The position numbers and the translations under genes were made by a program. Under the pieces are notes generated by a model. The model worked only from the letters and a program-made list of their open reading frames with translations, did not search any database and was not told the origin of the DNA. DNA of 64,000 nucleotides, from the NCBI GenBank assembly GCA_965208105.1, contig OZ242318.1:2816001-2880000 (forward strand), in the 5' to 3' direction. Below are positions 1 through 64,000 of the stretch, one piece after another; the first letter of the stretch is position 1, and the number at the start of each line of letters is the position of its first letter. The stretch is from Candidatus Latescibacterota bacterium (GTDB taxonomy: Bacteria > Latescibacterota > UBA2968 > UBA8231).

Positions 1-2103
1 AAACTGGTTCCGGCCGGACCCAACGTCACCCTCGAAAAAGCCATCGAAAGGGTCCCCGAACTAAAAAAGGAAAGTGCCGCCGCAGCCGAGAAGAGCGAGC
101 TCTTCTCCTATGCCCGCAAGCTGGAGGGACTGGCACGCCACGCATCCGTTCACGCTTGTGCGGTGATCATCGCTCCCGGCAACCTGACAGATTTCGTCCC
201 CCTTTACAAGGCCCCGAAGGACGGCCGCGTGACTACCCAGTTCGACGGGCCTACCTGCCTGGACGTCGGGCTGTTGAAGGTGGACATCCTGGGACTCAAG
301 GAGCTCTCCCTCCTGGACGAGACAGTCCGCCTCATCCGCCAACGGGAACCCGGATTCGACCCCGAAGCCATCCTCTGGGATGATCGCGCGACCTTCGACC
401 TTTTCAGTCGCGGCGAAACCATCGGAGTATTCCAGTTTGAAAGCAGCGGCATGCGCGACTATCTCAGGCAGCTCAAGCCGGACAAGATAGAAGACCTCAT
501 TGCCATGGCCGCTCTCTACCGTCCGGGTCCCATGGAATCGATTCCCGATTACATCGCCCGGAAGCACGGCCAGAATGAAGTGGTCTACGATCATACCGAC
601 ATGGAACCCATACTGGCCGAGACCTATGGTGTCCTGGTCTACCAGGAACAGGTGATGTCGGTCGCTCACAAACTCGCCGGATTCACCCTGAGCAACGCCT
701 ATAGCATGATCAAGGCCATCGCCAAGAAACAACCCGAAGAGATGGCCAAGATGAGGAAAGCCTTCATCAGCGGTTGCACCGACAATGGGGTTGAAGTGAG
801 AGTTGCCGAGAAAGTCTTCGGCGATGTCGAGGTTTTCGCCGGGTACGGATTCAACAAATCGCACTCGGCTCCGTATTCCGAAATCGCCTACAGGAACGCC
901 TATCTCAAAGCCAACTATCCCCAAGAGTACATGGCAGCCAGCTTGACAGTGGCCGGAAACAATACTGCCACTCTGGCGGTATTGCTCGACGAGTGCCGCC
1001 GAATGGAAATCCCGGTTCTTGCTCCCGACGTCAACAACAGCGTCCTCCATTTCACTCCAACCGAGGACGGTATTCGCTTTGGCCTGGCGGCCATAAAGAA
1101 TGTTGGCGAAGGCGCCGCTCGAGGCATTGTAGATGCTCGTCTCCCGGAAACCCCCTTTGGTTCCATTTTCGACCTCTGCGAGCGCGTGGACCTGCGCCTG
1201 GTCAACAGGCGGGTGCTGGAAAGCCTGGCGTCTTCAGGCGCCATGGACGGACTCGAAGGCCACCGCGCCCAGCAGTTCGGTGCCGTGGAGACCGCCCTCA
1301 GGAGCGCCCAGAAGGTTCAGGAGGAGAAAGAACGGGGTCAGATCAGCCTCTTCGGCCCGACGGGCTTCGGCGGCAGCGACATCGAACCTATCGCCCTGCC
1401 GGAAGCGGAAGAATGGTCGGAAACAGAGAAGCTCAAGCGCGAGCGCGAACTTTTGGGCTTTTATCTCTCGGGCCATCCCCTCAGCCGCTACGCCCGGGAT
1501 CTGCAAGCCTTCACCACGCCCATCGCCAGGCTCGACGAGCAGCGCGACGGCGCTCTAATTCGGGTGGGCGGCCTGGTCACCCGCATCAGCACGATTGACC
1601 GCCGCGGCCAGCAATTCGCCTTTGCAACCCTTGAGGACCTGTCAGGCAGAGGTGATGTAGCTTTCTTTGCCGAGGCCTATGGGGCACACCGGGAACTGCT
1701 CGAGGAGGACCGCGTGATCCTGGTCGAAGGACGCGTATCGGCGAGGAACGGCCGCATGAGCCTTCAGGCGGCAAGTGCGATGCCCCTGAACCAGGCGCGC
1801 GAGGTTCTGACCAGGGCGCTCAACCTGTCGTTGCCCTACGAAGCGGTGCAGGAAGAAATGCTTACCTCACTGCGTCGTATTTGCGAGCGTTATCTTGGCG
1901 AGTGCGAGCTGCTTCTCCACCTCAAAAACGGAGGCCAGAAAAATGCCATAGTGCGCTCGCGCACCATCCGGGTAAAACCCTGCGACGATTTGTTGCGGGA
2001 AATCGATGCCCTGATCGGCCCCAAGCGCACCTGGTTGACCATGGCCTCGCAGCAGGCACGGCAAACATCGTCCGTTTACGAAGGGAAACGCACATCGGCC
2101 TGA
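1..2103 (+). CDS. dnaE: DNA polymerase III alpha subunit (5'-truncated by window edge)
   Basis: Frame is open from base 1; motifs HASVHACAVII, GLLKVDILGL, GVFQFESSGM, YGFNKSH, ELLGFYLSGHPL and a C-terminal OB fold. Confidence 0.97.
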   Translation, partial: KLVPAGPNVTLEKAIERVPELKKESAAAAEKSELFSYARKLEGLARHASVHACAVIIAPGNLTDFVPLYKAPKDGRVTTQFDGPTCLDVGLLKVDILGLKELSLLDETVRLIRQREPGFDPEAILWDDRATFDLFSRGETIGVFQFESSGMRDYLRQLKPDKIEDLIAMAALYRPGPMESIPDYIARKHGQNEVVYDHTDMEPILAETYGVLVYQEQVMSVAHKLAGFTLSNAYSMIKAIAKKQPEEMAKMRKAFISGCTDNGVEVRVAEKVFGDVEVFAGYGFNKSHSAPYSEIAYRNAYLKANYPQEYMAASLTVAGNNTATLAVLLDECRRMEIPVLAPDVNNSVLHFTPTEDGIRFGLAAIKNVGEGAARGIVDARLPETPFGSIFDLCERVDLRLVNRRVLESLASSGAMDGLEGHRAQQFGAVETALRSAQKVQEEKERGQISLFGPTGFGGSDIEPIALPEAEEWSETEKLKRERELLGFYLSGHPLSRYARDLQAFTTPIARLDEQRDGALIRVGGLVTRISTIDRRGQQFAFATLEDLSGRGDVAFFAEAYGAHRELLEEDRVILVEGRVSARNGRMSLQAASAMPLNQAREVLTRALNLSLPYEAVQEEMLTSLRRICERYLGECELLLHLKNGGQKNAIVRSRTIRVKPCDDLLREIDALIGPKRTWLTMASQQARQTSSVYEGKRTSA

Positions 2104-2187
2104 TACCAAAACGGCTGAACGTCCAACCTGTATTCAGCCTACCATGCAGGTTCCAGACTGATATCCACTCCCTCCTGAAAGCAGTCC

Positions 2188-2685
2188 ATGAGGAATAACC
2201 TCACCCCCAAATTGTCAATCCTCGCCATGGTCGGTTGGATGGTCGCATGGAGTGGATGCAGCTCCCGGGAAATATCGTTCCCTCCAGCCGCAGACCTCCA
2301 ACTGGAGGACTACAGGGGCAAGGTCGTCCTGCTCAATTTCTGGGCTACCTGGTGTGGACCCTGCAGGTACGAAATCCCGGACCTGGTCAGACTCTACAAA
2401 AGCGTTGACCAAAGCAGGGTTGCCGTCATCAGTGTTTCGCTGGACAGGGAGGGTACGCCCGAACAAATTGAAGACCGGCTGAAGGGGTTCGTGGAGACTT
2501 ACAAGATAAATTACCCGGTTTTCCTCGATTCCGATGGCCGCCTTCATCAGGCTTTCGGCAGCTTTCCGTACGTGCCGGCAACCTTTCTTATCGACCAGAA
2601 CGGGCAGGTCGAAAAATCCTACGCCGGAGCGAGGTCCTTCGAGACCTTTTCCCAGGATATCAAAGCCCTCCTGGACCGGTCCTGA
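2188..2685 (+). CDS. TlpA/ResA-like thiol:disulfide oxidoreductase, probable lipoprotein
   Basis: GKVVLLNFWATWCGPC motif; N-terminal hydrophobic stretch ending WSGC. Confidence 0.9.
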   Translation: MRNNLTPKLSILAMVGWMVAWSGCSSREISFPPAADLQLEDYRGKVVLLNFWATWCGPCRYEIPDLVRLYKSVDQSRVAVISVSLDREGTPEQIEDRLKGFVETYKINYPVFLDSDGRLHQAFGSFPYVPATFLIDQNGQVEKSYAGARSFETFSQDIKALLDRS

Positions 2686-2793
2686 TAGTACCCAGGGGCC
2701 CTCGGAGAAATCCAGGGCTGACTTCCCCGGTCGACATTCTCCAAATTTACGGGTTTACCCAGGAACAACGACCTTCAAGAGTGGCTGATTCTG

Positions 2794-2955
2794 GTGTCCC
2801 GTCGCAGAAATAGGTCGCCATTATTCCGCCGATCCATCCCGGCTCACGTTGTTGCCTTCACTCGCCGTACACCACTGGTACGACTCGCTCAGGCGCCTTG
2901 TGAGCCTGGCGCCTCGGCGGCCCAATTGCGTCAACCTATCTCTGCGACGGGACAC
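2794..2955. mobile_element. 162-bp MITE-like element, copy 1
   Basis: 22-bp terminal inverted repeats GTGTCCCGTCGCAGA(A/G)ATAGGT; closely similar inverted copy at 11674-11835. Confidence 0.85.
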
Positions 2956-3200
2956 TAGGAATCAAGTGCCTTTCTGTATTCGAATGAAATTTCTGCGAGG
3001 ATATTGTTGAAGTCTGTGTCGGACAGCTCATGTACATCTCTCAGTTGCCGAGAAGATATCCTTTGGGTTTCAAGTAGCGTCTGATCGAAGATTTTTGATA
3101 TCTCCTCGTTGCGCAGAGAAGTGGTTGTCTTGATAAATCGTATCAGCAACAATCTCAACATCTGAATCTCGGTCCACACCTTTGCTTCGTTATGCGTCAT
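2955..3200 (-). CDS. Hypothetical protein, 81 aa, AT-rich
   Basis: ORF with AGGAG upstream; stop codon formed at the MITE end. Confidence 0.5.
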   Translation of the reverse strand: MTHNEAKVWTEIQMLRLLLIRFIKTTTSLRNEEISKIFDQTLLETQRISSRQLRDVHELSDTDFNNILAEISFEYRKALDS

Positions 3201-3387
3201 GGAATTCTCCTGTTTTTATGTAAATATCCTGGATCAGCAGGGAATTGTCAGGGTCTTCAGACAGGATGATATAACAATCTTCGCCAAACTTCAGGACATG
3301 ATGAAAGTAATTTGAAAAATGGAATCTTCCTTCGTAAGCGTGCGACAAGAGCAAAGGAGACCTGGTCCAAGGTTTTCCCCCAAGCAA
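3190..3387 (-). CDS. Hypothetical protein or 5'-truncated gene remnant, AT-rich
   Basis: ORF overlaps the start of the downstream ORF and abuts an IS remnant. Confidence 0.3.
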   Translation of the reverse strand: MLGGKPWTRSPLLLSHAYEGRFHFSNYFHHVLKFGEDCYIILSEDPDNSLLIQDIYIKTGEFHDA

Positions 3388-3457
3388 AAGGCCTTTCGTT
3401 GCGTTTATTGGAAAAGGTCCATGCTTTCCCGGTCAACCCAACGAAAGGCCACGTGCT

Positions 3458-3664
3458 GTGAGACGAATGAAAACAGATATTAAGCGCCGTGTCAACGGCG
3501 ATGCCGCCATCGAGTTCGGTGACGAGGGCATGACATCGTACGCGGATCCGGAGCTTTTGATCCGCTAACTGCGACGCATCGGGTTCAATGCCCAGGTGCG
3601 CCGGCATTTGAGTGCCGTGGTCAACGGAGGCGAATTCGGAGTAGTGGCCTTGTGCCGAGGGTGA
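3458..3664 (+). pseudogene. IS1380-family transposase N-terminal remnant
   Basis: Reads MRRMKTDIKRRVNGDAAIEFGDEGMTSYADPELLIR*LRRIGFNAQVRRHL..GEFGVVALCR with in-frame TAA at 3566; resembles the IS1380 N-terminal IEF...LTSYAGLELL pattern. Confidence 0.55.
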
Positions 3665-3688
3665 CGGGGCACACCTGCACCCACAAGG

Positions 3689-3985
3689 TCAGTAGCTGGA
3701 ATACAGTTCCTCAAGCACTTCACGGCCATGTCGCTCAACCAATACTTCCTTGAATTTCTCGATGGTAGTATCGGCACGCAGGTGCTCGAGCATGGCCTTT
3801 TTGGACATGACCATGAGGGTGCCGCGACGATAGTCGGGGAAACGGCAAAATGTGGATTCGATCGGTTCGCCGGTAACACAGCAAGTCTCTTCAGGCTCAA
3901 GTTCGACCTGAGACCCCGGGTCGAACAGGAAATCGGTGCCTTCGTCATCCGATGCGGATCTCGAAGTTCTACGTTGTGCGACCAT
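3689..3985 (-). CDS. Hypothetical protein, 98 aa
   Basis: Strong GAAGGAG RBS; downstream of map on the same strand; CCVTG..C motif. Confidence 0.7.
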   Translation of the reverse strand: MVAQRRTSRSASDDEGTDFLFDPGSQVELEPEETCCVTGEPIESTFCRFPDYRRGTLMVMSKKAMLEHLRADTTIEKFKEVLVERHGREVLEELYSSY

Positions 3986-4059
3986 AAGCTAGCGCTTCTC
4001 CTTCATTAAATTTGACTATCCCAGAAACCGACGAGGGTCCCCCGGGTTCCTCAACGGGT

Positions 4060-4821
4060 TTAGAACGGAAAATCGTCGAACCTGGAAAGAATATCCGGTC
4101 CATTCCTGGTGACTGCCACCGTGTGTTCAAACTGTGCGGAGAGATTGCCGTCTGCTGTGACCGCGGTCCAGTTGTCGTCGAGGAGCCGGGTCTCCGGGTC
4201 TCCCTGGTTTATCATCGGCTCTATGGTGAATACCATGCCGGGCAAAAGACGCCTTCCCGTGCCGACCTCGCCGAAGTGCAGCAACTGAGGTTCCTCGTGA
4301 AAGGACCGTCCCAACCCATGTCCGCAGTACTCCCTCACGACCGAATATCCATTCGCCTCCGCATAGCTTTGGATCGCGTGGCCGATATCTCCCAGCCGTT
4401 TGCCTGCCAGGGCCGCCTCGAGCCCTCGCTCCATGGATTGGCGCGTAGCGTATAGCAAACGCTGCGCCTCCTCACTGGCCCTGCCCACACTGGTAGAGAC
4501 ATTCATATCGCCGTGGTATCCGTCCTTCTTCACGGCTATATCCACGGCCAGAATATCACCCTTTTCCAATACCCGCTCGCCTGGAATGCCATGCACGACC
4601 TCTTCATTGACCGATACGCAAATGCTCCTTGGAAACCCTTTGTAGCCCTTTGCACTTGCCTGAGCGCCCTGGCTGCGAATGTAAGCCGCCGCCACCTGGT
4701 CCAATCTGAGAGTTGTGACGCCGGGAGCTATCTCCTTCATGACCAGTGCCATCGTCTCGGCTGCGACGCGGCAACTCGCCCTGATTTTTTCGATTTCCCG
4801 TGCTGATTTCAGATGGATCAT
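4060..4821 (-). CDS. map: Methionine aminopeptidase type I
   Basis: SICVSVNEEVVHGIP, DGYHGD, YCGHGLG..FHEEP, FTIEPMIN, SAQFEHT; start taken at MIHLKS. Confidence 0.97.
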   Translation of the reverse strand: MIHLKSAREIEKIRASCRVAAETMALVMKEIAPGVTTLRLDQVAAAYIRSQGAQASAKGYKGFPRSICVSVNEEVVHGIPGERVLEKGDILAVDIAVKKDGYHGDMNVSTSVGRASEEAQRLLYATRQSMERGLEAALAGKRLGDIGHAIQSYAEANGYSVVREYCGHGLGRSFHEEPQLLHFGEVGTGRRLLPGMVFTIEPMINQGDPETRLLDDNWTAVTADGNLSAQFEHTVAVTRNGPDILSRFDDFPF

Positions 4822-4917
4822 GACAATTGCCCCGCAACCTTCCAACTTGCATGCGGCCAAACCTATCCCGGATAAAGATCGCTGATTAGATTCCATCCTG
4901 TCAAGGATACTACCAGC

Positions 4918-5940
4918 ATGCCCGCGCCCCGCGTCACAGTTCTCATGCCCGTATATAACGCCGCCGCCACCCTTGAAGCCGCTGTGGAAAGCCTGCAGAA
5001 CCAGACGATGAAGGACTTTGAACTAGTGGCCGTGGATGACGGCTCCACCGACGGTAGCAGATCCATTCTGCGCGCCCGCCAGCAGACCGATCCCAGGCTG
5101 CGGCCTGCGTTCGAGTCCCATATAGGCCTTGTAGCCGCGCTGAACAGGGGTCTGGAACTGAGCCGGGGTCACCTCATCGCGCGCATGGACGCTGATGATC
5201 TGTCTCACCCCCGGCGCCTGGAAAAACAGGTGCGTCATCTGGAAGCCCATCCCGACGTCAGTGTCGTCGGAAGTCTCGTCAGGTGCTTTCCAAGTGATCA
5301 AGTGAGGGAGGGGTTCCGCATCTACCAGGACTGGATCAACCACCTCGTGAGCCATGGCGACATCGTTCGCGAGATTTTTATTGAAAGCCCCATCGTCCAC
5401 CCCACCGCAATGGTTCGACGTCACGAACTTCTCGCCTTGGGAGCATACCAGGACCGCGGATGGGCTGAAGACTATGATTTGTGGCTGCGCTATTTCGCGG
5501 AAGGGAGGCGATTTGCCAAAGTAGCGGAAGTCCTTTTGTCGTGGCGCGACCACCCGGGGCGCCTGAGCCGTGCGGACAGCCGTTATTCGGTAGAAAACTT
5601 TTTGCGCGCCAAGGCATTCTACCTGGCGAGAGGCCCCTTGCAGAAACGCGATGCAGTGATCGTCTGGGGTGCGGGCAAAACCGGCCGCCGCCTGTCGAAG
5701 CACCTTGTCAGGGAGGGTTGCCCCCTTGCCGCTTTCGTGGACATCGCCCCAGCCAAAATCGGCCGAACCCTGCACAACCGTCCCATAGTCCGTCCTGCCG
5801 ACCTGCCCGCGTTGTGGCGTCGATGGGACCGTCCCCAGCTCCTGGCAGCGGTATCCTCACGGGGGGCCCGCGCTCTCATCCGGCGGCAGTTGGCACGGCT
5901 GAATCTCGAGGAAGGAAAGGATTTTTTGTGCGTGGCTTGA
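4918..5940 (+). CDS. Glycosyltransferase family 2
   Basis: [29 protein letters not shown] motifs; C-terminal WGAGKTG Rossmann-like domain. Confidence 0.92.
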
Positions 5941-6458
5941 CTGCCGGGAATAGAGTGAAACTTGTACAGGGGGACATCACGCGACTGCATATCGAGGCTA
6001 TCGTCAATGCTGCAAACCGCACCCTTCTGGGCGGTGGAGGTGTGGACGGCGCTATCCATCGAGCAGCAGGTCCGCAATTGCTCGAGGCATGCCGTGCCCT
6101 GGGCGGATGCGCTGCCGGCGAAGCCAAAATCACCCTGGGGTACAGATTGCCTGCCCGCTACATCATCCACACCGTTGGACCGGTCTACCGCGGCATGCCC
6201 GAAGACGCCCGTGTCCTGGCCAGTTGCTACCTCAATTGTCTGAAGTTGGCTTCGCAGCACAGAGTGAAAGGCATTGCCTTTCCCGCCATCAGCTGCGGCC
6301 TCTACGGCTATCCCATCTTCGAGGCTTCCCGGATAGCACTGTCGACTACCCATGAATTCCTTGCGCAGAACCCCTTCCCCCAAAAAGCGATCTTCGTTCT
6401 TCATTCCCAGGCCGACCACGAGACTTACCTGGACTGCCTGAACAGGAATATGGAATAA
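5937..6458 (+). CDS. ymdB: Macro-domain O-acetyl-ADP-ribose deacetylase (YmdB-like)
   Basis: [36 protein letters not shown]; TTG start overlaps the GT2 stop. Confidence 0.9.
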
Positions 6459-6634
6459 TCAAAGTACCTGGTTGTAGTTCACGGAAATTCGGAAAAAAAT
6501 ATTTTACATTGATATTACAAAAGACCATATTGATAGCTGATGGATTTGAAACGCCGCCCTTATTTTCGATCACGACTTTTTCAGGCCGAATAAAGGCATT
6601 CACCCTATAAGCCAGTTGAAGAAAGGAGCAATAC

Positions 6635-6832
6635 ATGGCCTTCTCGCACACAAATTCAAAAGGCAAGGCTTACTTCTTGCACGCCAGAGAGACAACCCTC
6701 AAAAGCGGCAGCACCCAGACAATCTATTTTTTTGCCGGAGAACAAAAAGAAGGCGCGCTTGATTCCGTCCCCTCCGGCTACGTCGTTTCCGAAACCAAGA
6801 ACGGACTTCCCGTTCTCAAGCGAGCACAGTAA
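6635..6832 (+). CDS. Small basic hypothetical protein, 65 aa
   Basis: Strong AAGGAG RBS, AT-rich upstream region, compact beta-rich sequence (YFLH, TIYFFA, NGLPVLK). Confidence 0.8.
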   Translation: MAFSHTNSKGKAYFLHARETTLKSGSTQTIYFFAGEQKEGALDSVPSGYVVSETKNGLPVLKRAQ

Positions 6833-7143
6833 CCCCTCACTTTTCGGTCTGGGCCTGCAACCCAGACGGTCATTCCACCAGCCGGGTCGCTCGGGCGGCA
6901 GATAGATCGGCGCCCGGGCGTATCTATGTGGGGACTCGACCGCGTGTGCTCCCGTGCTCGCGAGCCGGTCCCCGCCGTGCCCCACACCAGGTTCCCGGGC
7001 AAGGGTGCACACATACTTGCAATAGTTCCCGAAGTTTGTTCCGGTCAAGGAAAGGGGAGGAGGAAGCCTCCATTCCCGGCACGAAAGCAGAGGCCGATTC
7101 GTGGCCGCCTTAAACAAACTTGACGGGGTCAGGAGACAGTAAC

Positions 7144-8130
7144 ATGGATCAGGTACGTTGGGGAATCATCGGTTGCGGCGACGTCACGGAGATCAAAAGT
7201 GGTCCTGCGTTCAATCTGGTTGAAGGTTCCGAGCTTGTGGCGGTGATGCGGCGCAACAAGGAAAAAGCAGAAGACTACGCCAGGCGCCATGACGTGCCAA
7301 AGTGGTACGACGACCCCCTGCAATTGATCTCCGATCCGGACGTGAATGCCATCTATGTGGCCACGCCTACAGGATCGCACGCGGAATATACGCTATTGGC
7401 TGCGGAGGCCGGCAAGCCCGTATATGTCGAAAAACCCATGGCCCGAAATTTCGCGGAGTGCGAAAGGATGATTGAGGCCTGCGAGAAAGCTGCCGTTCCT
7501 CTTTTCGTTGCCTTCTACCGTCGCTGCCTTCCGGCATTCCTGAAGATCAAGGAATTGATTGATGAGGGCGCTATTGGTGAAATACGCTGTATTACTGTTG
7601 CACTGTGCAACCCTCCGGCCATCCTGGACCCGGACAATCCGCCCTGGCGTGTTGTCCCCGAAATTTCGGGCGGCGGATACTTCCTCGATCTGGCCGCGCA
7701 TCAGTTCGACTTCCTTGACTACGTCCTGGGACCGGTAAAGTCTGCCCGCGGTCTGGTGGCAAACCAGGCTGGTCTTTACCGGGCTGAAGACATTGTTTGT
7801 GCAGACTTTGTCTTTGAATCAGGCGTGCTGGGCAGTGGCATCTGGTGTTTTACCGTAGCTGAGTTCAACCGGACCGATTTGACCGAGATAATCGGCAGCA
7901 AGGGCAAGATCACCTTCGACACTTTTGCCATGGGGCCGGTCAGATTGGAGACAGCGGCCGGCGTTGAGGAGTTTAAGCTCTCCCCGCCAACCCACATTCA
8001 GCAACCCTTGATCCAGACCGTTGTAGATGAGTTGCTGGGAAGGGGGAAGTGCCCGAGCACTGGTATCACGGCCGCCCGCACAAGCAGGACCATGGACGAG
8101 ATCGCCGGGAACATCCGATTACCAGGATGA
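7144..8130 (+). CDS. Gfo/Idh/MocA family oxidoreductase
   Basis: WGIIGCG, YVATP..H, VEKPMA; AGGAG RBS before ATG at 7144. Confidence 0.93.
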   Translation: MDQVRWGIIGCGDVTEIKSGPAFNLVEGSELVAVMRRNKEKAEDYARRHDVPKWYDDPLQLISDPDVNAIYVATPTGSHAEYTLLAAEAGKPVYVEKPMARNFAECERMIEACEKAAVPLFVAFYRRCLPAFLKIKELIDEGAIGEIRCITVALCNPPAILDPDNPPWRVVPEISGGGYFLDLAAHQFDFLDYVLGPVKSARGLVANQAGLYRAEDIVCADFVFESGVLGSGIWCFTVAEFNRTDLTEIIGSKGKITFDTFAMGPVRLETAAGVEEFKLSPPTHIQQPLIQTVVDELLGRGKCPSTGITAARTSRTMDEIAGNIRLPG

Positions 8131-9096
8131 TCGCAGAATCCGCGCTGCTTCTTTGGCGAAGTAGGTCAGAATCATGTCCGCACCAGCCCTCTTGATCGCG
8201 ACGAGGACTTCCATGATGGCCTTGTCTCGATCAACCCACCCCTTTTCCGCAGCCGCCTGGATCATGCTGTATTCACCAGAGACATTGTAAGCTGCAACGG
8301 GAACATCAAATCCCTGCCTCACCCTTGAAATAACGTCCAGGTAGGCAAGCGCCGGTTTGACCATAACCACGTCGGCCCCTTCTTCAATGTCCAGGGCGAT
8401 TTCCCGCATGGCCTCCCGTTGATTGGCAACATCCATCTGGTAGGTCTTCTTGTCCCCCTTCCTGGGCGCGGAGTCCAGGGCGCCGCGAAAAGGCCCGTAA
8501 AAACAGGAAGCGTACTTGGCGGAGTAGGCCAGGATTCCCACCCCCGAGAATCCAGCTTCATCGAGAGCAAGGCGAATGGCTCCCACCCTTCCATCCATCA
8601 TGTCCGAGGGCGCTACCCAGTCGGCACCGGCTTCGGCGTGGGATACGGACATCCTGCACAGTACTTCAAGTGTCTCGTCGTTCACCACCTCACCCTGAAC
8701 CACCAGTCCATCGTGTCCGTGTGTGGTGTAGGGGTCCAGTGCCACGTCGGTCTGCACGCACAGCTGCGGCAGTTCTGTTGCCAGCTCCCGCAAAGCGCGT
8801 TGGATCACACCGTTGGGATCGTAGGCAGCGGAGGCCTGATCGTCCTTCTTTTCGCAGCAGCCAAACAGGTTTACTGCCGGTATTCCGAGTTCCCAAATTT
8901 CCCTGCATTCCTTCACCAGTTCGTCGACGGAATATCGATACTGGCCAGGCATGGTATCGATCGGCGCGCGAATCCCCTGTCCTTCCGTCACGAACATTGG
9001 ATATATCAAATCATCTGCCTCCACCGATGTTTCGCGGACCAGGGTGCGGATGGCATCGGTTCGGCGCAATCGCCGCGGGCGGTAGGTTAAATCCAT
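8119..9096 (-). CDS. hemB: Porphobilinogen synthase, Asp-rich (Zn-independent) type
   Basis: RPRRLR, DVALDPYTTHGHDG, APSDMMDGR, YGPFR, MVKP, AYNVSGEY. Confidence 0.97.
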   Translation of the reverse strand: MDLTYRPRRLRRTDAIRTLVRETSVEADDLIYPMFVTEGQGIRAPIDTMPGQYRYSVDELVKECREIWELGIPAVNLFGCCEKKDDQASAAYDPNGVIQRALRELATELPQLCVQTDVALDPYTTHGHDGLVVQGEVVNDETLEVLCRMSVSHAEAGADWVAPSDMMDGRVGAIRLALDEAGFSGVGILAYSAKYASCFYGPFRGALDSAPRKGDKKTYQMDVANQREAMREIALDIEEGADVVMVKPALAYLDVISRVRQGFDVPVAAYNVSGEYSMIQAAAEKGWVDRDKAIMEVLVAIKRAGADMILTYFAKEAARILRSSW

Positions 9097-9446
9097 TGCA
9101 AGGTCCTCAAAGGAAAATGACGGTCACTTTGGTCAATAGCAGGAGGTTTCATCGACAATTCATCAATTACAGCTAAAAATTAATCCGCCCATTCTCCTCC
9201 ATCAAGCAGAGGACTGAAATCGCACCAGGCGGCGGGTGCTCTTCAAATTCCGAACAAATCACGCCTTCTCCGGGCAGCGAATCCTCGAATTGGACCCAAG
9301 GTTGACGAAGGATAAAGGTAGTCCTCATGCTGAAACCAAATTTGGCCGCGTTTCCACGCCACCCCATTTCTTGCTACGGTGCAGAGATGTAGCTAAGTTT
9401 CGAGCCTGTTGCGGTTCGTCGGAAACGGCCCAGACCAGGGGACGCC

Positions 9447-10169
9447 ATGCTGAAAATGCTCGCCGCTCGGAACCTGGAGCAGCGCCTGCGGGAAAACTCC
9501 TACCCCGGAAGAGGAATCGTCATCGGCAGAAACGAGCGGCAGGATTGGATCCAGGTCTATTGGATCATGGGACGCAGTGTCAACAGCCGCAATCGAATCT
9601 TCGTGTACGAGGACGAGATTTTACGTACCGAGACCGTCGACCCCGCCAAGGCCGGGGATTCTTCCCTGATCCTCTACAAGGCCATGCGCGCCAGCGGAAG
9701 GCGTTTCATCGTCAGCAACGGGACTCAAACCGATGCGCTTTACCACGGGATGGAACGGGAACAGCCCTTTGCCGAAATCCTGTTGAATGAAAGCCACGAA
9801 CCGGATGGGCCCAATTTCACCCCGCGCATATCGGGATGCGCGGACCTGAGCCAGTCCGAGGCGCGGGCGTGGCTGTCCATCATCAGGGCAAGCTCTTTTG
9901 ACACGGACCGGTCGGAACATCACTTCTTCCACTACGCTGCCCTGAAGCCGGGATATGGATATGCCATTACTACCTATCAGGGCGATGGAGACCCCCTTCC
10001 TTCTTTTGTGGGAGCTCCTTTTCTTCTCACCTTGCAGGGCAGTGCGGAGCAGATCGCTGAATCACTGTGGGGCGCCCTGGACTCGAACAACAGGATTTCC
10101 CTGGCTGTGCGCTGGATCGACCCTTCCACTGCCCAATCCGACGCGGTAGTCATCAATAGATACGGCTGA
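9447..10169 (+). CDS. IMP cyclohydrolase-like protein (PurO-related Ntn fold)
   Basis: NSYPGRGIVIG, YWIMGRS.NSRNR, IVSNGTQTD, HEPDGPNFTPRISG. Confidence 0.8.
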   Translation: MLKMLAARNLEQRLRENSYPGRGIVIGRNERQDWIQVYWIMGRSVNSRNRIFVYEDEILRTETVDPAKAGDSSLILYKAMRASGRRFIVSNGTQTDALYHGMEREQPFAEILLNESHEPDGPNFTPRISGCADLSQSEARAWLSIIRASSFDTDRSEHHFFHYAALKPGYGYAITTYQGDGDPLPSFVGAPFLLTLQGSAEQIAESLWGALDSNNRISLAVRWIDPSTAQSDAVVINRYG

Positions 10170-10178
10170 GCAGACCCC

Positions 10179-10718
10179 ATGGAGCAAAGTCGCTTCATAA
10201 TGGCCGAACTGGAACGATTATCCTGGTGGACGCCCATCCTGGGTGCGCCCATTGCCTACACCATCGAGCAAAAGGTCGACAGGGAGGTGAAGGAGGCCGA
10301 GTTTGTCGAAATTCTGGCCTTTATCAGGATCGCCACCAAGAAACAGGGAGAGGCCAGACAGAGAATTGGAGCCCTGGAATGGGAGAACAAAACCGATGTG
10401 GAGTCCATGCAAGTTTCCCTGTCCGCAGTGCGGCGTGAAACGAAACTCATGATTGGAGCGCAGTATGCCGGACTGGCCTTCTTTGCCTTCTTCACTGCGG
10501 GGTTCGCGGGTTTTGCCCTCAGTGCCACACTGGCCGGATTCCTGGTTGCTCCCAAAACGGTTCCAGGAGCCGCGCTTGCCGTGGTTGCGGGGGTGGCCCT
10601 CGCCCATTGGGTGGCGCGTTCGCTGTGGAGACAGACTGCGGTAAAACGCGAGCGCGAACTGCAAACCCTTCTTGAGCGGCTTGCAGACCGCATAGGGAAT
10701 GATCACGGGGCCGGGTAA
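10179..10718 (+). CDS. Hypothetical membrane protein (2 TM)
   Basis: Starts 10 bp after the previous gene; two hydrophobic helices in the C-terminal half. Confidence 0.65.
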   Translation: MEQSRFIMAELERLSWWTPILGAPIAYTIEQKVDREVKEAEFVEILAFIRIATKKQGEARQRIGALEWENKTDVESMQVSLSAVRRETKLMIGAQYAGLAFFAFFTAGFAGFALSATLAGFLVAPKTVPGAALAVVAGVALAHWVARSLWRQTAVKRERELQTLLERLADRIGNDHGAG

Positions 10719-10875
10719 TTGTAAAGCCGCAGGCAAATCGCGGGGCTTCTCTCAGGAACCATGCCCGGATGCCTTCATTCCGGGGTCCGCTACCATGCGG
10801 GACAAACATTTCAAGAGGTCTCAAATCACCATTCTGCCATTCTGCCCATCTGTTTATCGCCAGGAGATGATGTAA

Positions 10876-11622
10876 GTGAAACTAGAAGGCAAGATCGCCC
10901 TGATTACTGGTGGAGCTACCGGAATCGGACGCGCCACCGCCGAACTCTACGGTACCGAAGGTGCCACTGTGATTGTCGTTGATTTCAACGAGCCCGAAGG
11001 ACGCAGGGCCGTGAAGGAGATAGAAAAGGCGGGAGGGAGCGCGTCCTTCTATCAGGCGGACGTGCGCAGCGAAGAAGATGTGAGCTCCGTCTTCAAGGAT
11101 GTCGCTTCGAAGTACGGCCGTCTCGATGTGCTGGTCTGCAGTGCCGGCGTACTCAAGGGGGCGCGAAAGAGGATCGACGCTCTGTTGGAAGAGGATTGGA
11201 ACGCGACCATTGATACCAACCTGAAGGGAACTTTCCTGACGATCAAGCACTCGGTCGCGCTTTTGGAAAAAGCAGGCACTTCCGTTCTCCTGCTGATCTC
11301 TTCAGGGGCCGGAGTCCGGGGAGGCAGCTCTTCGTATGCCTATGCGGCCAGCAAAGGCGGCATGCACGCACTGCACTACAACCTTGAAAGCCAGCTCAAT
11401 CCTATCGGCGTTCGCGTCCACGTGGTCTGCCCGGGAAGTATCAGCACTCCTCTGAAGCTGGAAAACATAGCCGATATCGCAAGGGTAGAGGGCAGGGATC
11501 CGGAGGAGGCCGTGGCCCAGGCACGGCAGGAGTTGGGCCATCCACTAGGCGTAGCGAGGGTATTGACCTTCCTTGCTTCCAGGGATGCAGACTATGTGCG
11601 CGGAACCATTTTCACCCGGTAG
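10876..11622 (+). CDS. Short-chain dehydrogenase/reductase
   Basis: ALITGGATGIG, YAASK, VRVHVVCPG; AGGAG RBS with GTG start. Confidence 0.93.
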   Translation: MKLEGKIALITGGATGIGRATAELYGTEGATVIVVDFNEPEGRRAVKEIEKAGGSASFYQADVRSEEDVSSVFKDVASKYGRLDVLVCSAGVLKGARKRIDALLEEDWNATIDTNLKGTFLTIKHSVALLEKAGTSVLLLISSGAGVRGGSSSYAYAASKGGMHALHYNLESQLNPIGVRVHVVCPGSISTPLKLENIADIARVEGRDPEEAVAQARQELGHPLGVARVLTFLASRDADYVRGTIFTR

Positions 11623-11673
11623 GACGGCCTGATCGACATCCCCTCCGGGAATGCGCCACCTCCCGGGCTCCTA

Positions 11674-11835
11674 GTGTCCCGCCGCAGAGATAGGTTGGCG
11701 AAATTAGGCCGCCGAGGCGCCAGGCTCACAAGGCGCCTGAGCGAGTCGTACCAGTAGCGTACGGCGAGTGAAGGCAACGCCGTGGGCCGGGATGGATCGG
11801 CGGAAAAATGGCGACATATTTCTGCGACGGGACAC
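11674..11835. mobile_element. 162-bp MITE-like element, copy 2 (inverted relative to copy 1)
   Basis: TA-GTGTCCCGCCGCAGAGATAGGT...ATTTCTGCGACGGGACAC-TA; TA flanks both ends. Confidence 0.85.
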
Positions 11836-12728
11836 TAAGGCAGAATTTCCTTGCTGATCACTGCCCTGGTGGTTACCGGAAAGATCCCGGGATCGCAGCA
11901 CTGGCAGATCTGCACGTCAACAGCTGCACTCATCAGCATATAAGCTTCTTCAAAACTGAAATTCAGCCGGCGCTGAAGGAGCAGGGCCATTTCCTCGGCC
12001 GCCATGCGCGTTGCCTGCGCCATCTCCTTGTGTTCACCTGTGGTCACCCAGAATTGGGGAGTCTCGATCAATGGGCGGGCAATGGCCTTTTCCTTGATCA
12101 GGCTCACCTTCACTTTGACCTGGGCACAGATTTCCAATCCGACATAGGATAGCTCCCCATCCCCCTGGCTGCCATGGACGTCACCAAGGGCCAGAAGGGC
12201 TCCTGCCACGTAAACCGGAAGGTAGATCCGGCTGCCGGTCGTGACATATTTGTTGTCCATATTGCCGCCATGGGGTCCCGGGAAAGAGTTGCCTACTCCT
12301 TCTCCAGCCGGCGCCGTTCCGATAACGCCGATCATTGGCCGAGCCTGGAAGCGAATGCGCTTGCCGAAGAGAACCGTACCATCCTCTATTTCGGCGACTC
12401 TCGTAACGTGCCTGTCTGCCAGATGACCCAGCAGTCCCTGTCCGGCTTTGACAGCGAGATATCCCCTGTCCGCAAGGTCGATTCCTTCCACCTCGATGCA
12501 GAGGGTATCCCCCGGCCCGGCGCCTCGCACGAACACGGGCCCGGTAGCGGGATTGGAACCCAGGGGGTGGGGCCGGTCCAGTAGGTCCGCCTCGCTCTGG
12601 ATGGTGCCCGTGCGGGCGTCGTAGGTCTCGAATACAACCACGTCTCCTGGATCAACCGCTGTCACCGGGGGGTTGCTTTTATCCATTCCGTAGACGACGT
12701 GGTCGCGGGTGATGTGATGCTCCGCCAT
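11835..12728 (-). CDS. Acetamidase/formamidase family protein
   Basis: NPATGPVFVRGA.PGD, PMIGVIGTAP, HGGNMDN, GDVHGSQGDGE. Confidence 0.92.
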   Translation of the reverse strand: MAEHHITRDHVVYGMDKSNPPVTAVDPGDVVVFETYDARTGTIQSEADLLDRPHPLGSNPATGPVFVRGAGPGDTLCIEVEGIDLADRGYLAVKAGQGLLGHLADRHVTRVAEIEDGTVLFGKRIRFQARPMIGVIGTAPAGEGVGNSFPGPHGGNMDNKYVTTGSRIYLPVYVAGALLALGDVHGSQGDGELSYVGLEICAQVKVKVSLIKEKAIARPLIETPQFWVTTGEHKEMAQATRMAAEEMALLLQRRLNFSFEEAYMLMSAAVDVQICQCCDPGIFPVTTRAVISKEILP

Positions 12729-12827
12729 AATCAACCTCCTACTTGCCAAGAGAAAACAAAGTGCTTTCTTTTCCGCGAACAGCAGTATTCATCAGGCCAG
12801 GATTTACCTTTCAAGCACGAGGCAAGA

Positions 12828-13823
12828 ATGGGAAACATAGACTATATCCCTTTCGACAGGGACATCTGGGAGGAAGAGCTGGAGGATTTCGTCCCCGCGA
12901 CGATATACGATATGCACGTTCATATGTGGTCCGAAAAACACCGGGGGAAGCTGGAGGGACCGGCGGCGGGCCTGCGCCTGGAGATCGATTACAACGACCA
13001 TCTGGATTGGGCGGCAAAATTGTACCCCGGCCGCGAGATGCACTACCTGGTATTGGGAACGCCTCTGGTCGGGATCGATATTGAAGGCCACAATAGCTGG
13101 ATGGCAGAACAAATGAGGAAGGACCCTCAATCAGAAGTCAACTTGCTGGTCACTCCGGACTTGAGCCAGGAGTACGTCGCCGAGCAGGTGAAGTCCCATG
13201 ATTTCTTCGGCCTGAAACCTTACCGGGTTTTCGCTCCGGATCAGAACAATGGCAGGATTCGCGACTTTCTGCCCGAGTCATTTATTGAAGTCGCGGACGA
13301 CCTCGGACTGGCCATAACCATGCACCTGTCCAAGAAAAGCGGTTCAGCGGACCCTGAAAATTTGAAAGACCTGAAATACTACACCTCGCGTTACCCGAGG
13401 GCACAGTGGATTTTGGCGCATTGTGCCCGGGCCTTCAACTCGTTTATCCTGGAAGGGGCCATTCATACCCTTGTCGACCTGCCCAATATATGGTATGACA
13501 CCTCGGCCGTAAACGATCTGTACACGCATTACCTGCTGATGAAGCACGAGAACCGCAAAAGGGTCATGTTCGGTTCGGACAATGTCTGTGCGGGATGCGT
13601 CCGCGGCAAGTACATCACCTACGGTCGTGCCTGGGGGCATATCGATGGATTGCCGGAAGCGGATCACTGCGACCCCGCCGCTACATTTGTGATCTACGAG
13701 CAGTTGAGACAGGAAAAACAGGTGGCGGAGATGCTCGGCTTGAGCCGCGACGAAATCAACGACCACTTCTCAGGCAATGCACGGCGTTTTATCCGTCAGG
13801 TCCGCGGTTCCCGCCGGACATGA
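12828..13823 (+). CDS. Amidohydrolase family protein (Amidohydro_2-like)
   Basis: IYDMHVH, ITMH, ILAHCAR, YDTSAV, VMFGSD. Confidence 0.85.
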   Translation: MGNIDYIPFDRDIWEEELEDFVPATIYDMHVHMWSEKHRGKLEGPAAGLRLEIDYNDHLDWAAKLYPGREMHYLVLGTPLVGIDIEGHNSWMAEQMRKDPQSEVNLLVTPDLSQEYVAEQVKSHDFFGLKPYRVFAPDQNNGRIRDFLPESFIEVADDLGLAITMHLSKKSGSADPENLKDLKYYTSRYPRAQWILAHCARAFNSFILEGAIHTLVDLPNIWYDTSAVNDLYTHYLLMKHENRKRVMFGSDNVCAGCVRGKYITYGRAWGHIDGLPEADHCDPAATFVIYEQLRQEKQVAEMLGLSRDEINDHFSGNARRFIRQVRGSRRT

Positions 13824-13918
13824 CAACCTTTCCAAATGGCTTTCGAGCGGTTTGCGCCGACTGGTATCGTCCCCTGGAAACCGGAAATTAATTTGTGGCC
13901 GAGATTTCGGAGGATTGC

Positions 13919-14965
13919 ATGACCCAACCCATTCCCCTTCGCCTCATCAACAGCGTTGCCCCAATCCGGATATGCGACAATGGCGGTTGGACGGATACCT
14001 GGTTTGCCGGTTACGGCAAGATTTTCAATATCGGGGTATATCCCTATGCCAGCGTTCAACTCCAGGTATTCAGACGGGACCAGGTGGAAAACCGAATTGT
14101 CATTTTTGCTGAAAATTACGGCACGCGCTACACGGTCGAGCCCGAAGGGTTCAAAGAGGACCGGCATCCCCTCCTCGAAGCGGCCATCGAGTACATGCAA
14201 ATCCCCAGAGATATCGCCCTCGAAGCGACAATTTTCTGCGAGGCGCCGGCAGGCTGCTCCACGGGCACTTCAGCAGCGGTTACCGTAGCTCTTATAGGAG
14301 CCCTGGACCTGCTGACCCCCGGTCGGTTGACTCCCTACCAGGTGGCACTGACGGCACAGCGGATAGAAGTGGAGATGCTGAAGCAACAATGCGGCATTCA
14401 AGATCAGTTGTGCTCCGCTTTCGGTGGAATCAACTACATCGAAATGTTCAAATATCCCCATGCCGCCGTTTCCCAGCTGCACGTCCCCAATTCAATCTGG
14501 TGGGAACTGGAGCGTCGGCTGGTCCTGATTTTCCTGGGGAAATCGCACAGCTCATCAGCCGTTCACGAGAAGGTAATCGCCGATCTGGAAGGAGATGGAC
14601 CGGAGTCAGATAAACTCGAGGATTTACGCCAGACCGCTGAAAAGTCGCGCGACGCGGTTTACGCTGGTGATTTTACAGCTTTGGGAAGGACCATGATCGA
14701 GAATACGGAGGCGCAAACGCGGCTTCACCCCGATTTGGTGAGCGCGGCTGCTCACGTGATCATCGACCTGGCCAGGGAACACGGAGCTTTAGGCTGGAAG
14801 GTGAACGGTGCAGGCGGCGACGGTGGTTCAATTACCATTTTAACCGGTCTTCATTCTCATCAAAAACGCGATCTCATTCGGGAAATAGAATCCGCCGATC
14901 CTCTCTTTCAGAATATCCCCATCTACCTGAGCCGGCACGGTCTCCGCCTCTGGGAATCTGATTGA
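13919..14965 (+). CDS. GHMP kinase (HddA/heptose-7-phosphate kinase-like)
   Basis: APIRICDNGGWTD, PAGCSTGTSAA, GIQDQ, KVNGAGGDGG; GGAGG RBS. Confidence 0.88.
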   Translation: MTQPIPLRLINSVAPIRICDNGGWTDTWFAGYGKIFNIGVYPYASVQLQVFRRDQVENRIVIFAENYGTRYTVEPEGFKEDRHPLLEAAIEYMQIPRDIALEATIFCEAPAGCSTGTSAAVTVALIGALDLLTPGRLTPYQVALTAQRIEVEMLKQQCGIQDQLCSAFGGINYIEMFKYPHAAVSQLHVPNSIWWELERRLVLIFLGKSHSSSAVHEKVIADLEGDGPESDKLEDLRQTAEKSRDAVYAGDFTALGRTMIENTEAQTRLHPDLVSAAAHVIIDLAREHGALGWKVNGAGGDGGSITILTGLHSHQKRDLIREIESADPLFQNIPIYLSRHGLRLWESD

Positions 14966-15049
14966 TCGGGATTTCGTCGATTTTGCCGATGTTCGGAGGG
15001 TTCGATCAGCGCGGCCCCGATGGGTTCGACCTCAACTCCCGGACTTTGC

Positions 15050-15529
15050 TCAGGGCCGGGAGCTTGCCTCTCGCCATGTCCTTTGCAGCTCAGCGATGAG
15101 GGTCTCCTTGTTGGCACGGGAAACCTGGCGGCCCCGTATTCTGACACCTGGGGTCTCACGCACCAACTGGCGCAACCGCGCAACCGATGTCGCCTCCAGC
15201 TCGATCTCCGAAGGCTTTGCCGATTGTTCCGGAGCAGGATCGGACCCAGGAACTGAATGCCTTTCCAGCAGGGCCTGAAGGTCCGGGTGCGGCCTGGGAA
15301 TGACGTGACTACTGACCACCTCGCTGAATCGCCGGGCAGCTTCGGCACCAGCTTGAACGGCAGTCTGCACCGAGGCCACATCACCGTAAAAACGCAGGGA
15401 AACCAGACCTCCCCCGATGGTCTCGAAGGCAAGCAGGCTGATATTGGCTGCTTTGGCGGCCACATCAGCAGCTTCGACGGCTCCGACCAGTCCCCGAGTT
15501 TCGATGAGTCCTATGGCAGTCTTTGCCAT
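15050..15529 (-). CDS. Bacterial microcompartment hexameric shell protein with C-terminal extension
   Basis: AIGLIETRGLVGAVEAADVAAKAA...GDVASVQTAV...HVIPRPH, followed by a linker and ~45-aa basic helical tail. Confidence 0.93.
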   Translation of the reverse strand: MAKTAIGLIETRGLVGAVEAADVAAKAANISLLAFETIGGGLVSLRFYGDVASVQTAVQAGAEAARRFSEVVSSHVIPRPHPDLQALLERHSVPGSDPAPEQSAKPSEIELEATSVARLRQLVRETPGVRIRGRQVSRANKETLIAELQRTWREASSRP

Positions 15530-15562
15530 TGCGACGCTTCTATCGACGCGGAGATGGTGCTA

Positions 15563-15790
15563 TTATCTTGCGTCGTCTTTAGCGTATGGCAGAAGGGCGA
15601 GAAAGCGGGCTCGCTTGATGGCGCGGACGACGCGGGACTGCTGCTTCCGCGACGCCCCCGTGCGACGGGCGGCTTCGATTTTACCGGTGGGCGTCAGAAA
15701 TTTCGACAGCACATCGAGGCGTTTATAGTCGATTTCTTCAAGCTTGAGCTTGGCTACGATCTCTCTGCGGTTGCGCTGAAATCTATTGAT
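15563..15790 (-). CDS. rpsR: 30S ribosomal protein S18, Cys-free; probable non-canonical ATC start
   Basis: IDYK, TGKI..RRTG, AIKRARFLALLPY; AGGAG 9 nt before ATC at 15790 gives a 75-aa protein. Confidence 0.92.
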   Translation of the reverse strand: MNRFQRNRREIVAKLKLEEIDYKRLDVLSKFLTPTGKIEAARRTGASRKQQSRVVRAIKRARFLALLPYAKDDAR

Positions 15791-15903
15791 GGCGATTTGC
15801 TCCTGTTCAACGTATGTACCGCGGTGGGACAAGAATGGAGGAAAGGACAAACCTTTGCCCCAAATGGACGGCGAAAAGAAGATAGAAAGATAGGTGCCTG
15901 GTT

Positions 15904-17286
15904 GTGGGATGTCAATATGCACACCTAAAGCCATCTCTGTCTACCAGTACCAGGGCATGTTTTGGAATATTCCTCGCATTGGGAGTAGGCGGGCTGATCC
16001 TGGCACATCCTGGCCTCTACCCAAGGGAAACCGCATATGCCCTGCTGAGCGCAGCCACGGCCCTGGCCTGGACTGCAGTAGTTGCCCGCAGGTGGCGAAC
16101 GCGCGAGCAATTCATTCCTCCCCGCATCCTGGTGGGGACGGCCGCCCTTTGGGGCACCGGGGCTATTCTGTCGGTTTCGCTCAATGCCGACGCCTCCTGG
16201 AACCCTCTTCTTTTCCTGGGTTCGCAGCTTCTATTCCTTTGGATAGGGTGGTGGCTGGCCGCCGACCGGAACGCGCTGAAGATACTGGCGGTCAGCTTCC
16301 TTGCTGGAGCTGCCCTGTCCGGCCTCTGGGCAATTGTGCAGCACTACTACCACGACCCCTTTCTGCACAGCACTCAACCTGAAGGGCGCATTGTCTCGGT
16401 CTTCGCCAATCCCAACTATTTCGGCAACTACATGGCGGCCGCCATGCCCCTGGCCCTGGCCAGCGTCATGCAGGCAAGGGACCGGCGCCTGCAGATCGCC
16501 TCATGTCTATTGACAGGTCTGGTCTATGCCGGCTTGCTTTTGACCGCCAGTCGCGGGGCCTGGTTTGCTTCTCTGGGCGGTTGCCTGGTTCTTTCCTGCG
16601 GTTTTATGCGCACATTCAGCAGGAAAGGGAGGCCTCGACGAATCTTTACCCTGTCGGCCCTTTTCCTCCTGCTGTTCGCTATCACCATCCTCCTGATTCA
16701 AAAACCATCTCTCCATCGAGGAGGATATGGTCCTGTTTCCATCCCCGAGCGCTTTATCAGCACGAAAAGCCTGTTTGGCAACTCGGAGCCTTTTTCGACG
16801 ATCAACCATCGCTTTTTTATCTGGAAGGTAAGTTGGGAGATGATTCGAACATCTCCCATCCTTGGTCTCGGGTATGGAAGTTTTCGGGACCATTTTGCTT
16901 TCTTCAGGGACCATCAAAGAGAAACCAAGCAGTTCGAGACACTGAGTTGGGCCCAGCAGACCCGAGAAAGCATCCATGCCCACAACGAGTACCTCCAGGT
17001 CTGGGTCGAAAGCGGCCTGTTAGGGCTATTGGGGTTTCTGGGGTTGGTGGGAGCAGGCTGTCTGAGAGCTGTCCAGCATGCCTGGAACGCCGGTAGAGGA
17101 GGACTGTACGCATGGGCTGTTGTGAGCATGATCACCGTGATGCTGGTCCACAGCTTGGTAAGCTACCCCCTGCGCCTGACCCTGAATGGCATGGTGTTCT
17201 TTGTTCTGCTTGGCATGGGATTCAGATCAATCGGAAGGTTCTCCCTGATAAATTACAGCAATTGTCGAGATAATCCCTCCAATTGA
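15904..17286 (+). CDS. O-antigen ligase/Wzy_C family membrane protein
   Basis: Many TM helices; FANPNYFG, TASRGAW, GLGYGSF, HAHNEYLQ; start uncertain. Confidence 0.88.
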   Translation: MGCQYAHLKPSLSTSTRACFGIFLALGVGGLILAHPGLYPRETAYALLSAATALAWTAVVARRWRTREQFIPPRILVGTAALWGTGAILSVSLNADASWNPLLFLGSQLLFLWIGWWLAADRNALKILAVSFLAGAALSGLWAIVQHYYHDPFLHSTQPEGRIVSVFANPNYFGNYMAAAMPLALASVMQARDRRLQIASCLLTGLVYAGLLLTASRGAWFASLGGCLVLSCGFMRTFSRKGRPRRIFTLSALFLLLFAITILLIQKPSLHRGGYGPVSIPERFISTKSLFGNSEPFSTINHRFFIWKVSWEMIRTSPILGLGYGSFRDHFAFFRDHQRETKQFETLSWAQQTRESIHAHNEYLQVWVESGLLGLLGFLGLVGAGCLRAVQHAWNAGRGGLYAWAVVSMITVMLVHSLVSYPLRLTLNGMVFFVLLGMGFRSIGRFSLINYSNCRDNPSN

Positions 17287-17299
17287 GCCGGTGTGTCCA

Positions 17300-17323
17300 G
17301 CGTCCCGTCGCAGAGATAGGTTG
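17300..17323. repeat. Solo terminal repeat of the 162-bp MITE
   Basis: GCGTCCCGTCGCAGAGATAGGTTG matches the MITE end; lies between convergent genes. Confidence 0.7.
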
Positions 17324-17428
17324 TGCGCTGTGCGCCATACCAGCATTGGCGACTCCCTGGTTTTTCATTACCGGTGGTTCGATCCGCTGGGGAACCGCTA
17401 CAAGATTTCGAAGAGATTCCGGGGCCGC

Positions 17429-18592
17429 CTACCGCGCCTTCCCATGCAGCTTGCGCATTATCTGAAAGTGCGGCACGCCACGGGACCTCATAAGGGAATA
17501 TTCATCTTCGTCGACACCCTGGCGCTGGAGAAATCCGCGGATGTCGTAGGTCCCTGGCTGTTTCGCGGGCAGCGAGCCCTCTTCGAGCATCATTTCCAGG
17601 GGATAACCCTTCTCCCTCAAGGGCAGGTGGACAACCTCGTGGCGGCGTGCCGACTCGTAGAGAGCCATCATGATTTCCACCGTATCCCGCGCCCTGCGCC
17701 CGGAACCGCGATGCTCGGCGCCGCCTTCGATCCAATCCACGAGTTCGCGCAATTGCGCAGCATGGGTTTGGCCTCCCATTCCGCGGATCTCCGTTTCCGC
17801 CACGCCCAGATCGATCTGCTTCCAGCCCTTGGTGGCACCATTGAAGAGCCTGACTCCCGCCTGGTGAACGTCAAGCGCGCCCTCCGAGCCGTGGACAGAA
17901 AAGCCCGCGGCCGAAGCATCCCTGGCCCCGAGGTCGGACTGGATGAATAGCTGAATATTTTCCTCCATCTGCACCAACCCCATACAGCAGTCTTCAATAG
18001 GGGTGCCGCGCTCGTAGCGTTCGGTCCTGCGTTCCACCGCCCCCATTACCCAGAGAGTTGATGGCTCGCCCAGGACAAATCGAGCTCCGTCGATCACGTG
18101 GGTGCCCCAATTGGTCAATCCGTCGGCCACCTTGCAGTTTACCAACAAGGGAGAACCGATGGCCTGACGCCGGATGAGATCGCGCGCCTTTTCCCAGCCC
18201 GGTGTAAAGCGCCGCTGGTGCCCTATAACTAGTTTGGTGCCACTATTGTGGCAGGCTTCGACCATTCTGTCTGCTGCGCCCAACCCTATGGCCATGGGCT
18301 TTTCGCAGATAATCCCTTTGACCCCCGCCTGGGCGGCTGCGATGGTCTGAGACGGATGCAGTAAATGCCAGGTACACACACTGACAATATCCGGCCGGTC
18401 GTTCTCGAGCATTTTCTCGATTGTGGGAAATTGCCGGGGAATTCCGTACTCTTCCACGTACTGGCTGCGGGCCGCCTTCACGGGATCGACAACCGCAACG
18501 ACATCCACGTTGTCGACGAGTTGGTATCCCTGCATGTGGGAGTGAGCGATTGAACCACACCCGATGATTGCCGCAGTATATGATTTGGACAT
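17429..18592 (-). CDS. Gfo/Idh/MocA family oxidoreductase
   Basis: AAIIGCGSIA, ICEKPMA, HQRRF, WGTHVID. Confidence 0.92.
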   Translation of the reverse strand: MSKSYTAAIIGCGSIAHSHMQGYQLVDNVDVVAVVDPVKAARSQYVEEYGIPRQFPTIEKMLENDRPDIVSVCTWHLLHPSQTIAAAQAGVKGIICEKPMAIGLGAADRMVEACHNSGTKLVIGHQRRFTPGWEKARDLIRRQAIGSPLLVNCKVADGLTNWGTHVIDGARFVLGEPSTLWVMGAVERRTERYERGTPIEDCCMGLVQMEENIQLFIQSDLGARDASAAGFSVHGSEGALDVHQAGVRLFNGATKGWKQIDLGVAETEIRGMGGQTHAAQLRELVDWIEGGAEHRGSGRRARDTVEIMMALYESARRHEVVHLPLREKGYPLEMMLEEGSLPAKQPGTYDIRGFLQRQGVDEDEYSLMRSRGVPHFQIMRKLHGKAR

Positions 18593-18662
18593 TGGCAGCC
18601 TCTTGAATTTAATTTTTGGAGGGGACTAAAATAAGCAGGTGATCTTTTCGCGGCTATGCCTC

Positions 18663-19091
18663 ATGGACACAATTGAGATTACTTCCCGGTTGAGAATTCC
18701 ACTCGCCGAATTGCGCTTTTCCTTTGATCGCAGTTCCGGGCCTGGTGGACAGAAGGTCAATAAATCGAATACCAGGGCGGAGTTGCGCTTCATCCCGGGG
18801 AACAGTTCAGTCCTCGATGAAGGTCAACGACGGCGGCTTGAGGAGGGGTTGGGCTCTCGTTTGAGCAAGGAAGGGGTGCTTTCCATTCGCTCCGACAGGT
18901 ACCGCACCCAGCTGCAAAACAAGAATGACTGCCTCGAAAAGTTCGCCGCTTTGCTGGCCGCATTGCTCGCGCCACCCCCACCCAGGCGCCTGCCCACACG
19001 CCCCACCCGGGCGGCGGTGGCGCGGCGACGCCGGGACAAGGAGCACCAGGGCAAGGTGAAGAAATTGCGACGGCGACCCACCGAGGAGTGA
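18663..19091 (+). CDS. arfB: Alternative ribosome-rescue peptidyl-tRNA hydrolase ArfB (YaeJ)
   Basis: RSSGPGGQKVNK, R.Q..N and a basic C-terminal tail RLPTRPT...KKLRR. Confidence 0.95.
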   Translation: MDTIEITSRLRIPLAELRFSFDRSSGPGGQKVNKSNTRAELRFIPGNSSVLDEGQRRRLEEGLGSRLSKEGVLSIRSDRYRTQLQNKNDCLEKFAALLAALLAPPPPRRLPTRPTRAAVARRRRDKEHQGKVKKLRRRPTEE

Positions 19092-19281
19092 ATCCCTGGC
19101 AGCCCGTTGATAAAGTTGCTCTGCAGGCGAGGCCGAGGCATGGCGGTCGAAGGCAAGGCCTGCGACCGAGGCGAATCGAGGGGATTCGGAGAGGCTGCGC
19201 AACGCCGTATTCGACCGCCAGGGCCGGCCGCAGCCCGGATGGACTGTTTCAACGGGCTGCCAAATCCCGGCTGCAAATCCC

Positions 19282-19331
19282 TTGCGATATGGCCCAATGG
19301 AGACTATATTTAACCTTAACGTAAAGGTTAA
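19282..19331 (+). promoter_or_regulatory. Sigma70-type promoter with palindromic operator upstream of the sigma factor gene
   Basis: TTGCGA-17-TATATT followed by TTAACCTT-AACGTA-AAGGTTAA (19310-19331). Confidence 0.6.
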
Positions 19332-19415
19332 TGCCATTGTCGGATCCAGGGCGGGCAATAAAACCGGCAAAAATTGGGTACGGCTATCGAGGGGATTAGC
19401 GGAGGGCTCCAGGGC

Positions 19416-20279
19416 ATGCTGAAAAACAAAATTACCGCCGATGACAACTCAAAGAACATTCACAACCCTACCGAACTCTATTGGCGGGATATCAAAGACG
19501 CCAAACCTTTGAGCCGGCAGAAGGAAGCCGAGCTATTCAAAAAAGCTCGAGCTGGTGACGAACAGGCCAGACAGTCTCTGATTACGGCAAATCTCCGCTT
19601 CGTCGTCAGGGTGGCCAGGGAGTACCGAGACTGCGGGCTGTCACTCATCGAGCTGATATCAGAAGGCAATCACGGCCTCCTCGAAGCCATGAAGCGATTC
19701 GACGAATCCCGCGGATTCAAGTTTATCACCTACGCAGTGTGGTGGATTCGTCAAGCCATTCTCAAGGCCCTGGGCGAGCAGGGCAAGATTGTCCGCCCAC
19801 CTATGAGTCAAGTCAACGACCTGCAAAAAATGGACAGAGAGACAGCGAGATATGCACATAAACTAGGCAGGACTCCAACTTCCGCCGAGATGGAATCCAG
19901 AATGGATATCAGTCCTGAGCGCACCCGAAATGCCTTGAAAATTGGCCAGCAGGACATTTCCTTCGACGCTCCTGCCTATCCGGAGGATGATGTTTCTCTA
20001 TTGTCCGTATTTGCAGCCGAGCAGGAGGGCGTGGACGAAACTTTTGAGAAGGGCGATGTGAAGCAGGCCGTGCGGTTCTGCCTCAAATTCCTCGATGAAC
20101 GCGAATACCAGATAGTGTCCGCATATTTCGGCCTGGACGATCTGCGCCCCATGACTCTGGAGGAAATCGGCACGGTAATGGGGGTGACGCGCGAGCGCGT
20201 GCGCCAGCTGCGCAATCGCGCCCTCGAAAAAATCAGAGTCCAATGCGGCGATATGTTAATGGAGTTTTCCAGCAACTGA
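19416..20279 (+). CDS. RNA polymerase sigma-70 factor, RpoD/RpoS-like (no region 1.1)
   Basis: ANLRFVV, ELISEGN.GL, FKFITYAVWWIRQ, TLEEIG...TRERVRQ. Confidence 0.93.
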   Translation: MLKNKITADDNSKNIHNPTELYWRDIKDAKPLSRQKEAELFKKARAGDEQARQSLITANLRFVVRVAREYRDCGLSLIELISEGNHGLLEAMKRFDESRGFKFITYAVWWIRQAILKALGEQGKIVRPPMSQVNDLQKMDRETARYAHKLGRTPTSAEMESRMDISPERTRNALKIGQQDISFDAPAYPEDDVSLLSVFAAEQEGVDETFEKGDVKQAVRFCLKFLDEREYQIVSAYFGLDDLRPMTLEEIGTVMGVTRERVRQLRNRALEKIRVQCGDMLMEFSSN

Positions 20280-20487
20280 AAAGCACCTAACCCCTGGGTA
20301 GCCGCAGCGCCAGTGCGGGGCCGGGGACCGCTACAGCCAACGGCCACCGGGTCGCGAAGCCGCAAGAAGTTGCCGCATCGGCGCATATCCGTCGGCTTCC
20401 GGGTGATTTGCCGGATGGCCGAACTGTGAATCGACCCTCCCCGTCGTTTTCACGCCGCAGTGCGGCACAGATCCGCGATACGGGCCG

Positions 20488-20518
20488 TTGACAGAGGACG
20501 GTAAACCATTATTATAAT
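20488..20518 (+). promoter_or_regulatory. Putative promoter of the first Fur-family gene
   Basis: TTGACA followed by TATTAT (16 bp spacer) or TATAAT (19 bp spacer). Confidence 0.55.
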
Positions 20519-20637
20519 TGTCCCAACTGTCTACCACCTGCTTTCCGGCCCCTGCCGCCGGCAACGGTGCTGCGGCCTTCGGCCCACGGGCGCTGTCGTC
20601 TTGTCACGGAACGTGTCCATCCTCCACCCTTACTTCT

Positions 20638-21006
20638 ATGCAACGAGACACCCATCAACGCCGGGCGATCCGCCGCGTATTCATGAACGCCGGGCGCCCT
20701 CTCACGCCTGACGAGGTCCTAGAGTACGGCCAACAGATCGTGCCGTCACTCGGGGTGGCGACCGTCTACCGGAACGTGAAGATCCTCGTTGGCGAGGGCT
20801 GGCTATCGGAAGTGCAGTTCCCGGGCGGCGGGCTTCGGTACGAGTTGGCCGACTGTCCGCATCACCACCACTTCCTCTGCCGATCCTGTGATCAGGCGTT
20901 CGACGTCCATCGGTGCCCGGATGAAGTCGAGACGCTGGCGCCCGACGGCTTCGAGGTCGACAGCCACGAGCTGGTTCTCTTCGGTCGCTGCGCCGCGTGT
21001 ACGTGA
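20638..21006 (+). CDS. Fur-family (Zur-like) transcriptional regulator 1
   Basis: LGVATVYRN, HHHHFLCRSC, C-terminal GRCAAC. Confidence 0.93.
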   Translation: MQRDTHQRRAIRRVFMNAGRPLTPDEVLEYGQQIVPSLGVATVYRNVKILVGEGWLSEVQFPGGGLRYELADCPHHHHFLCRSCDQAFDVHRCPDEVETLAPDGFEVDSHELVLFGRCAACT

Positions 21007-21284
21007 CGGGCCTCTGATCCAGCCGCTCCCCACGTCGGCCTAGTTTGACTCCGGGGAGAAGCGATACCTCCCCTGCCCCAGGTAAGACTCGAAGTTCAGT
21101 CAAGGCAGATCCCCTCCCGCGCCATCGGGAGCGGCGGGGCGTCCGCCAACCTCCCACCGCACCTTGCGTCAATCCATTCCGTTTCGGTCAATCGGGCCGC
21201 AGGCGGGGCGTCCTCGCGGGCCGCCGAAGACCCGACGCGTCAGCACAGACCGCAGCCCGGTCACCAAGGCAGCGCACCTCCTTC

Positions 21285-21313
21285 TTGACTCGATACCGAT
21301 AATTCATTATCGT
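21285..21313 (+). promoter_or_regulatory. Promoter with Fur/Zur-type operator
   Basis: TTGACT-17-TATCGT overlapped by GATACC-GATAAT-TC-ATTATC; perfect CGATAAT-TC-ATTATCG palindrome. Confidence 0.8.
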
Positions 21314-21699
21314 TACGGTCGAGATACTCACCTCTTCTTTCCGCTCCTGCCGGAGGCGTGACCCCATTGACAGGGGCAGAAGAGCGGGCGTGAGCAAACC
21401 GGAGGTCCAGGGCAAACATGACGCAACGACACATTCCCGGTCCGCGTAGCGGTCGGTCCCGCACCGGGGTCTGGGGCTGGTCCACGAAGCGGCACGGGGG
21501 AGTCCCGTTGCCTCTTTACTCCCCTCGCTTTACCCATCTCAACCGAGGCCCGCCTCGGTGCCAGCGCATCCACGCTGGTAAACCGCCCTGGTGCGTGGGT
21601 GCCCTTCTCCATCCAATTCGCGTTCCACTAAATTCCCGTCCAGTGCGCAACCCCTAAGGAAAGTGCGCGTGGACGGTCAAACCATTGGAGACTAGCACC

Positions 21700-22206
21700 A
21701 TGCTTAAAAGAATAATGTCCGCCTTGAGCATTTTCGCCCTTGCCCTCTTCATGGCTAGCTGCGGCGACGAGGACAATCCCGTCGAGCCTGACTCCCATGA
21801 TGACCATGCCGAGGCTGTCGGCCTGATCGTGCGCGATAGCGGCACTGAAATTGTCCGCGTTGAAAGCGGCCAAGTGACCGGCGAGATTGAGGTCGGCCAC
21901 GGCAAGGAAACTGCCCTGCTTTCCGTGCGCTTTATTGCCGAAGATGGCGATCTTTTTACCCCAGATGAAAACGATGAATATTCCCTCGGTTGGGAAATTG
22001 CCGACGAGAGCATCGCCGCAGTAGATCAGCACGCCGAGGACGGGGCCTGGAATTTTCACATCCTCGGCTTGGAGGAAGGCGAGACTACCATCCGCATCAA
22101 AATCAACCACGAAGGCCACACCGATTTCGTCTCGCCGGAAATCGAGATTCACGTCAGCGAGGACGGACCCGGTGAGGAACACGATGAGCACGACGAGGAA
22201 GGGTAA
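21700..22206 (+). CDS. His/acidic-rich lipoprotein, probable metal-binding partner of the TonB receptor
   Basis: Lipobox FMASC; HDDHAE, HEGHTDF and C-terminal EEHDEHDEE. Confidence 0.8.
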   Translation: MLKRIMSALSIFALALFMASCGDEDNPVEPDSHDDHAEAVGLIVRDSGTEIVRVESGQVTGEIEVGHGKETALLSVRFIAEDGDLFTPDENDEYSLGWEIADESIAAVDQHAEDGAWNFHILGLEEGETTIRIKINHEGHTDFVSPEIEIHVSEDGPGEEHDEHDEEG

Positions 22207-22245
22207 AGTGGTTGGATCTGTTGCGGCCTTCACATGCAAAAGCGA

Positions 22246-22276
22246 CGCGGGACCGGAGGCAAACTCCGGTCCCGTG
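22246..22276 (+). terminator. GC-rich intergenic stem-loop
   Basis: CGCGGGACCGGAG-GCAAA-CTCCGGTCCCGTG; no U-tract, so possibly an mRNA stabiliser. Confidence 0.5.
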
Positions 22277-22288
22277 CACTTATGTCAA

Positions 22289-24535
22289 GTGCAACTGAAT
22301 AGCCGACAGATAAAGGCCACGGGCCGCAGGCTGCTATGGAAACTCGCATCCATAATCGGCCTGGCAGTCGGCCCCGTTTGGGGAGACCAGACTGGCGCTC
22401 TGGCGGGCCACGTGATCGACGCCGAAAGCGGCCAACCTGTCGGTTGGACTACTGTCGTCATCGAGGAACTCGAGCGGGCGCGGATGAGCGACGCCGAAGG
22501 GTATTTCTTCTTCGCCAACCTCCCCCCCGGTACCTACGTCCTGCAAAGCCTGCACGTCGGCTACCACGAGGCCCGCTTTAAAGTGGAGGTCGTCGCGGGA
22601 GATACCACCCATGTCGATCTGGCTGTTGGCTACGAGTCCCTGCACGTAGATGAGATCCTCATCGAAGGCGAACACACGCGTCCTGTTTCTCCACTCCAAG
22701 CACCCGAAATTGTCTTCAGCGGCAGCAAGCTGCGGCAGAATTTGAGCCGCACCATCGCCGAGACCATCGACTACGAGCCGGGCATTGCCCAGCGCTCAAT
22801 GGGGCCGGCACCCGCGCGTCCGGTGCTGCGCGGGCTAGGCGGCGACCGCTTGCTGGTGATCGAAGACGGCGAGCGCACCGGTGATTTGTCCGGCACCTCT
22901 TCGGACCACGCCGTGGCAATCGAGCCGATGACCACCGAGCGCATCGAGGTCGTGCGCGGCCCCCGGACTTTGCTCTACGGTTCCAATGCCCTGGCCGGGG
23001 TCGTCAACGTGGTGCGGGGATACGTGCCCTCCGAGCGTCCCGACGACTTGGGGGGATCCGTGACCTATCAAGGAGAGAGCGTCAACCGAGGGTTGTCCGG
23101 CGGCCTGACTCTCGAACAGGCGCTCGGCCCCCTGGCGCTGCGCTTCGACAGCAGTCTGCGCAACGCCGACGATATTGCCACGCCCCATGGGGTACTCGCC
23201 AATACGGACATCCGTACGGGCAATGCCTCAGTCGGCCTGAGTCTGGTTCGTCCATGGGGGCATTTAGGTGCGTCCGGTAGCTTATACAACTCCGACTACG
23301 GCATCCCTCCCGATCCGGAGAGCGGCCACCCGCACGGCGTATCCATTGATCTCCAGCGCCAGCACCTCGAAGGGCGCGGCGAAATCCTCACCGGTCCGGA
23401 CTGGCTCCAGCGCCTGGAATTGCACCACTCGTTTTCGCGCTATCAGCACGGCGAATTCGAAGCCAGTGGCAGCTTGGGGCTGGAGTTCGGCGTGCTCACG
23501 CACAACAGCGGTGCGCTGGCCCACCTGGATCGCATGGGGCCTTTTGCCAACGGCGCGATTGGCTTGTGGTTCGAGTACCGCAACTATGCCGCGGCCGGGC
23601 TCAACTATACGCCGCCGGCCGAGGAATACGCCGGTGCTTTGTTCGCCTACCAGGAGTGGGAGCATGGGCCTTGGGCGGCCAATGCGGCTTGGCGCGTTGA
23701 CGCCCGCCGCGTCGAGCCGCGCGAGAAGCGCTATTCGCGCCGGGTAGGCCGCATCCAGACACGTGACTTTGCCGGGATGTCTGCCGGTTTGTCCAATCAC
23801 TATCGCGCCAGTTCGACTTTGACGTTGGGCTCGACCTTGATGCGCACCTTTCGCGCTCCCGGCATCGAAGAGCTTTTTTCCGAAGGGCCGCATCTGGCCG
23901 CCTATTCGTACGAGGTGGGCAATGGCGTCCTCGCCAGCGAACGCGGCTTGGGACTGGAGCTGTTCGCCGACTACCACCTCGAAGAAGGCCATCTACACTT
24001 GGCCGTCTTCCGCAACGCGATCAATGGGTACATTTTCCCCAAGAATACCGGCGAGCGCAGCTTGCGGCGCGCCGATCTTTTTCTCTATCGGACTGTGGGA
24101 GAGCGCGTCCTCATGCACGGTGCCGAAGTTACCTTCGATCGGCATCTGGGGGAGCCCTGGAAAGTGGCCGGTACCCTCAGCTATGTGCGCGGCCACCTCA
24201 CTGATCTCGACGACGAACCTCTGCCGCGTCTGCCGCCCCTGCAAGGGCACCTGGCCCTGACTTGCGAACCCACTGAGGCGCTGAGTGCGACTATTGACCT
24301 GCGCTTGGCTGCGGAACAGGACGAGGTCGGCGAGTTTGAAGAGTCTACGGAAGGCTACGCAGTGCTGGATCTTTCGAGCCAGTACTACGCGCAGTGGGGG
24401 GGCCGTCTGCACACCTTCGCCCTGACCCTGGAAAACGCCACTGACGCGGTGTACCGCAACCACCTCAACCGCGTCAAAGAGATCCTGCCCGAGCCAGGCC
24501 GCAATCTGCGCCTGTTGCACAAGATTTTCTTCTGA
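22289..24535 (+). CDS. TonB-dependent receptor, ZnuD-like, with N-terminal carboxypeptidase-regulatory-like domain
   Basis: RPVLRGLGGDR, SSDHAVAIEP, IEVVRGP..LLYGS, EELFSEGPHLA, YRNHL, terminal Phe; start uncertain. Confidence 0.9.
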   Translation: MQLNSRQIKATGRRLLWKLASIIGLAVGPVWGDQTGALAGHVIDAESGQPVGWTTVVIEELERARMSDAEGYFFFANLPPGTYVLQSLHVGYHEARFKVEVVAGDTTHVDLAVGYESLHVDEILIEGEHTRPVSPLQAPEIVFSGSKLRQNLSRTIAETIDYEPGIAQRSMGPAPARPVLRGLGGDRLLVIEDGERTGDLSGTSSDHAVAIEPMTTERIEVVRGPRTLLYGSNALAGVVNVVRGYVPSERPDDLGGSVTYQGESVNRGLSGGLTLEQALGPLALRFDSSLRNADDIATPHGVLANTDIRTGNASVGLSLVRPWGHLGASGSLYNSDYGIPPDPESGHPHGVSIDLQRQHLEGRGEILTGPDWLQRLELHHSFSRYQHGEFEASGSLGLEFGVLTHNSGALAHLDRMGPFANGAIGLWFEYRNYAAAGLNYTPPAEEYAGALFAYQEWEHGPWAANAAWRVDARRVEPREKRYSRRVGRIQTRDFAGMSAGLSNHYRASSTLTLGSTLMRTFRAPGIEELFSEGPHLAAYSYEVGNGVLASERGLGLELFADYHLEEGHLHLAVFRNAINGYIFPKNTGERSLRRADLFLYRTVGERVLMHGAEVTFDRHLGEPWKVAGTLSYVRGHLTDLDDEPLPRLPPLQGHLALTCEPTEALSATIDLRLAAEQDEVGEFEESTEGYAVLDLSSQYYAQWGGRLHTFALTLENATDAVYRNHLNRVKEILPEPGRNLRLLHKIFF

Positions 24536-24760
24536 GAATCCGTCAGGATTCACTCAACAGTTGTTCGGTCGTGCCCGTGGTGGCCGGTATCTTTTTCACT
24601 GGTCTCATGAGAGACCACCGAGATGAAACCAAGGCAAGCGACCACGATCACTACCAATCAATCTTCGCTTCCGGTTGAGCACGGACGATCGGGACCTGTC
24701 AGCGCGGGACCTCAGCAGTGGCAAGTCTTAACCCGAACTCACGTTAAAGAAAGATTCCAT

Positions 24761-26008
24761 ATGAACACGCCGCGCAAAGTACCTGAAGTGACCCTGTCAG
24801 AGAGACTTCCCGTTACTGTCCTGTCCGGCTTTCTCGGCGCAGGCAAGACCACTCTTCTCAACAACGTGCTCAACAACCGCGAAGGCATGCGCGCCGCGGT
24901 AATCGTCAACGATATGAGCGAGGTCAACATCGACGCGGCGCTCGTTGAGCGCGGCGGTGCGCAACTCTCGCGGACCGAGGAGAAGCTGGTCGAGATGTCG
25001 AACGGCTGCATCTGCTGCACGCTGCGGGACGACCTGCTGGCCGAGGTCTCACGGCTCGCGCAGGAGGGACGCTTCGACTACCTGCTCATCGAGTCCACCG
25101 GGATTTCGGAGCCCATTCCCGTCGCGCAGACCTTCACCTTCAAGGACGAGAACGGTGTGAGCCTGAGTCAGGTTTCGCGCCTCGACACGATGGTCACGGT
25201 CGTGGACGCGGCGAGCTTCCTGCGGGACTACAACGCCGCCGAAGCGCTCCAGGACCGCGGCGAGTCGCTGGGCGAAGAAGATCACCGGACGGTGACCGAT
25301 CTGCTCATCGACCAGATCGAGTTCGCCGACGTCATAGTGCTCAACAAGCTCGATCTCGTGAGCAACGATCAGGCTCTCGAGGTCGAGGCCATCGTGAAAG
25401 CGCTCAACCCCGGCGCGAAGATCCTCCCGGCGACGCGCGGCCAGGTTCCGCTCGAATCCGTGCTCGACACGGGCCTGTTCGACTACGAGAAGGCGGCGAG
25501 CTCCGCCGGCTGGATTCGAGAGCTTCAGGGAGAGCACACGCCGGAGACCGAGGAGTACGGGATCTCGAGCTTCACCTATCGGACGTCGCAGCCCTTCGAC
25601 GCCGAGAAGCTGTGGGCGTTCCTGCACGACGACGAGAACTGGAGGGGTGTGCTCCGCTCGAAGGGCTTCTTCTGGGTCGCCGCTGACCATAGGATCGCCT
25701 ACGAGTGGGCTCAAGCCGGCGGCATCAACAACGTGAACTCCGCCGGGATGTGGTGGGCGGCCGTGCCTCGCGAACACTGGGGGCACCCCGAGGGTCAGCG
25801 ACCTGACCAGCAGCCGGGCTGGCATCCTCGCTTCGGTGATCGCGCGCAACAGATCGTCTTCATCGGCCGCCAGATGCAGGAGGCGTCGATGCGCACTCGC
25901 CTCGACGCGTGCCTGCTCGACGAGCGCCTTGCCTCCGCTGACAGCAAGGCCTGGGCAGAGCTCCGGAACCCGTTTCCAGAGCTTCTCATGGACGAGGAGT
26001 CAGCATGA
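24761..26008 (+). CDS. COG0523 zinc metallochaperone GTPase (ZigA/YciC-like)
   Basis: [61 protein letters not shown]. Confidence 0.95.
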
Positions 26009-26177
26009 CCGAAAATGCCTCATCCGTTTTGGCGAAAGGATCGCTCTACATCGGTAGCGGAGACGGGCTCATGCCGCGGGAGAGACCTCCAAAGCTCCTC
26101 CGCGCAAGCATACTGGGGCGTGTGCCGTCATCCGGCCCCACCTTCGGTTTCGCCGTGTCACAGGGAGAAGAGAAAAC

Positions 26178-26486
26178 ATGTTGATCAACACATCACCACG
26201 TCGCCCGAACCCCGAACGGGTTCGATATATCAAGGAGGCTTTGCGCAAAGCGCTGAACCTTTCCGACGACATGGCGGTCACGGTCACCGAGCTGGCTTGC
26301 CTCGAAGAAGGTTGCGCGCCGGTCGAAACCGTGATTGGCCTGCTTCGGCCCGACGCACCTCAGCTTCAGTGCAAGCTGCACAAGCCCGTGGACGCCGTTG
26401 ACGCCAAAGACCTGGTCCAGGTCTGCACGGCGTGGGGCTTCGACGTCCAGATTGCCGTCCCCGAACCACTCACCCAGGAGAATTAG
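26178..26486 (+). CDS. Small conserved protein with ELACxExGCxPxET motif
   Basis: GGAG RBS; stop directly abuts the next ATG; CxxxxC motif. Confidence 0.75.
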   Translation: MLINTSPRRPNPERVRYIKEALRKALNLSDDMAVTVTELACLEEGCAPVETVIGLLRPDAPQLQCKLHKPVDAVDAKDLVQVCTAWGFDVQIAVPEPLTQEN

Positions 26487-27833
26487 ATGAACACGCCGCA
26501 AAAAGTACCTGTTTCCATCCTCACCGGCTTCCTCGGCTCCGGCAAGACGACCCTGCTCAACCGGATCTTGACTGAGGAGCACGGCAAGCGCATTGCCGTG
26601 ATCGAGAACGAGTACGGGGAGGTGGGCATCGATCAGGCCCTCGTCATCGACGCTGACGAAGAAATCTTCGAGATGTCGAACGGCTGCATCTGCTGCACGG
26701 TGCGCGGAGACCTGATTCGCGTGCTCGGAAATCTCATGAAGCGCCGCGACAAGTTCGACTATGTGCTGGTGGAGACCACAGGCCTCGCCGACCCCGGCCC
26801 GGTCGCTCAGACCTTCTTCATGGACGACGAGATTCACGCGGAGTTCTCGCTTGACGGGATCGTCACGCTCGTCGATGCAGCGCACATTGATCAGCAGCTC
26901 GGCCGAAGCGACGAAAGCACCGAGCAAATCGCGTTCGCAGATGTCCTCGTGCTCAACAAAACGGACCTCGTCGACGGCGAAGCGCTCGACCGGCTCGAAG
27001 CCCGGCTCCGAGACATGAACCGGATGGCGCAAGTCGTGCGCAGCGAGCGGGCGAACGTCTCCGTCGACACGGTACTCAACCTCGGCGCCTTCGACCTGGA
27101 CCAGGCGCTCGAGCGCCGCCCCACCTTCCTCGAGCCAGAGTATCCGTTCGAATGGACTGGCGTCTATTCGCTCGATATCGGCCGCTACGAACTCACTCTC
27201 GCCGATGGACCCGATCCGGCGATGTCGCTCGTCGTCGTGTCCGACCAGGGCACGGATGACGCTGCCCTCCGCGAGGGTGCGGAGTGGTGCGTGCGGCGGT
27301 ACGCCGAACCTGCGGAGCTCATTCGCCCGGGGGAAGAGATCCCTGCCGGAAAGCATGTGAACCTCCCGCTCGATTCCCCGGGGCGCAAGTCGTTCTCCCT
27401 GGAGGTCGACACGCAGATGCGGGTTGGCCTCTACACCCAGCACACCGCGGAAGAGTTCGACCTCAAACTGACGAACGCGGAAGGTGCGACAATCCGGCAA
27501 GAGGTCGAGCGCACCTGGGTCGCACAGCACGAGCACGACGACGAAGTGGGCTCGATCGCAATCGAGAGGGAGGGGGACGTCGATCCCGGCAGGCTCAACG
27601 AGTGGCTTGGCGAACTGCTCCGTGAACGCGGGGTGGACATCTTCCGAATGAAGGGCTTCATCAGCCTCGCGGGCGAGTCGCGTCGCTTCGTCTTCCAGGG
27701 GGTTCACATGCTCTTCGACGGACAGCCGGACCGTCCATGGGGGGACGCGCCCCGCCGCAATCAGCTCGTGTTCATCGGCCGCAACCTCGATGAGCAAAGC
27801 ATGCGGCAGAGATTCGAGGCATGTCTGATTTGA
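26487..27833 (+). CDS. COG0523/CobW GTPase with an internal insertion
   Basis: VPVSILTGFLGSGKTT, NGCICC, ETTGLADP, HEHDDEV, FQGVH, LVFIGR. Confidence 0.95.
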   Translation: MNTPQKVPVSILTGFLGSGKTTLLNRILTEEHGKRIAVIENEYGEVGIDQALVIDADEEIFEMSNGCICCTVRGDLIRVLGNLMKRRDKFDYVLVETTGLADPGPVAQTFFMDDEIHAEFSLDGIVTLVDAAHIDQQLGRSDESTEQIAFADVLVLNKTDLVDGEALDRLEARLRDMNRMAQVVRSERANVSVDTVLNLGAFDLDQALERRPTFLEPEYPFEWTGVYSLDIGRYELTLADGPDPAMSLVVVSDQGTDDAALREGAEWCVRRYAEPAELIRPGEEIPAGKHVNLPLDSPGRKSFSLEVDTQMRVGLYTQHTAEEFDLKLTNAEGATIRQEVERTWVAQHEHDDEVGSIAIEREGDVDPGRLNEWLGELLRERGVDIFRMKGFISLAGESRRFVFQGVHMLFDGQPDRPWGDAPRRNQLVFIGRNLDEQSMRQRFEACLI

Positions 27834-28867
27834 ATGCCGACAGCCCGAAAGGTGTTCTTCGCCGGGGCTGGTCTGCGGAGGTCGGCGATTACGCCATCGC
27901 CGGAGGTTGGAGCTTACGCGGTGAGGCGCTGATGGTCGGTGACGCCGCGGGTGGCGTCTACGCGTTCGACGGCAAGTCTGGCGCGACCGCCTGGGAACGG
28001 CGGGGGATCCATGACGGCGGTGTGCTCGCGGTGGCGATCCACCCGAGCGGAACCGCGTTCGCTACGGCCGGCCAGGACAGCCGAGTCTTGATCTGGAGTG
28101 CCGCCGAAGGTCACCTAAGCCGGGCTATCGACGTCGGAAGCGGTTGGGTGGAAAACGTTGCGTGGTCGCCGGACGGCCAATGGTTGGCAGCCTCCTGCGC
28201 CCGGCAGGTTCGCGCGTATGGTGCGGATGGAGTGGAAACCTGGCGATCTGATGATCATCCCAGCACCGTCAGCGCGATCGCCTGGTCGAGCGCAGGGGAG
28301 CTGGCGACGGCCTGTTACGGTCGGGTGACGTTCTTCGACGCGTCCACTGGCGAGCCTCGCCAGAAGCTGGAGTGGCAGGGGTCCCTGGTGTCGATGGTTC
28401 TGAGTCCGGACGGTGATCTCGTGGCCTGCGGCAGCCAGGACAACTCGGTGCACTTCTGGCGTCGCTCCACGGAGCAGGACTCGATGATGTCCGGATATCC
28501 TGGCAAGCCGTCGGCTCTGGCCTTCGATGACACCGGCACCCTCTTGGCCACCGGCGGAGGGGAGGCGGTGACGGTCTGGAGCTTCCAGGGAAGGGGGCCC
28601 GAAGGCACGCGGCCCGGCGATCTGGATTATCATGTTCAACCCGTCACGACGCTTTCCTTCGCTCCCGGCGCGATGCGCTTGGCATCGGGAGGCCGCGATG
28701 GTGCCGTGGTTGTGTGGTCGCTCAGGCGCGATGGACAAGGCGATCCGACAGGAGTTGCGCTTGTGGCAGATGTTGTCGGCGGCTTGTACTGGCGACCAGA
28801 TGGACGCGCGCTTGCCGCGCTCGACGCGCGGGGTGGCGTGACGGTTTGGCGAGTGAGCAACGGGTGA
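27821..28867 (+). CDS. WD40-repeat protein
   Basis: Repeated blades ATAGQD..VLIW, AWSPDG, ACGSQDNSVHFW, LASGGRDGAVVVW; overlaps the cobW stop. Confidence 0.92.
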   Translation: MSDLNADSPKGVLRRGWSAEVGDYAIAGGWSLRGEALMVGDAAGGVYAFDGKSGATAWERRGIHDGGVLAVAIHPSGTAFATAGQDSRVLIWSAAEGHLSRAIDVGSGWVENVAWSPDGQWLAASCARQVRAYGADGVETWRSDDHPSTVSAIAWSSAGELATACYGRVTFFDASTGEPRQKLEWQGSLVSMVLSPDGDLVACGSQDNSVHFWRRSTEQDSMMSGYPGKPSALAFDDTGTLLATGGGEAVTVWSFQGRGPEGTRPGDLDYHVQPVTTLSFAPGAMRLASGGRDGAVVVWSLRRDGQGDPTGVALVADVVGGLYWRPDGRALAALDARGGVTVWRVSNG

Positions 28868-28934
28868 AGCACGACCGCAACAGCATGAATTGCAGGGCCT
28901 TCCCGCTCGTGTTCTCCGCCAACCAGGTCCGTAG

Positions 28935-29104
28935 AGACCGCCGAGGGCTCCCGAAGGGGGGCCAGCCGACAGTGGCGGTGCGGAATTGGCGCTCCAACCG
29001 GTGTGCCAGGGCCCCATTTCGGCGCGCGTAGATACCGTGCTCACGGCCGGCAGTAGCAGGACCGGAGGACCGTGACCGGCGACGTCGTAAGTGATGCCCA
29101 CCGT
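28935..29104 (-). pseudogene. Alpha/beta hydrolase N-terminal remnant (frameshifted)
   Basis: ITYDVAGHGPPVLLLPAVSTVSTRAEM continues in another frame as LERQFRTATVGWPPFG. Confidence 0.55.
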
Positions 29105-29113
29105 TGGGTCACT

Positions 29114-30370
29114 CTAGAAAATGAACTCGGGAAGATGTGCCGTGCCTGAGACCATGCTCTTGCGCCGAAGCTTCTCTCCTTGCTCTTGAATCTGGCTGAT
29201 GTTTTGCACTCCGAGCAGTTCCATGGAGCGAAGCAGGTCTTCCTTCATTAACTCAAAGGCTCGGGTTAGACCCAAGTGACCACCGGCTCCCAGTCCACCT
29301 GCGGTCACTCTGCCCAAGCCCACAGCCTTCAGGCCGTAGCTCAGCCCAATAAGAACATCCAGTCCGCTTCGGATACCTCCGTCCATCGCGCAATCGAGTT
29401 TGGACTTGGCCGCCTCCAGCTTGGGGATAGCCTCGGCGACAATCTGCAGGGACGGAATAGCCTGCCCTAACTGGCGACCGCCGTGGTTGGAAAAAATTAC
29501 TCCATTTGCTCCCAGCTCCTCCGCTTTTAAAGCGTCCTCCGCGCAGTGAACGCCTTTGACGATAAGCGGTTGCTCACCCCATGTTTCTTTAATCCAGGGG
29601 AGGTCGCTCCAGGTAACGGCCGAGGCAGCAAGCTGCTCTCCAATACCGGCATATGGCATGGGCTCGCCGCATTCGTCGATGATGTTGACGAAGGGAAGAA
29701 ATCCACCGTCGCGCCAATGCCTCCGTAACCACCCCATTCGAGGGACGATCTGTGGTGCCAGCTTCACCTTGTGCAACGCGCGCTTTAGCTTCCTCGGGCC
29801 AGAGTAAATGGAGCCCACGGCCTCCATCGGCTTCATCCTGGCATGTTCTATTCTGTTCCCCGACACCGCCGTATCGATAGTAAGGACCAGTGCAGAAAAA
29901 CCCGCATCTCTTGCCCGCCTGATTCCTCGTTTCGCGGTTTCCACTCCGCCGCACAGGTAGAGCTGAAACCACTTCGGACCGCTCGACGCGTCGGCCACGG
30001 CTTCCATGGGTGTTTGTGAAAGCGTCGACAGCGTCATTGCCGTTCCAAATTCCCCGGCGACTTGAGATGCAACTGCGTCAGCCATTGGCCATAGCGTGCG
30101 AAGGCTCCCCACCGGCGCGACAAAAAAAGGAAGAGAAAGCTCCTGACCAAATATGCTCGTCGTCGTGTTTAATGTCTGGTGTTTGATGGCTCCGTGAGGC
30201 GCGAGCATCGTCTGTTGAAACGCCAGGACATTCGCCTTCAGCGTAGTCAGCTCGTCAGCGCCACCGATAAAGTATTCAGCGGCAATCGGAGGAACCTCCC
30301 GAAGCATAATTCGCCAAATATCTGCTGTTGTCAGCGCATCGGCGATTTCGTTTTCCCTGATTCGGAACAT
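29114..30370 (-). CDS. FMN-dependent alpha-hydroxy acid dehydrogenase (LldD-like)
   Basis: WFQLY, LVLTID, LIVKGV, SNHGGRQL, DGGIRSGLD. Confidence 0.92.
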   Translation of the reverse strand: MFRIRENEIADALTTADIWRIMLREVPPIAAEYFIGGADELTTLKANVLAFQQTMLAPHGAIKHQTLNTTTSIFGQELSLPFFVAPVGSLRTLWPMADAVASQVAGEFGTAMTLSTLSQTPMEAVADASSGPKWFQLYLCGGVETAKRGIRRARDAGFSALVLTIDTAVSGNRIEHARMKPMEAVGSIYSGPRKLKRALHKVKLAPQIVPRMGWLRRHWRDGGFLPFVNIIDECGEPMPYAGIGEQLAASAVTWSDLPWIKETWGEQPLIVKGVHCAEDALKAEELGANGVIFSNHGGRQLGQAIPSLQIVAEAIPKLEAAKSKLDCAMDGGIRSGLDVLIGLSYGLKAVGLGRVTAGGLGAGGHLGLTRAFELMKEDLLRSMELLGVQNISQIQEQGEKLRRKSMVSGTAHLPEFIF

Positions 30371-30382
30371 GGCGATCTTCTT

Positions 30383-30763
30383 TTACTTCCCAGCGCTGCA
30401 TTCGCCGCATCGTCCATAGAGCGTGATCTCGTGCTTTTCGATCTCGAAACCCGGCGGCGCCAGCTCCACCATCTCTCCCGGGCATGCGTGGATATCGAAC
30501 GCTTCCTCGCACTCGCGACAGAGAAAATGATGATGATGGCCCCGGTCGGTCGGCTCGTAGCGCACATCATTGACGCCCAGGTTCACCGCCCGCACTTCAC
30601 CGGCGTCTTGCAGGCGCCTGAGCTGCCGATAAACCGTTGCAATGCCCAGCGTCGGCACTATGCGGGACGCCAGGTCGAGGATTTCCAGGGGGCGAAGTGG
30701 GCCGGGGGCGTCGCGAACAACCCTCACGATGGCGCTGCGGCGGCTGGTACGTCTGTTGCTCAT
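30383..30763 (-). CDS. Fur-family (Zur-like) transcriptional regulator 2
   Basis: LGIATVYR, HHHHFLCREC, YGRCGEC; AGGAG RBS. Confidence 0.93.
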   Translation of the reverse strand: MSNRRTSRRSAIVRVVRDAPGPLRPLEILDLASRIVPTLGIATVYRQLRRLQDAGEVRAVNLGVNDVRYEPTDRGHHHHFLCRECEEAFDIHACPGEMVELAPPGFEIEKHEITLYGRCGECSAGK

Positions 30764-30801
30764 GAGGATATCTCCTGACAGCGGCGGCCTGGGATGGGTG
30801 G

Positions 30802-31239
30802 CTACATGCAAACGAATTTCTCACTGGGTTCGGAAACAGCGAACCGTTCAAATCGGTGGCGATTCAGTTCAGCGGGCAATTCGAGTAAAACACCCGCATC
30901 ACGCGAGGCACTGGCCCAATCCAGGAGCAACTCGTATTGCCACTGCTCCTGGACGCCGCCAAACCATTCCATCCCCTGCGCTGAGATCACACAAAAGACA
31001 TTGGCGAGATCGCACGGGCCAAGGCATCCGGAGAACGTCAGTTGCACCGATTTGTTGAGTTTCCCCGCTTTCCACTGTTGTATGATCCAGCCGCGGGGCA
31101 ACGGCCTGAACCCCTTGTCCGTCCGACCGCAGCAACAGCCTTCGCAGAACACGATCTGCCCAAGAACGCGGCTTCGTACCGTAGCCAATGCTTCGTGCCT
31201 CCTGAGCCTTTCGTCGATGCGTTGTGTCTGAGCATTCAT
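30802..31239 (-). CDS. Thioredoxin-like (2Fe-2S) ferredoxin-type Cys-rich protein
   Basis: CEGCCCG ... SGCLGPC; 4-bp overlap with the upstream binding-protein gene. Confidence 0.75.
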   Translation of the reverse strand: MNAQTQRIDERLRRHEALATVRSRVLGQIVFCEGCCCGRTDKGFRPLPRGWIIQQWKAGKLNKSVQLTFSGCLGPCDLANVFCVISAQGMEWFGGVQEQWQYELLLDWASASRDAGVLLELPAELNRHRFERFAVSEPSEKFVCM

Positions 31240-32210
31240 GGGCGTGCCTTCTTTGGCCGCTGCAGGCCGGATTCGGTTTGACCGACTTCGATTGGCTGGC
31301 CCTCAGAACGCCGTTTTTTTGTGGTGAGTTGCGATTGTTGGCTGAGCGCTTGAATCAGCGTTCCCAGATTGTGCTCGAACATCTTCTCGTAGCTGGTCGC
31401 CGGGCCGCCACGTTCCGAGAGCGCGTCGGAGAACAGCCGGCCACCGATCTGAATTCCAGTTTCGCTCGCGATCTGCTGAACCAGGGACGGGCTGGTGATG
31501 TTCTCGACGAACAGCGCCCCGGCCCCGACTTCCTTGAGGTGATCGATCAGCTTGGCAAGGTCCCGCGCCGACGGCTCGGCATCGGTGTCGATCCCGACCG
31601 GGGCCAGAAATTTGAGCCCATAGGCTGCCTCCAGGTACCCAAAGGCGTCGTGAGAGGTCACGACTGCGCGCTGGTCGGCGGGCAGTCTTTTGAGTTGGTC
31701 GAGCGCGCGGTTGTGTAGCTCCTTCAGTTTAGCGGTGTAGGCGCGGGCGTTGGCCTTGTAGGCTGCCGCGTTTTTCGGATCGAGTTCGGCCATGCTGTCC
31801 GCAATATTGGCAACATACTTCATGCCGTTCGTGAGCGAATTCCAGGCATGCGGGTCGATTTCGCCGTCAACCTTCAAAGGCGTTATGCCATCCGTCGCGA
31901 CGGATACTCCGGCCTTGGTACCGGACGTCTCGATCAGGGTTTGCGACCAGGTCTCGAAGCCCAGACCGTTGACAAAGATCATCTCGGCGTTTGTCACTGC
32001 TTTGGCGTCGGCCACGTTGGGGGTGTAAACGTGCGCATCCGCGTCCGGGCCGACAATGGTTGTCACCTCGGCTAAATCGCCGGTGACCTGGCGTACCATA
32101 TCGCCGAGGATGGAGAAGCTGGCGACGACCTTGATCTTGTCCTGGCCGGCCGCTGGGATTCCGGCCAGGACCAGGCCCGCTAGCAGCAGTGCGCTGAAGA
32201 GTCTTTGCAT
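31236..32210 (-). CDS. znuA: Zn/Mn ABC transporter substrate-binding protein (ZnuA/AztC-like)
   Basis: VVASFSILGD, DAHVYTP, NGLGFE, DPHAW, TSHDAFGY, LFSDALS. Confidence 0.92.
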   Translation of the reverse strand: MQRLFSALLLAGLVLAGIPAAGQDKIKVVASFSILGDMVRQVTGDLAEVTTIVGPDADAHVYTPNVADAKAVTNAEMIFVNGLGFETWSQTLIETSGTKAGVSVATDGITPLKVDGEIDPHAWNSLTNGMKYVANIADSMAELDPKNAAAYKANARAYTAKLKELHNRALDQLKRLPADQRAVVTSHDAFGYLEAAYGLKFLAPVGIDTDAEPSARDLAKLIDHLKEVGAGALFVENITSPSLVQQIASETGIQIGGRLFSDALSERGGPATSYEKMFEHNLGTLIQALSQQSQLTTKKRRSEGQPIEVGQTESGLQRPKKARP

Positions 32211-32223
32211 GCGCTTCTTGCTC

Positions 32224-33102
32224 CTACATTGAGTTTTGATCGATGGTCAGGGGTTGGCGGCGGTACGGGTTGAGGCGCGCGCCGGCATGAAATCCCTGCG
32301 GGGCGAAGATCAGGCTCAAGAAGAAAAAGACCGCCGCAACCAGCACGATTGCAGGACCTGAAGGCACGTCCTGCAAATAGAACGAAGTGATCAGCCCGAT
32401 CCAGCAGCTCAGCAGCGCGAATATGAAGGTCACGACCACATAGCCGGTGATTGTCGAGACCCAGTAGCGTGCCGCCGTCGCTGGCAGGATCATCAACCCG
32501 ACCGCCATCAGCGTGCCGAGCGCCTTGAAGGCCCCCAACAGATTGAGCACCACCAGAAACATGAACCAGTGAGCCACGATGCCCGGGTGCTTGGACTGGC
32601 TCTCATGGAAGACTGGATCGATTGTATTGATGATAAGCGGCCTGAGGATCAGCGCGAAGCTCACCAATGTGACTGTGGCCGTCGTCCCGATCAGAATGAG
32701 GCTTTCGTCGTCAATACCGAGGATAGAACCGAACAGGAAACTCTTCAGCGGCACCGCCGAGCCGGCGGCGGACAGGATGAAGATGCCGAGAGCAAGGGCG
32801 ATCAGGTAGAGCGATGCCAGACTCGCATCCTCGCGGATGATTGTCATACGGGCGAGCAGGCTGGTCAGCGCGGCGACGGTGATCCCGGCGGTCAACCCGC
32901 CAACGATCATGGATCCCACCGACAGACCGGCAATCACGAAAGCGATGACGATTCCCGGCACGATAGCGTGAGCCATCGCCTCGCCGGCGAGCGACAGGCG
33001 CCTGAGCACCAGGAATGCTCCGACCGGGGCGACGGAGAAACTCAGCACCGTCGTGGCGGTCAGTGCCCGGACCATGAACGCGTAGTCGAGCCACTCAAAC
33101 AT
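32224..33102 (-). CDS. znuB: Zn/Mn ABC transporter permease (ZnuB/AztB-like)
   Basis: LVLRRLSLAGEAMAH, FLFGSIL, ILPATAAR, PSGPAIV. Confidence 0.92.
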   Translation of the reverse strand: MFEWLDYAFMVRALTATTVLSFSVAPVGAFLVLRRLSLAGEAMAHAIVPGIVIAFVIAGLSVGSMIVGGLTAGITVAALTSLLARMTIIREDASLASLYLIALALGIFILSAAGSAVPLKSFLFGSILGIDDESLILIGTTATVTLVSFALILRPLIINTIDPVFHESQSKHPGIVAHWFMFLVVLNLLGAFKALGTLMAVGLMILPATAARYWVSTITGYVVVTFIFALLSCWIGLITSFYLQDVPSGPAIVLVAAVFFFLSLIFAPQGFHAGARLNPYRRQPLTIDQNSM

Positions 33103-33856
33103 CGTCTGCTTTCCATTGCGAGTACATGTCTTCGATCCAGGCGGCCTGACTTTGCGACAGGTACCGGTGAACGACTAGATTGTCGGGTGTAAGCGTATCT
33201 TTCGGGGCGCCGAAAAGCGCGCGGCCGTCTCCCAGGAGAAGCGCTGAGCTGCAATGTTGTAGAACGGTGGAAAGGTCGTGCAGAACGAGGATGATGGTGC
33301 GCCCTTCCGCGGCCCAGTGATCGATCAGCGTCAGCAGAGCCGCTTCCGTTGTCTGGTCGACGGCCGTAAACGGCTCATCCAACAGGATCAGCGGCGCATC
33401 CTGAACCATGGTCCGGGCAAATAGCGCCCGTTGCAGCTGACCCGCGGATAGTTTGTGCACGGGCATGTCGGCGATCTCGGCGGTGCCTGTGCGCTCGAGC
33501 GCGCACCCGATCCGGGCCCGGCACTCACTATCGATGCGGCCGAGAAACCCCAAGTTGGGCCAAGCACCCATTGCCGCCAGGTCGCGGACCCGGATGGGAA
33601 AGCGGCTGTCGAACTCGGTCCTCTGCCCCAGATAAGCAATTGTCGGTGGCCGCCCGATGGGCCAGTTGAGCGTGCCGGCAAGCGGCGGCAAGGCGCCCAA
33701 CAGTGTTTTGATCAGGGTCGATTTCCCCGATCCGTTGTGACCGACAACAGCAAGCACATCGCCGATGGCAAGGTTGAACGCGACGTCCTCAGCGACTGTC
33801 TCGGTCCCATAGCCGAGCGAGAGTCCAGTTGCCGAAAGGAGCATTGGATTCGCCAT
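33095..33856 (-). CDS. znuC: Zn/Mn ABC transporter ATPase (ZnuC/AztA-like)
   Basis: GHNGSGKST, LSAGQLQR, LLDEPF, VLHDL. Confidence 0.92.
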   Translation of the reverse strand: MANPMLLSATGLSLGYGTETVAEDVAFNLAIGDVLAVVGHNGSGKSTLIKTLLGALPPLAGTLNWPIGRPPTIAYLGQRTEFDSRFPIRVRDLAAMGAWPNLGFLGRIDSECRARIGCALERTGTAEIADMPVHKLSAGQLQRALFARTMVQDAPLILLDEPFTAVDQTTEAALLTLIDHWAAEGRTIILVLHDLSTVLQHCSSALLLGDGRALFGAPKDTLTPDNLVVHRYLSQSQAAWIEDMYSQWKADDV

Positions 33857-33871
33857 CGGCCTCTGTCGGAC

Positions 33872-34009
33872 TCAGATGCCGAGGGTCGCGATGATGATGA
33901 CCCAGAGTCCCGCGCAGGCAACGCTGACTGCAATCAGATAATGGAGCGTACTGGCAACTGTAAGATCGAATCTCGCCAAGCTTTGAGTCAGTAAATCCAG
34001 CGAGCTCAT
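33872..34009 (-). CDS. Small single-TM protein (45 aa), first gene of the ABC operon
   Basis: Purine-rich RBS; hydrophobic C-terminus; ends 16 bp before the ATPase start. Confidence 0.55.
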   Translation of the reverse strand: MSSLDLLTQSLARFDLTVASTLHYLIAVSVACAGLWVIIIATLGI

Positions 34010-34129
34010 AATTCTCTCTTTCAGGGGTATGGCCACTGGGTCCCTGTTATGCATTCCGCCTTCGGCCTCAGGACACCAGGCTACTGCCCCCAGCAACCCT
34101 CTCCCCCATCGCTCAACCCGAATAAGACT

Positions 34130-34162
34130 TCTAATGATAATCTATTGTCATTAAGCAGTCAA
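34130..34162 (-). promoter_or_regulatory. Promoter with Fur/Zur-type operator
   Basis: Minus-strand TTGACT-17-TATCAT overlapped by TAATGATAAT-CT-ATTGTCATTA. Confidence 0.85.
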
Positions 34163-34209
34163 CCTAACTCGGGCGGATAGGGTCCGGTCTCATGGGTTTG
34201 AACGCTGCC

Positions 34210-35286
34210 TCAATTGGAAAATGCCGCGTTCAGATTCTTCCGGTGCAGAATAAACCAAATCACAATGGGAGCGCCCAGAATCGAAGTCACGGCATTGAGC
34301 GGCAGCGCTATTTGACTGCCCGGCAAGCGGCCAATGAGGTCTGCAAACAAGGCCAGCGTTGCGCCCATGCACGTCACTGCAGGCATCAGCGCCCTGTGAT
34401 CAGAGGTGTGCAGCAGGCTCCGGCAAAGATGGGGAACAGCCAGGCCCAGAAAGGCGATGGGACCGCAGAACGCCGTTGTTGCCCCGGCCAACATCGAGGC
34501 GCTGATCAGGATATAGATGCGTACGCGTTTTACATTCAAGCCCATGCTTCGGGCGTAATCTTCGCCCAGCAACAGGGCATTGAGCGGCTTGATGCACAAA
34601 AAACCCACCAGAAGCCCCAGGGAGATCACAGACCCCAGAACGGGTATTTGTTTCCATGACACCCCTCCGAAACTGCCGAACGTCCATATGATGTAGGATT
34701 GAATCTGTTCGGGAATGCTGAAATAAATCAGAATGCTCACAAAAGCGCCCGTGGCATACCCGAACATCAGGCCCAGGATGAGCAGCGTCATGGCGCTTTG
34801 CACTTTTCGGGAAACCAGCAAAACGCAACCCAGCACCGTGCCCGCGCCCAGGCTGGCCGCTGCCGCAAGACTCAAATCGCCCAAAATTCCCAGCCCTACG
34901 ATGAGCGCGCCGCCCGCAGAACCCACCGCCAGCACCACGATGGCCACGCCCAGGCTCGCGCCTGCATTGATGCCCAGCACAAAGGGATCCGCCAGCGGGT
35001 TGCGAAACAGCGTCTGCATTTGCAACCCGCCGACGGAAAGCGCCGCACCCGCCAGTACCGCGGTGATGGTTCTTGGCAGGCGGATGGTGTGAACGATGGT
35101 GGGCCAGGCCGGGGTGGCGGTTTCTTTCCCCGTCAGGATCGCCAGGATATCCAGAAAGGGAATATGCACCGACCCCAGCGACAGGCTCAAAACAAAGGCT
35201 AAACACAGCAGTGGAAATAATCCCAGCATCATGATGGCCTGACGGGAGATTGCCGTTGGGGAGTTATGTGCTGTGATGACAGACAT
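34210..35286 (-). CDS. FecCD/BtuC-family ABC permease
   Basis: IRLPR, MQTLFRNPLADP..LG, LLLGEDYARSMG, GPIAFLGLAVPH. Confidence 0.93.
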   Translation of the reverse strand: MSVITAHNSPTAISRQAIMMLGLFPLLCLAFVLSLSLGSVHIPFLDILAILTGKETATPAWPTIVHTIRLPRTITAVLAGAALSVGGLQMQTLFRNPLADPFVLGINAGASLGVAIVVLAVGSAGGALIVGLGILGDLSLAAAASLGAGTVLGCVLLVSRKVQSAMTLLILGLMFGYATGAFVSILIYFSIPEQIQSYIIWTFGSFGGVSWKQIPVLGSVISLGLLVGFLCIKPLNALLLGEDYARSMGLNVKRVRIYILISASMLAGATTAFCGPIAFLGLAVPHLCRSLLHTSDHRALMPAVTCMGATLALFADLIGRLPGSQIALPLNAVTSILGAPIVIWFILHRKNLNAAFSN

Positions 35287-35577
35287 CGGAATCCGTCTCC
35301 TGAAGAAAAGCACTATGTGCGCGATGCATGCCGCACATGCAATACTTTTCCAGATTGCCAGGCGCCTCTGCTCAATATCGAAAAAGCACAAATCCGGCGG
35401 CGAGAATGGCAAAACGAGACAAACCGGACAGGCAAAATTGCATGTTCCCCTCACATTGCCAGCACTTCCACCCTGCGGGTCTGGGGCATCTGCCATCCCA
35501 GGGCCAGCGCATCGCAAACCGCTTCCAGCGGATGTTCAGATCGCACCTCAATTTGCTGGTAGCACAAAACCAGGCAT

Positions 35578-35706
35578 CGGACCGTGCTGCTCGTATTGGC
35601 GCTTCCAGCAGTAGTACGCCTCACGGGAGATACCGAAATACCTACGGGTCTTGGAAACATTCCCAGTCTCCTTGGCGTGCTCCGGCACCCTAAGCTTTCG
35701 GCTAAT
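35578..35706 (-). pseudogene. Transposase N-terminal HTH remnant (IS481-like)
   Basis: RKLRVPEHAKETGNVSKTRRYFGISREAYYCWKRQYEQHG; no catalytic domain follows. Confidence 0.7.
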
Positions 35707-35708
35707 GG

Positions 35709-36506
35709 TTACGCACTGCCCTGCGCCATCCATTCCTTGTTCCGGCGGATGCTCTCCTCTTGCGGAATAAGCGGGCAACTGGCACAATAATTCCCCTCCG
35801 GCATGAGATAGTACCGGCAGCAGGCGCTCCTGCGGTGGAAAACTTGCATACAGCCCTGATGCGATACGTCGTAAAACTGTGGACGCATCTGCTGGATCAC
35901 ATCATCGCCATCGAAAAAATGCTCTGCATCGGTCCATCCCGCATTTGGGGCATCCACATGTTGCATCACCTGTGCAAACTGGCTGCCCCAGGAAGACGTG
36001 ATCATGCCCCAGATTGCGCGAACGGAAAACCGCGACCATGCATGCAAAGCATCGACGACGGGCGTGGCCTGGTCCACCAGCGTTTGGCGCAAATACCGGC
36101 GAAGGTCATCCGTTTGGCGCTCGTTCGCACCGATTGCCCCTTCGGCCTGGTGCAGGGCCACGCGTTCGAACAGGCCGTTTTCGCCGAATTTGAGACTGAT
36201 ATTATCAAGCGACATATTGGGCACAGCCCGGCAGAGCAAAAAAGGCGCGATGGCCACCCCGGCAGACGAACCAAAACGCAACGCAAAAGAAGCAGCCAAT
36301 GACCGGCGGTCTTCGGCTTCTCGCCTCGCACCTAGTGCCTGAAGTAGGCTCCTGAAAGGAACGGCATCGGGAAAGAATAAATCCGATCCACGCAGCCACC
36401 CTCTTCCATTGGGCACCCCCAGAGCCACATCCCATTTAGGATGAAGGGTCTTGAGGTATGCATAGGCATTGGGAATAGATGAAACGGGTTGTATGGGAGC
36501 GTTCAA
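35709..36506 (-). CDS. FhuF-like ferric reductase with [2Fe-2S] cluster
   Basis: C-terminal CC-x10-C-x2-C (RSACCRYYLMPEGNYCASCP); AGGAG RBS with TTG start. Confidence 0.85.
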   Translation of the reverse strand: MNAPIQPVSSIPNAYAYLKTLHPKWDVALGVPNGRGWLRGSDLFFPDAVPFRSLLQALGARREAEDRRSLAASFALRFGSSAGVAIAPFLLCRAVPNMSLDNISLKFGENGLFERVALHQAEGAIGANERQTDDLRRYLRQTLVDQATPVVDALHAWSRFSVRAIWGMITSSWGSQFAQVMQHVDAPNAGWTDAEHFFDGDDVIQQMRPQFYDVSHQGCMQVFHRRSACCRYYLMPEGNYCASCPLIPQEESIRRNKEWMAQGSA

Positions 36507-36537
36507 TGTAATCTCCTGATTGAGCAGAAAACGGGTA

Positions 36538-39500
36538 TTACCATGTTTTTCTGCGCTGTCTTAACCAGCCGAAAGCCACCAGGAGCGCACTGATGATGCC
36601 TATTGCGAAATATGTGGTTTTGTGCGTTGACAGATGATCGGCGACCGTGCGTACAACATCCGCCATTTCGTATCCCGTCATCGGCTCTGCAGGTGCAGGC
36701 GGCAGATCATAACGTGCCTGGCGTGCAATGTTGATCGCATCCTGATAGGGCTGCGCCAGTGCCTGAACACCTGGTGTTTTGTTGAGCAATTCGGTTACAA
36801 ACGTTTCAAGGGATGGGCTGTTGCAGATACCCGAATTACAAGCCGGGCCGTGATCAGAAACGGACTGCGCTAACTGCTGGGCAACATCCTGTAAAACCTC
36901 ATCGGTTGCCTGCCAGTAGCCTTTGTGCGCCGCTTCCAAAAGCGTGGCCATCATCGTCTGTTCGGCATAGGGGTTGTTCTCGGAAAAATAATCCTCTAAC
37001 CCCAGATCGTATTCGTCTTTCATGTAAACTTGATGAATGCGTTTCCAATCCTCGTCGGAAACCAGATCGGGTGACGTGACTTCCCACACCCACATGGTTT
37101 CTGTGAACTCGGTCATATACCGCGCGCCATCATAACCGTGATCCATCATGCCTCGAATCCATTTGGGATTGAAATAGCGAGATCGCAATTCGCGCGAATA
37201 AAAACGCTCCAACGTTTCGACGCGCTCCGATTGGGGATTGCGCAAATTGTGGATGTAAAGATCGATTTTGCGGTCCGTGGTGTTGCGCACGGCCATGTTC
37301 ATGCCGCCAAGATAGGCGGCGACCATGGGATGGTCGAGCACGCCATACACGTTTGATGTGCGTCCGAATGAAGCAATTTCAACGGTTTCAATGTTCTGGC
37401 GAAACAAATCCTGAACGTATTCTCCCACGGTATTTTCGCCATAAGCATGGCTCATGCGCGTCATATAGAGATCGGATATTTTGCCGTCGTCCTCCCAGGT
37501 ACCGCCTGCGTGTATGGCAAACTGAATGGAGGGGGAGTATGCGCCCACGTTTTCGGAAAACACGCGGATACTTGCAAGAGATTGGGCCGACTCGGGGGAT
37601 GGCCCAGCAGAGGCCAGTTTTTGATAGGCTGCTTCGGTGTGTATGCGTACGATGTTATCGGGTTCATCTAATTCCGAGACCAATTTGACGGCTTTGTGAA
37701 TCAGACGGATTTTGTCCATGAAATGGTCGCGGTACGTGCCGGACGTGGTGACGAAAACATCCACGCGGGGCCGCTTGAGTTCGTGCGGGGGAATCACTTC
37801 AATGTCCGCAACCCAGCCACGCTTATTCCACACCGGGCGCACGCCGAGCAAGTAAAAAACCTGCGCTTCCAGAATGCCTTTGTTCTTTGTGATTTCAGAG
37901 GACCAGAGCACATAACCCACCCGCCGTGGATACGCTCCGTGCTTTTCCACGTGCTGGTTGAGCATGTCATCGGCCAGGCGTCGGCCCACTTCCCAGGCTT
38001 CGCGGGTGGGCATGGATCGGTGGTCGAAGTGATAGGGATTTCGTCCCGAGGGCAGGGCGTCGGGGTTGCGAATGGCATCATCCATTTCCCCGGGTTCGAT
38101 GAACCGGCCTTCAAGAGCGGATAAAATGCGGGGCACTTCTTCCCGCGCCGCCTCAATGCGCGCTTTGTAATCCAGTGCGCGCTGCAAATAGATTTCGATA
38201 TCTTCCGATGCGGCTTTGAGCTGCGTGCGCTGAATATCCTGCGTGGTTTCACCGCTAAGCAGAAGATCTGTGAGAATGATTTTGGCCAGCGTATCGGGAG
38301 AAACGTCGGCCCTGTGTGCAACAAGCGCTTCGCGGAATTCACGTCCCAGCATTGAGCGCACCATGTCAACGAGAGGCCGTCCCTCTGGAGGCACGCCGAG
38401 GGTATGCGGTCCATAGGGGATATGCTCGCGGTTGATTTCTTCAAGGTAAGTGCGGGTGGCTGTGGCAAGCTGATCAAACGGCGCCCCTTGAATATCCAGT
38501 CCCAGGTCGCGTGCCAGATGGAGGCGTTCGCACTCCTGGCGAATGCCTGTTTCCAGTTCGGCGCGCACCGCCGGCGGCAGATTTTCCCCCAAGCGGGCGG
38601 TCTTGTTGCGCAACTCGTGCAGGTTTTCATACAGTTCGGATGCGACAATTGTGGGCATGAATCCAATGGTTAAGGCGCTGGCCCGGCGCTTGCTCCCAAT
38701 GCCCGCATTGCCCTGGAGGGGTGTGGGATAAATGTGGGGCATATTGCCGATGAGCCTGCCCACCCAGTCGGTTCTGGCCGGCCCTTCCATTTTGCCCGGC
38801 ATGAGTGAAAGCTGGGTGAACATGGTGAGCATGGCATGGGGATTGTACACCTGCTGGAGCCACTCGAAAAAGGCGAAATACTGGTGGTGCGGCGGCAACT
38901 GGTCTTTGGAATACAAAACGTCCTCATCCTGTTTATAACCCCAGTCGGGGTGCGGCACCAGCAGCACGTTTCCAAACTGAATTTTGGGAATTGAGATCAT
39001 GCGCTGGCCGTCGCGCGCCGTATGCACCATGATACTGCCCGGCGGCGCCCCCCAGTTGTCGATCATTTCTCTTTGCTTTTTCTCAGGAAGTTCTCCAAAC
39101 CAGTTCAGATAGGTGTTTTCGGGAATGGTGATGGCATGTCCCTGCCCCACGCGCTTGCCCATTTCACCGGGCGCCCAGTTGCCCACGTTGGAACCCTGTT
39201 CGGCCATCATCCGGCTCAGTGTTTCCACGTCGGGCAGCGGCTTTTCTCCCACGTTATATCCCGCTTCTTTCAGGGCCTTCAGAATGTTCACCAGGCTGGC
39301 CTGGACATTTAAATAGAAATCGGGATCGCTGCCGATATTCGCCTTGCCTGCACCCTCGCTGTAATAGGGAATGACGAGCCGCTTCTCGCGATTGGACATG
39401 CGCCGCAGTTGCGCCCAGGCCAGCGCGCGTTCCACACGCCAGTCGAGCTGGTCTGGCATAATTTGATTTTTCGGCTGGCCGGTTTCATCCGCAACGCGCC

Positions 39501-40500
39501 CGGATATGACGATGGGTTCAATGATACCGTCGGTTTCGCTGTAAACGGCCTGAGGGGTCATATCGGGCGATAGCCCGCCGATGTTGTCGCGCCACTGATC
39601 CGGCGTGCCGGGATAGAAATTGATACCCGATAAAATGGGCACATTGAGCGCATGGGCATGCTGTTGCCCTTTTCCGTAGTCGAACCAGTTGATTTTCGTG
39701 CCGCAAAAAATCAGCGCATCCACCAGGCTTTTCCCATCCTCGATGAGATACGGATCAAACAGAAAACCGCCTTTCCCCATCAAAGGAAAAACTCGGTGGC
39801 CCCGGAGCTCAACATTGCGAACCAGGGAATCGACATATGCGGTATTGCCTTTGATATAGTTATCCTGGTAGAAGACGATGCCGATGTTCAAAGGATTTTT
39901 AGAGGGGCGATGCCGCTTTTGTCTGGCCTGCTCGCGCCAGTCGCGATAGGCGCGATGGCTAACGAACAATTCCGGGGCATCAGGATGGTAAAAGGCATGT
40001 TCCGGATATGCGATGGGCGGCTGCGTCTCGATGGGCAGAGCCAGAAGGTTTGCTCCGAGGTAATGCATCAGCCGCCGCACGTTTTCCCGGCTGCTGTTGG
40101 TCCAGTACTGTTCCAGCCAAGGATGGTGGTCCAGAGATACATTTCCCTGTATGTACCGGGGCTTGACAACCACCACCTTTGTCGCTGTTTTGGCCGCGTC
40201 GAACTGGTCGATGTGAAACCCGAGTTTCGCACCAATGCCCTCGGCGAAAATCAGGTCATATCTCGTCAAGTCGATGCCTTCAAATGAGGGAAACGGCGGT
40301 TTCCCATGGCTGTAAATATCCACATCCATATAGGATTCGAGTTCCCTGGCCGCCTGTTCAAGCTCCCAGAAAGCATGCAGGCTGATGACGGCAACCGCTG
40401 ACTTTTTCCTTTTTTGCGCCACGTCTTCCGTAGCGGTTTGACAGGCGCTCAAAACCGCCAGGATCAGCAAAAGCAAAACACATCCGATCCTTTTTTTCAC
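36538..40500 (-). CDS. cobN: CobN/Mg-chelatase-H family protein, exported and membrane-anchored (HmuS-like)
   Basis: PPHHQY, RNPDALPSGRN, LLGVRPVW, RPRVDV..TSGTYRD, RSRYFNPKWIRGMMDHGYDGA; lipobox LSAC after GTG start; C-terminal TM helix plus RQRRK. Confidence 0.9.
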   Translation of the reverse strand: MKKRIGCVLLLLILAVLSACQTATEDVAQKRKKSAVAVISLHAFWELEQAARELESYMDVDIYSHGKPPFPSFEGIDLTRYDLIFAEGIGAKLGFHIDQFDAAKTATKVVVVKPRYIQGNVSLDHHPWLEQYWTNSSRENVRRLMHYLGANLLALPIETQPPIAYPEHAFYHPDAPELFVSHRAYRDWREQARQKRHRPSKNPLNIGIVFYQDNYIKGNTAYVDSLVRNVELRGHRVFPLMGKGGFLFDPYLIEDGKSLVDALIFCGTKINWFDYGKGQQHAHALNVPILSGINFYPGTPDQWRDNIGGLSPDMTPQAVYSETDGIIEPIVISGRVADETGQPKNQIMPDQLDWRVERALAWAQLRRMSNREKRLVIPYYSEGAGKANIGSDPDFYLNVQASLVNILKALKEAGYNVGEKPLPDVETLSRMMAEQGSNVGNWAPGEMGKRVGQGHAITIPENTYLNWFGELPEKKQREMIDNWGAPPGSIMVHTARDGQRMISIPKIQFGNVLLVPHPDWGYKQDEDVLYSKDQLPPHHQYFAFFEWLQQVYNPHAMLTMFTQLSLMPGKMEGPARTDWVGRLIGNMPHIYPTPLQGNAGIGSKRRASALTIGFMPTIVASELYENLHELRNKTARLGENLPPAVRAELETGIRQECERLHLARDLGLDIQGAPFDQLATATRTYLEEINREHIPYGPHTLGVPPEGRPLVDMVRSMLGREFREALVAHRADVSPDTLAKIILTDLLLSGETTQDIQRTQLKAASEDIEIYLQRALDYKARIEAAREEVPRILSALEGRFIEPGEMDDAIRNPDALPSGRNPYHFDHRSMPTREAWEVGRRLADDMLNQHVEKHGAYPRRVGYVLWSSEITKNKGILEAQVFYLLGVRPVWNKRGWVADIEVIPPHELKRPRVDVFVTTSGTYRDHFMDKIRLIHKAVKLVSELDEPDNIVRIHTEAAYQKLASAGPSPESAQSLASIRVFSENVGAYSPSIQFAIHAGGTWEDDGKISDLYMTRMSHAYGENTVGEYVQDLFRQNIETVEIASFGRTSNVYGVLDHPMVAAYLGGMNMAVRNTTDRKIDLYIHNLRNPQSERVETLERFYSRELRSRYFNPKWIRGMMDHGYDGARYMTEFTETMWVWEVTSPDLVSDEDWKRIHQVYMKDEYDLGLEDYFSENNPYAEQTMMATLLEAAHKGYWQATDEVLQDVAQQLAQSVSDHGPACNSGICNSPSLETFVTELLNKTPGVQALAQPYQDAINIARQARYDLPPAPAEPMTGYEMADVVRTVADHLSTHKTTYFAIGIISALLVAFGWLRQRRKTW

Positions 40501-40530
40501 GTCCTCATTCCTTTCACTGCACATGGAGAG

Positions 40531-40875
40531 CTACTCTTTTTCGGGCACGTAAATCACACGTCCATCTTCGAGTTGATAGGCAATGCCCAGCCGGGTGCCG
40601 TTCCCGGACAGGGAATTCCCCGTTACCTTCCGGACTTTGATTTCGCGGTCTTTGCGCGGAATGACCTCGGTTTCACCCTGTGGCGTGGTTCGCACCAGGG
40701 TCCATTCCGCATCTGGGCGCAACAGCTCGTGCATGGGCAACAGCGCAAAAAGCGCCATGATGACGGCGACCACGAAGGCCATGCTGACATCGAATAAATT
40801 GGTTACGCCGGCCATCGGATCATGGCTGTTCTGACGCAACGCCTCCGAATGGTTGATTTTGTTCACAAAACGCAT
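40531..40875 (-). CDS. DUF2149 (HmuV-like) membrane protein
   Basis: DPMAGVTNLFDVSMAF, G.GTRLGIAYQLEDGRVIYVPE. Confidence 0.9.
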   Translation of the reverse strand: MRFVNKINHSEALRQNSHDPMAGVTNLFDVSMAFVVAVIMALFALLPMHELLRPDAEWTLVRTTPQGETEVIPRKDREIKVRKVTGNSLSGNGTRLGIAYQLEDGRVIYVPEKE

Positions 40876-40887
40876 GATGCCTCCCTC

Positions 40888-41451
40888 TCAAAAGACCTGT
40901 TCCGGGATAGATCTCACCTGGTCATTCCGCCTTTCAACGTGAAAGGCAAGGGCCTGAATATCTTCCCGAACCCACTTTTCCTTGACCAGCGCCAGCACAT
41001 AGGCCACCGTGCCGACCGCCAAACCGAGTACTGTCGTGGAAAAGGCGGTGACCATATTTCCAGACAGCGCGGGCAGATCGCCCTGCGACAATCCCTGAAG
41101 CGCGCCCGCCATGGGAATCAGGGTGCCGATCAGTCCGAGGGAAGGCCCCACGCGAATGGCGAACCGGACGCTATCCAGGGCGCGTGTGCTTTGCTGGTCA
41201 GCATCGTGAATTACTTCCTCCAGGTCGATTTCCAGGTGTGCGCCTGATTGGGCTTCGATCAGGGCATCGCATTGGGCCGTATATTTGGCACGCACATGAA
41301 ATCGCTTCTTGCGGCGTTGCAGACTTTCGCGAGCAAATTCACCCAGGCAGACCAACATCCAGCACGCGAGAAGCAACAGGGCGATTATGACCGGATAAAA
41401 CAGCAGGGAAGAGAGCATGTAAATAACCTGGGTGATTTGCAGGATTTCCAT
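40888..41451 (-). CDS. MotA/TolQ/ExbB family protein (HmuU-like)
   Basis: RVGPSLGLIGTLIPM, MVTAFSTTVLGL. Confidence 0.9.
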   Translation of the reverse strand: MEILQITQVIYMLSSLLFYPVIIALLLLACWMLVCLGEFARESLQRRKKRFHVRAKYTAQCDALIEAQSGAHLEIDLEEVIHDADQQSTRALDSVRFAIRVGPSLGLIGTLIPMAGALQGLSQGDLPALSGNMVTAFSTTVLGLAVGTVAYVLALVKEKWVREDIQALAFHVERRNDQVRSIPEQVF

Positions 41452-41474
41452 GAACGCCTCGGTCCTTATGGGAA

Positions 41475-42635
41475 TCAGGGAGCGATCTTGCGATAGTATT
41501 TCAACGTGTGGTTCGGCAGGATATGCGGATGAAAAATGTGGATCAGATCGGCCAGAATGAGATGCGGCTCCACAACGCCGGATTCCCAGTAATCATTGGC
41601 TCCCGAAGCGTTGACCCTGGCATTGAAATTGTATATTTGACCGTTTTGGAACGCTTTGAAGGCGCTGTAGCGCGCATCTTCCAGCAGCATATCGGATCGG
41701 GCATGCCATTTGTTGCGCCCGGTGATCCAGAAGTCCGCGGTGGCCGCCTTTTCATAAACCGCCTCAAAATCCAGGGGCAAACTGCCCTGAGTTTCATCTT
41801 GTGCCCACACATATCTTGCGCCTGCAGTTTTGAGCAACTGCGCGACATAGCTTTTCCCTCCGGCGACATACCACGTGCCGCGAACCAGCGCCCCGCCAAA
41901 AACCAGGGGTTTTGCCGTCTCCGCCAACCCGTTCATCAAATCGGCATAACGCGCATACTGCGCGGCAATATCATCGAACATCTGTTCGGCCAGCGCCTCC
42001 TGACTGAAAAACGCCGCCGTGAATTTCAGCCATTCGGTTCTGCCCAGAAGGGTGGGTTCGACATATTCGGCATTGATCATCACGGGCACGCCGGCCTCTT
42101 GCAGGGCCGGATGGGAAATGTACCGACCATTGGCAGGGGCCACGGCCATTACCAGATCCGGGTTGAGTTGCAGCACCCTTTCCAGATCGATCTGACTGCC
42201 TCTGCCAATGCCGGGCAAATGGCCGGCCTCCACTTTCCGGCGCAGGTCGGAATCGTAAATGCCGTCTGGATTGCCGACCGCAACAAGAGACTCGTATTGA
42301 CCGAGCAATTTAAGATGCGGCAAATGCGTGGTTGACAGCACGGCGATCGTCTGGATAGGCACGCGAATGATGCGTTCTTTTTTATACGCCTTTGGGACCG
42401 GCGTGCCTTTGGGTATCAGCACATAGCGAAAGGATTCGGAAGCGTCCGGCCAGGGTTGGGTCACATCGACAATCTTGACATCCCCCTCATAGGTGATCGC
42501 AAAGCATTGGGCATAGCGCACGTGCGCTTTGTCCTGAACGGGATTGGGCCGCGTGGTTGAAAATTCATCGGCCTTGAGGTCCGCCCCCCAAAAGCCCATC
42601 GCACAAAACCAAACTGAAAGCATGCGCAGGTTCAT
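41475..42635 (-). CDS. Iron-chelate/cobalamin-type ABC substrate-binding protein
   Basis: Signal peptide; LSTTHL, DLERVLQLNPDLV, EYVEPTLLGRTEWLKF, NDYWESGVVEP. Confidence 0.88.
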   Translation of the reverse strand: MNLRMLSVWFCAMGFWGADLKADEFSTTRPNPVQDKAHVRYAQCFAITYEGDVKIVDVTQPWPDASESFRYVLIPKGTPVPKAYKKERIIRVPIQTIAVLSTTHLPHLKLLGQYESLVAVGNPDGIYDSDLRRKVEAGHLPGIGRGSQIDLERVLQLNPDLVMAVAPANGRYISHPALQEAGVPVMINAEYVEPTLLGRTEWLKFTAAFFSQEALAEQMFDDIAAQYARYADLMNGLAETAKPLVFGGALVRGTWYVAGGKSYVAQLLKTAGARYVWAQDETQGSLPLDFEAVYEKAATADFWITGRNKWHARSDMLLEDARYSAFKAFQNGQIYNFNARVNASGANDYWESGVVEPHLILADLIHIFHPHILPNHTLKYYRKIAP

Positions 42636-42663
42636 CGTTTTCTCTTTCAATGGCAAAACGGGA

Positions 42664-43479
42664 TCACAACGGAATTTGTTGATAGGTTGGAGAAACAGGA
42701 CGCTGGGCGATGAGGTCCCAATCGAAAATCAGAACAGTTGACCGGGGCGATGTAAATGAGAGCAGGCGCTCGCTTTTTTTGATGACGGCGCTTTCGGCAT
42801 CGGTGAAATCGAGATGGACATCTTTGCCGGTTCGGTTGCACACCACAAGCGGCAGTCCCGTATCGCACGCACGCTGCTCCCATTCGCCGTTCGGGCCATA
42901 CAAACCCGGCGCCCACGCAGCCGGGGAAACGAGCAGTTGCGCACCCTGCGTTTTGAGCCTGTTTGCCCAGGTATCCGGATAGGCATCAGCGCAGATCAGC
43001 ACACCGGCTTTCAAAGGTGCAGTGGGAATGGGCACCGCGTTCACTCCTGGTGTCGCCCATGATTCGGAACCGGGGATCACGCTGATTTTTCGGTGTTTTC
43101 CAATACAGATGCCGCGATGGTCGAACACAGAAACCGCATTGTAACACCGCCCGTCCTGTGGATCGCGTTCGGGATGTGACAAAAAGACGACCAGATCGAA
43201 TTGGGCGCTGATGCGTTGAATTTTTTGCATCCAGGCATCCGGTTGCGGCGCAATCCAGTCCGTTCCAATGCGTTCCGCAAAGGCATAACCACAGGTGCAA
43301 AGCTCCGGTGTGAGCACCCAGTTGGCCTTGAAATGCGCCGCAACGGCCAGCCCCGTTTCCACCAGGCGTTGATTGTGCGCCAGATCACCGGGAATGGGTG
43401 CCACATGCAAACAGGCTATGCGCAATATTTCGGGCGGTCCTTTAATCAGCGCGCCAGGATTCTTTCTGCATTGCGGCAA
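42664..43479 (-). CDS. Carbon-nitrogen hydrolase (nitrilase superfamily)
   Basis: Catalytic triad motifs LTPEL, HRK, GVLICAD; start uncertain. Confidence 0.88.
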   Translation of the reverse strand: MPQCRKNPGALIKGPPEILRIACLHVAPIPGDLAHNQRLVETGLAVAAHFKANWVLTPELCTCGYAFAERIGTDWIAPQPDAWMQKIQRISAQFDLVVFLSHPERDPQDGRCYNAVSVFDHRGICIGKHRKISVIPGSESWATPGVNAVPIPTAPLKAGVLICADAYPDTWANRLKTQGAQLLVSPAAWAPGLYGPNGEWEQRACDTGLPLVVCNRTGKDVHLDFTDAESAVIKKSERLLSFTSPRSTVLIFDWDLIAQRPVSPTYQQIPL

Positions 43480-44464
43480 TCAGATCATAAACGGAATGGT
43501 GCTCCCGAACGGAACCGTTGCGCCTGGTACACCAGGTTATGCGCTGGTCCTGGGAAAAAATCTCGATATGCAAATCCGCATGCGCACTGTTCACCTGAAA
43601 ACCAGCCCGTTCCAGTGCGCGCGCCGTCCAGAAAGCCGGTCGTCCATGCCCTGAAAGCCCAACCGCTTGGCCGATATGGGCATGGTTTTTAAATGCGCCG
43701 GTATCGGCGTCAAAACGCACGCCATCGCTGTCGAAAGCCGCTTCAAAAGCGCCATTCAGAATCAAATCTTCCGGCGCCCCAACATGGATCGGGCCACCCG
43801 CAGGCATGAGCCAGATGCAGTCGGCGCATCGCAGGGCGAGGTCGAGATCGTGGGTTGACAACAGGATGGCTTTCTGCGTGGTGTGCGCCAGATTTTTGAG
43901 CAAAGCCATGATTTCGACGCGGCGGGGCAGATCCAGAAAGGCCGTAGGCTCATCCAGCACCATCAATTCGGGTTCCTGGGCCAGCGCCCGCGCGATCATG
44001 GCTTTCTGGCGCTCGCCATCGCTGAGCTCGGCCACATTGCGGTGCGACAGGTGCTGTGCCCGTGCAGCCTGGATTGCCCAGGAAACCGCCTGCTCGTCCG
44101 GTTTGGAAAGCCGGCCTGTCCAATCCGTATGGGGATACCTCCCCAGCGCCACCAGGTCTCGCACCGCCAAAATGCCCACGCTGACGCGGTCTGTGAGCAC
44201 CACGCTGAGTTTGCGGGACAGGTCTCTGGCCGGCAAACGGGCCACATCCTGGCCGGACAGATAAACACATCCCTTTAATGGAGGCTGCATGCCGACCAAC
44301 GTGCGCATCAGCGTGGATTTGCCCGCGCCGTTGGGGCCGAGCAAACAGACGAATTCGCCGCGATGGAGTGAGACGGATACTGTGCCGGCCACAATGTGCG
44401 GAGCCTGCCGGGCTGGCGCGTAACCGATGGTGAGGTTTTCTGCTGTCAAGACGGGTTCCGTCAC
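43442..44464 (-). CDS. Iron-chelate/cobalamin ABC transporter ATPase
   Basis: GPNGAGKST, LSDGERQK, LDEPTAFLD, STHDL; GTG start. Confidence 0.93.
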   Translation of the reverse strand: MTEPVLTAENLTIGYAPARQAPHIVAGTVSVSLHRGEFVCLLGPNGAGKSTLMRTLVGMQPPLKGCVYLSGQDVARLPARDLSRKLSVVLTDRVSVGILAVRDLVALGRYPHTDWTGRLSKPDEQAVSWAIQAARAQHLSHRNVAELSDGERQKAMIARALAQEPELMVLDEPTAFLDLPRRVEIMALLKNLAHTTQKAILLSTHDLDLALRCADCIWLMPAGGPIHVGAPEDLILNGAFEAAFDSDGVRFDADTGAFKNHAHIGQAVGLSGHGRPAFWTARALERAGFQVNSAHADLHIEIFSQDQRITWCTRRNGSVREHHSVYDLIAAMQKESWRAD

Positions 44465-44589
44465 AAGAGTTCCAGTCTCTTTAGAGACGCTGCACAAACA
44501 GACAGGAGTGCTGCAGGAGGCAGGAGAGCAAAGGAGCGAGGCTTTCTCCCTTGCCTCTTTCTCGGTATTTCCTGCGCTCCTGCAGCAGT

Positions 44590-45159
44590 TTATCCGTGGT
44601 GGAATTTCCGGGCCTGCTGATCGAACGGATCGGGAGCAAGCCCCAGGTGCGTTTTGCGAAGCGCGTTCCACATCCCCAGGCGCGGCCAGTCCGGCGGATC
44701 GAGCTTTTTGAATTCCGGCACGCTCACAAAAAACGGACTGGGGAAAAACACTGTCATTTGCTGTTCGCCTTTGCCGTTGAACATGTGGAAACCCCAGCTC
44801 GAGGGGTGGCCATCGGGATTGAGGAGGCGGTAAAACTCCGCGCGCGATGTCCTACGCCGCCGAGCCAGTTCGGGCGATGCGCCCTTAAATTCGCCGATGC
44901 ACAGGTGAAAATGCCAGGGGCCAAAATCCACGGTAAGGTAGCCGTTGTTCAACGTGATGCGTTTGGGCGCATTGGGGGCGCCCACTTCCCAGGCCGCGCC
45001 CTGAATGAGCGGGCCAAAGTGAATGTCCTGCCAGTAATTTTGAAAAACATCCTCCAGAATGGTTTTGAGATTGTCTGCGGACAGATCGACCGGAAACACC
45101 TCCATCTTACCCCCGCCTTCGGCTTCTATGATTTTCCCTCTTGGAGTTGTAAGGTCCAT
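44590..45159 (-). CDS. Hypothetical protein, HutX/ChuX/HemS-like heme-carrier fold suspected
   Basis: GYLTVDFGPWHFHL and SWGFHMFNGKGEQQMTVFF resemble the HutX GYFNL..HGHL and S..I.FF..GE..FK patterns; AGGAGG RBS. Confidence 0.65.
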   Translation of the reverse strand: MDLTTPRGKIIEAEGGGKMEVFPVDLSADNLKTILEDVFQNYWQDIHFGPLIQGAAWEVGAPNAPKRITLNNGYLTVDFGPWHFHLCIGEFKGASPELARRRRTSRAEFYRLLNPDGHPSSWGFHMFNGKGEQQMTVFFPSPFFVSVPEFKKLDPPDWPRLGMWNALRKTHLGLAPDPFDQQARKFHHG

Positions 45160-45180
45160 GACAGCCTCCTTTATAGTGGA

Positions 45181-47559
45181 TTAGAAACGCACCGCATATT
45201 GCATGCGCGCGGAGCGGCCCGGCAGGTTATAGCCGCGCTTTTCGTAATAGTTTTCGTCGGTTAGATTGTTCAAATAAAGCGACACGGTATAGCGTTCGCC
45301 GATTTTGAAAGACGATACCAGATCTGCGACCATAAATGCCGGATATTGTACCTCCGGACGTTTGGCGTCGGTCCAATCCGTATCTTTGCGGTTGCCCACA
45401 TAGCGTCCGGTCAGGCGCGTGTTGAAAAAATGTCCGTCGTCATATTCCGCGCCCCAGGACAGGCTGGTATTTGCCACATTGTGAATGTCCCGGCGCGTTT
45501 CGGCACCCGTGGCCGGGGTTACCGTCACATCTTCGGCATTGAGCGTGTGGGTGGCATTGGCGAAAAAGCGAAAGGTATACGCATAATTGCGACGGGCGCC
45601 CAGGTCATAAGAGGCTTTCCACTCGATGCCATGCATGTTGGATCGGTTGGCATTGACAAAGGTCGTGCGGGAGGCAATCGTGTCGCCGGATGCCGTAACC
45701 TGTCCAACCGGGTTGGTGGTTTGTCGCGTGATGCGGTCGTTGACGCGGGTGCGGAAAAACGTGATGTCGATATCCAATCCCATATCCGGCCTCGTAAGTC
45801 CTGCACCCAGATCAAACGTGATGCTGTTTTCAGGATCTAGATCGGCATTGCCTTCAGTAATGGCCACGTCCCCGGTGCCGGTGCCGGTTTCGGAAAAACC
45901 GGCCACATTGAAGGCATCAGGGGTAACAAAAGCTCGGCCTATAGTGCTATGCACATGCAAGCCCGATGATTCTGTGCGATATTTGAAACCCGCGCTTGGA
46001 TTGAATGTGGTAAAGGTTTCTTCGCCCGGATTAAAGGATGTGAGCAGGGGCGTTTGCTTGCCGTCGAAGGTAATGCGATCTAGCCGTCCTCCGGCCGTGG
46101 TCGTGAGGTGCTCATTCAGGAAATTGAAACTTCCTTCGATGAAAAGCGCTTGCGTATAGATGCCGTAATTGGGACTAAATGGGGCACGAGGCGTCTCGGC
46201 TGCGCTCCAGCTTTTCCCCTCGGTATTGGACGAGTTCCAATCTGCGCCAAGCGTGAGTAAGTGCGGCCCCAAAGCGAAGGCGTCCTGTATTTGAGCGCCA
46301 AACCAGGTGTTGCGCCGGGTAAAGGATATGAATGGTATGCCGCTTAGATTGTAGGACTCGGAGACTTCTTCTGACCCATATGTCTTGAACTGGAGGGCGT
46401 GGTTGCCCACCAGCCCCGAAAACTGGACGTCGCCTGATATATTCTCGGCATTTTTCCGGCCGGCTCGTTCGGTGCCGTAAAAAATATCTCCGGGGGTTTC
46501 TACATTGCGCGCGATAAAGCGGCTGACCGAACTGTCCAGCCGCCAGATCTCTTCTATCTGATAACCCAGCCGGAGACGACCCTGGTTTTTGCTGAATTTG
46601 GTGTTGGGGCGCACCTCGCCGTCTCCCAGTTCGGTTTTGGTGTCTGTGGTGCCATCGGCATAGGTGACATCGGCCTCGTCGCTGCCGACCATGCCCTGGA
46701 ACACATTGCCTTTTCCAATGCGATAGTCCTTGTTCTGGTCGGAAACGTTGATGCCCAGATCAAAATCGAACCCGTTGCTGATGCGTCCGCCAGCAGACAG
46801 GGATGCGCCGAATGTCTCAAAAGATCCGTACGATGCAGAGAGGTCAATGCGCGGCAAATAAGTGGATTTCCGGCTGATGATATTGACCACGCCTCCCATG
46901 GCCTGAGTGCCGTACAGCGCCGATCCCGGCCCTTTCATCACTTCGATTCGTTCGATATTGTTGAGATCGATGGTCGCTAGATTCGAGGCCCCGGCATGCC
47001 GCCCGTCGATCAATAGCAGGCTGCGCTGATTCAGGCCGGAAAACTGCGGGCGAAACCCGCGAATGCCCACGCCGGACAGTAGGCCGGGATATTGAATAAT
47101 ATCAATGGCCGTTTGTTTTTTGAGCGCATCGGTCAGATCATCGGCCACGGTGCGATCCAGATCCGTTCTCGATATGACATCTATTTTTTGAGGCACCTTT
47201 TCAAGATGCTGCGCACTGCGCCTGGCCGTAACCACCACATCCTCCAGTTGCACTGCAATGGGCGTCATGGCGATAACTCTTTCTTTTTGTAGAAATTCTC
47301 TGGAAACAATGCGCGTGAGATAGCCCGTGTGGGAAATTGCAATGCGTTGATTTGTCTCAACAGCCAAAGAGAAAGCACCCTTAGCATCGGTTGTGGTCCC
47401 CGTGCTGGTCCCCTCAATTCTGACATTGGCTCCCACCAGGATTTGGCGGGTCTGGGAATCGATTACTGTGCCTTGACGCTGGGCAAATGCATTGCCGTGA
47501 ACAAGGCAGAACAAAAGCCCCAAAATTAAAGGGAATGAAAACGGCCTGATGTCTTTCAT
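45181..47559 (-). CDS. TonB-dependent receptor (BtuB/heme-receptor-like) with N-terminal carboxypeptidase-regulatory-like domain
   Basis: DVVVTARR, IERIEVMKGPGSALYG..AMGGVVNII, NNLTDENY..GYNLPGRS, terminal Phe. Confidence 0.93.
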   Translation of the reverse strand: MKDIRPFSFPLILGLLFCLVHGNAFAQRQGTVIDSQTRQILVGANVRIEGTSTGTTTDAKGAFSLAVETNQRIAISHTGYLTRIVSREFLQKERVIAMTPIAVQLEDVVVTARRSAQHLEKVPQKIDVISRTDLDRTVADDLTDALKKQTAIDIIQYPGLLSGVGIRGFRPQFSGLNQRSLLLIDGRHAGASNLATIDLNNIERIEVMKGPGSALYGTQAMGGVVNIISRKSTYLPRIDLSASYGSFETFGASLSAGGRISNGFDFDLGINVSDQNKDYRIGKGNVFQGMVGSDEADVTYADGTTDTKTELGDGEVRPNTKFSKNQGRLRLGYQIEEIWRLDSSVSRFIARNVETPGDIFYGTERAGRKNAENISGDVQFSGLVGNHALQFKTYGSEEVSESYNLSGIPFISFTRRNTWFGAQIQDAFALGPHLLTLGADWNSSNTEGKSWSAAETPRAPFSPNYGIYTQALFIEGSFNFLNEHLTTTAGGRLDRITFDGKQTPLLTSFNPGEETFTTFNPSAGFKYRTESSGLHVHSTIGRAFVTPDAFNVAGFSETGTGTGDVAITEGNADLDPENSITFDLGAGLTRPDMGLDIDITFFRTRVNDRITRQTTNPVGQVTASGDTIASRTTFVNANRSNMHGIEWKASYDLGARRNYAYTFRFFANATHTLNAEDVTVTPATGAETRRDIHNVANTSLSWGAEYDDGHFFNTRLTGRYVGNRKDTDWTDAKRPEVQYPAFMVADLVSSFKIGERYTVSLYLNNLTDENYYEKRGYNLPGRSARMQYAVRF

Positions 47560-47794
47560 AATGATTCCTCCTGAAATCAATGGGATGACGTGAACGGTAT
47601 GGCCTTGATCGGGCCTGCGGTCACCACTACCTGTCGTTGCCTTCTCTTCCTTCCTTTTTGAACCCAGGATCAGGTTTGCCTGTCATCTGCCGCCATGTTG
47701 CACTCCTTCTTTTTTCTCTTGATTTGCTGTAAGCAAGTGGCAACCCATAGCTGATGTTCATTTCCAGTCCGGCCTGCCGCTCGATCTCGGTTGG

Positions 47795-48265
47795 TCAGAG
47801 CTGGGTGAGACCGGGGGCGTCACCATAGACCTTCCGGGGATCAAATACCTTCTGCGTCTCCGTGAATCCCAGTGGCTGGCCGGCCTGGTCGCCGAAGGGC
47901 ACGGCGCGGTAGAAACAGGAGCGATACCCTACATGGCAACTGGCCCCGCCCTGGACGTCCACGCGCAGCCAGATACAATCCTGGTCGTCATCGATCCGGA
48001 TTTTGCGGACTCGCTGCACCAGGCCGCTCGTTGCGCCCTTGTGCCAGAGGCATTTTCGGCTCCGGCTCCAATAGACGGCCTCGCCCAGAGTGATCGTTTG
48101 AGTGAGCGCCTCGGCGTTCATGTAGGCATGCATGAGCACTTCGCCGGATGTGAAGTCCGTGGTAACTACGGGGATCAGCCCGTGCTCATCGAACTTGGGG
48201 GCCAGATCGACTCTTTCCTCGACCTGCTCGACGCTCTGTCTATCCGAGAAGGGCGAAATGCTCAT
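47795..48265 (-). CDS. hisI: Phosphoribosyl-AMP cyclohydrolase, DDDQD variant
   Basis: [31 protein letters not shown]. Confidence 0.93.
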
Positions 48266-48291
48266 TTGTTCTCCTGCCTCTCCAGCCTTGA

Positions 48292-48669
48292 CTAAAGGGT
48301 GATAACCTGATCAGGCAGGTTGCCACTCAAGGCGCCATAGAGCTGAGGGAAGCAGCCTGCGGACACCCCCTCAACGGTTCCCTTCGCCGTGACTTCACCC
48401 TTGCCACACTGTTCAAGCGTGCCTTCGGCCAAGTTGCGGCGCACGGCGCACTGGTCACACATCATCAACAGGATGCCGCGTTTTCGTGCGACCTTCGACA
48501 AACGCTCTCCTACCGGGTCACCCGAGCGCAGGACGAAGGTGTTGTCATCGAAGAAAAACATCCCGACGACCTCGGCGCCGTGATAGCCGCCTTCGAGTTG
48601 GGGCAGGATCATTGTTGCCAGCTGAAAGGTTGAAGCCATGTTGGAGCGGAAGATGTAGGCGACCTTCAT
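48292..48669 (-). CDS. DsrE-related protein (SaoD-like)
   Basis: [29 protein letters not shown]; AGGAG RBS. Confidence 0.75.
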
Positions 48670-48786
48670 GTTCTGTTCTCCTGTTGGTTGTGCGTCTCAG
48701 CATTGCATAGGTGAAAGCTCAGGTTTGTTTGGCAGCGAGACACCACCGCAAATTGACCGTGGATCAAGCGAGGGCAGCAATTCGTG

Positions 48787-48822
48787 AAATGATAATAATA
48801 ACTCATTATCATTTTTGAGCAA
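48787..48822 (-). promoter_or_regulatory. Promoter with Fur/Zur-type operator
   Basis: AAATGATAAT-AATAACTC-ATTATCATTT; minus-strand TTGCTC-16-TATTAT. Confidence 0.85.
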
Positions 48823-48938
48823 TCAAATACCGAACTTTTTTTTACAAGTCGATGAGACCGCCGAGCCCCTTATGCCTGCCCGCGACCAACTTGCAACTCG
48901 CCTGCCTCAAGCTGACGCTAACGGCCCCTCATCCTTTT

Positions 48939-50126
48939 CTAAGCACGTGCCCTTGCTGCCTCGACCAACCGGTCGCCGGCTCGTCTCGCTCCGGCAATGT
49001 TTCGGGAAGCGGGCCCCAGTTCGAGCTCTGCGAGAGGGCCCGAGACGTGAATGCGCGGATGCCAGCGAAGCGCGGAGTCCACGATGGGGTAGCCGCAGCG
49101 CGCGCACGGCAATGAGACCGAGGCGATCAACGCATCGACCATCGATCCGCCAGGGCGAGTCGATGCGAACCCAGTCGCGAGCAGAACGCGCTCCGCTTCT
49201 AGCTCTGCCTGGTTAGCGAGCCGCAACAGGAGACCATCACGGCGCGCATCGAACTCTTCAACCTCGCCATCGTGCCAGCGGAGCAGGTCCCTTCCGATGG
49301 CCCGGCGAAGCGCTCGCCGGACGTCGGGGGGCACCGAACCTTTGTGGCGCGCTTCAGCGATCAGGGTCCGACGACGATCGAAGCTCCGTTCGCGGCGGAA
49401 GCCCGTCATGAACTTCGGACCGAGCCAGCCCGGATCGCTGTCGAATTGATGCTGACGCAGGGTGTGGCGCGAGACGAGATGGACGCTATGGCCTTCTTCC
49501 ACAAGGCGGAGCGCTACCTGGCCCGCCGAGATACCGCCGCCGATGACCGCGACGGTCTCGCTTGACGACGGCCAGCCGTCGAACCCCTGCTCGAAAACAT
49601 GGTGTACCCGAGCGTGACTCCGCGGCGCCCAATCCGGCCACTCGGGCTGTTCGCTCCCGCCGATGGCCAACACGAGGTTCTGCGCTGCGATCTCGCGCCC
49701 GCTCGAGAGCTGAACACCGATACCCTCACGGTCGACCGAGCACCTCGTGGCCCGATCCTGGATGTGGAGGTTTGCGAGCCCGAAGGTCTCCACCACCTGG
49801 TCGCAGTGCGCATTGAAGAGTGCCAGGGCGGGCCGGTCGAAGGGGGGTGCGAACAGCCCGGTCTTTCGGCGCTTGCGTTTCTTGCGTTTCCCCGCGAAGC
49901 GCAGAAGCGAGTAGGGGTCGAGGTCAAGGTGATGGACCCCCGGTGAGCGCAGGTGGGTCATCCCGGTCGTGTCGGCGCAGCTGCGCCAGCGCGCCAGCAG
50001 CTGGTTGCTTGGATCCACGATGCGGAGTCGTTCGGGGGCGACACCGGATTCTCCAAGCAGACGCGCGGCTATGTGAACGCCGTGGATCCCGCCCCCGATG
50101 ATCAGCCAATCCAGTGCCCCCGACAT
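48939..50126 (-). CDS. FAD/NAD(P)-binding oxidoreductase (N-hydroxylase-like flavoprotein)
   Basis: IIGGGIHG, HLRSP.VHH, VIGGGISAGQ, LLATG, ELELGP..RNIAGAR. Confidence 0.85.
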   Translation of the reverse strand: MSGALDWLIIGGGIHGVHIAARLLGESGVAPERLRIVDPSNQLLARWRSCADTTGMTHLRSPGVHHLDLDPYSLLRFAGKRKKRKRRKTGLFAPPFDRPALALFNAHCDQVVETFGLANLHIQDRATRCSVDREGIGVQLSSGREIAAQNLVLAIGGSEQPEWPDWAPRSHARVHHVFEQGFDGWPSSSETVAVIGGGISAGQVALRLVEEGHSVHLVSRHTLRQHQFDSDPGWLGPKFMTGFRRERSFDRRRTLIAEARHKGSVPPDVRRALRRAIGRDLLRWHDGEVEEFDARRDGLLLRLANQAELEAERVLLATGFASTRPGGSMVDALIASVSLPCARCGYPIVDSALRWHPRIHVSGPLAELELGPASRNIAGARRAGDRLVEAARARA

Positions 50127-50131
50127 CTCAG

Positions 50132-50299
50132 TCAGCTTCCGCAGCCACAAGCGCTGCGATGTTGGCCAGCAACCACGCGGACGCAGCAAACAACTGCAAC
50201 CTCGTTGAGCAGGGCGGTCTTTCCGGCTCCCAAGAATCCGGACAATACCGTGACGGGCAGGCGGGGATCGTAGGGGGGGGGTGTTTCTTCGCGCTTCAT
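50132..50299 (-). pseudogene. COG0523 GTPase 5' fragment
   Basis: [22 protein letters not shown] followed by an unrelated Cys-rich tail and a stop. Confidence 0.8.
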
Positions 50300-50401
50300 C
50301 GGGGTTTCGTCCAGATTTGCAGCAGAAAGCTCCGGTTTGCTTGGCCGCGAGACATCGCCGCGGATTGGCGGTGAATCAAGGGAGGGTAGCAATTCTTGAT
50401 T

Positions 50402-50435
50402 TGATAAAGATATTTCATTATCATTAAACAAGCAA
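50402..50435 (-). promoter_or_regulatory. Promoter with Fur/Zur-type operator
   Basis: TGATAAA-GATATT-TC-ATTATCA; minus-strand TTGCTT-17-TATCTT. Confidence 0.8.
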
Positions 50436-50568
50436 ATCGAATACCGAATATTCGATACCCCCAGCTGATCCATCTCGGTCCCCTGCTCGTCGGGGATATC
50501 CTTCAGCATGGATCAGGTAATCCGGCAACGACGCATTCCATCCAAACACTCGATGCAGGTCAACCACA

Positions 50569-51381
50569 TTGCCTCAATCTGACGCGATCATCTGGAATGT
50601 CGACCCAGTCCTTTTCCAGATCGGTCCGCTCACGATCAGATACTACGGTATCCTCTTTGCGCTCTCGTTCTTCATCGGATACAACATCATCCGTTCCGTC
50701 TTCAAGCGAGAGGGGAAGCCTGAATCCGATCTCGCAACGCTCCTGACGTACATGATGGTCGGCACAATCGCGGGTGCGCGCCTGGGGCATTGCCTCTTCT
50801 ACGACCCGGGATACTACCTCGGCAATCCGCACAAGATGCTGATGCTGTGGGAAGGCGGGCTCGCCAGCCACGGCGGCGCGATAGGCATTTTGACAGCCCT
50901 GTTCATCTACGCCCGGCGCCACCCCGATCAACCGTATCTGTGGCTGCTCGATCGGATGGTCATTGTCGTCGCCCTCGCCGGACTGCTTATCCGACTCGGG
51001 AACTTCTTCAACTCGGAGATCCTCGGAACCCCCACCGATGTCCTCTGGGCCGTCATCTTCGACCGAATCGACGATACACCGAGACATCCCGCACAGCTCT
51101 ACGAGTCGATCGCCTACGGAACGATCTTCGTGGGGTTGTATCGACTCTACATCCAGCTCGAAGCCCGATCGCCGGGCGGTTTTTTGTTCGGCCTCTTCCT
51201 CGTCTCCGCCTTCGGGTTTCGGTTTCTGATCGAATTCGTCAAAGAACGACAGGCGGCGTATGTCGCCGACCTTGCCCTCGGGGTCGGCCAGATCCTCAGC
51301 ATACCCCTGCTCATCCTCGGGATCGTATTCCTGGCAAGGGCGCTGCGCAACGGTTTCTCCGAGACCGATTTGGCCGAATAG
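50569..51381 (+). CDS. lgt: Prolipoprotein diacylglyceryl transferase
   Basis: IRYYG, GARLGH, GGLASHGG, IRLGNFFNSEI.G, RHPAQLYE, RFLIEF, GQILS. Confidence 0.96.
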   Translation: MPQSDAIIWNVDPVLFQIGPLTIRYYGILFALSFFIGYNIIRSVFKREGKPESDLATLLTYMMVGTIAGARLGHCLFYDPGYYLGNPHKMLMLWEGGLASHGGAIGILTALFIYARRHPDQPYLWLLDRMVIVVALAGLLIRLGNFFNSEILGTPTDVLWAVIFDRIDDTPRHPAQLYESIAYGTIFVGLYRLYIQLEARSPGGFLFGLFLVSAFGFRFLIEFVKERQAAYVADLALGVGQILSIPLLILGIVFLARALRNGFSETDLAE

Positions 51382-51506
51382 GCGGCCTCAGCCGGAGAGG
51401 CCCTGCGGGCCTGCGTTACCCATCGGGGTTGGTTCAAGCGAGAATTTCGAGCGCTACCTTGCCCGTGGAGACACGAATCCTTGCATTGGGCATGCTGGCA
51501 AAACCC

Positions 51507-52604
51507 CTATTTCTCTGTAAGCTGCCGAAACAATTCAAAAGCCGCATCCGACGCGCTATCCTGATGAGTGTCATTTTCCGTTTGGCACGCATCAAAGCGC
51601 GATTGCAACTCGCAGTCGTCTATTCCACCTTCCTCACCGATAAAAACCAACTGTGTCCCCGGTTTCTCGTCGCCCCACGGCTCACCAGTGATCAGACGCG
51701 CCCGTTGGCCGGCAACATGGACGATTCCCTTCTGACCGGGAATGTCGGAAAGGTAAACAAACCCTTTGGCGCGGTAGATAGTCGCAGGTAGAGTTTTCAC
51801 CGCATCAAGCACGGCCCCACGTGACAGAGGTTTGTCCGTCGTATAGCACCACGTGTTGAAAACAAGCGTATGGTCGGTATGGGGTCCGTGATGATTCTCG
51901 TGAGGGTGGTCGTGTTCATGCGCCTCGCCCTCCGCATGAACGTGAACGTCCAGGCCTGACTTCCCCGAAAAGCGGTGGAGGTCGTATGCCCCGACACCGA
52001 GTACCAGATCGAGCGGAACCTTGCCATATGCAGCTTCGAGGATACGCGCTCTCGGAACGAGATCTGTGACAAAGTCCGCCAATTCCTCCCGCTTTTCATC
52101 ATTGACCAGGTCAAGCTTGTTCAACACCACAATGTCTGCCATGGCGATTTGGTCTACCGCGAGTCTACGATGCTTCTCGTTCACCTTGTAAATCTGCTCC
52201 GCGTCAACCACGGTCAGCACACTGTCCACTCGCGTCCTAGACTGCAATTCGACAGCCATGAAGGTCAATGAAACCGCCGTCGGGTCAGATACGCCGCTCG
52301 TTTCAACGACGATATACTCCGGCGGGTTCGGGTCCTGAATCAACTGAACCGTTGCTTCGAGCAGGTCATCGCGGATCGAGCAACAGATACACCCGTTGGA
52401 AAGGTTGATGGTGGACTCCCCGGAGACCCCGGAGACCAACTCGGCGTCAATGTTGATCTCTCCAAAGTCGTTGACCAGCACTGCCACCCGCAATCCGTGG
52501 TCGGCGTTGAGAATGTGGTTGAGCAGGGAGGTTTTGCCCGCGCCTAAAAAGCCGCTGATAATTGTTACTGGAACAGGTTCTTTCAAGTTTTGATCTTCAG
52601 CCAT
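51507..52604 (-). CDS. COG0523/CobW GTPase with His-rich linker
   Basis: [48 protein letters not shown]. Confidence 0.95.
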   Translation of the reverse strand: MAEDQNLKEPVPVTIISGFLGAGKTSLLNHILNADHGLRVAVLVNDFGEINIDAELVSGVSGESTINLSNGCICCSIRDDLLEATVQLIQDPNPPEYIVVETSGVSDPTAVSLTFMAVELQSRTRVDSVLTVVDAEQIYKVNEKHRRLAVDQIAMADIVVLNKLDLVNDEKREELADFVTDLVPRARILEAAYGKVPLDLVLGVGAYDLHRFSGKSGLDVHVHAEGEAHEHDHPHENHHGPHTDHTLVFNTWCYTTDKPLSRGAVLDAVKTLPATIYRAKGFVYLSDIPGQKGIVHVAGQRARLITGEPWGDEKPGTQLVFIGEEGGIDDCELQSRFDACQTENDTHQDSASDAAFELFRQLTEK

Positions 52605-52634
52605 TGATTCGCTCCCAGGGTACCGCTCACCGAG

Positions 52635-53186
52635 CTACCGCCGCCTGTAGGGCTCGATCGACTCGACGTCCATCGAGTAGCCAAAACTCACATTGGTGAT
52701 GGAGTCGTAACCGTCCTCGCCAAGCTTGCTGGTAGCGTGACCAGTCTTCAGGCGGCCGGAGATCCAGACCGGGCGCCACATCTCCAGCAGGTCATGGGCT
52801 TGCTCGAGGCTGCCGCGGATGATCTGGTTGGCCGGCGGTGGCGGGGTGTGGAGACAGGCGCCAAGATAGGGCACCAACAGGAATTCGCGGATCCGTGTCC
52901 CTTTGTATTCCAGGGGCAATACGAAACCCGGAATCCTGACCGTTTGTCCATCGAGCTCCTTCACCACCGGCGCTTTGGCGACCATTTCTTGGGCCTTCTC
53001 CTGCAACGCGAAATACTCTTCGTCGCTGAGTGCGGCGTACTCCTCGTCGCTGAGTTCATCGAACACGGCGTAGGGGTTCCAGCCCTCGGGAACGAGCTGG
53101 TCCCACAGGATCTCGCGCGGTGAGTCCGAGGCGGCTGCGCTCGTGACGAGCAGCAACAAGAGCAATCTTTGGCGAAACATGGCCAT
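52635..53186 (-). CDS. DUF3299 exported protein (zrg-associated)
   Basis: W..LVP, VRIPGFVLPLE, EFLLVPYLGACLHTPPPPANQI; AGGAGG RBS. Confidence 0.88.
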   Translation of the reverse strand: MAMFRQRLLLLLLVTSAAASDSPREILWDQLVPEGWNPYAVFDELSDEEYAALSDEEYFALQEKAQEMVAKAPVVKELDGQTVRIPGFVLPLEYKGTRIREFLLVPYLGACLHTPPPPANQIIRGSLEQAHDLLEMWRPVWISGRLKTGHATSKLGEDGYDSITNVSFGYSMDVESIEPYRRR

Positions 53187-53221
53187 GGTCCTCCTGATCT
53201 TCGACTGAGAGTCTCTCGCGC

Positions 53222-54463
53222 TCACAGTCGCGTCGACAGTCCGTCGGCGAGCGAGTTCCGGTAACAGCGCCAAGCCGGCACCAGGCCAACGATCAGGCCG
53301 GCAGTCATCAGACCGCCGAGCAGCCGCCATTCGCCCGCCGTGGGCAAGGCGATCGGCAGAAGCAGGCCGAAACGCTCGACGATCCAGGGCTGCAAGGCCC
53401 GCAGCGTCAGGTTCTGCATCGCTACTCCCATTGCGATACCGAGCAGTGTCAGCAGCGCTGACTCTGCAATGAGCAACTCCATGACGTGGCGATAGCCGGC
53501 GCCGACCGAGCGCAGCACTGCCATTTCACGCCGGCGTTCGTTGAGTCCCGCCAGTGAGACCGCCAGCAGACCCGCCAGCGCCGCGGCAGCGACAAGGATC
53601 GAGACGGCCCGCAGCGCCTGTTCGCCAACGCGCATCAGGTCCCAGAGTTCCTGCAGCGCCACGCCCGGAAAGATGGCGAGCAAGGGTTCGGCGCCATACT
53701 GATTGATGTCGCGCTGCAGCTTGAAGGCGGCGAGTCGGTTGTCGAGGCCGAGCAGGAAGGCGGTGATCTGGCGCGGGGTCAGGTCCTGACCCCGCGCGCT
53801 CCGGAGATCGGCCTCGACGCGGTTCCAGTTCATATGCATGGCCTCGATCCCCGCGAGGCCGACGTGAACGGTGCGATCGACGGGCGTGCCCGTCGGAGCC
53901 AGGATGCCGGTGACCTTGAACGGGTGGTTGTCGTGGTCGCCGAAGCCCTCTGTCCCGATGCCGTGGGTAACGACCAGTTCGTCGCCCAGCCGGTAGCCGA
54001 GCTTGCGCGCCACTTCCGCGCCGAGGACGGCATCCAGCGTCTCGGCGAAGGGTCTGCCCTCCGAAAAGCCGAGACGACGCTTGTCGGCGTAGCGGAAGTG
54101 CTCGAAGTAGCCGGTAGACGTACCCATGACGCGGTAACCGCGGTGCGAATCGCCGAGCGAGATCGGGATGGCCCAGCGGACGCCTGGCCAGGTCGAGATG
54201 TCCGAATAGCTGGACCAGGCGACATTGCTGGTGGCGTTGCCGATGCGAAACACCGAATAGAGCAACAGCTGCACCGAACCGCTGCGCGCGCCGACGATCA
54301 GGTCGGTACCGGACACGGTGTTGGCGAAGCTCAGGCGCGCGTGCGAACGGACCTTTTCAACACCAAGCAGCAGCGCCACACTGACCGCGATCGTCAGGAC
54401 GGTCAGCGACGCGGTATCGCGCCGGTTCAGCAGACTCTTCCAGGCCAGGCGCAGCACGTTCAC
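53222..54463 (-). CDS. ABC transporter permease, MacB/FtsX-like (ZrgC-like)
   Basis: LAWKSLLNRR, GTDLIVGARSG..QLLLYSVFRIG, ISLGDSHRGYRV, ERRREMAVLR. Confidence 0.9.
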   Translation of the reverse strand: MNVLRLAWKSLLNRRDTASLTVLTIAVSVALLLGVEKVRSHARLSFANTVSGTDLIVGARSGSVQLLLYSVFRIGNATSNVAWSSYSDISTWPGVRWAIPISLGDSHRGYRVMGTSTGYFEHFRYADKRRLGFSEGRPFAETLDAVLGAEVARKLGYRLGDELVVTHGIGTEGFGDHDNHPFKVTGILAPTGTPVDRTVHVGLAGIEAMHMNWNRVEADLRSARGQDLTPRQITAFLLGLDNRLAAFKLQRDINQYGAEPLLAIFPGVALQELWDLMRVGEQALRAVSILVAAAALAGLLAVSLAGLNERRREMAVLRSVGAGYRHVMELLIAESALLTLLGIAMGVAMQNLTLRALQPWIVERFGLLLPIALPTAGEWRLLGGLMTAGLIVGLVPAWRCYRNSLADGLSTRL

Positions 54464-55161
54464 GGGCGGGCCTCCGCTCGGAAGTCGTCCATGTCGACTG
54501 TACGGTCGAAGCGCGCCGCGAGGGTTGGATCGTGACTGGCGAAGACCAGCGTCGCTCGCGACGCCTGAACCTGCTCAAACAGCAGCTCTATGAAGCGTGC
54601 CCGTGCATCGAAGTCGAGTGCCGAGGTCGGTTCGTCCGCGATCACGATCTCGGGATCGCCAATCAGGGCTCGCGCCGCGGCCACGCGCTGCTGCTGGCCG
54701 ACGGAGAGCCTGGATACGGGTGCCGTCGGGTCCAGCTCCTCCTCGACGAACAGGCGCTGCAGCAGCAACCGCGCGGCAGCGGTCACGCCACCGTGCGCCT
54801 CGGCCGCGCGCGCGGCTCGGCGCCGGGAGAAGTGGCAGGGCAGGACGGCGTTCTCGGCAAGGTTGAGGTAGGGGACCAGGTTGAATTGCTGAAAGATGAA
54901 CCCGATGTGGTCGGCGCGAAGCCGGTCGCGTGCGGCCGCGGCCAGCGAGACCGTATCCTGCCCCATCAGCGACAGGCGGCCCGAATCCGGCGTCAGTACT
55001 CCCGCCAACAGGTTCAGCAGCGTCGACTTGCCGCTGCCTGAAGGGCCGCGGATATACAATTGTTCGCCGCGTCGCAGGAGGAAGCTGTCGCAACTGAGCA
55101 GAGGCGCAGCACCGGGCCAACCGAAGCGCAGGTCCTCGATCTCGATGAGCTCTTCGTTCAC
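54460..55161 (-). CDS. ABC transporter ATPase (ZrgB-like)
   Basis: GPSGSGKST, IFQQFNL, LSVGQQQRVA, ADEPTSALD. Confidence 0.92.
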   Translation of the reverse strand: MNEELIEIEDLRFGWPGAAPLLSCDSFLLRRGEQLYIRGPSGSGKSTLLNLLAGVLTPDSGRLSLMGQDTVSLAAAARDRLRADHIGFIFQQFNLVPYLNLAENAVLPCHFSRRRAARAAEAHGGVTAAARLLLQRLFVEEELDPTAPVSRLSVGQQQRVAAARALIGDPEIVIADEPTSALDFDARARFIELLFEQVQASRATLVFASHDPTLAARFDRTVDMDDFRAEARP

Positions 55162-55182
55162 GTCGGGCGTCGGCTCGCGTAG

Positions 55183-55773
55183 CTATTTCAACCTGATCAC
55201 CGGGTCATCTGCCTTGGCAGCGCCTCCGAACTGGCCGTCCGGCGTCAGTGCCTGCACGCGGATCTCCTTGATGCGCGGCCAGTAGTCGAAGAGACGAACC
55301 TCGATCATCCCGATGGCTGATCCATTGCACTCGTAGTGATAGTGTGCATGGAACTCGGAGTGCGTGCCGTCCTCTTCCTCTTCAGCGTGTCCGTGCTCGT
55401 CGTGGTCGGCGTGTTCAGCGTCGTGTCCATGACCATCTTCGCGCTCTTCTTCTTCTCCGTGGCCGTGCTCCACTTCCGCGACATGCAAACTGCAGCTGGC
55501 CGCAAGTGGCAGGTCGAACAGCTCGTTGCCCTTCCTCAGCTGTTCGATCGCATCTCGGATCGCTCGACGCTCGGCTGCAGTGACGGCTTCGTGCTCGAAG
55601 CCGACGATATTACCGGACGGTGACACGAACTCGATCTCAAGTTTGTTCCCTTCCATTGCCAGATTCAGGGTTGCGATCCCGTGAACGTGTGCGGGTTGTT
55701 GAGTTGCCGTCACGCTGGTCAGCATCAACAGGGAGGCCACAACTGGCAGAGATCTACGGCTCATACGGCTCAT
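55183..55773 (-). CDS. zrgA: DUF2796 His-rich periplasmic zinc-binding protein (ZrgA-like)
   Basis: Signal peptide; AHVHG, VGFEH, His/Glu-rich loop, HSEFHAHY.Y.C. Confidence 0.88.
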   Translation of the reverse strand: MSRMSRRSLPVVASLLMLTSVTATQQPAHVHGIATLNLAMEGNKLEIEFVSPSGNIVGFEHEAVTAAERRAIRDAIEQLRKGNELFDLPLAASCSLHVAEVEHGHGEEEEREDGHGHDAEHADHDEHGHAEEEEDGTHSEFHAHYHYECNGSAIGMIEVRLFDYWPRIKEIRVQALTPDGQFGGAAKADDPVIRLK

Positions 55774-56192
55774 CCCCCGAGCGGGCCGCAGTCACGTCGG
55801 CTTGCGCGGCACAGGCGGTAGTTGCGGAGGTGGGCGGAGATCAGGACGACGGCCGCCGCCAGCGTCGCTGCGCGCTCACCGGACTCGCCCATGACATCAT
55901 GCAACACCGTGGCGGCCAACAGAATCCCAAGCATGCCGATGGCACCCAGGGCCAGCACCCAGGCATCGCGGTGCTCACGGCAACCCAGGCTGAACGCCAC
56001 GATTCCGGCCGGGAGAACCAGGCACAGCAGGCCGAGATGGAAGATCTCCTCGCCCATCAGCGTGAGAGGCAAGGTGGTGCCCAGCACCAGGCTCAGGGGG
56101 AGGATGGCGCAGTGCAGGGCGCACAGTGACGATCCGACGGCGCCCACAACGTCGGCGCCGAGCTGTAGGGCTGGCGACTTGGATTTCAGCAT
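55770..56192 (-). CDS. MerC-domain membrane protein
   Basis: D..G..SSLCALHCAILP, E.FH, G.REH, terminal AHLRNYRLCR. Confidence 0.85.
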   Translation of the reverse strand: MLKSKSPALQLGADVVGAVGSSLCALHCAILPLSLVLGTTLPLTLMGEEIFHLGLLCLVLPAGIVAFSLGCREHRDAWVLALGAIGMLGILLAATVLHDVMGESGERAATLAAAVVLISAHLRNYRLCRASRRDCGPLGG

Positions 56193-56376
56193 TTATCCTC
56201 GCTGGTATTTGGCGTCTCGGCCCCTGACCGATTCTCTGTAGTCAGGAAGCCCGCTGGCTGCATATTTGGCGTGTGGACGACAGGGGAGTTGCCTGCAGCC
56301 CGCGCGTCCGGCCCTGCCGGTTCTCCGCGTTCCGGCCGAGGCCCAGGGACGAAACTGCCGAGCTGAGAACAAGCCT

Positions 56377-56407
56377 TAATGATAACTAAAAATCGATTGC
56401 CATGCAA
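56377..56407 (-). promoter_or_regulatory. Promoter with degenerate Fur/Zur-type operator
   Basis: Minus-strand TTGCAT-17-TATCAT overlapping TAATGATAAC...ATTGCCAT. Confidence 0.7.
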
Positions 56408-56447
56408 TTCATGCAGAGAGCGAAGCAGCAGATGACCGTCTTGCGAG

Positions 56448-56488
56448 CCCCTGGCGAGGCGGACGGCCCCTGTCCGCCTCGCCAGGGG
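56448..56488. terminator. 17-bp perfect GC-rich hairpin
   Basis: CCCCTGGCGAGGCGGAC-N7-GTCCGCCTCGCCAGGGG between the parC 3' end and the island promoter. Confidence 0.55.
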
Positions 56489-56502
56489 ACTGGGGAGCGC
56501 CT

Positions 56503-56574
56503 GAGCGGAACCGCGTTCGCTACGGCCGGCCAGGACAGCCGAGTCTTGATCTGGAGTGCCGCCGAAGGTCACCT
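56503..56574 (+). repeat. 72-bp exact direct repeat of 28045-28116 (internal to the WD40 gene)
   Basis: GAGCGGAACCGCGTTCGCTACG...GCCGAAGGTCACCT is identical at both sites. Confidence 0.95.
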
Positions 56575-56697
56575 GAGCACGACTTCAGCCGCGAGGCGAG
56601 CGCTCTGATTGATGGCCACGACCATGCGCATGGCCGCGGGGATGAACACCATCACGAGCACCGCCACGAGCACGACCACACGCTGGTCTTTGTCTGA
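56575..56697 (+). pseudogene. His-rich linker fragment of a CobW-type gene
   Basis: EHDFSREASALIDGHDHAHGRGDEHHHEHRHEHDHTLVFV*; DHTLVF is shared with the protein at 51507-52604. Confidence 0.65.
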
Positions 56698-56737
56698 TGC
56701 CGTGATTCGCGCCGTCCGCGCCTTGCCGGAAGGACAA

Positions 56738-58624
56738 CTAAGCGAACCTGCAACCCTTCAACTCTCTGGTGGATATGCGAATGCCGCCGGCTCTCAAACC
56801 GCGCACCGGGTAATCTGCAATGGAAAACTCCTGCCGCAGCACCCGCAGGCGCGGCTTGGGTTTGTAGTCGAGAACGACCTTGCGGTCCAAGCGGGTTGTA
56901 AGCTTCAAAACCTTACAACCTTCGGGAACGAGCCCATAGGTCCGGTTGAGGATAAACTTGTCGATGCGGCAGCGCTTGATGAAGGTATAGCCGTTTCTTT
57001 CTTTGAAGAGCACGGTGAACACCAGATCCTTGTCGACAAAGCCACAGTGGAGCAACTCCTTGCCCACAAAGAGCCTCCCGGGCGCGTCGGTCACCGAGTA
57101 GGTGCCGTCCTTGCGAATGACCAGAACCCTGTCGTATTGGGAAACCTCAAATAGAACTCTGCCCTCCACCTCACAGCCCAGATATCCTGTTTTTCTGTCG
57201 TAGCGCAGCTCGAGTTCGCGGTTGGCTGCCTCGCGCACATCTACCTTCGCAAATGAAACCACCTCCGTCTTGCGAGGGAACTCTGACCCGTACTTCTCTA
57301 CGAGTCTCTCGAGAAATGCAATAGTGTAGGGGATAATTGCTGCGAGGGTGGTCTCGATCTCCCTTAGACGTTTGCGGATCTCCTGCATCTCCTTTTCGGC
57401 CTTGCCGAGATCGTAAAGGGAAATGCGGCGGATGGGGATTGTCAGGAGAGCATCGACATCCTCGCGCGTGACCTCGCGGTCGATCTCGGCAGCGAATGGC
57501 TCCAGGCCCTCCAGCACGACCACGGGTATCCCGGGTGCATCGGATACTTCCTCGATAGCCTTGTAAATCCTGTTGGCTATGAAGATTTGCTCCAGGGTTT
57601 TGGCGTGAAGCCTGTCCTGCAGCCGCCTTGCCTCATTCTGCAATTCAACCTTGAGGATGTCGACCAGGCGGTCGACATTGTGCTGCAGAACTGAGGTTAC
57701 GCTCCTGATATCGGGTTTGTCAGCGTCGATGAGCATCATGCTCGTCGATATCGACACCTCGCAATCCGTAAAAGCGTAAAGCGCGTCGATTACTTCTCCG
57801 GCATATACCCCCCGTGCCAGCTTGAGTTCAATTTCGACCTCTTCGGCGGTATAGTCGTATATACTGGAAATCTTGACCTTGTTTTTCCTGGCGGCCTCTT
57901 CTATGGAGGCAATCAAACTCTCGGTGGTTGTGCCATAGGGGATTTCGCGGATGACGATTCGCTTGGATTCTCTGCTGTCCAAACGAGCTCGCACCCGCAC
58001 CTTGCCGTTGCCGTCGTCGTATTCGGAAACGTCGACCTGGCCCCCCGTGGGAAAATCGGGGTAGAGCTGAAACGGCTTATCCTCCAGGTAGGCCACCTGG
58101 GCTTGAAGCAGCTCGACCAGGTTGTGGGGCAAGATCCTCGTAGCCATGCCTACTGCTATTCCTTCCGCACCCTGCGCCAGAAGTACCGGAATTTTGGCGG
58201 GAAAGACCAGGGGTTCCTCGTTGCGGCCATCGTAGGAATCCAGGTACTGGGTGAGTTCCGGGTTGTAAAGCACCTCCCGTGCAAGAGGAGTCAGGCGGCA
58301 CTCGATATAACGCGCTGCCGAGGCCATGTCACCAGTGTAGATATTTCCGAAATTACCCTGTCTTTCGATAAACATATTTTTGTTGGCCAGAATCACCAGC
58401 GCCGCGCAGATGGCAGCATCCCCGTGCGGATGGTACTTCATGGCCTGGCCCACGACGTTGGCAACCTTGTGGAACTTGCCGTCGTCCATTTCAAACAGGG
58501 CATGGAGAATTCTGCGCTGCACCGGCTTGAGACCATCGTCGATGTGGGGGATAGCCCGGTCCTTGACGACGTAGGAAGCGTATTCGATGAAGTTATTCTG
58601 ATACAGGGTATCCAGATATGGCAT
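56738..58624 (-). CDS. parC: Type IIA topoisomerase subunit A (short ParC-type)
   Basis: DRAIPHIDDGLKPVQRR, YHPHGD, AARYIECRL, GIAVGMAT; short C-terminal domain with no GyrA box seen. Confidence 0.9.
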   Translation of the reverse strand: MPYLDTLYQNNFIEYASYVVKDRAIPHIDDGLKPVQRRILHALFEMDDGKFHKVANVVGQAMKYHPHGDAAICAALVILANKNMFIERQGNFGNIYTGDMASAARYIECRLTPLAREVLYNPELTQYLDSYDGRNEEPLVFPAKIPVLLAQGAEGIAVGMATRILPHNLVELLQAQVAYLEDKPFQLYPDFPTGGQVDVSEYDDGNGKVRVRARLDSRESKRIVIREIPYGTTTESLIASIEEAARKNKVKISSIYDYTAEEVEIELKLARGVYAGEVIDALYAFTDCEVSISTSMMLIDADKPDIRSVTSVLQHNVDRLVDILKVELQNEARRLQDRLHAKTLEQIFIANRIYKAIEEVSDAPGIPVVVLEGLEPFAAEIDREVTREDVDALLTIPIRRISLYDLGKAEKEMQEIRKRLREIETTLAAIIPYTIAFLERLVEKYGSEFPRKTEVVSFAKVDVREAANRELELRYDRKTGYLGCEVEGRVLFEVSQYDRVLVIRKDGTYSVTDAPGRLFVGKELLHCGFVDKDLVFTVLFKERNGYTFIKRCRIDKFILNRTYGLVPEGCKVLKLTTRLDRKVVLDYKPKPRLRVLRQEFSIADYPVRGLRAGGIRISTRELKGCRFA

Positions 58625-60453
58625 CAGACCAGATTCTCCATGATATAGGCGCGGCGTTCAGGAGTGTTCTTGCCCATGTAGAACTCGAGGGTCTGGGGAA
58701 CGGTGGACATGGAGCGGACATTGACTTTTACGAGCCTCATTCGGGATCCGATAAAGGGCCCGAACTCCCTGGGGGAGATCTCGCCTAAACCCTTGAACCG
58801 GGTGATTTCCGCGCGGTCAATTTTTTTCAGGGCGTTCTGGCGCTCGCGCTCGCTGTAACAGTACAGGGTCTCCTTTTTGTTCCGCACCCTGAAGAGTGGG
58901 GTCTCGAGAATGTATACGTGGCCCGCGCTTACCAGTTCCTCGAAGTAATTGAGAAAGAAGGTCATCAGCAGGTTGCGAATGTGAAAACCGTCGACATCCG
59001 CATCTGTGGCGATTACCACCCGGTTGTAGCGCAGATTTTCGACATCGTCCTCTACTCCCAGGGCCATCATCAAGTTGTATAGCTCTTCGTTCTTGTAGAC
59101 GGCAGCTTTGTTCCGGCCGAATACGTTTTGCGGCTTGCCTTTCAGGGTGAAAATTGCCTGGGTATTGGGATCGCGCGCCGAGACAATGGAGCCGGCTGCC
59201 GACTGGCCTTCGGCGATGAAGATGGTGGATTCTTCGCCGTGTTTCTTGTCGTATAGATGGTACTTGCAGTCCCTGAGATGGGGAATCTTGATTTCGATGC
59301 GGCGCGCCGCCTCTTTGGCCTCTTTTTTCACCAGGTTGAGCTCTTTGCGCAACTTTTCGTTCTGGATGATTTTTTCTTCGAGTTTTTGGGCAGTTCGGGG
59401 ATTTTTGTGGAAATAGTCAACCACCGCCTCCCTGACCTGGGCAACCATCCAGGGCCGAATATCGGTATTGCCCAGTTTGTTCTTGGTTTGGGACTCGAAA
59501 ACAGGTTCCTTGATCTTCACGGCAACGGCTCCGACCATGCCCTCCCGCGCATCGACGCCGTTGTAGTGCTTCTTGAAGAACTCGTTGGCGCCCTTGAGCA
59601 GACCCTCGCGAAAGGCACTCTGGTGAGTGCCCCCGTCGCTGGTGCACTGCCCGTTGACAAAGGAAAAGTAGGTCTCGCCGTAATTTGAAGTATGAGTAAA
59701 GGCAAATTCGAGGTAACGGGATCTGAAATAAACAGGTTCATAAATCACATTTTCTCCCACCTCGCCCTGCAACAGATCCAGCAAACCATTTTTTGATTCG
59801 AACTTTTTTCCGTTGAAAACAAGGCGCAGCCCGCTGTTGAGGCAGGCATAGTTCCACATGCGTTGCTCGACGTATTCGCGGTTGAATTCATAATCTTCAA
59901 AAATGGCCCCATCGGGCACGAACTCCACGAATGTCCCGTCTTTCTGGTCGTGCCTCTCACCTCTTTTCTTTCCCTGGAGAACGCCCCGCGTAAAAACTGC
60001 TTCACTGAATTTCCCACCCCGATAAGCCACTACCTTGAAATGGGTCGAAAGAGCATTCACTGCCTTGGTGCCCACGCCGTTCAGGCCGACGCTGAACTGG
60101 AAAATATCATCGTTGTACTTGGCGCCCGTATTGATTACGGACACACAGTCCACCACCTTGCCAAGAGGAATCCCGCGCCCGTAGTCCCGCACAATAACCG
60201 CGCCCGAGTCGATACTTACATCGATGCGCCTGCCATGTCCCATTACGAACTCGTCTACCGAGTTGTCCACGATCTCCTTGAGCAGAACATAGATGCCATC
60301 GTCGGGGTCCGAACCGTCACCCATACGGCCGATATACATTCCGGTTCGCAGGCGGATGTGCTCCAGTGAACTGAGGGTCTTGATCTGGCTCTCGTCGTAG
60401 GCCACCTTCCCGGCGGCTTTTGCACCGTTTCTTGCACTGCCATTCGCGTTCAT
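58624..60453 (-). CDS. parE: Type IIA topoisomerase subunit B (ParE-type)
   Basis: EHIRLRTGMYIG, EIVDNSVDE, DYGRGIP, AEGQSA, ATDADVDG, RFKGLGE. Confidence 0.9.
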   Translation of the reverse strand: MNANGSARNGAKAAGKVAYDESQIKTLSSLEHIRLRTGMYIGRMGDGSDPDDGIYVLLKEIVDNSVDEFVMGHGRRIDVSIDSGAVIVRDYGRGIPLGKVVDCVSVINTGAKYNDDIFQFSVGLNGVGTKAVNALSTHFKVVAYRGGKFSEAVFTRGVLQGKKRGERHDQKDGTFVEFVPDGAIFEDYEFNREYVEQRMWNYACLNSGLRLVFNGKKFESKNGLLDLLQGEVGENVIYEPVYFRSRYLEFAFTHTSNYGETYFSFVNGQCTSDGGTHQSAFREGLLKGANEFFKKHYNGVDAREGMVGAVAVKIKEPVFESQTKNKLGNTDIRPWMVAQVREAVVDYFHKNPRTAQKLEEKIIQNEKLRKELNLVKKEAKEAARRIEIKIPHLRDCKYHLYDKKHGEESTIFIAEGQSAAGSIVSARDPNTQAIFTLKGKPQNVFGRNKAAVYKNEELYNLMMALGVEDDVENLRYNRVVIATDADVDGFHIRNLLMTFFLNYFEELVSAGHVYILETPLFRVRNKKETLYCYSERERQNALKKIDRAEITRFKGLGEISPREFGPFIGSRMRLVKVNVRSMSTVPQTLEFYMGKNTPERRAYIMENLV

Positions 60454-60831
60454 TGGTAGCTCCGCTTTACAGGGAGATCTTGGTGCCGCGCCGTTGAATC
60501 ACGGCAGTAAACAGGAAAACAAGGGGAGATTTCTGAGAAGGAAGTGTTCCGAAAGGGGGGATCGAGAACGGTGCAACACAAAGAACCATGTAGAATCAAC
60601 CGTCCTCGGAATTAATTTCAAATACTCCTCTCAGTGTAGTCGGTTTAGCAAGTATACTGAACAAATATTCAGCAGTCAAGCCCTGCCTGGGCCGGGGAAC
60701 TGCCAAACCTGTTGAACAATTCGCCAATCAGGGGAGGGGAAGAGGGTGTAAAGGAAAGATCCGGAACAGGCAGCCGCCCAACTTGCCGCCCGGTTGCTCT
60801 ATCCGAAGAAAGGGACCCCTTGTCCAGGAGC

Positions 60832-62064
60832 TCATGCCGTGGCGACTTGCCGCCGGCTGATGGACTCTCCCTTCCTGTTTCGGCGCCGGGACCTTCTCTT
60901 TTGGGGAGGCCTTTTTCTGCCTTTCCGGCGGTGGCTTCCCGAAGGTCTTGATAGTTCGGGCTTTTCTCCCCGCCACACCGGATCGATGTGGTTGAGCCGC
61001 AGCAAGTCCGCAAGGCTGCCCAAGTCCCGTCCAGCCACAAAGGTCATGGCGGTGCCGAGACGCCCCATGCGCCCGGTGCGGCCGGTGCGGTGGGTGTAGA
61101 TCTCGGGAGTGCGCGGAAAGTCGTAATTGATAACGTGGCTCACGTGGGTGAAATCGAGTCCGCGACCGGCCACATCGGTGGCCACCATCATCCTGATCTT
61201 CTTGCTGCGAAAACGGTTGAATATGGAGATTCTGCGGTCCTGGTCGAGACCTCCGTGGATGTACTCCATGGACTTGAATCGCTTCTGTAGTTCCTTGAAA
61301 AGATTCGAACCGCTGTCGCGGGAGTTGCAGAAGATGATTGCCTGGGTTGATTGCTCTGCGCTCAGGTAGTCGACCAGGTCCCGGAGACGATTGTTGCCGA
61401 CGTGCTGGAAGTGGTGCGCCAGCGACTGGGGGGCCTTTTGATCCTTGTTCAATTCTATGCGCACGGGATTTTCGAGGTAGGAGCGGGCAAGGTTGTCGAC
61501 CCCGGCCGGCATGGTGGCTGAAAAAAGCAGAGTCTCGTGTTCATGGATCAAGCAGGACATGATGAAATCGATGTCCTCGATGAATCCCATCTTCAGCATC
61601 TCGTCGGCCTCATCGAGAACAACCGTATGCACCTGGGAAAGGTCGACGAGGTCCGTGTTCCACAAAAAATCGATGAGACGGCCAGGTGTAGCCACCAGGA
61701 TATGCACCCCGTGTCTCAGCTTGGCCCTCTGGATACTCATATCGAAGCCGCCGAATACCGCAAAGGGAGCGATGTCCGTAAACCGCGCAATCGTGTCGAT
61801 CTCTTGAACGTATTGCAGGGCAAGTTCGCGGGTGGGAACAAGAATGAGAACCTGGATGGCCTTCAGACTGGAATTCGTTCGCTGCACCAGAGGGATGCCG
61901 CAGGCACTGGTTTTTCCCGAGCCTGTTTCAGCCAGGCCCAGGACATCTTTTCCATTGAGAATATGGGGGATGGATTCTTCCTGGATGGGAGTCATTTCCT
62001 CGTAGCCCATCTCTTCCAGGGCCTGAAGGATTTCGGACGTCAGATTCAAAGCAGAAAATTTCAT
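60832..62064 (-). CDS. DEAD-box RNA helicase
   Basis: Q motif TPIQ, AETGSGKT, PTRELA, TPGR, DEAD, SAT, HRTGRTGR; basic tail; AAGGAG RBS. Confidence 0.96.
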   Translation of the reverse strand: MKFSALNLTSEILQALEEMGYEEMTPIQEESIPHILNGKDVLGLAETGSGKTSACGIPLVQRTNSSLKAIQVLILVPTRELALQYVQEIDTIARFTDIAPFAVFGGFDMSIQRAKLRHGVHILVATPGRLIDFLWNTDLVDLSQVHTVVLDEADEMLKMGFIEDIDFIMSCLIHEHETLLFSATMPAGVDNLARSYLENPVRIELNKDQKAPQSLAHHFQHVGNNRLRDLVDYLSAEQSTQAIIFCNSRDSGSNLFKELQKRFKSMEYIHGGLDQDRRISIFNRFRSKKIRMMVATDVAGRGLDFTHVSHVINYDFPRTPEIYTHRTGRTGRMGRLGTAMTFVAGRDLGSLADLLRLNHIDPVWRGEKPELSRPSGSHRRKGRKRPPQKRRSRRRNRKGESISRRQVATA

Positions 62065-62263
62065 GTATCTCCTTTTTGTATTGGAAATCCGGCTACCAGC
62101 TAATGTGAGGTAATTCGGGAAGTTTGGCAAATTGAAGACGGCGCCGGGGCGCGTTGCAGAATTGGGTGAAGATCGTATCTTAAGTCCACCCGGATCTTCA
62201 ACTGCGTCCGTCAACCGGGGTCAGTTGGAAAGATCAAAACCGCCTTCCACCACGGAATCCCTC

Positions 62264-63751
62264 ATGTCTGACGTTCGGGTGCGCCTTGCGCCTTCGCCGA
62301 CAGGGCCGCCCCATCTGGGCACTGCCTATACCGCGCTGTTCAACCTGGCCTTTGCCCGCAAGCACGGCGGGCGCATGGTCCTGCGCATCGAAGACACCGA
62401 CCGGAGGCGCTCGCGCCGGGAGTACGAAGACCGGCTCATCGAGGCGCTGCGCTGGCTGGGGCTGGAATGGGACGAAGGTCCTGACGCAGGGGGTAATTTT
62501 GGCCCATATCGGCAAAGCGAGCGCATCGAGATTTACCAAAAGCATGCGCGGCAGTTGGTCGACGCAGGACACGCCTATTACTGCTATTGCACTCCGGAGC
62601 GCCTGGACGCACTGCGGTCGGAGCAAAAAAGGCAGAAGCAGAAATTAGGTTACGATGGCCACTGTCGCGGTCTGGGCAGCGATGCTGCAGGAAGGGACCA
62701 GCCAAGAGATTCACCATTTGTCATCCGCATGAAAGTCCCCGAGCAAGGCACCATGGTGATCAAAGACAGCCTGCGAGGCGAGATCGGGTTCGATTTCGCC
62801 AATCTGGACGACCAGGTCATTCTCAAATCCGACGGATTCCCGACCTATCACCTGGCCGTGGTGGTGGACGATCACCTCATGGACATAACCCACGTGATCC
62901 GCGGCGAGGACTGGATCAACTCGAGCCCCAAGCACTGGTTGCTGTACAGGTACTTTGGCTGGGAGCCCCCCGAGCACACCCATTTGCCCCTGCTGCTCAA
63001 TCCGGACGGCTCGAAAATGTCCAAGCGCCGAAACCCCACCTCGGTCGAATATTATCGCAAAGCCGGCTACTGGGGCCCGGCTCTCCGCAACTATCTGGGG
63101 CTGATGAATTGCGCGTCGCCTGGAGAGGAGGAGAAATTTTCCTTTGCAGAAATGGTCGAAAAATTCAGTATCGGCCGCATTCGTCTGGGTGGTGCAATCT
63201 TTGATCTGCAAAAGCTGGACTGGCTGAACGGCCGCTACCTGCGCGAGGACATGGCGCCAGATTCCCTGCTTCAGGGAATGAAGAATTGGCTGCTCAATGA
63301 CGATTATCTCGGCCGCATAGTTCCCCTGATGCAACCGCGCATGGATACTTTTGGCGACTTCATGGCCCGCTGTGCGTTTTTCTTCGCTCGCCAAGTCACC
63401 TTCGAAGCGCAAGACCTGGTGCCGAAAAAGCGAACGCCCGAGGAAGTAATTCAGGTTTTGCAGACGGTTTTGTGGTCCTTGGAAGACCTCGATTCCTGGG
63501 AAAGAGACCTGGTCGAATCGGCAATAAGGAGAGTGGCGGAGTTCTGGGGCTGGCCCATCCGCGATATCACCTCTCCCCTGTTCACGGCGGTTATGGGCCA
63601 ACGGGTCGGGCCGCCTCTCTACGAGTCTACCGCCCTGCTGGGCGTTGATTTGACCCGGGCACGGTTGCTGCAGGCGATCGAAGCACTGGGGGGAATTTCA
63701 AAGAAGAAAGCCGCCAAGCTGGAAAAAGAATGGAACAGCTCTCGGAGATGA
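62264..63751 (+). CDS. gltX: Glutamate--tRNA ligase
   Basis: RLAPSPTG.PHLG, LRIEDTD, PTYHLA..VDD, HVIRGEDW, KMSKR. Confidence 0.97.
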   Translation: MSDVRVRLAPSPTGPPHLGTAYTALFNLAFARKHGGRMVLRIEDTDRRRSRREYEDRLIEALRWLGLEWDEGPDAGGNFGPYRQSERIEIYQKHARQLVDAGHAYYCYCTPERLDALRSEQKRQKQKLGYDGHCRGLGSDAAGRDQPRDSPFVIRMKVPEQGTMVIKDSLRGEIGFDFANLDDQVILKSDGFPTYHLAVVVDDHLMDITHVIRGEDWINSSPKHWLLYRYFGWEPPEHTHLPLLLNPDGSKMSKRRNPTSVEYYRKAGYWGPALRNYLGLMNCASPGEEEKFSFAEMVEKFSIGRIRLGGAIFDLQKLDWLNGRYLREDMAPDSLLQGMKNWLLNDDYLGRIVPLMQPRMDTFGDFMARCAFFFARQVTFEAQDLVPKKRTPEEVIQVLQTVLWSLEDLDSWERDLVESAIRRVAEFWGWPIRDITSPLFTAVMGQRVGPPLYESTALLGVDLTRARLLQAIEALGGISKKKAAKLEKEWNSSRR

Positions 63752-63764
63752 TCGTTTTGCGGAT

Positions 63765-64000
63765 TTATTTCTGTGCCGTTCTCCCTTGAGCCCTCTCGAT
63801 TTTTGTCCATGAGTCGCGCAATGCGACGGTGCGGTTGAATACCAGCTTGCCTGGGGACGAATCGACGCTGTCCAGGCAGAAGTATCCAAGACGCTCAAAC
63901 TGGTAGGGACTCTCCAGTGTCGCGCCTGCAAGACTGGGCTCGACACGGCATTCACCAAGAACCTCGAGGGACCCGGGGTTGAGTTGGTCCTCGAGGTTGG
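63765..64000 (-). CDS. glnS: Glutamine--tRNA ligase, C-terminal part (gene runs off the window; absent from the ORF track)
   Basis: My minus-strand translation: [16 protein letters not shown]...[15 protein letters not shown]....[13 protein letters not shown]. Confidence 0.92.

Follow-up and report, generated by a model that had tools for sequence, protein, structure and literature searches.

The ten minus-strand ORFs at positions 34210..47559 of the window (the whole 64,000-nucleotide stretch of DNA that was analyzed) probably form a horizontally acquired composite of two modules for the zinc-controlled uptake and handling of a corrinoid, that is, a cobamide or a cobinamide-type compound; we hold this reading with moderate confidence. 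The modules are conserved, interleaved here and found apart elsewhere. Module A is comprised of an ExbB-like protein, DUF2149 and an exported CobN-like lipoprotein of the BtuS or Pseudomonas aeruginosa PA1923 type. Module B, which is linked to corrinoids, is comprised of a TonB-dependent receptor (TBDR), DUF7676, a BtuFCD-like ABC importer and a FhuF-like [2Fe-2S] protein. The cassette genes are, from 5' to 3', followed by two further features of the window:

45181..47559, minus strand: TonB-dependent receptor of module B, first cassette gene (Pfam CarbopepD_reg_2, Plug and barrel; signal peptide)
44590..45159, minus strand: DUF7676, small cytoplasmic protein (Pfam PF24724, 213 bits)
43442..44449, minus strand: ABC importer ATPase, BtuD/FecE type (Pfam ABC_tran)
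42664..43479, minus strand: cytoplasmic nitrilase-superfamily amidase (Pfam CN_hydrolase, 68.7 bits)
41475..42656, minus strand: periplasmic substrate-binding protein (SBP), BtuF-like cluster A-II (Pfam Peripla_BP_2; hydrophobic N-terminus)
40888..41451, minus strand: ExbB/MotA-like proton-channel protein (Pfam MotA_ExbB, 49 bits)
40531..40875, minus strand: DUF2149, single-pass partner of the ExbB-like protein (PF09919, 86 bits)
36538..40524, minus strand: CobN-like protein, 1328 aa (CobN-Mg_chel PF02514, 972 bits)
35709..36506, minus strand: FhuF-like [2Fe-2S] protein, cytoplasmic (FhuF_C, 26.5 bits, above cut-off)
34210..35313, minus strand: FecCD/BtuC-type ABC permease, last cassette gene (Pfam FecCD, 261 bits)
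35518..35708, minus strand: N-terminal HTH of an IS-type transposase, left as a remnant in the gap that separates the FhuF-like and permease genes (translation ..RYFGISREAYYCWKRQYEQHG)
8119-9096: HemB/ALAD, a general tetrapyrrole gene

All ten ORFs are of full length with complete Pfam domains, and Pfam and NCBIfam returned the family order listed in an earlier note on this DNA. The consecutive intergenic gaps are 21, 140, -38, 7, 23, 12, 6, 31, and 395 nt, seven of the nine junctions being tight. The 395-nt gap contains the IS remnant, and positions 35313-35704 are missing in a related contig, L005. The description of the block as AT-rich was borne out as well: its GC content is 0.555, ca. 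6 points below the flanks (0.614 and 0.603), while the genome stands at 0.616, and 8% of genome windows of equal size are as low or lower. As that note had also stated, neither an AAA+ chelatase partner nor a corrin-specific biosynthesis gene is present among the ∼60 window ORFs scanned, HemB/ALAD being a general tetrapyrrole gene. The earlier note did not include the zinc-starvation island of the flanks or the two-module make-up. Both the low GC content and the patchy distribution of the CobN family count in favor of horizontal acquisition; a CobN-family match was found in only three of 41 related genomes, and in the genome of the same genus there was none.

In the bacterial CobN loci of the same clade, the ExbB-like and DUF2149 genes adjoin in 25 out of 26 cases, and a receptor gene is present too in 22. 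DUF7676, FhuF-like and CN_hydrolase genes are each found in 0 of 80 CobN loci. The 80 DUF7676 loci contain the ATPase (37 loci), FecCD (34), the SBP (20), the receptor (15), and a FhuF-like gene adjoining DUF7676 (10); CobN is found in none. In locus L153, the FhuF-like protein is fused to an ABC ATPase. The search of gene neighborhoods proposed in the earlier note did not reveal a conserved combination: the full set of ten genes is found elsewhere only in contig L005, which is 91-96% identical to the window at the nucleotide level over ∼12 kb and retains nine genes with intact frames, the ATPase gene being mostly deleted. The amidase is an addition specific to the lineage, with no CN_hydrolase gene beside either module in 160 related loci (80 CobN and 80 DUF7676). 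Its E-K-C triad is intact and lines up with that of the Nesterenkonia amidase 3hkx, and homologues with 54-60% identity occur in Nitrospira, Entotheonellia, and others.

The corrinoid link comes from the relatives of the transport genes. In the related genome G026, the closest homologues of the receptor, SBP, permease, and ATPase (56, 55, 66, and 62% identity, respectively) lie in a cobalamin gene cluster, between CbiB-CobO-CobN-ChlI/D-like-nitroreductase and GHMP kinase-CobQ. In the same genome as the cassette, the closest paralogues of the SBP, permease, and ATPase (52, 62, and 50%) are located behind the sole above-threshold cobalamin riboswitch, in an operon that also holds a PduO-type adenosyltransferase, CbiZ, and CbiB. 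The best NCBIfam models for the ATPase and the permease are the corrinoid ABC transporter ATPase and BtuC, both under cut-off. Against the receptor of L124, a DUF7676 operon led by a riboswitch, the cassette receptor scores 627 bits, and against the CobN-module receptor of L010 it scores 624 bits. Among 40 DUF7676 loci, a cobalamin riboswitch heads the operon in 18 and lies elsewhere in the locus in four more; the remaining 18 have no riboswitch, and 14 of these also have no B12 gene. CbiZ, CbiB, or PduO-type adenosyltransferase directly precedes DUF7676 in four of 16 loci. For module A, the top-scoring CobN-like homologue among 80 genome loci (L007, 44% identity) belongs to a locus where tandem cobalamin riboswitches end 3 nt ahead of the receptor gene; a proposed role of the BtuS family, as given in PMC6460266, is metalloporphyrin salvage. 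The window itself contains no cobalamin riboswitch. The earlier suggestion that a metalloporphyrin or a corrinoid is imported thus stands as to a metallo-tetrapyrrole, with the comparative evidence backing a corrinoid, and is not supported as to heme, for which the genome has a separate locus (TBDR-HmuY-HemS-FecCD-ATPase, at 303-312 kb).

Two cytoplasmic proteins of module B could act on the imported compound. DUF7676, with the invariant motif WHFHxCIG in the alignment and with neither a signal peptide nor a TM helix predicted, is a candidate corrinoid carrier or processing factor. It had been described as HutX-like; the Pfam assignment is DUF7676, ChuX_HutX gives no Pfam match even at E<=10, and profile-profile comparison with HemS/ChuX domains is negative (probability 1%). 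The sole pointer to ChuX/HutX is a look-alike search by language model, which scored 0.89 with 184 shared features for a homologue of 53% identity. The FhuF-like protein is a candidate reductase of the imported cofactor: its C-terminus carries a C-C-x10-C-x2-C motif with cysteines invariant in nine homologues, while the FhuF N-domain and TIGR03951 score under their cut-offs.

The CobN-like protein has a lipobox (LSAC, Cys28) and a predicted C-terminal TM helix (1303-1321), and is predicted to be an exported, membrane-tethered periplasmic lipoprotein. The TM helix of DUF2149 spans residues 30-48, with FDVS just before it and an Asp at the helix start. In the phylogenetic tree, the CobN-like protein belongs to a 33-member clade (support 0.993) and, as the earlier note had expected, does not group with canonical CobN. 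As its conserved histidines are gone, the handling of a tetrapyrrole by this protein is putative.

The cassette lies inside an island that contains ZnuABC, ZigA, ZrgA, and a HisI paralogue, and also DUF3299 and two more COG0523 genes. ZigA reaches 629.6 bits at an equivalog cut-off of 600; ZrgA and AztC are under the NCBIfam cut-offs. The island features closest to the cassette are:

47795-48265, minus strand: HisI paralogue (NCBIfam HisI, 155 bits, cut-off 126), co-oriented, immediately upstream of the cassette
48292-48669, minus strand: SaoD/DsrE-family gene (DsrE_rel_ELSE, 205 bits, cut-off 152), co-oriented, upstream of the cassette
48788..48813, no strand: island palindrome AATGATAAT-N8-ATTATCATT, candidate Zur box (0 mismatches; the genome's best copy), 1.2 kb upstream of the cassette
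34133..34152, no strand: second copy of the palindrome (1 mismatch), between the last cassette gene and znuC

HisI paralogues are described as typical members of Zur regulons (PMC2770081), and the genome encodes a second HisI at another place. All of the four top palindrome sites in the 4.85 Mb genome (21295, 34133, 48788, and 50400) fall within the window, and there are 19 matches with at most four mismatches genome-wide versus 2-9 in shuffles. A promoter-like minus-strand site coincides in part with the copy at 34133..34152. The 214 nt ahead of the receptor gene contain no palindrome and the nearest copy is 1.2 kb upstream, so the case for zinc control comes down to read-through and position. 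Moreover, the palindrome resembles the classical Fur box (Fur/Zur-type), and hence iron control is possible; the two Fur-family genes of the genome are both in the window. In L005, the cassette is 140 nt behind a ZigA orthologue. In L016-L018, L039, and L050, the CobN module is flanked by zinc-type genes (ZnuA, COG0523, or DUF3299), each labeled after the window protein that it matched best in phmmer; "ZnuC" in L034 and L053 is a weak, best-match label among ABC ATPases. In a znuA mutant of P. aeruginosa, the Zur-regulated genes PA1922-25 are reported to rise 44- to 147-fold (PMC4542158). In the sole RNA run, 0.07 of the sampled words were present. Most likely, the cassette is switched on by zinc shortage via Zur, and not by B12 shortage. 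This setting hints at the uptake of a B12-like compound by this bacterium when zinc is short.

From gene content, predicted compartments, motif loss, and homology and context elsewhere, which were seen directly, we infer the following route. The compound would enter the periplasm via the TonB-dependent receptor and the cytoplasm via the Peripla_BP_2 protein, the FecCD permease, and the ATPase. There it would be received by the FhuF-like protein, which may reduce the cobalt center, and by DUF7676, which may carry the cofactor or pass it on; the amidase could possibly alter a side chain. The periplasmic CobN-like lipoprotein, with the ExbB-like/DUF2149 pair, would putatively act on the same cargo or its metal.

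Under zinc starvation, the same genes could instead import a zinc (or cobalt) metallophore, the periplasmic CobN-like protein, powered by its proton-channel pair, stripping or handing over the chelated ion with no tetrapyrrole involved. The zinc island and its palindromes favor this, as do the ZnuA, COG0523, or DUF3299 genes beside the CobN module in the loci named above, and the loss of the tetrapyrrole-facing histidines fits a changed substrate. In addition, Zur is described as controlling both PA1922-25 and the FecCD-type PA2911-14 system of P. aeruginosa, which are believed to bring in zinc, either free or in chelated form (PMC4542158, PMC10393844). We still consider a metallophore rather unlikely, given that the receptor, SBP, permease, and ATPase are closest to homologues in cobalamin clusters or riboswitch-led operons, and that both DUF7676 operons (18/40) and the CobN-like locus L007 are riboswitch-led. 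Even less can be said for the Hmu-like system of the earlier note, in which heme or another metalloporphyrin is imported and dechelated in the HmuS manner with electrons from the FhuF-like protein. HmuS is indeed the best solved structure (9d26, 460 bits, versus 375 bits for CobN 7c6o), the receptor, CobN-like, ExbB-like, and DUF2149 architecture is shared, DUF7676 resembles ChuX/HutX by the language model, and the top NCBIfam model of the receptor is a heme/hemoglobin receptor family (226.6, far under the cut-off of 316.85). However, HmuS-type sequences form a separate clade (support 1.0), and the histidines of the HxGxHG motif (His-534/His-538 in HmuS), kept in 59 of 61 other chelatase-family sequences compared, are missing in all 33 clade members, so the chemistry should not be HmuS-type heme dechelation; His-538 is reported as essential in HmuS (PMC12583661). 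Met-79 and His-254 are replaced by Ile and Thr, respectively, and the methionine-rich insertion is absent. The FhuF-like protein has no predicted signal peptide and the CobN-like protein is exported, which places them in different compartments; together with the co-occurrence in 0 of 80 CobN loci, this argues against a reductive helper. The permease is 35% identical to that of the dedicated HmuY/HemS locus and 62-66% to the B12-linked ones. Overall, we regard this system as very unlikely.

Finally, the cassette may be a patchwork of recent transfer that does not work, in part or as a whole, its order reflecting IS-mediated rearrangement and not selection. The IS remnant in the window copy and the mostly deleted ATPase gene in the sole close relative, L005, suggest that the mosaic may be decaying; a DUF7676 fragment in G026, the low GC content, the patchy distribution, and the uniqueness of the combination point the same way. 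Against this, the ten ORFs are complete, seven junctions are tight, and nine frames stay intact across the ∼12 kb shared with L005, which makes decay unlikely.

Among known systems, the siderophore-iron reductase FhuF shares the C-terminal [2Fe-2S] motif with the FhuF-like protein. The N-terminal domain of the latter is under the family cut-offs, however, and it keeps company with B12-type importers and DUF7676 instead of genes for hydroxamate siderophores. The hmuYRSTUV operon of Bacteroidota, as described in PMC12583661, likewise encodes a TonB receptor, a pair of the ExbB-like/DUF2149 type, and a CobN-family protein that is exported and bound to the membrane; by contrast, the cassette has no HmuY, and its CobN-like protein, from a separate clade, lacks HFG(T/A)HG, Met-79, His-254, and the methionine-rich insertion. 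BtuB-BtuFCD systems with CbiZ/CbiB/PduO-type salvage genes have the receptor, Peripla_BP_2, FecCD, and ATPase in common with the cassette, and it is in clusters of this kind that the nearest homologues and paralogues of these cassette genes are found. Unlike such systems, the cassette has no riboswitch, CbiZ, CbiB, or adenosyltransferase, and has an other-superfamily amidase and the CobN-like module instead. A further comparison is with the CobN-like proteins of the BtuS family, a name that PMC6460266 credits to Rodionov et al. (2003). The homologue L007 is riboswitch-led, whereas the copy in the window lacks a riboswitch; the experimentally studied BtuS1/2 of B. fragilis act in heme-iron assimilation. 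In PA1922-PA1925 of the P. aeruginosa Zur regulon, the same four families (TonB receptor, CobN-like, MotA/ExbB-family, and DUF2149, the latter being PA1925 according to PMC9431628) are reported in one operon (PMC4542158, PMC9431628, PMC10393844, PMC11761036), PA1923 being likened here by family, not by sequence. The cassette differs in the gene order, in the interleaved ABC importer, DUF7676, FhuF-like, and amidase genes, and in having no Zur box directly upstream, but both systems are linked to zinc-starvation genes.

All ten co-oriented ORFs described in the earlier note were found on the minus strand, in the same order, by ORF listing and Pfam search, and seven of the nine junctions between them are at most 31 nt long or overlapping. 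The final one, which separates the FhuF-like and permease genes, is 395 nt long and contains a transposase remnant.

Genes of the cassette in transcriptional order, with Pfam assignments, and the transposase remnant
45181-47559, minus strand: TonB-dependent receptor
44590-45159, minus strand: DUF7676 protein
43442-44449, minus strand: ABC ATPase
42664-43479, minus strand: CN_hydrolase (amidase)
41475-42656, minus strand: Peripla_BP_2 binding protein
40888-41451, minus strand: MotA_ExbB (ExbB-like) protein
40531-40875, minus strand: DUF2149 protein
36538-40524, minus strand: CobN-Mg_chel protein, 1328 aa (972 bits)
35709-36506, minus strand: FhuF_C-bearing protein
35518-35708, minus strand: IS-type transposase HTH remnant
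34210-35313, minus strand: FecCD permease

As had been remarked from the sequence, the block is more AT-rich than its neighbours: its GC content is 0.555, compared to 0.614 and 0.603 for the flanks and 0.616 for the whole genome. Among genome windows of equal size, it ranks at the 8th percentile. A CobN-family match was found in only 3 of 41 related genomes and not in the one genome of the same genus. Given this distribution and the low GC content, the cassette has probably been acquired horizontally. Outside the window, only contig C63 of the genome G039 showed the whole set, with 91-96% nucleotide identity. In this contig, the cassette is placed 140 nt behind the ZigA orthologue and lacks the IS remnant and most of the ATPase gene.

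To place these genes, we fetched 80 genome loci around relatives of the CobN-like protein, whose ORFs we scored with the window proteins, and 80 metagenome loci around DUF7676. Among the 26 bacterial loci of the window's CobN clade, ExbB-like and DUF2149 genes accompany the CobN-like gene in 25, and a receptor is present as well in 22. None of the 80 CobN-like loci contains DUF7676, FhuF-like or CN_hydrolase genes. The 80 DUF7676 loci carry the ATPase (37), FecCD (34), the binding protein (20), the receptor (15) and the FhuF-like protein (10), and none of them has CobN or CN_hydrolase. The cassette can therefore be divided into two interleaved modules, A (ExbB-like, DUF2149 and CobN-like) and B (receptor, DUF7676, ABC importer and FhuF-like), and an amidase that accompanies neither of them. 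The co-occurrence of CobN, DUF2149, FhuF and nitrilase that the earlier note had suggested searching for appears in no locus of either set, but only in contig C63.

The best solved-structure match of the CobN-like protein is HmuS, the heme dechelatase of Bacteroidota (PDB 9d26, 460 bits), rather than CobN (7c6o, 375 bits). The protein has a predicted lipobox, LSAC, with Cys28, and a predicted C-terminal membrane helix, and is therefore exported and tethered, like HmuS. Its residues differ from those of HmuS. According to PMC12583661, His-538 of the HFG(T/A)HG loop is essential for turnover, and a methionine-rich insertion spans residues 780-898 in B. theta, with a family minimum length of 22. 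Further features of the family are the heme ligands Met-79 and His-254 at the head/neck interface and an LSLDHxxEFMGG motif that includes His-1209 and Glu-1212. In the window protein, the loop reads LTMFTQLSLMPGK, with a two-residue deletion and no histidine, and the second motif reads GVLDHPMVAAYLGG, so that an ungapped alignment puts His-1209 on Met and Glu-1212 on Ala. Met-79 falls on Ile97 and His-254 on Thr276 in the HMMER alignment to 9d26, a region that is poorly aligned. HmuS residues 700-905 have no match, and window residues 720-775 contain two Met in 56.

The CobN-family tree comprised 95 ORFs, including all 94 locus ORFs of at least 900 aa with E<=1e-20, none of which was dropped. 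The window protein belongs to a 33-member clade (support 0.993) composed of all receptor-linked bacterial sequences and five archaeal ones. As anticipated, it is far from the canonical type, represented in the tree by a single CobN, while ChlH/BchH, PA1923 and the CobN of G026, a relative from the same class, lie outside the sampling. Four HmuS-type sequences form a distant clade (support 1.0). The loop histidine is present in none of the 33 clade members, and the second His is kept in 59 of the 61 sequences outside the clade. The loss of the hallmark residues and insertion, and the distance from HmuS-type sequences, contradict the proposed HmuS-like dechelatase.

Regulation within the 33-member clade is mixed. 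In L007, which has the top-scoring homologue of the 80 genome loci, only 3 nt separate tandem cobalamin riboswitches from the receptor gene downstream, and in L027 a riboswitch drives a divergent receptor/ABC operon; these are two of the eight loci scanned directly. In loci L016-L018, L039 and L050, module A is flanked by ZnuA, COG0523 or DUF3299, identified by best phmmer match to the window proteins. In five archaeal loci (L013, L019, L029, L031 and L032; ANME-1 and methanogen), the histidine-less CobN-like gene adjoins at least one paralogue that keeps the motif. Separately, an HmuS-type protein with HFGTHGSLEF and SLDHVYEFMGG motifs is encoded outside Bacteroidota, in a Burkholderiaceae MAG (L222, 5110-9024, minus strand).

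The FhuF-like protein carries the [2Fe-2S] motif C-C-x10-C-x2-C and scores above the cut-off for FhuF_C (26.5 bits vs. 20.5), but below it for the FhuF N-domain (18.4 vs. 25.2) and TIGR03951 (45.7 vs. 63.85). The metagenome locus L153 encodes a 759-aa fusion of an ABC importer ATPase with an FhuF_C [2Fe-2S] domain (4501-6780), in a riboswitch-led operon whose final gene is DUF7676. In the amidase, TPEL, HRK and LICAD align with the Glu-Lys-Cys positions of the amidase 3hkx, which we take to form its catalytic triad.

Judging from its sequence relatives, module B is corrinoid-linked. The closest homologues in G026 are a receptor (56% identical), a DUF7676 fragment, a binding protein (55%), a permease (66%) and an ATPase (62%), bordered at one end by CbiB, CobO, a canonical-type CobN, a ChlI/ChlD-like AAA+/VWA protein and a nitroreductase and at the other end by a GHMP kinase and CobQ. 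The closest paralogues in the window's own genome (52%, 62% and 50% identical) follow its only above-threshold cobalamin riboswitch, accompanied by a receptor, a PduO-type adenosyltransferase, CbiZ and CbiB; the permease of the separate heme locus is just 35% identical to the cassette permease. An Rfam scan of 40 DUF7676 loci found a same-strand cobalamin riboswitch at the operon head in 18, elsewhere in the locus in 4, and none in 18. DUF7676 directly follows CbiZ, CbiB or an adenosyltransferase in 4 of 16 Pfam-annotated loci. In L123, L125 and L141, the riboswitch immediately precedes FhuF-like and DUF7676 genes; these are soil contigs, with the arrangement at 2511-4009, 9060-12232 (a PPE-family gene is next) and 9050-10555, respectively. 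Both DUF7676 and a group of FhuF-like proteins of the [2Fe-2S] type appear here as parts of the B12 regulon.

Across Chloroflexota, Actinomycetota, Pseudomonadota and Bacteroidota, the sequence identity of DUF7676 is 50-60%. The WHFHxCIG motif is invariant in the alignment, and the protein lacks a signal peptide. A full-text search returned no paper naming it. Its earlier description as HutX-like found no support in Pfam, with no match to ChuX/HutX (PF06228) at E<=10, nor in profile comparison, as hhalign of the DUF7676 alignment against eight HemS/ChuX domains gave a probability of 1.1% and a PDB profile search gave no match. Only a language-model look-alike search, run on a stored DUF7676 homologue and not on the window's own protein, points to ChuX/HutX.

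The gene complement suggests that the organism salvages corrinoids and has a heme system of its own. Its genome has a B12 salvage operon, only one CobN-family gene and one B12-binding domain protein above the cut-off; CbiC was not found in it. A separate heme locus encodes a receptor, an HmuY-like protein and a two-domain HemS. In addition, nine loci of the genome (e.g., contig C1, 765129-766112) have short Meth_synt_2 (core-MetE-like) ORFs of ~340-400 aa, and the Met_synt_B12 domain was not found in the genome.

The cassette is flanked by a zinc-starvation island. On one side are ZnuC, ZnuB, ZnuA and a Fur-family gene, followed by a second Fur-family gene, a ZnuD-like receptor and two COG0523 GTPases, one of which is a ZigA equivalog (629.6 bits, cut-off 600). 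On the opposite side are a HisI paralogue, a SaoD/DsrE-family gene, a third COG0523 gene, DUF3299, a MacB-type ABC pair and ZrgA. A second HisI is present elsewhere in the genome; HisI paralogues and COG0523 are classic Zur-regulon members (PMC2770081). The Fur-family genes, 10 kb apart, are the only two in the 4.85-Mb genome:

20518-21006, plus strand: Fur-family gene
30383-30811, minus strand: Fur-family gene

The palindrome AATGATAAT-N2/8-ATTATCATT has 19 genomic matches with at most four mismatches, compared to 2-9 in three shuffles, and its four best sites genome-wide are all inside the window (21295, 34133, 48788 and 50400). A separate palindrome, TGAGAATnATTCTCA, is scattered over the genome (13 matches with at most two mismatches, 2-3 in shuffles) and is likelier to be the iron Fur box than the island palindrome. 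No island palindrome occurs within 214 nt upstream of the receptor gene. The nearest one lies 1.2 kb upstream, at the head of the co-oriented SaoD/HisI pair, and no terminator-like site was found on the minus strand between this pair and the receptor gene. Rfam gave no cobalamin riboswitch across the window at the gathering score and none at E<=1 in 47400-50700. A metatranscriptome run contained 0.07 of the sampled words, a word-sampling value that has no bearing on expression. Two palindromes are followed by paralogous leaders of ~100 nt (48680-48790 and 50290-50400, minus strand), upstream of the SaoD/DsrE gene and of an FAD-oxidoreductase gene, with no Rfam family match. The same window encodes, 25-30 kb from the cassette, an M24 peptidase of the methionine-aminopeptidase type (4060-4896, minus strand) and HemB/ALAD (8119-9096, minus strand), both typically metal-dependent.

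The observed gene content, compartments, motif loss and comparative context are best accounted for by a composite cassette for corrinoid-type uptake and handling. The imported substrate would be a corrinoid, with the FhuF-like protein as a putative reductase and DUF7676 as a putative carrier of the imported cofactor; the amidase may be a side-chain enzyme in the usual place of CbiZ, and zinc starvation would control the cassette through its position. Against the corrinoid and zinc reading, neither a riboswitch nor a palindrome lies immediately upstream, the palindrome resembles a Fur box, 18 of the 40 DUF7676 loci are riboswitch-free, the one close copy has lost the ATPase, and the combination is lineage-unique.

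A further-reaching scenario, which we consider improbable, is that zinc starvation induces import and dismantling of corrinoids, the freed cobalt replacing zinc ("cobamide piracy"). The periplasmic histidine-less CobN-like machine would be powered by its proton-channel pair, and the FhuF-like reductase, DUF7676 carrier and amidase would complete dismantling in the cytoplasm. If true, this would be the first biological cobalt removal from a corrin, and would explain both the Zur control of the P. aeruginosa operon PA1922-25 and cobalt accumulation in the P. aeruginosa znuA mutant. A literature search for a connection between zinc and B12 regulation yielded no direct one, but only the label "cobalamin synthesis protein" on COG0523.

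To our knowledge, exported CobN-like proteins that come with an ExbB-like/DUF2149 pair of their own occur widely, and the only assayed branch is the heme-specific HmuS. Annotation of such proteins as cobaltochelatases or dechelatases is unsafe. A canonical cobaltochelatase CobN is cytoplasmic and has AAA+ partners (CobS/CobT or ChlI/ChlD) and cob genes. We rejected this identity, as the window protein is exported and no AAA+ chelatase partner or corrin-specific gene was found among the ~60 window ORFs scanned, in agreement with the earlier note; all NCBIfam CobN equivalogs are also below the cut-off. An HmuS-type heme system was rejected as well, given the missing hallmarks and the separate heme locus: the hmu operon has six genes including the HmuY hemophore, whereas the cassette lacks HmuY, and the HmuY-like gene is in the heme locus. 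Compared to B12 regulons of the BtuS or BtuB-FCD type, the cassette has no upstream cobalamin riboswitch, although homologous loci do; PMC6460266 separates the BtuS family from CobN and ChlH and proposes it for metalloporphyrin salvage. Similar to BtuFCD-type corrinoid importers, the cassette combines Peripla_BP_2, FecCD and ABC_tran proteins, with closest relatives in cobalamin contexts. PA1922-25 is described in PMC4542158, PMC9431628, PMC10393844 and PMC11761036 as Zur-regulated and of undetermined role. While the window cassette has no site in the 214 nt before the receptor, it lies in an island with palindromes and a ZigA equivalog, and it shares with PA1922-25-type modules the set of receptor, CobN-like, MotA/ExbB-family and DUF2149 genes in one operon. 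The cassette physically couples a non-HmuS CobN-like branch to a corrinoid-type importer amid zinc-starvation genes, which makes the PA1923-type function testable through corrinoid binding, zinc response and cobalt balance.
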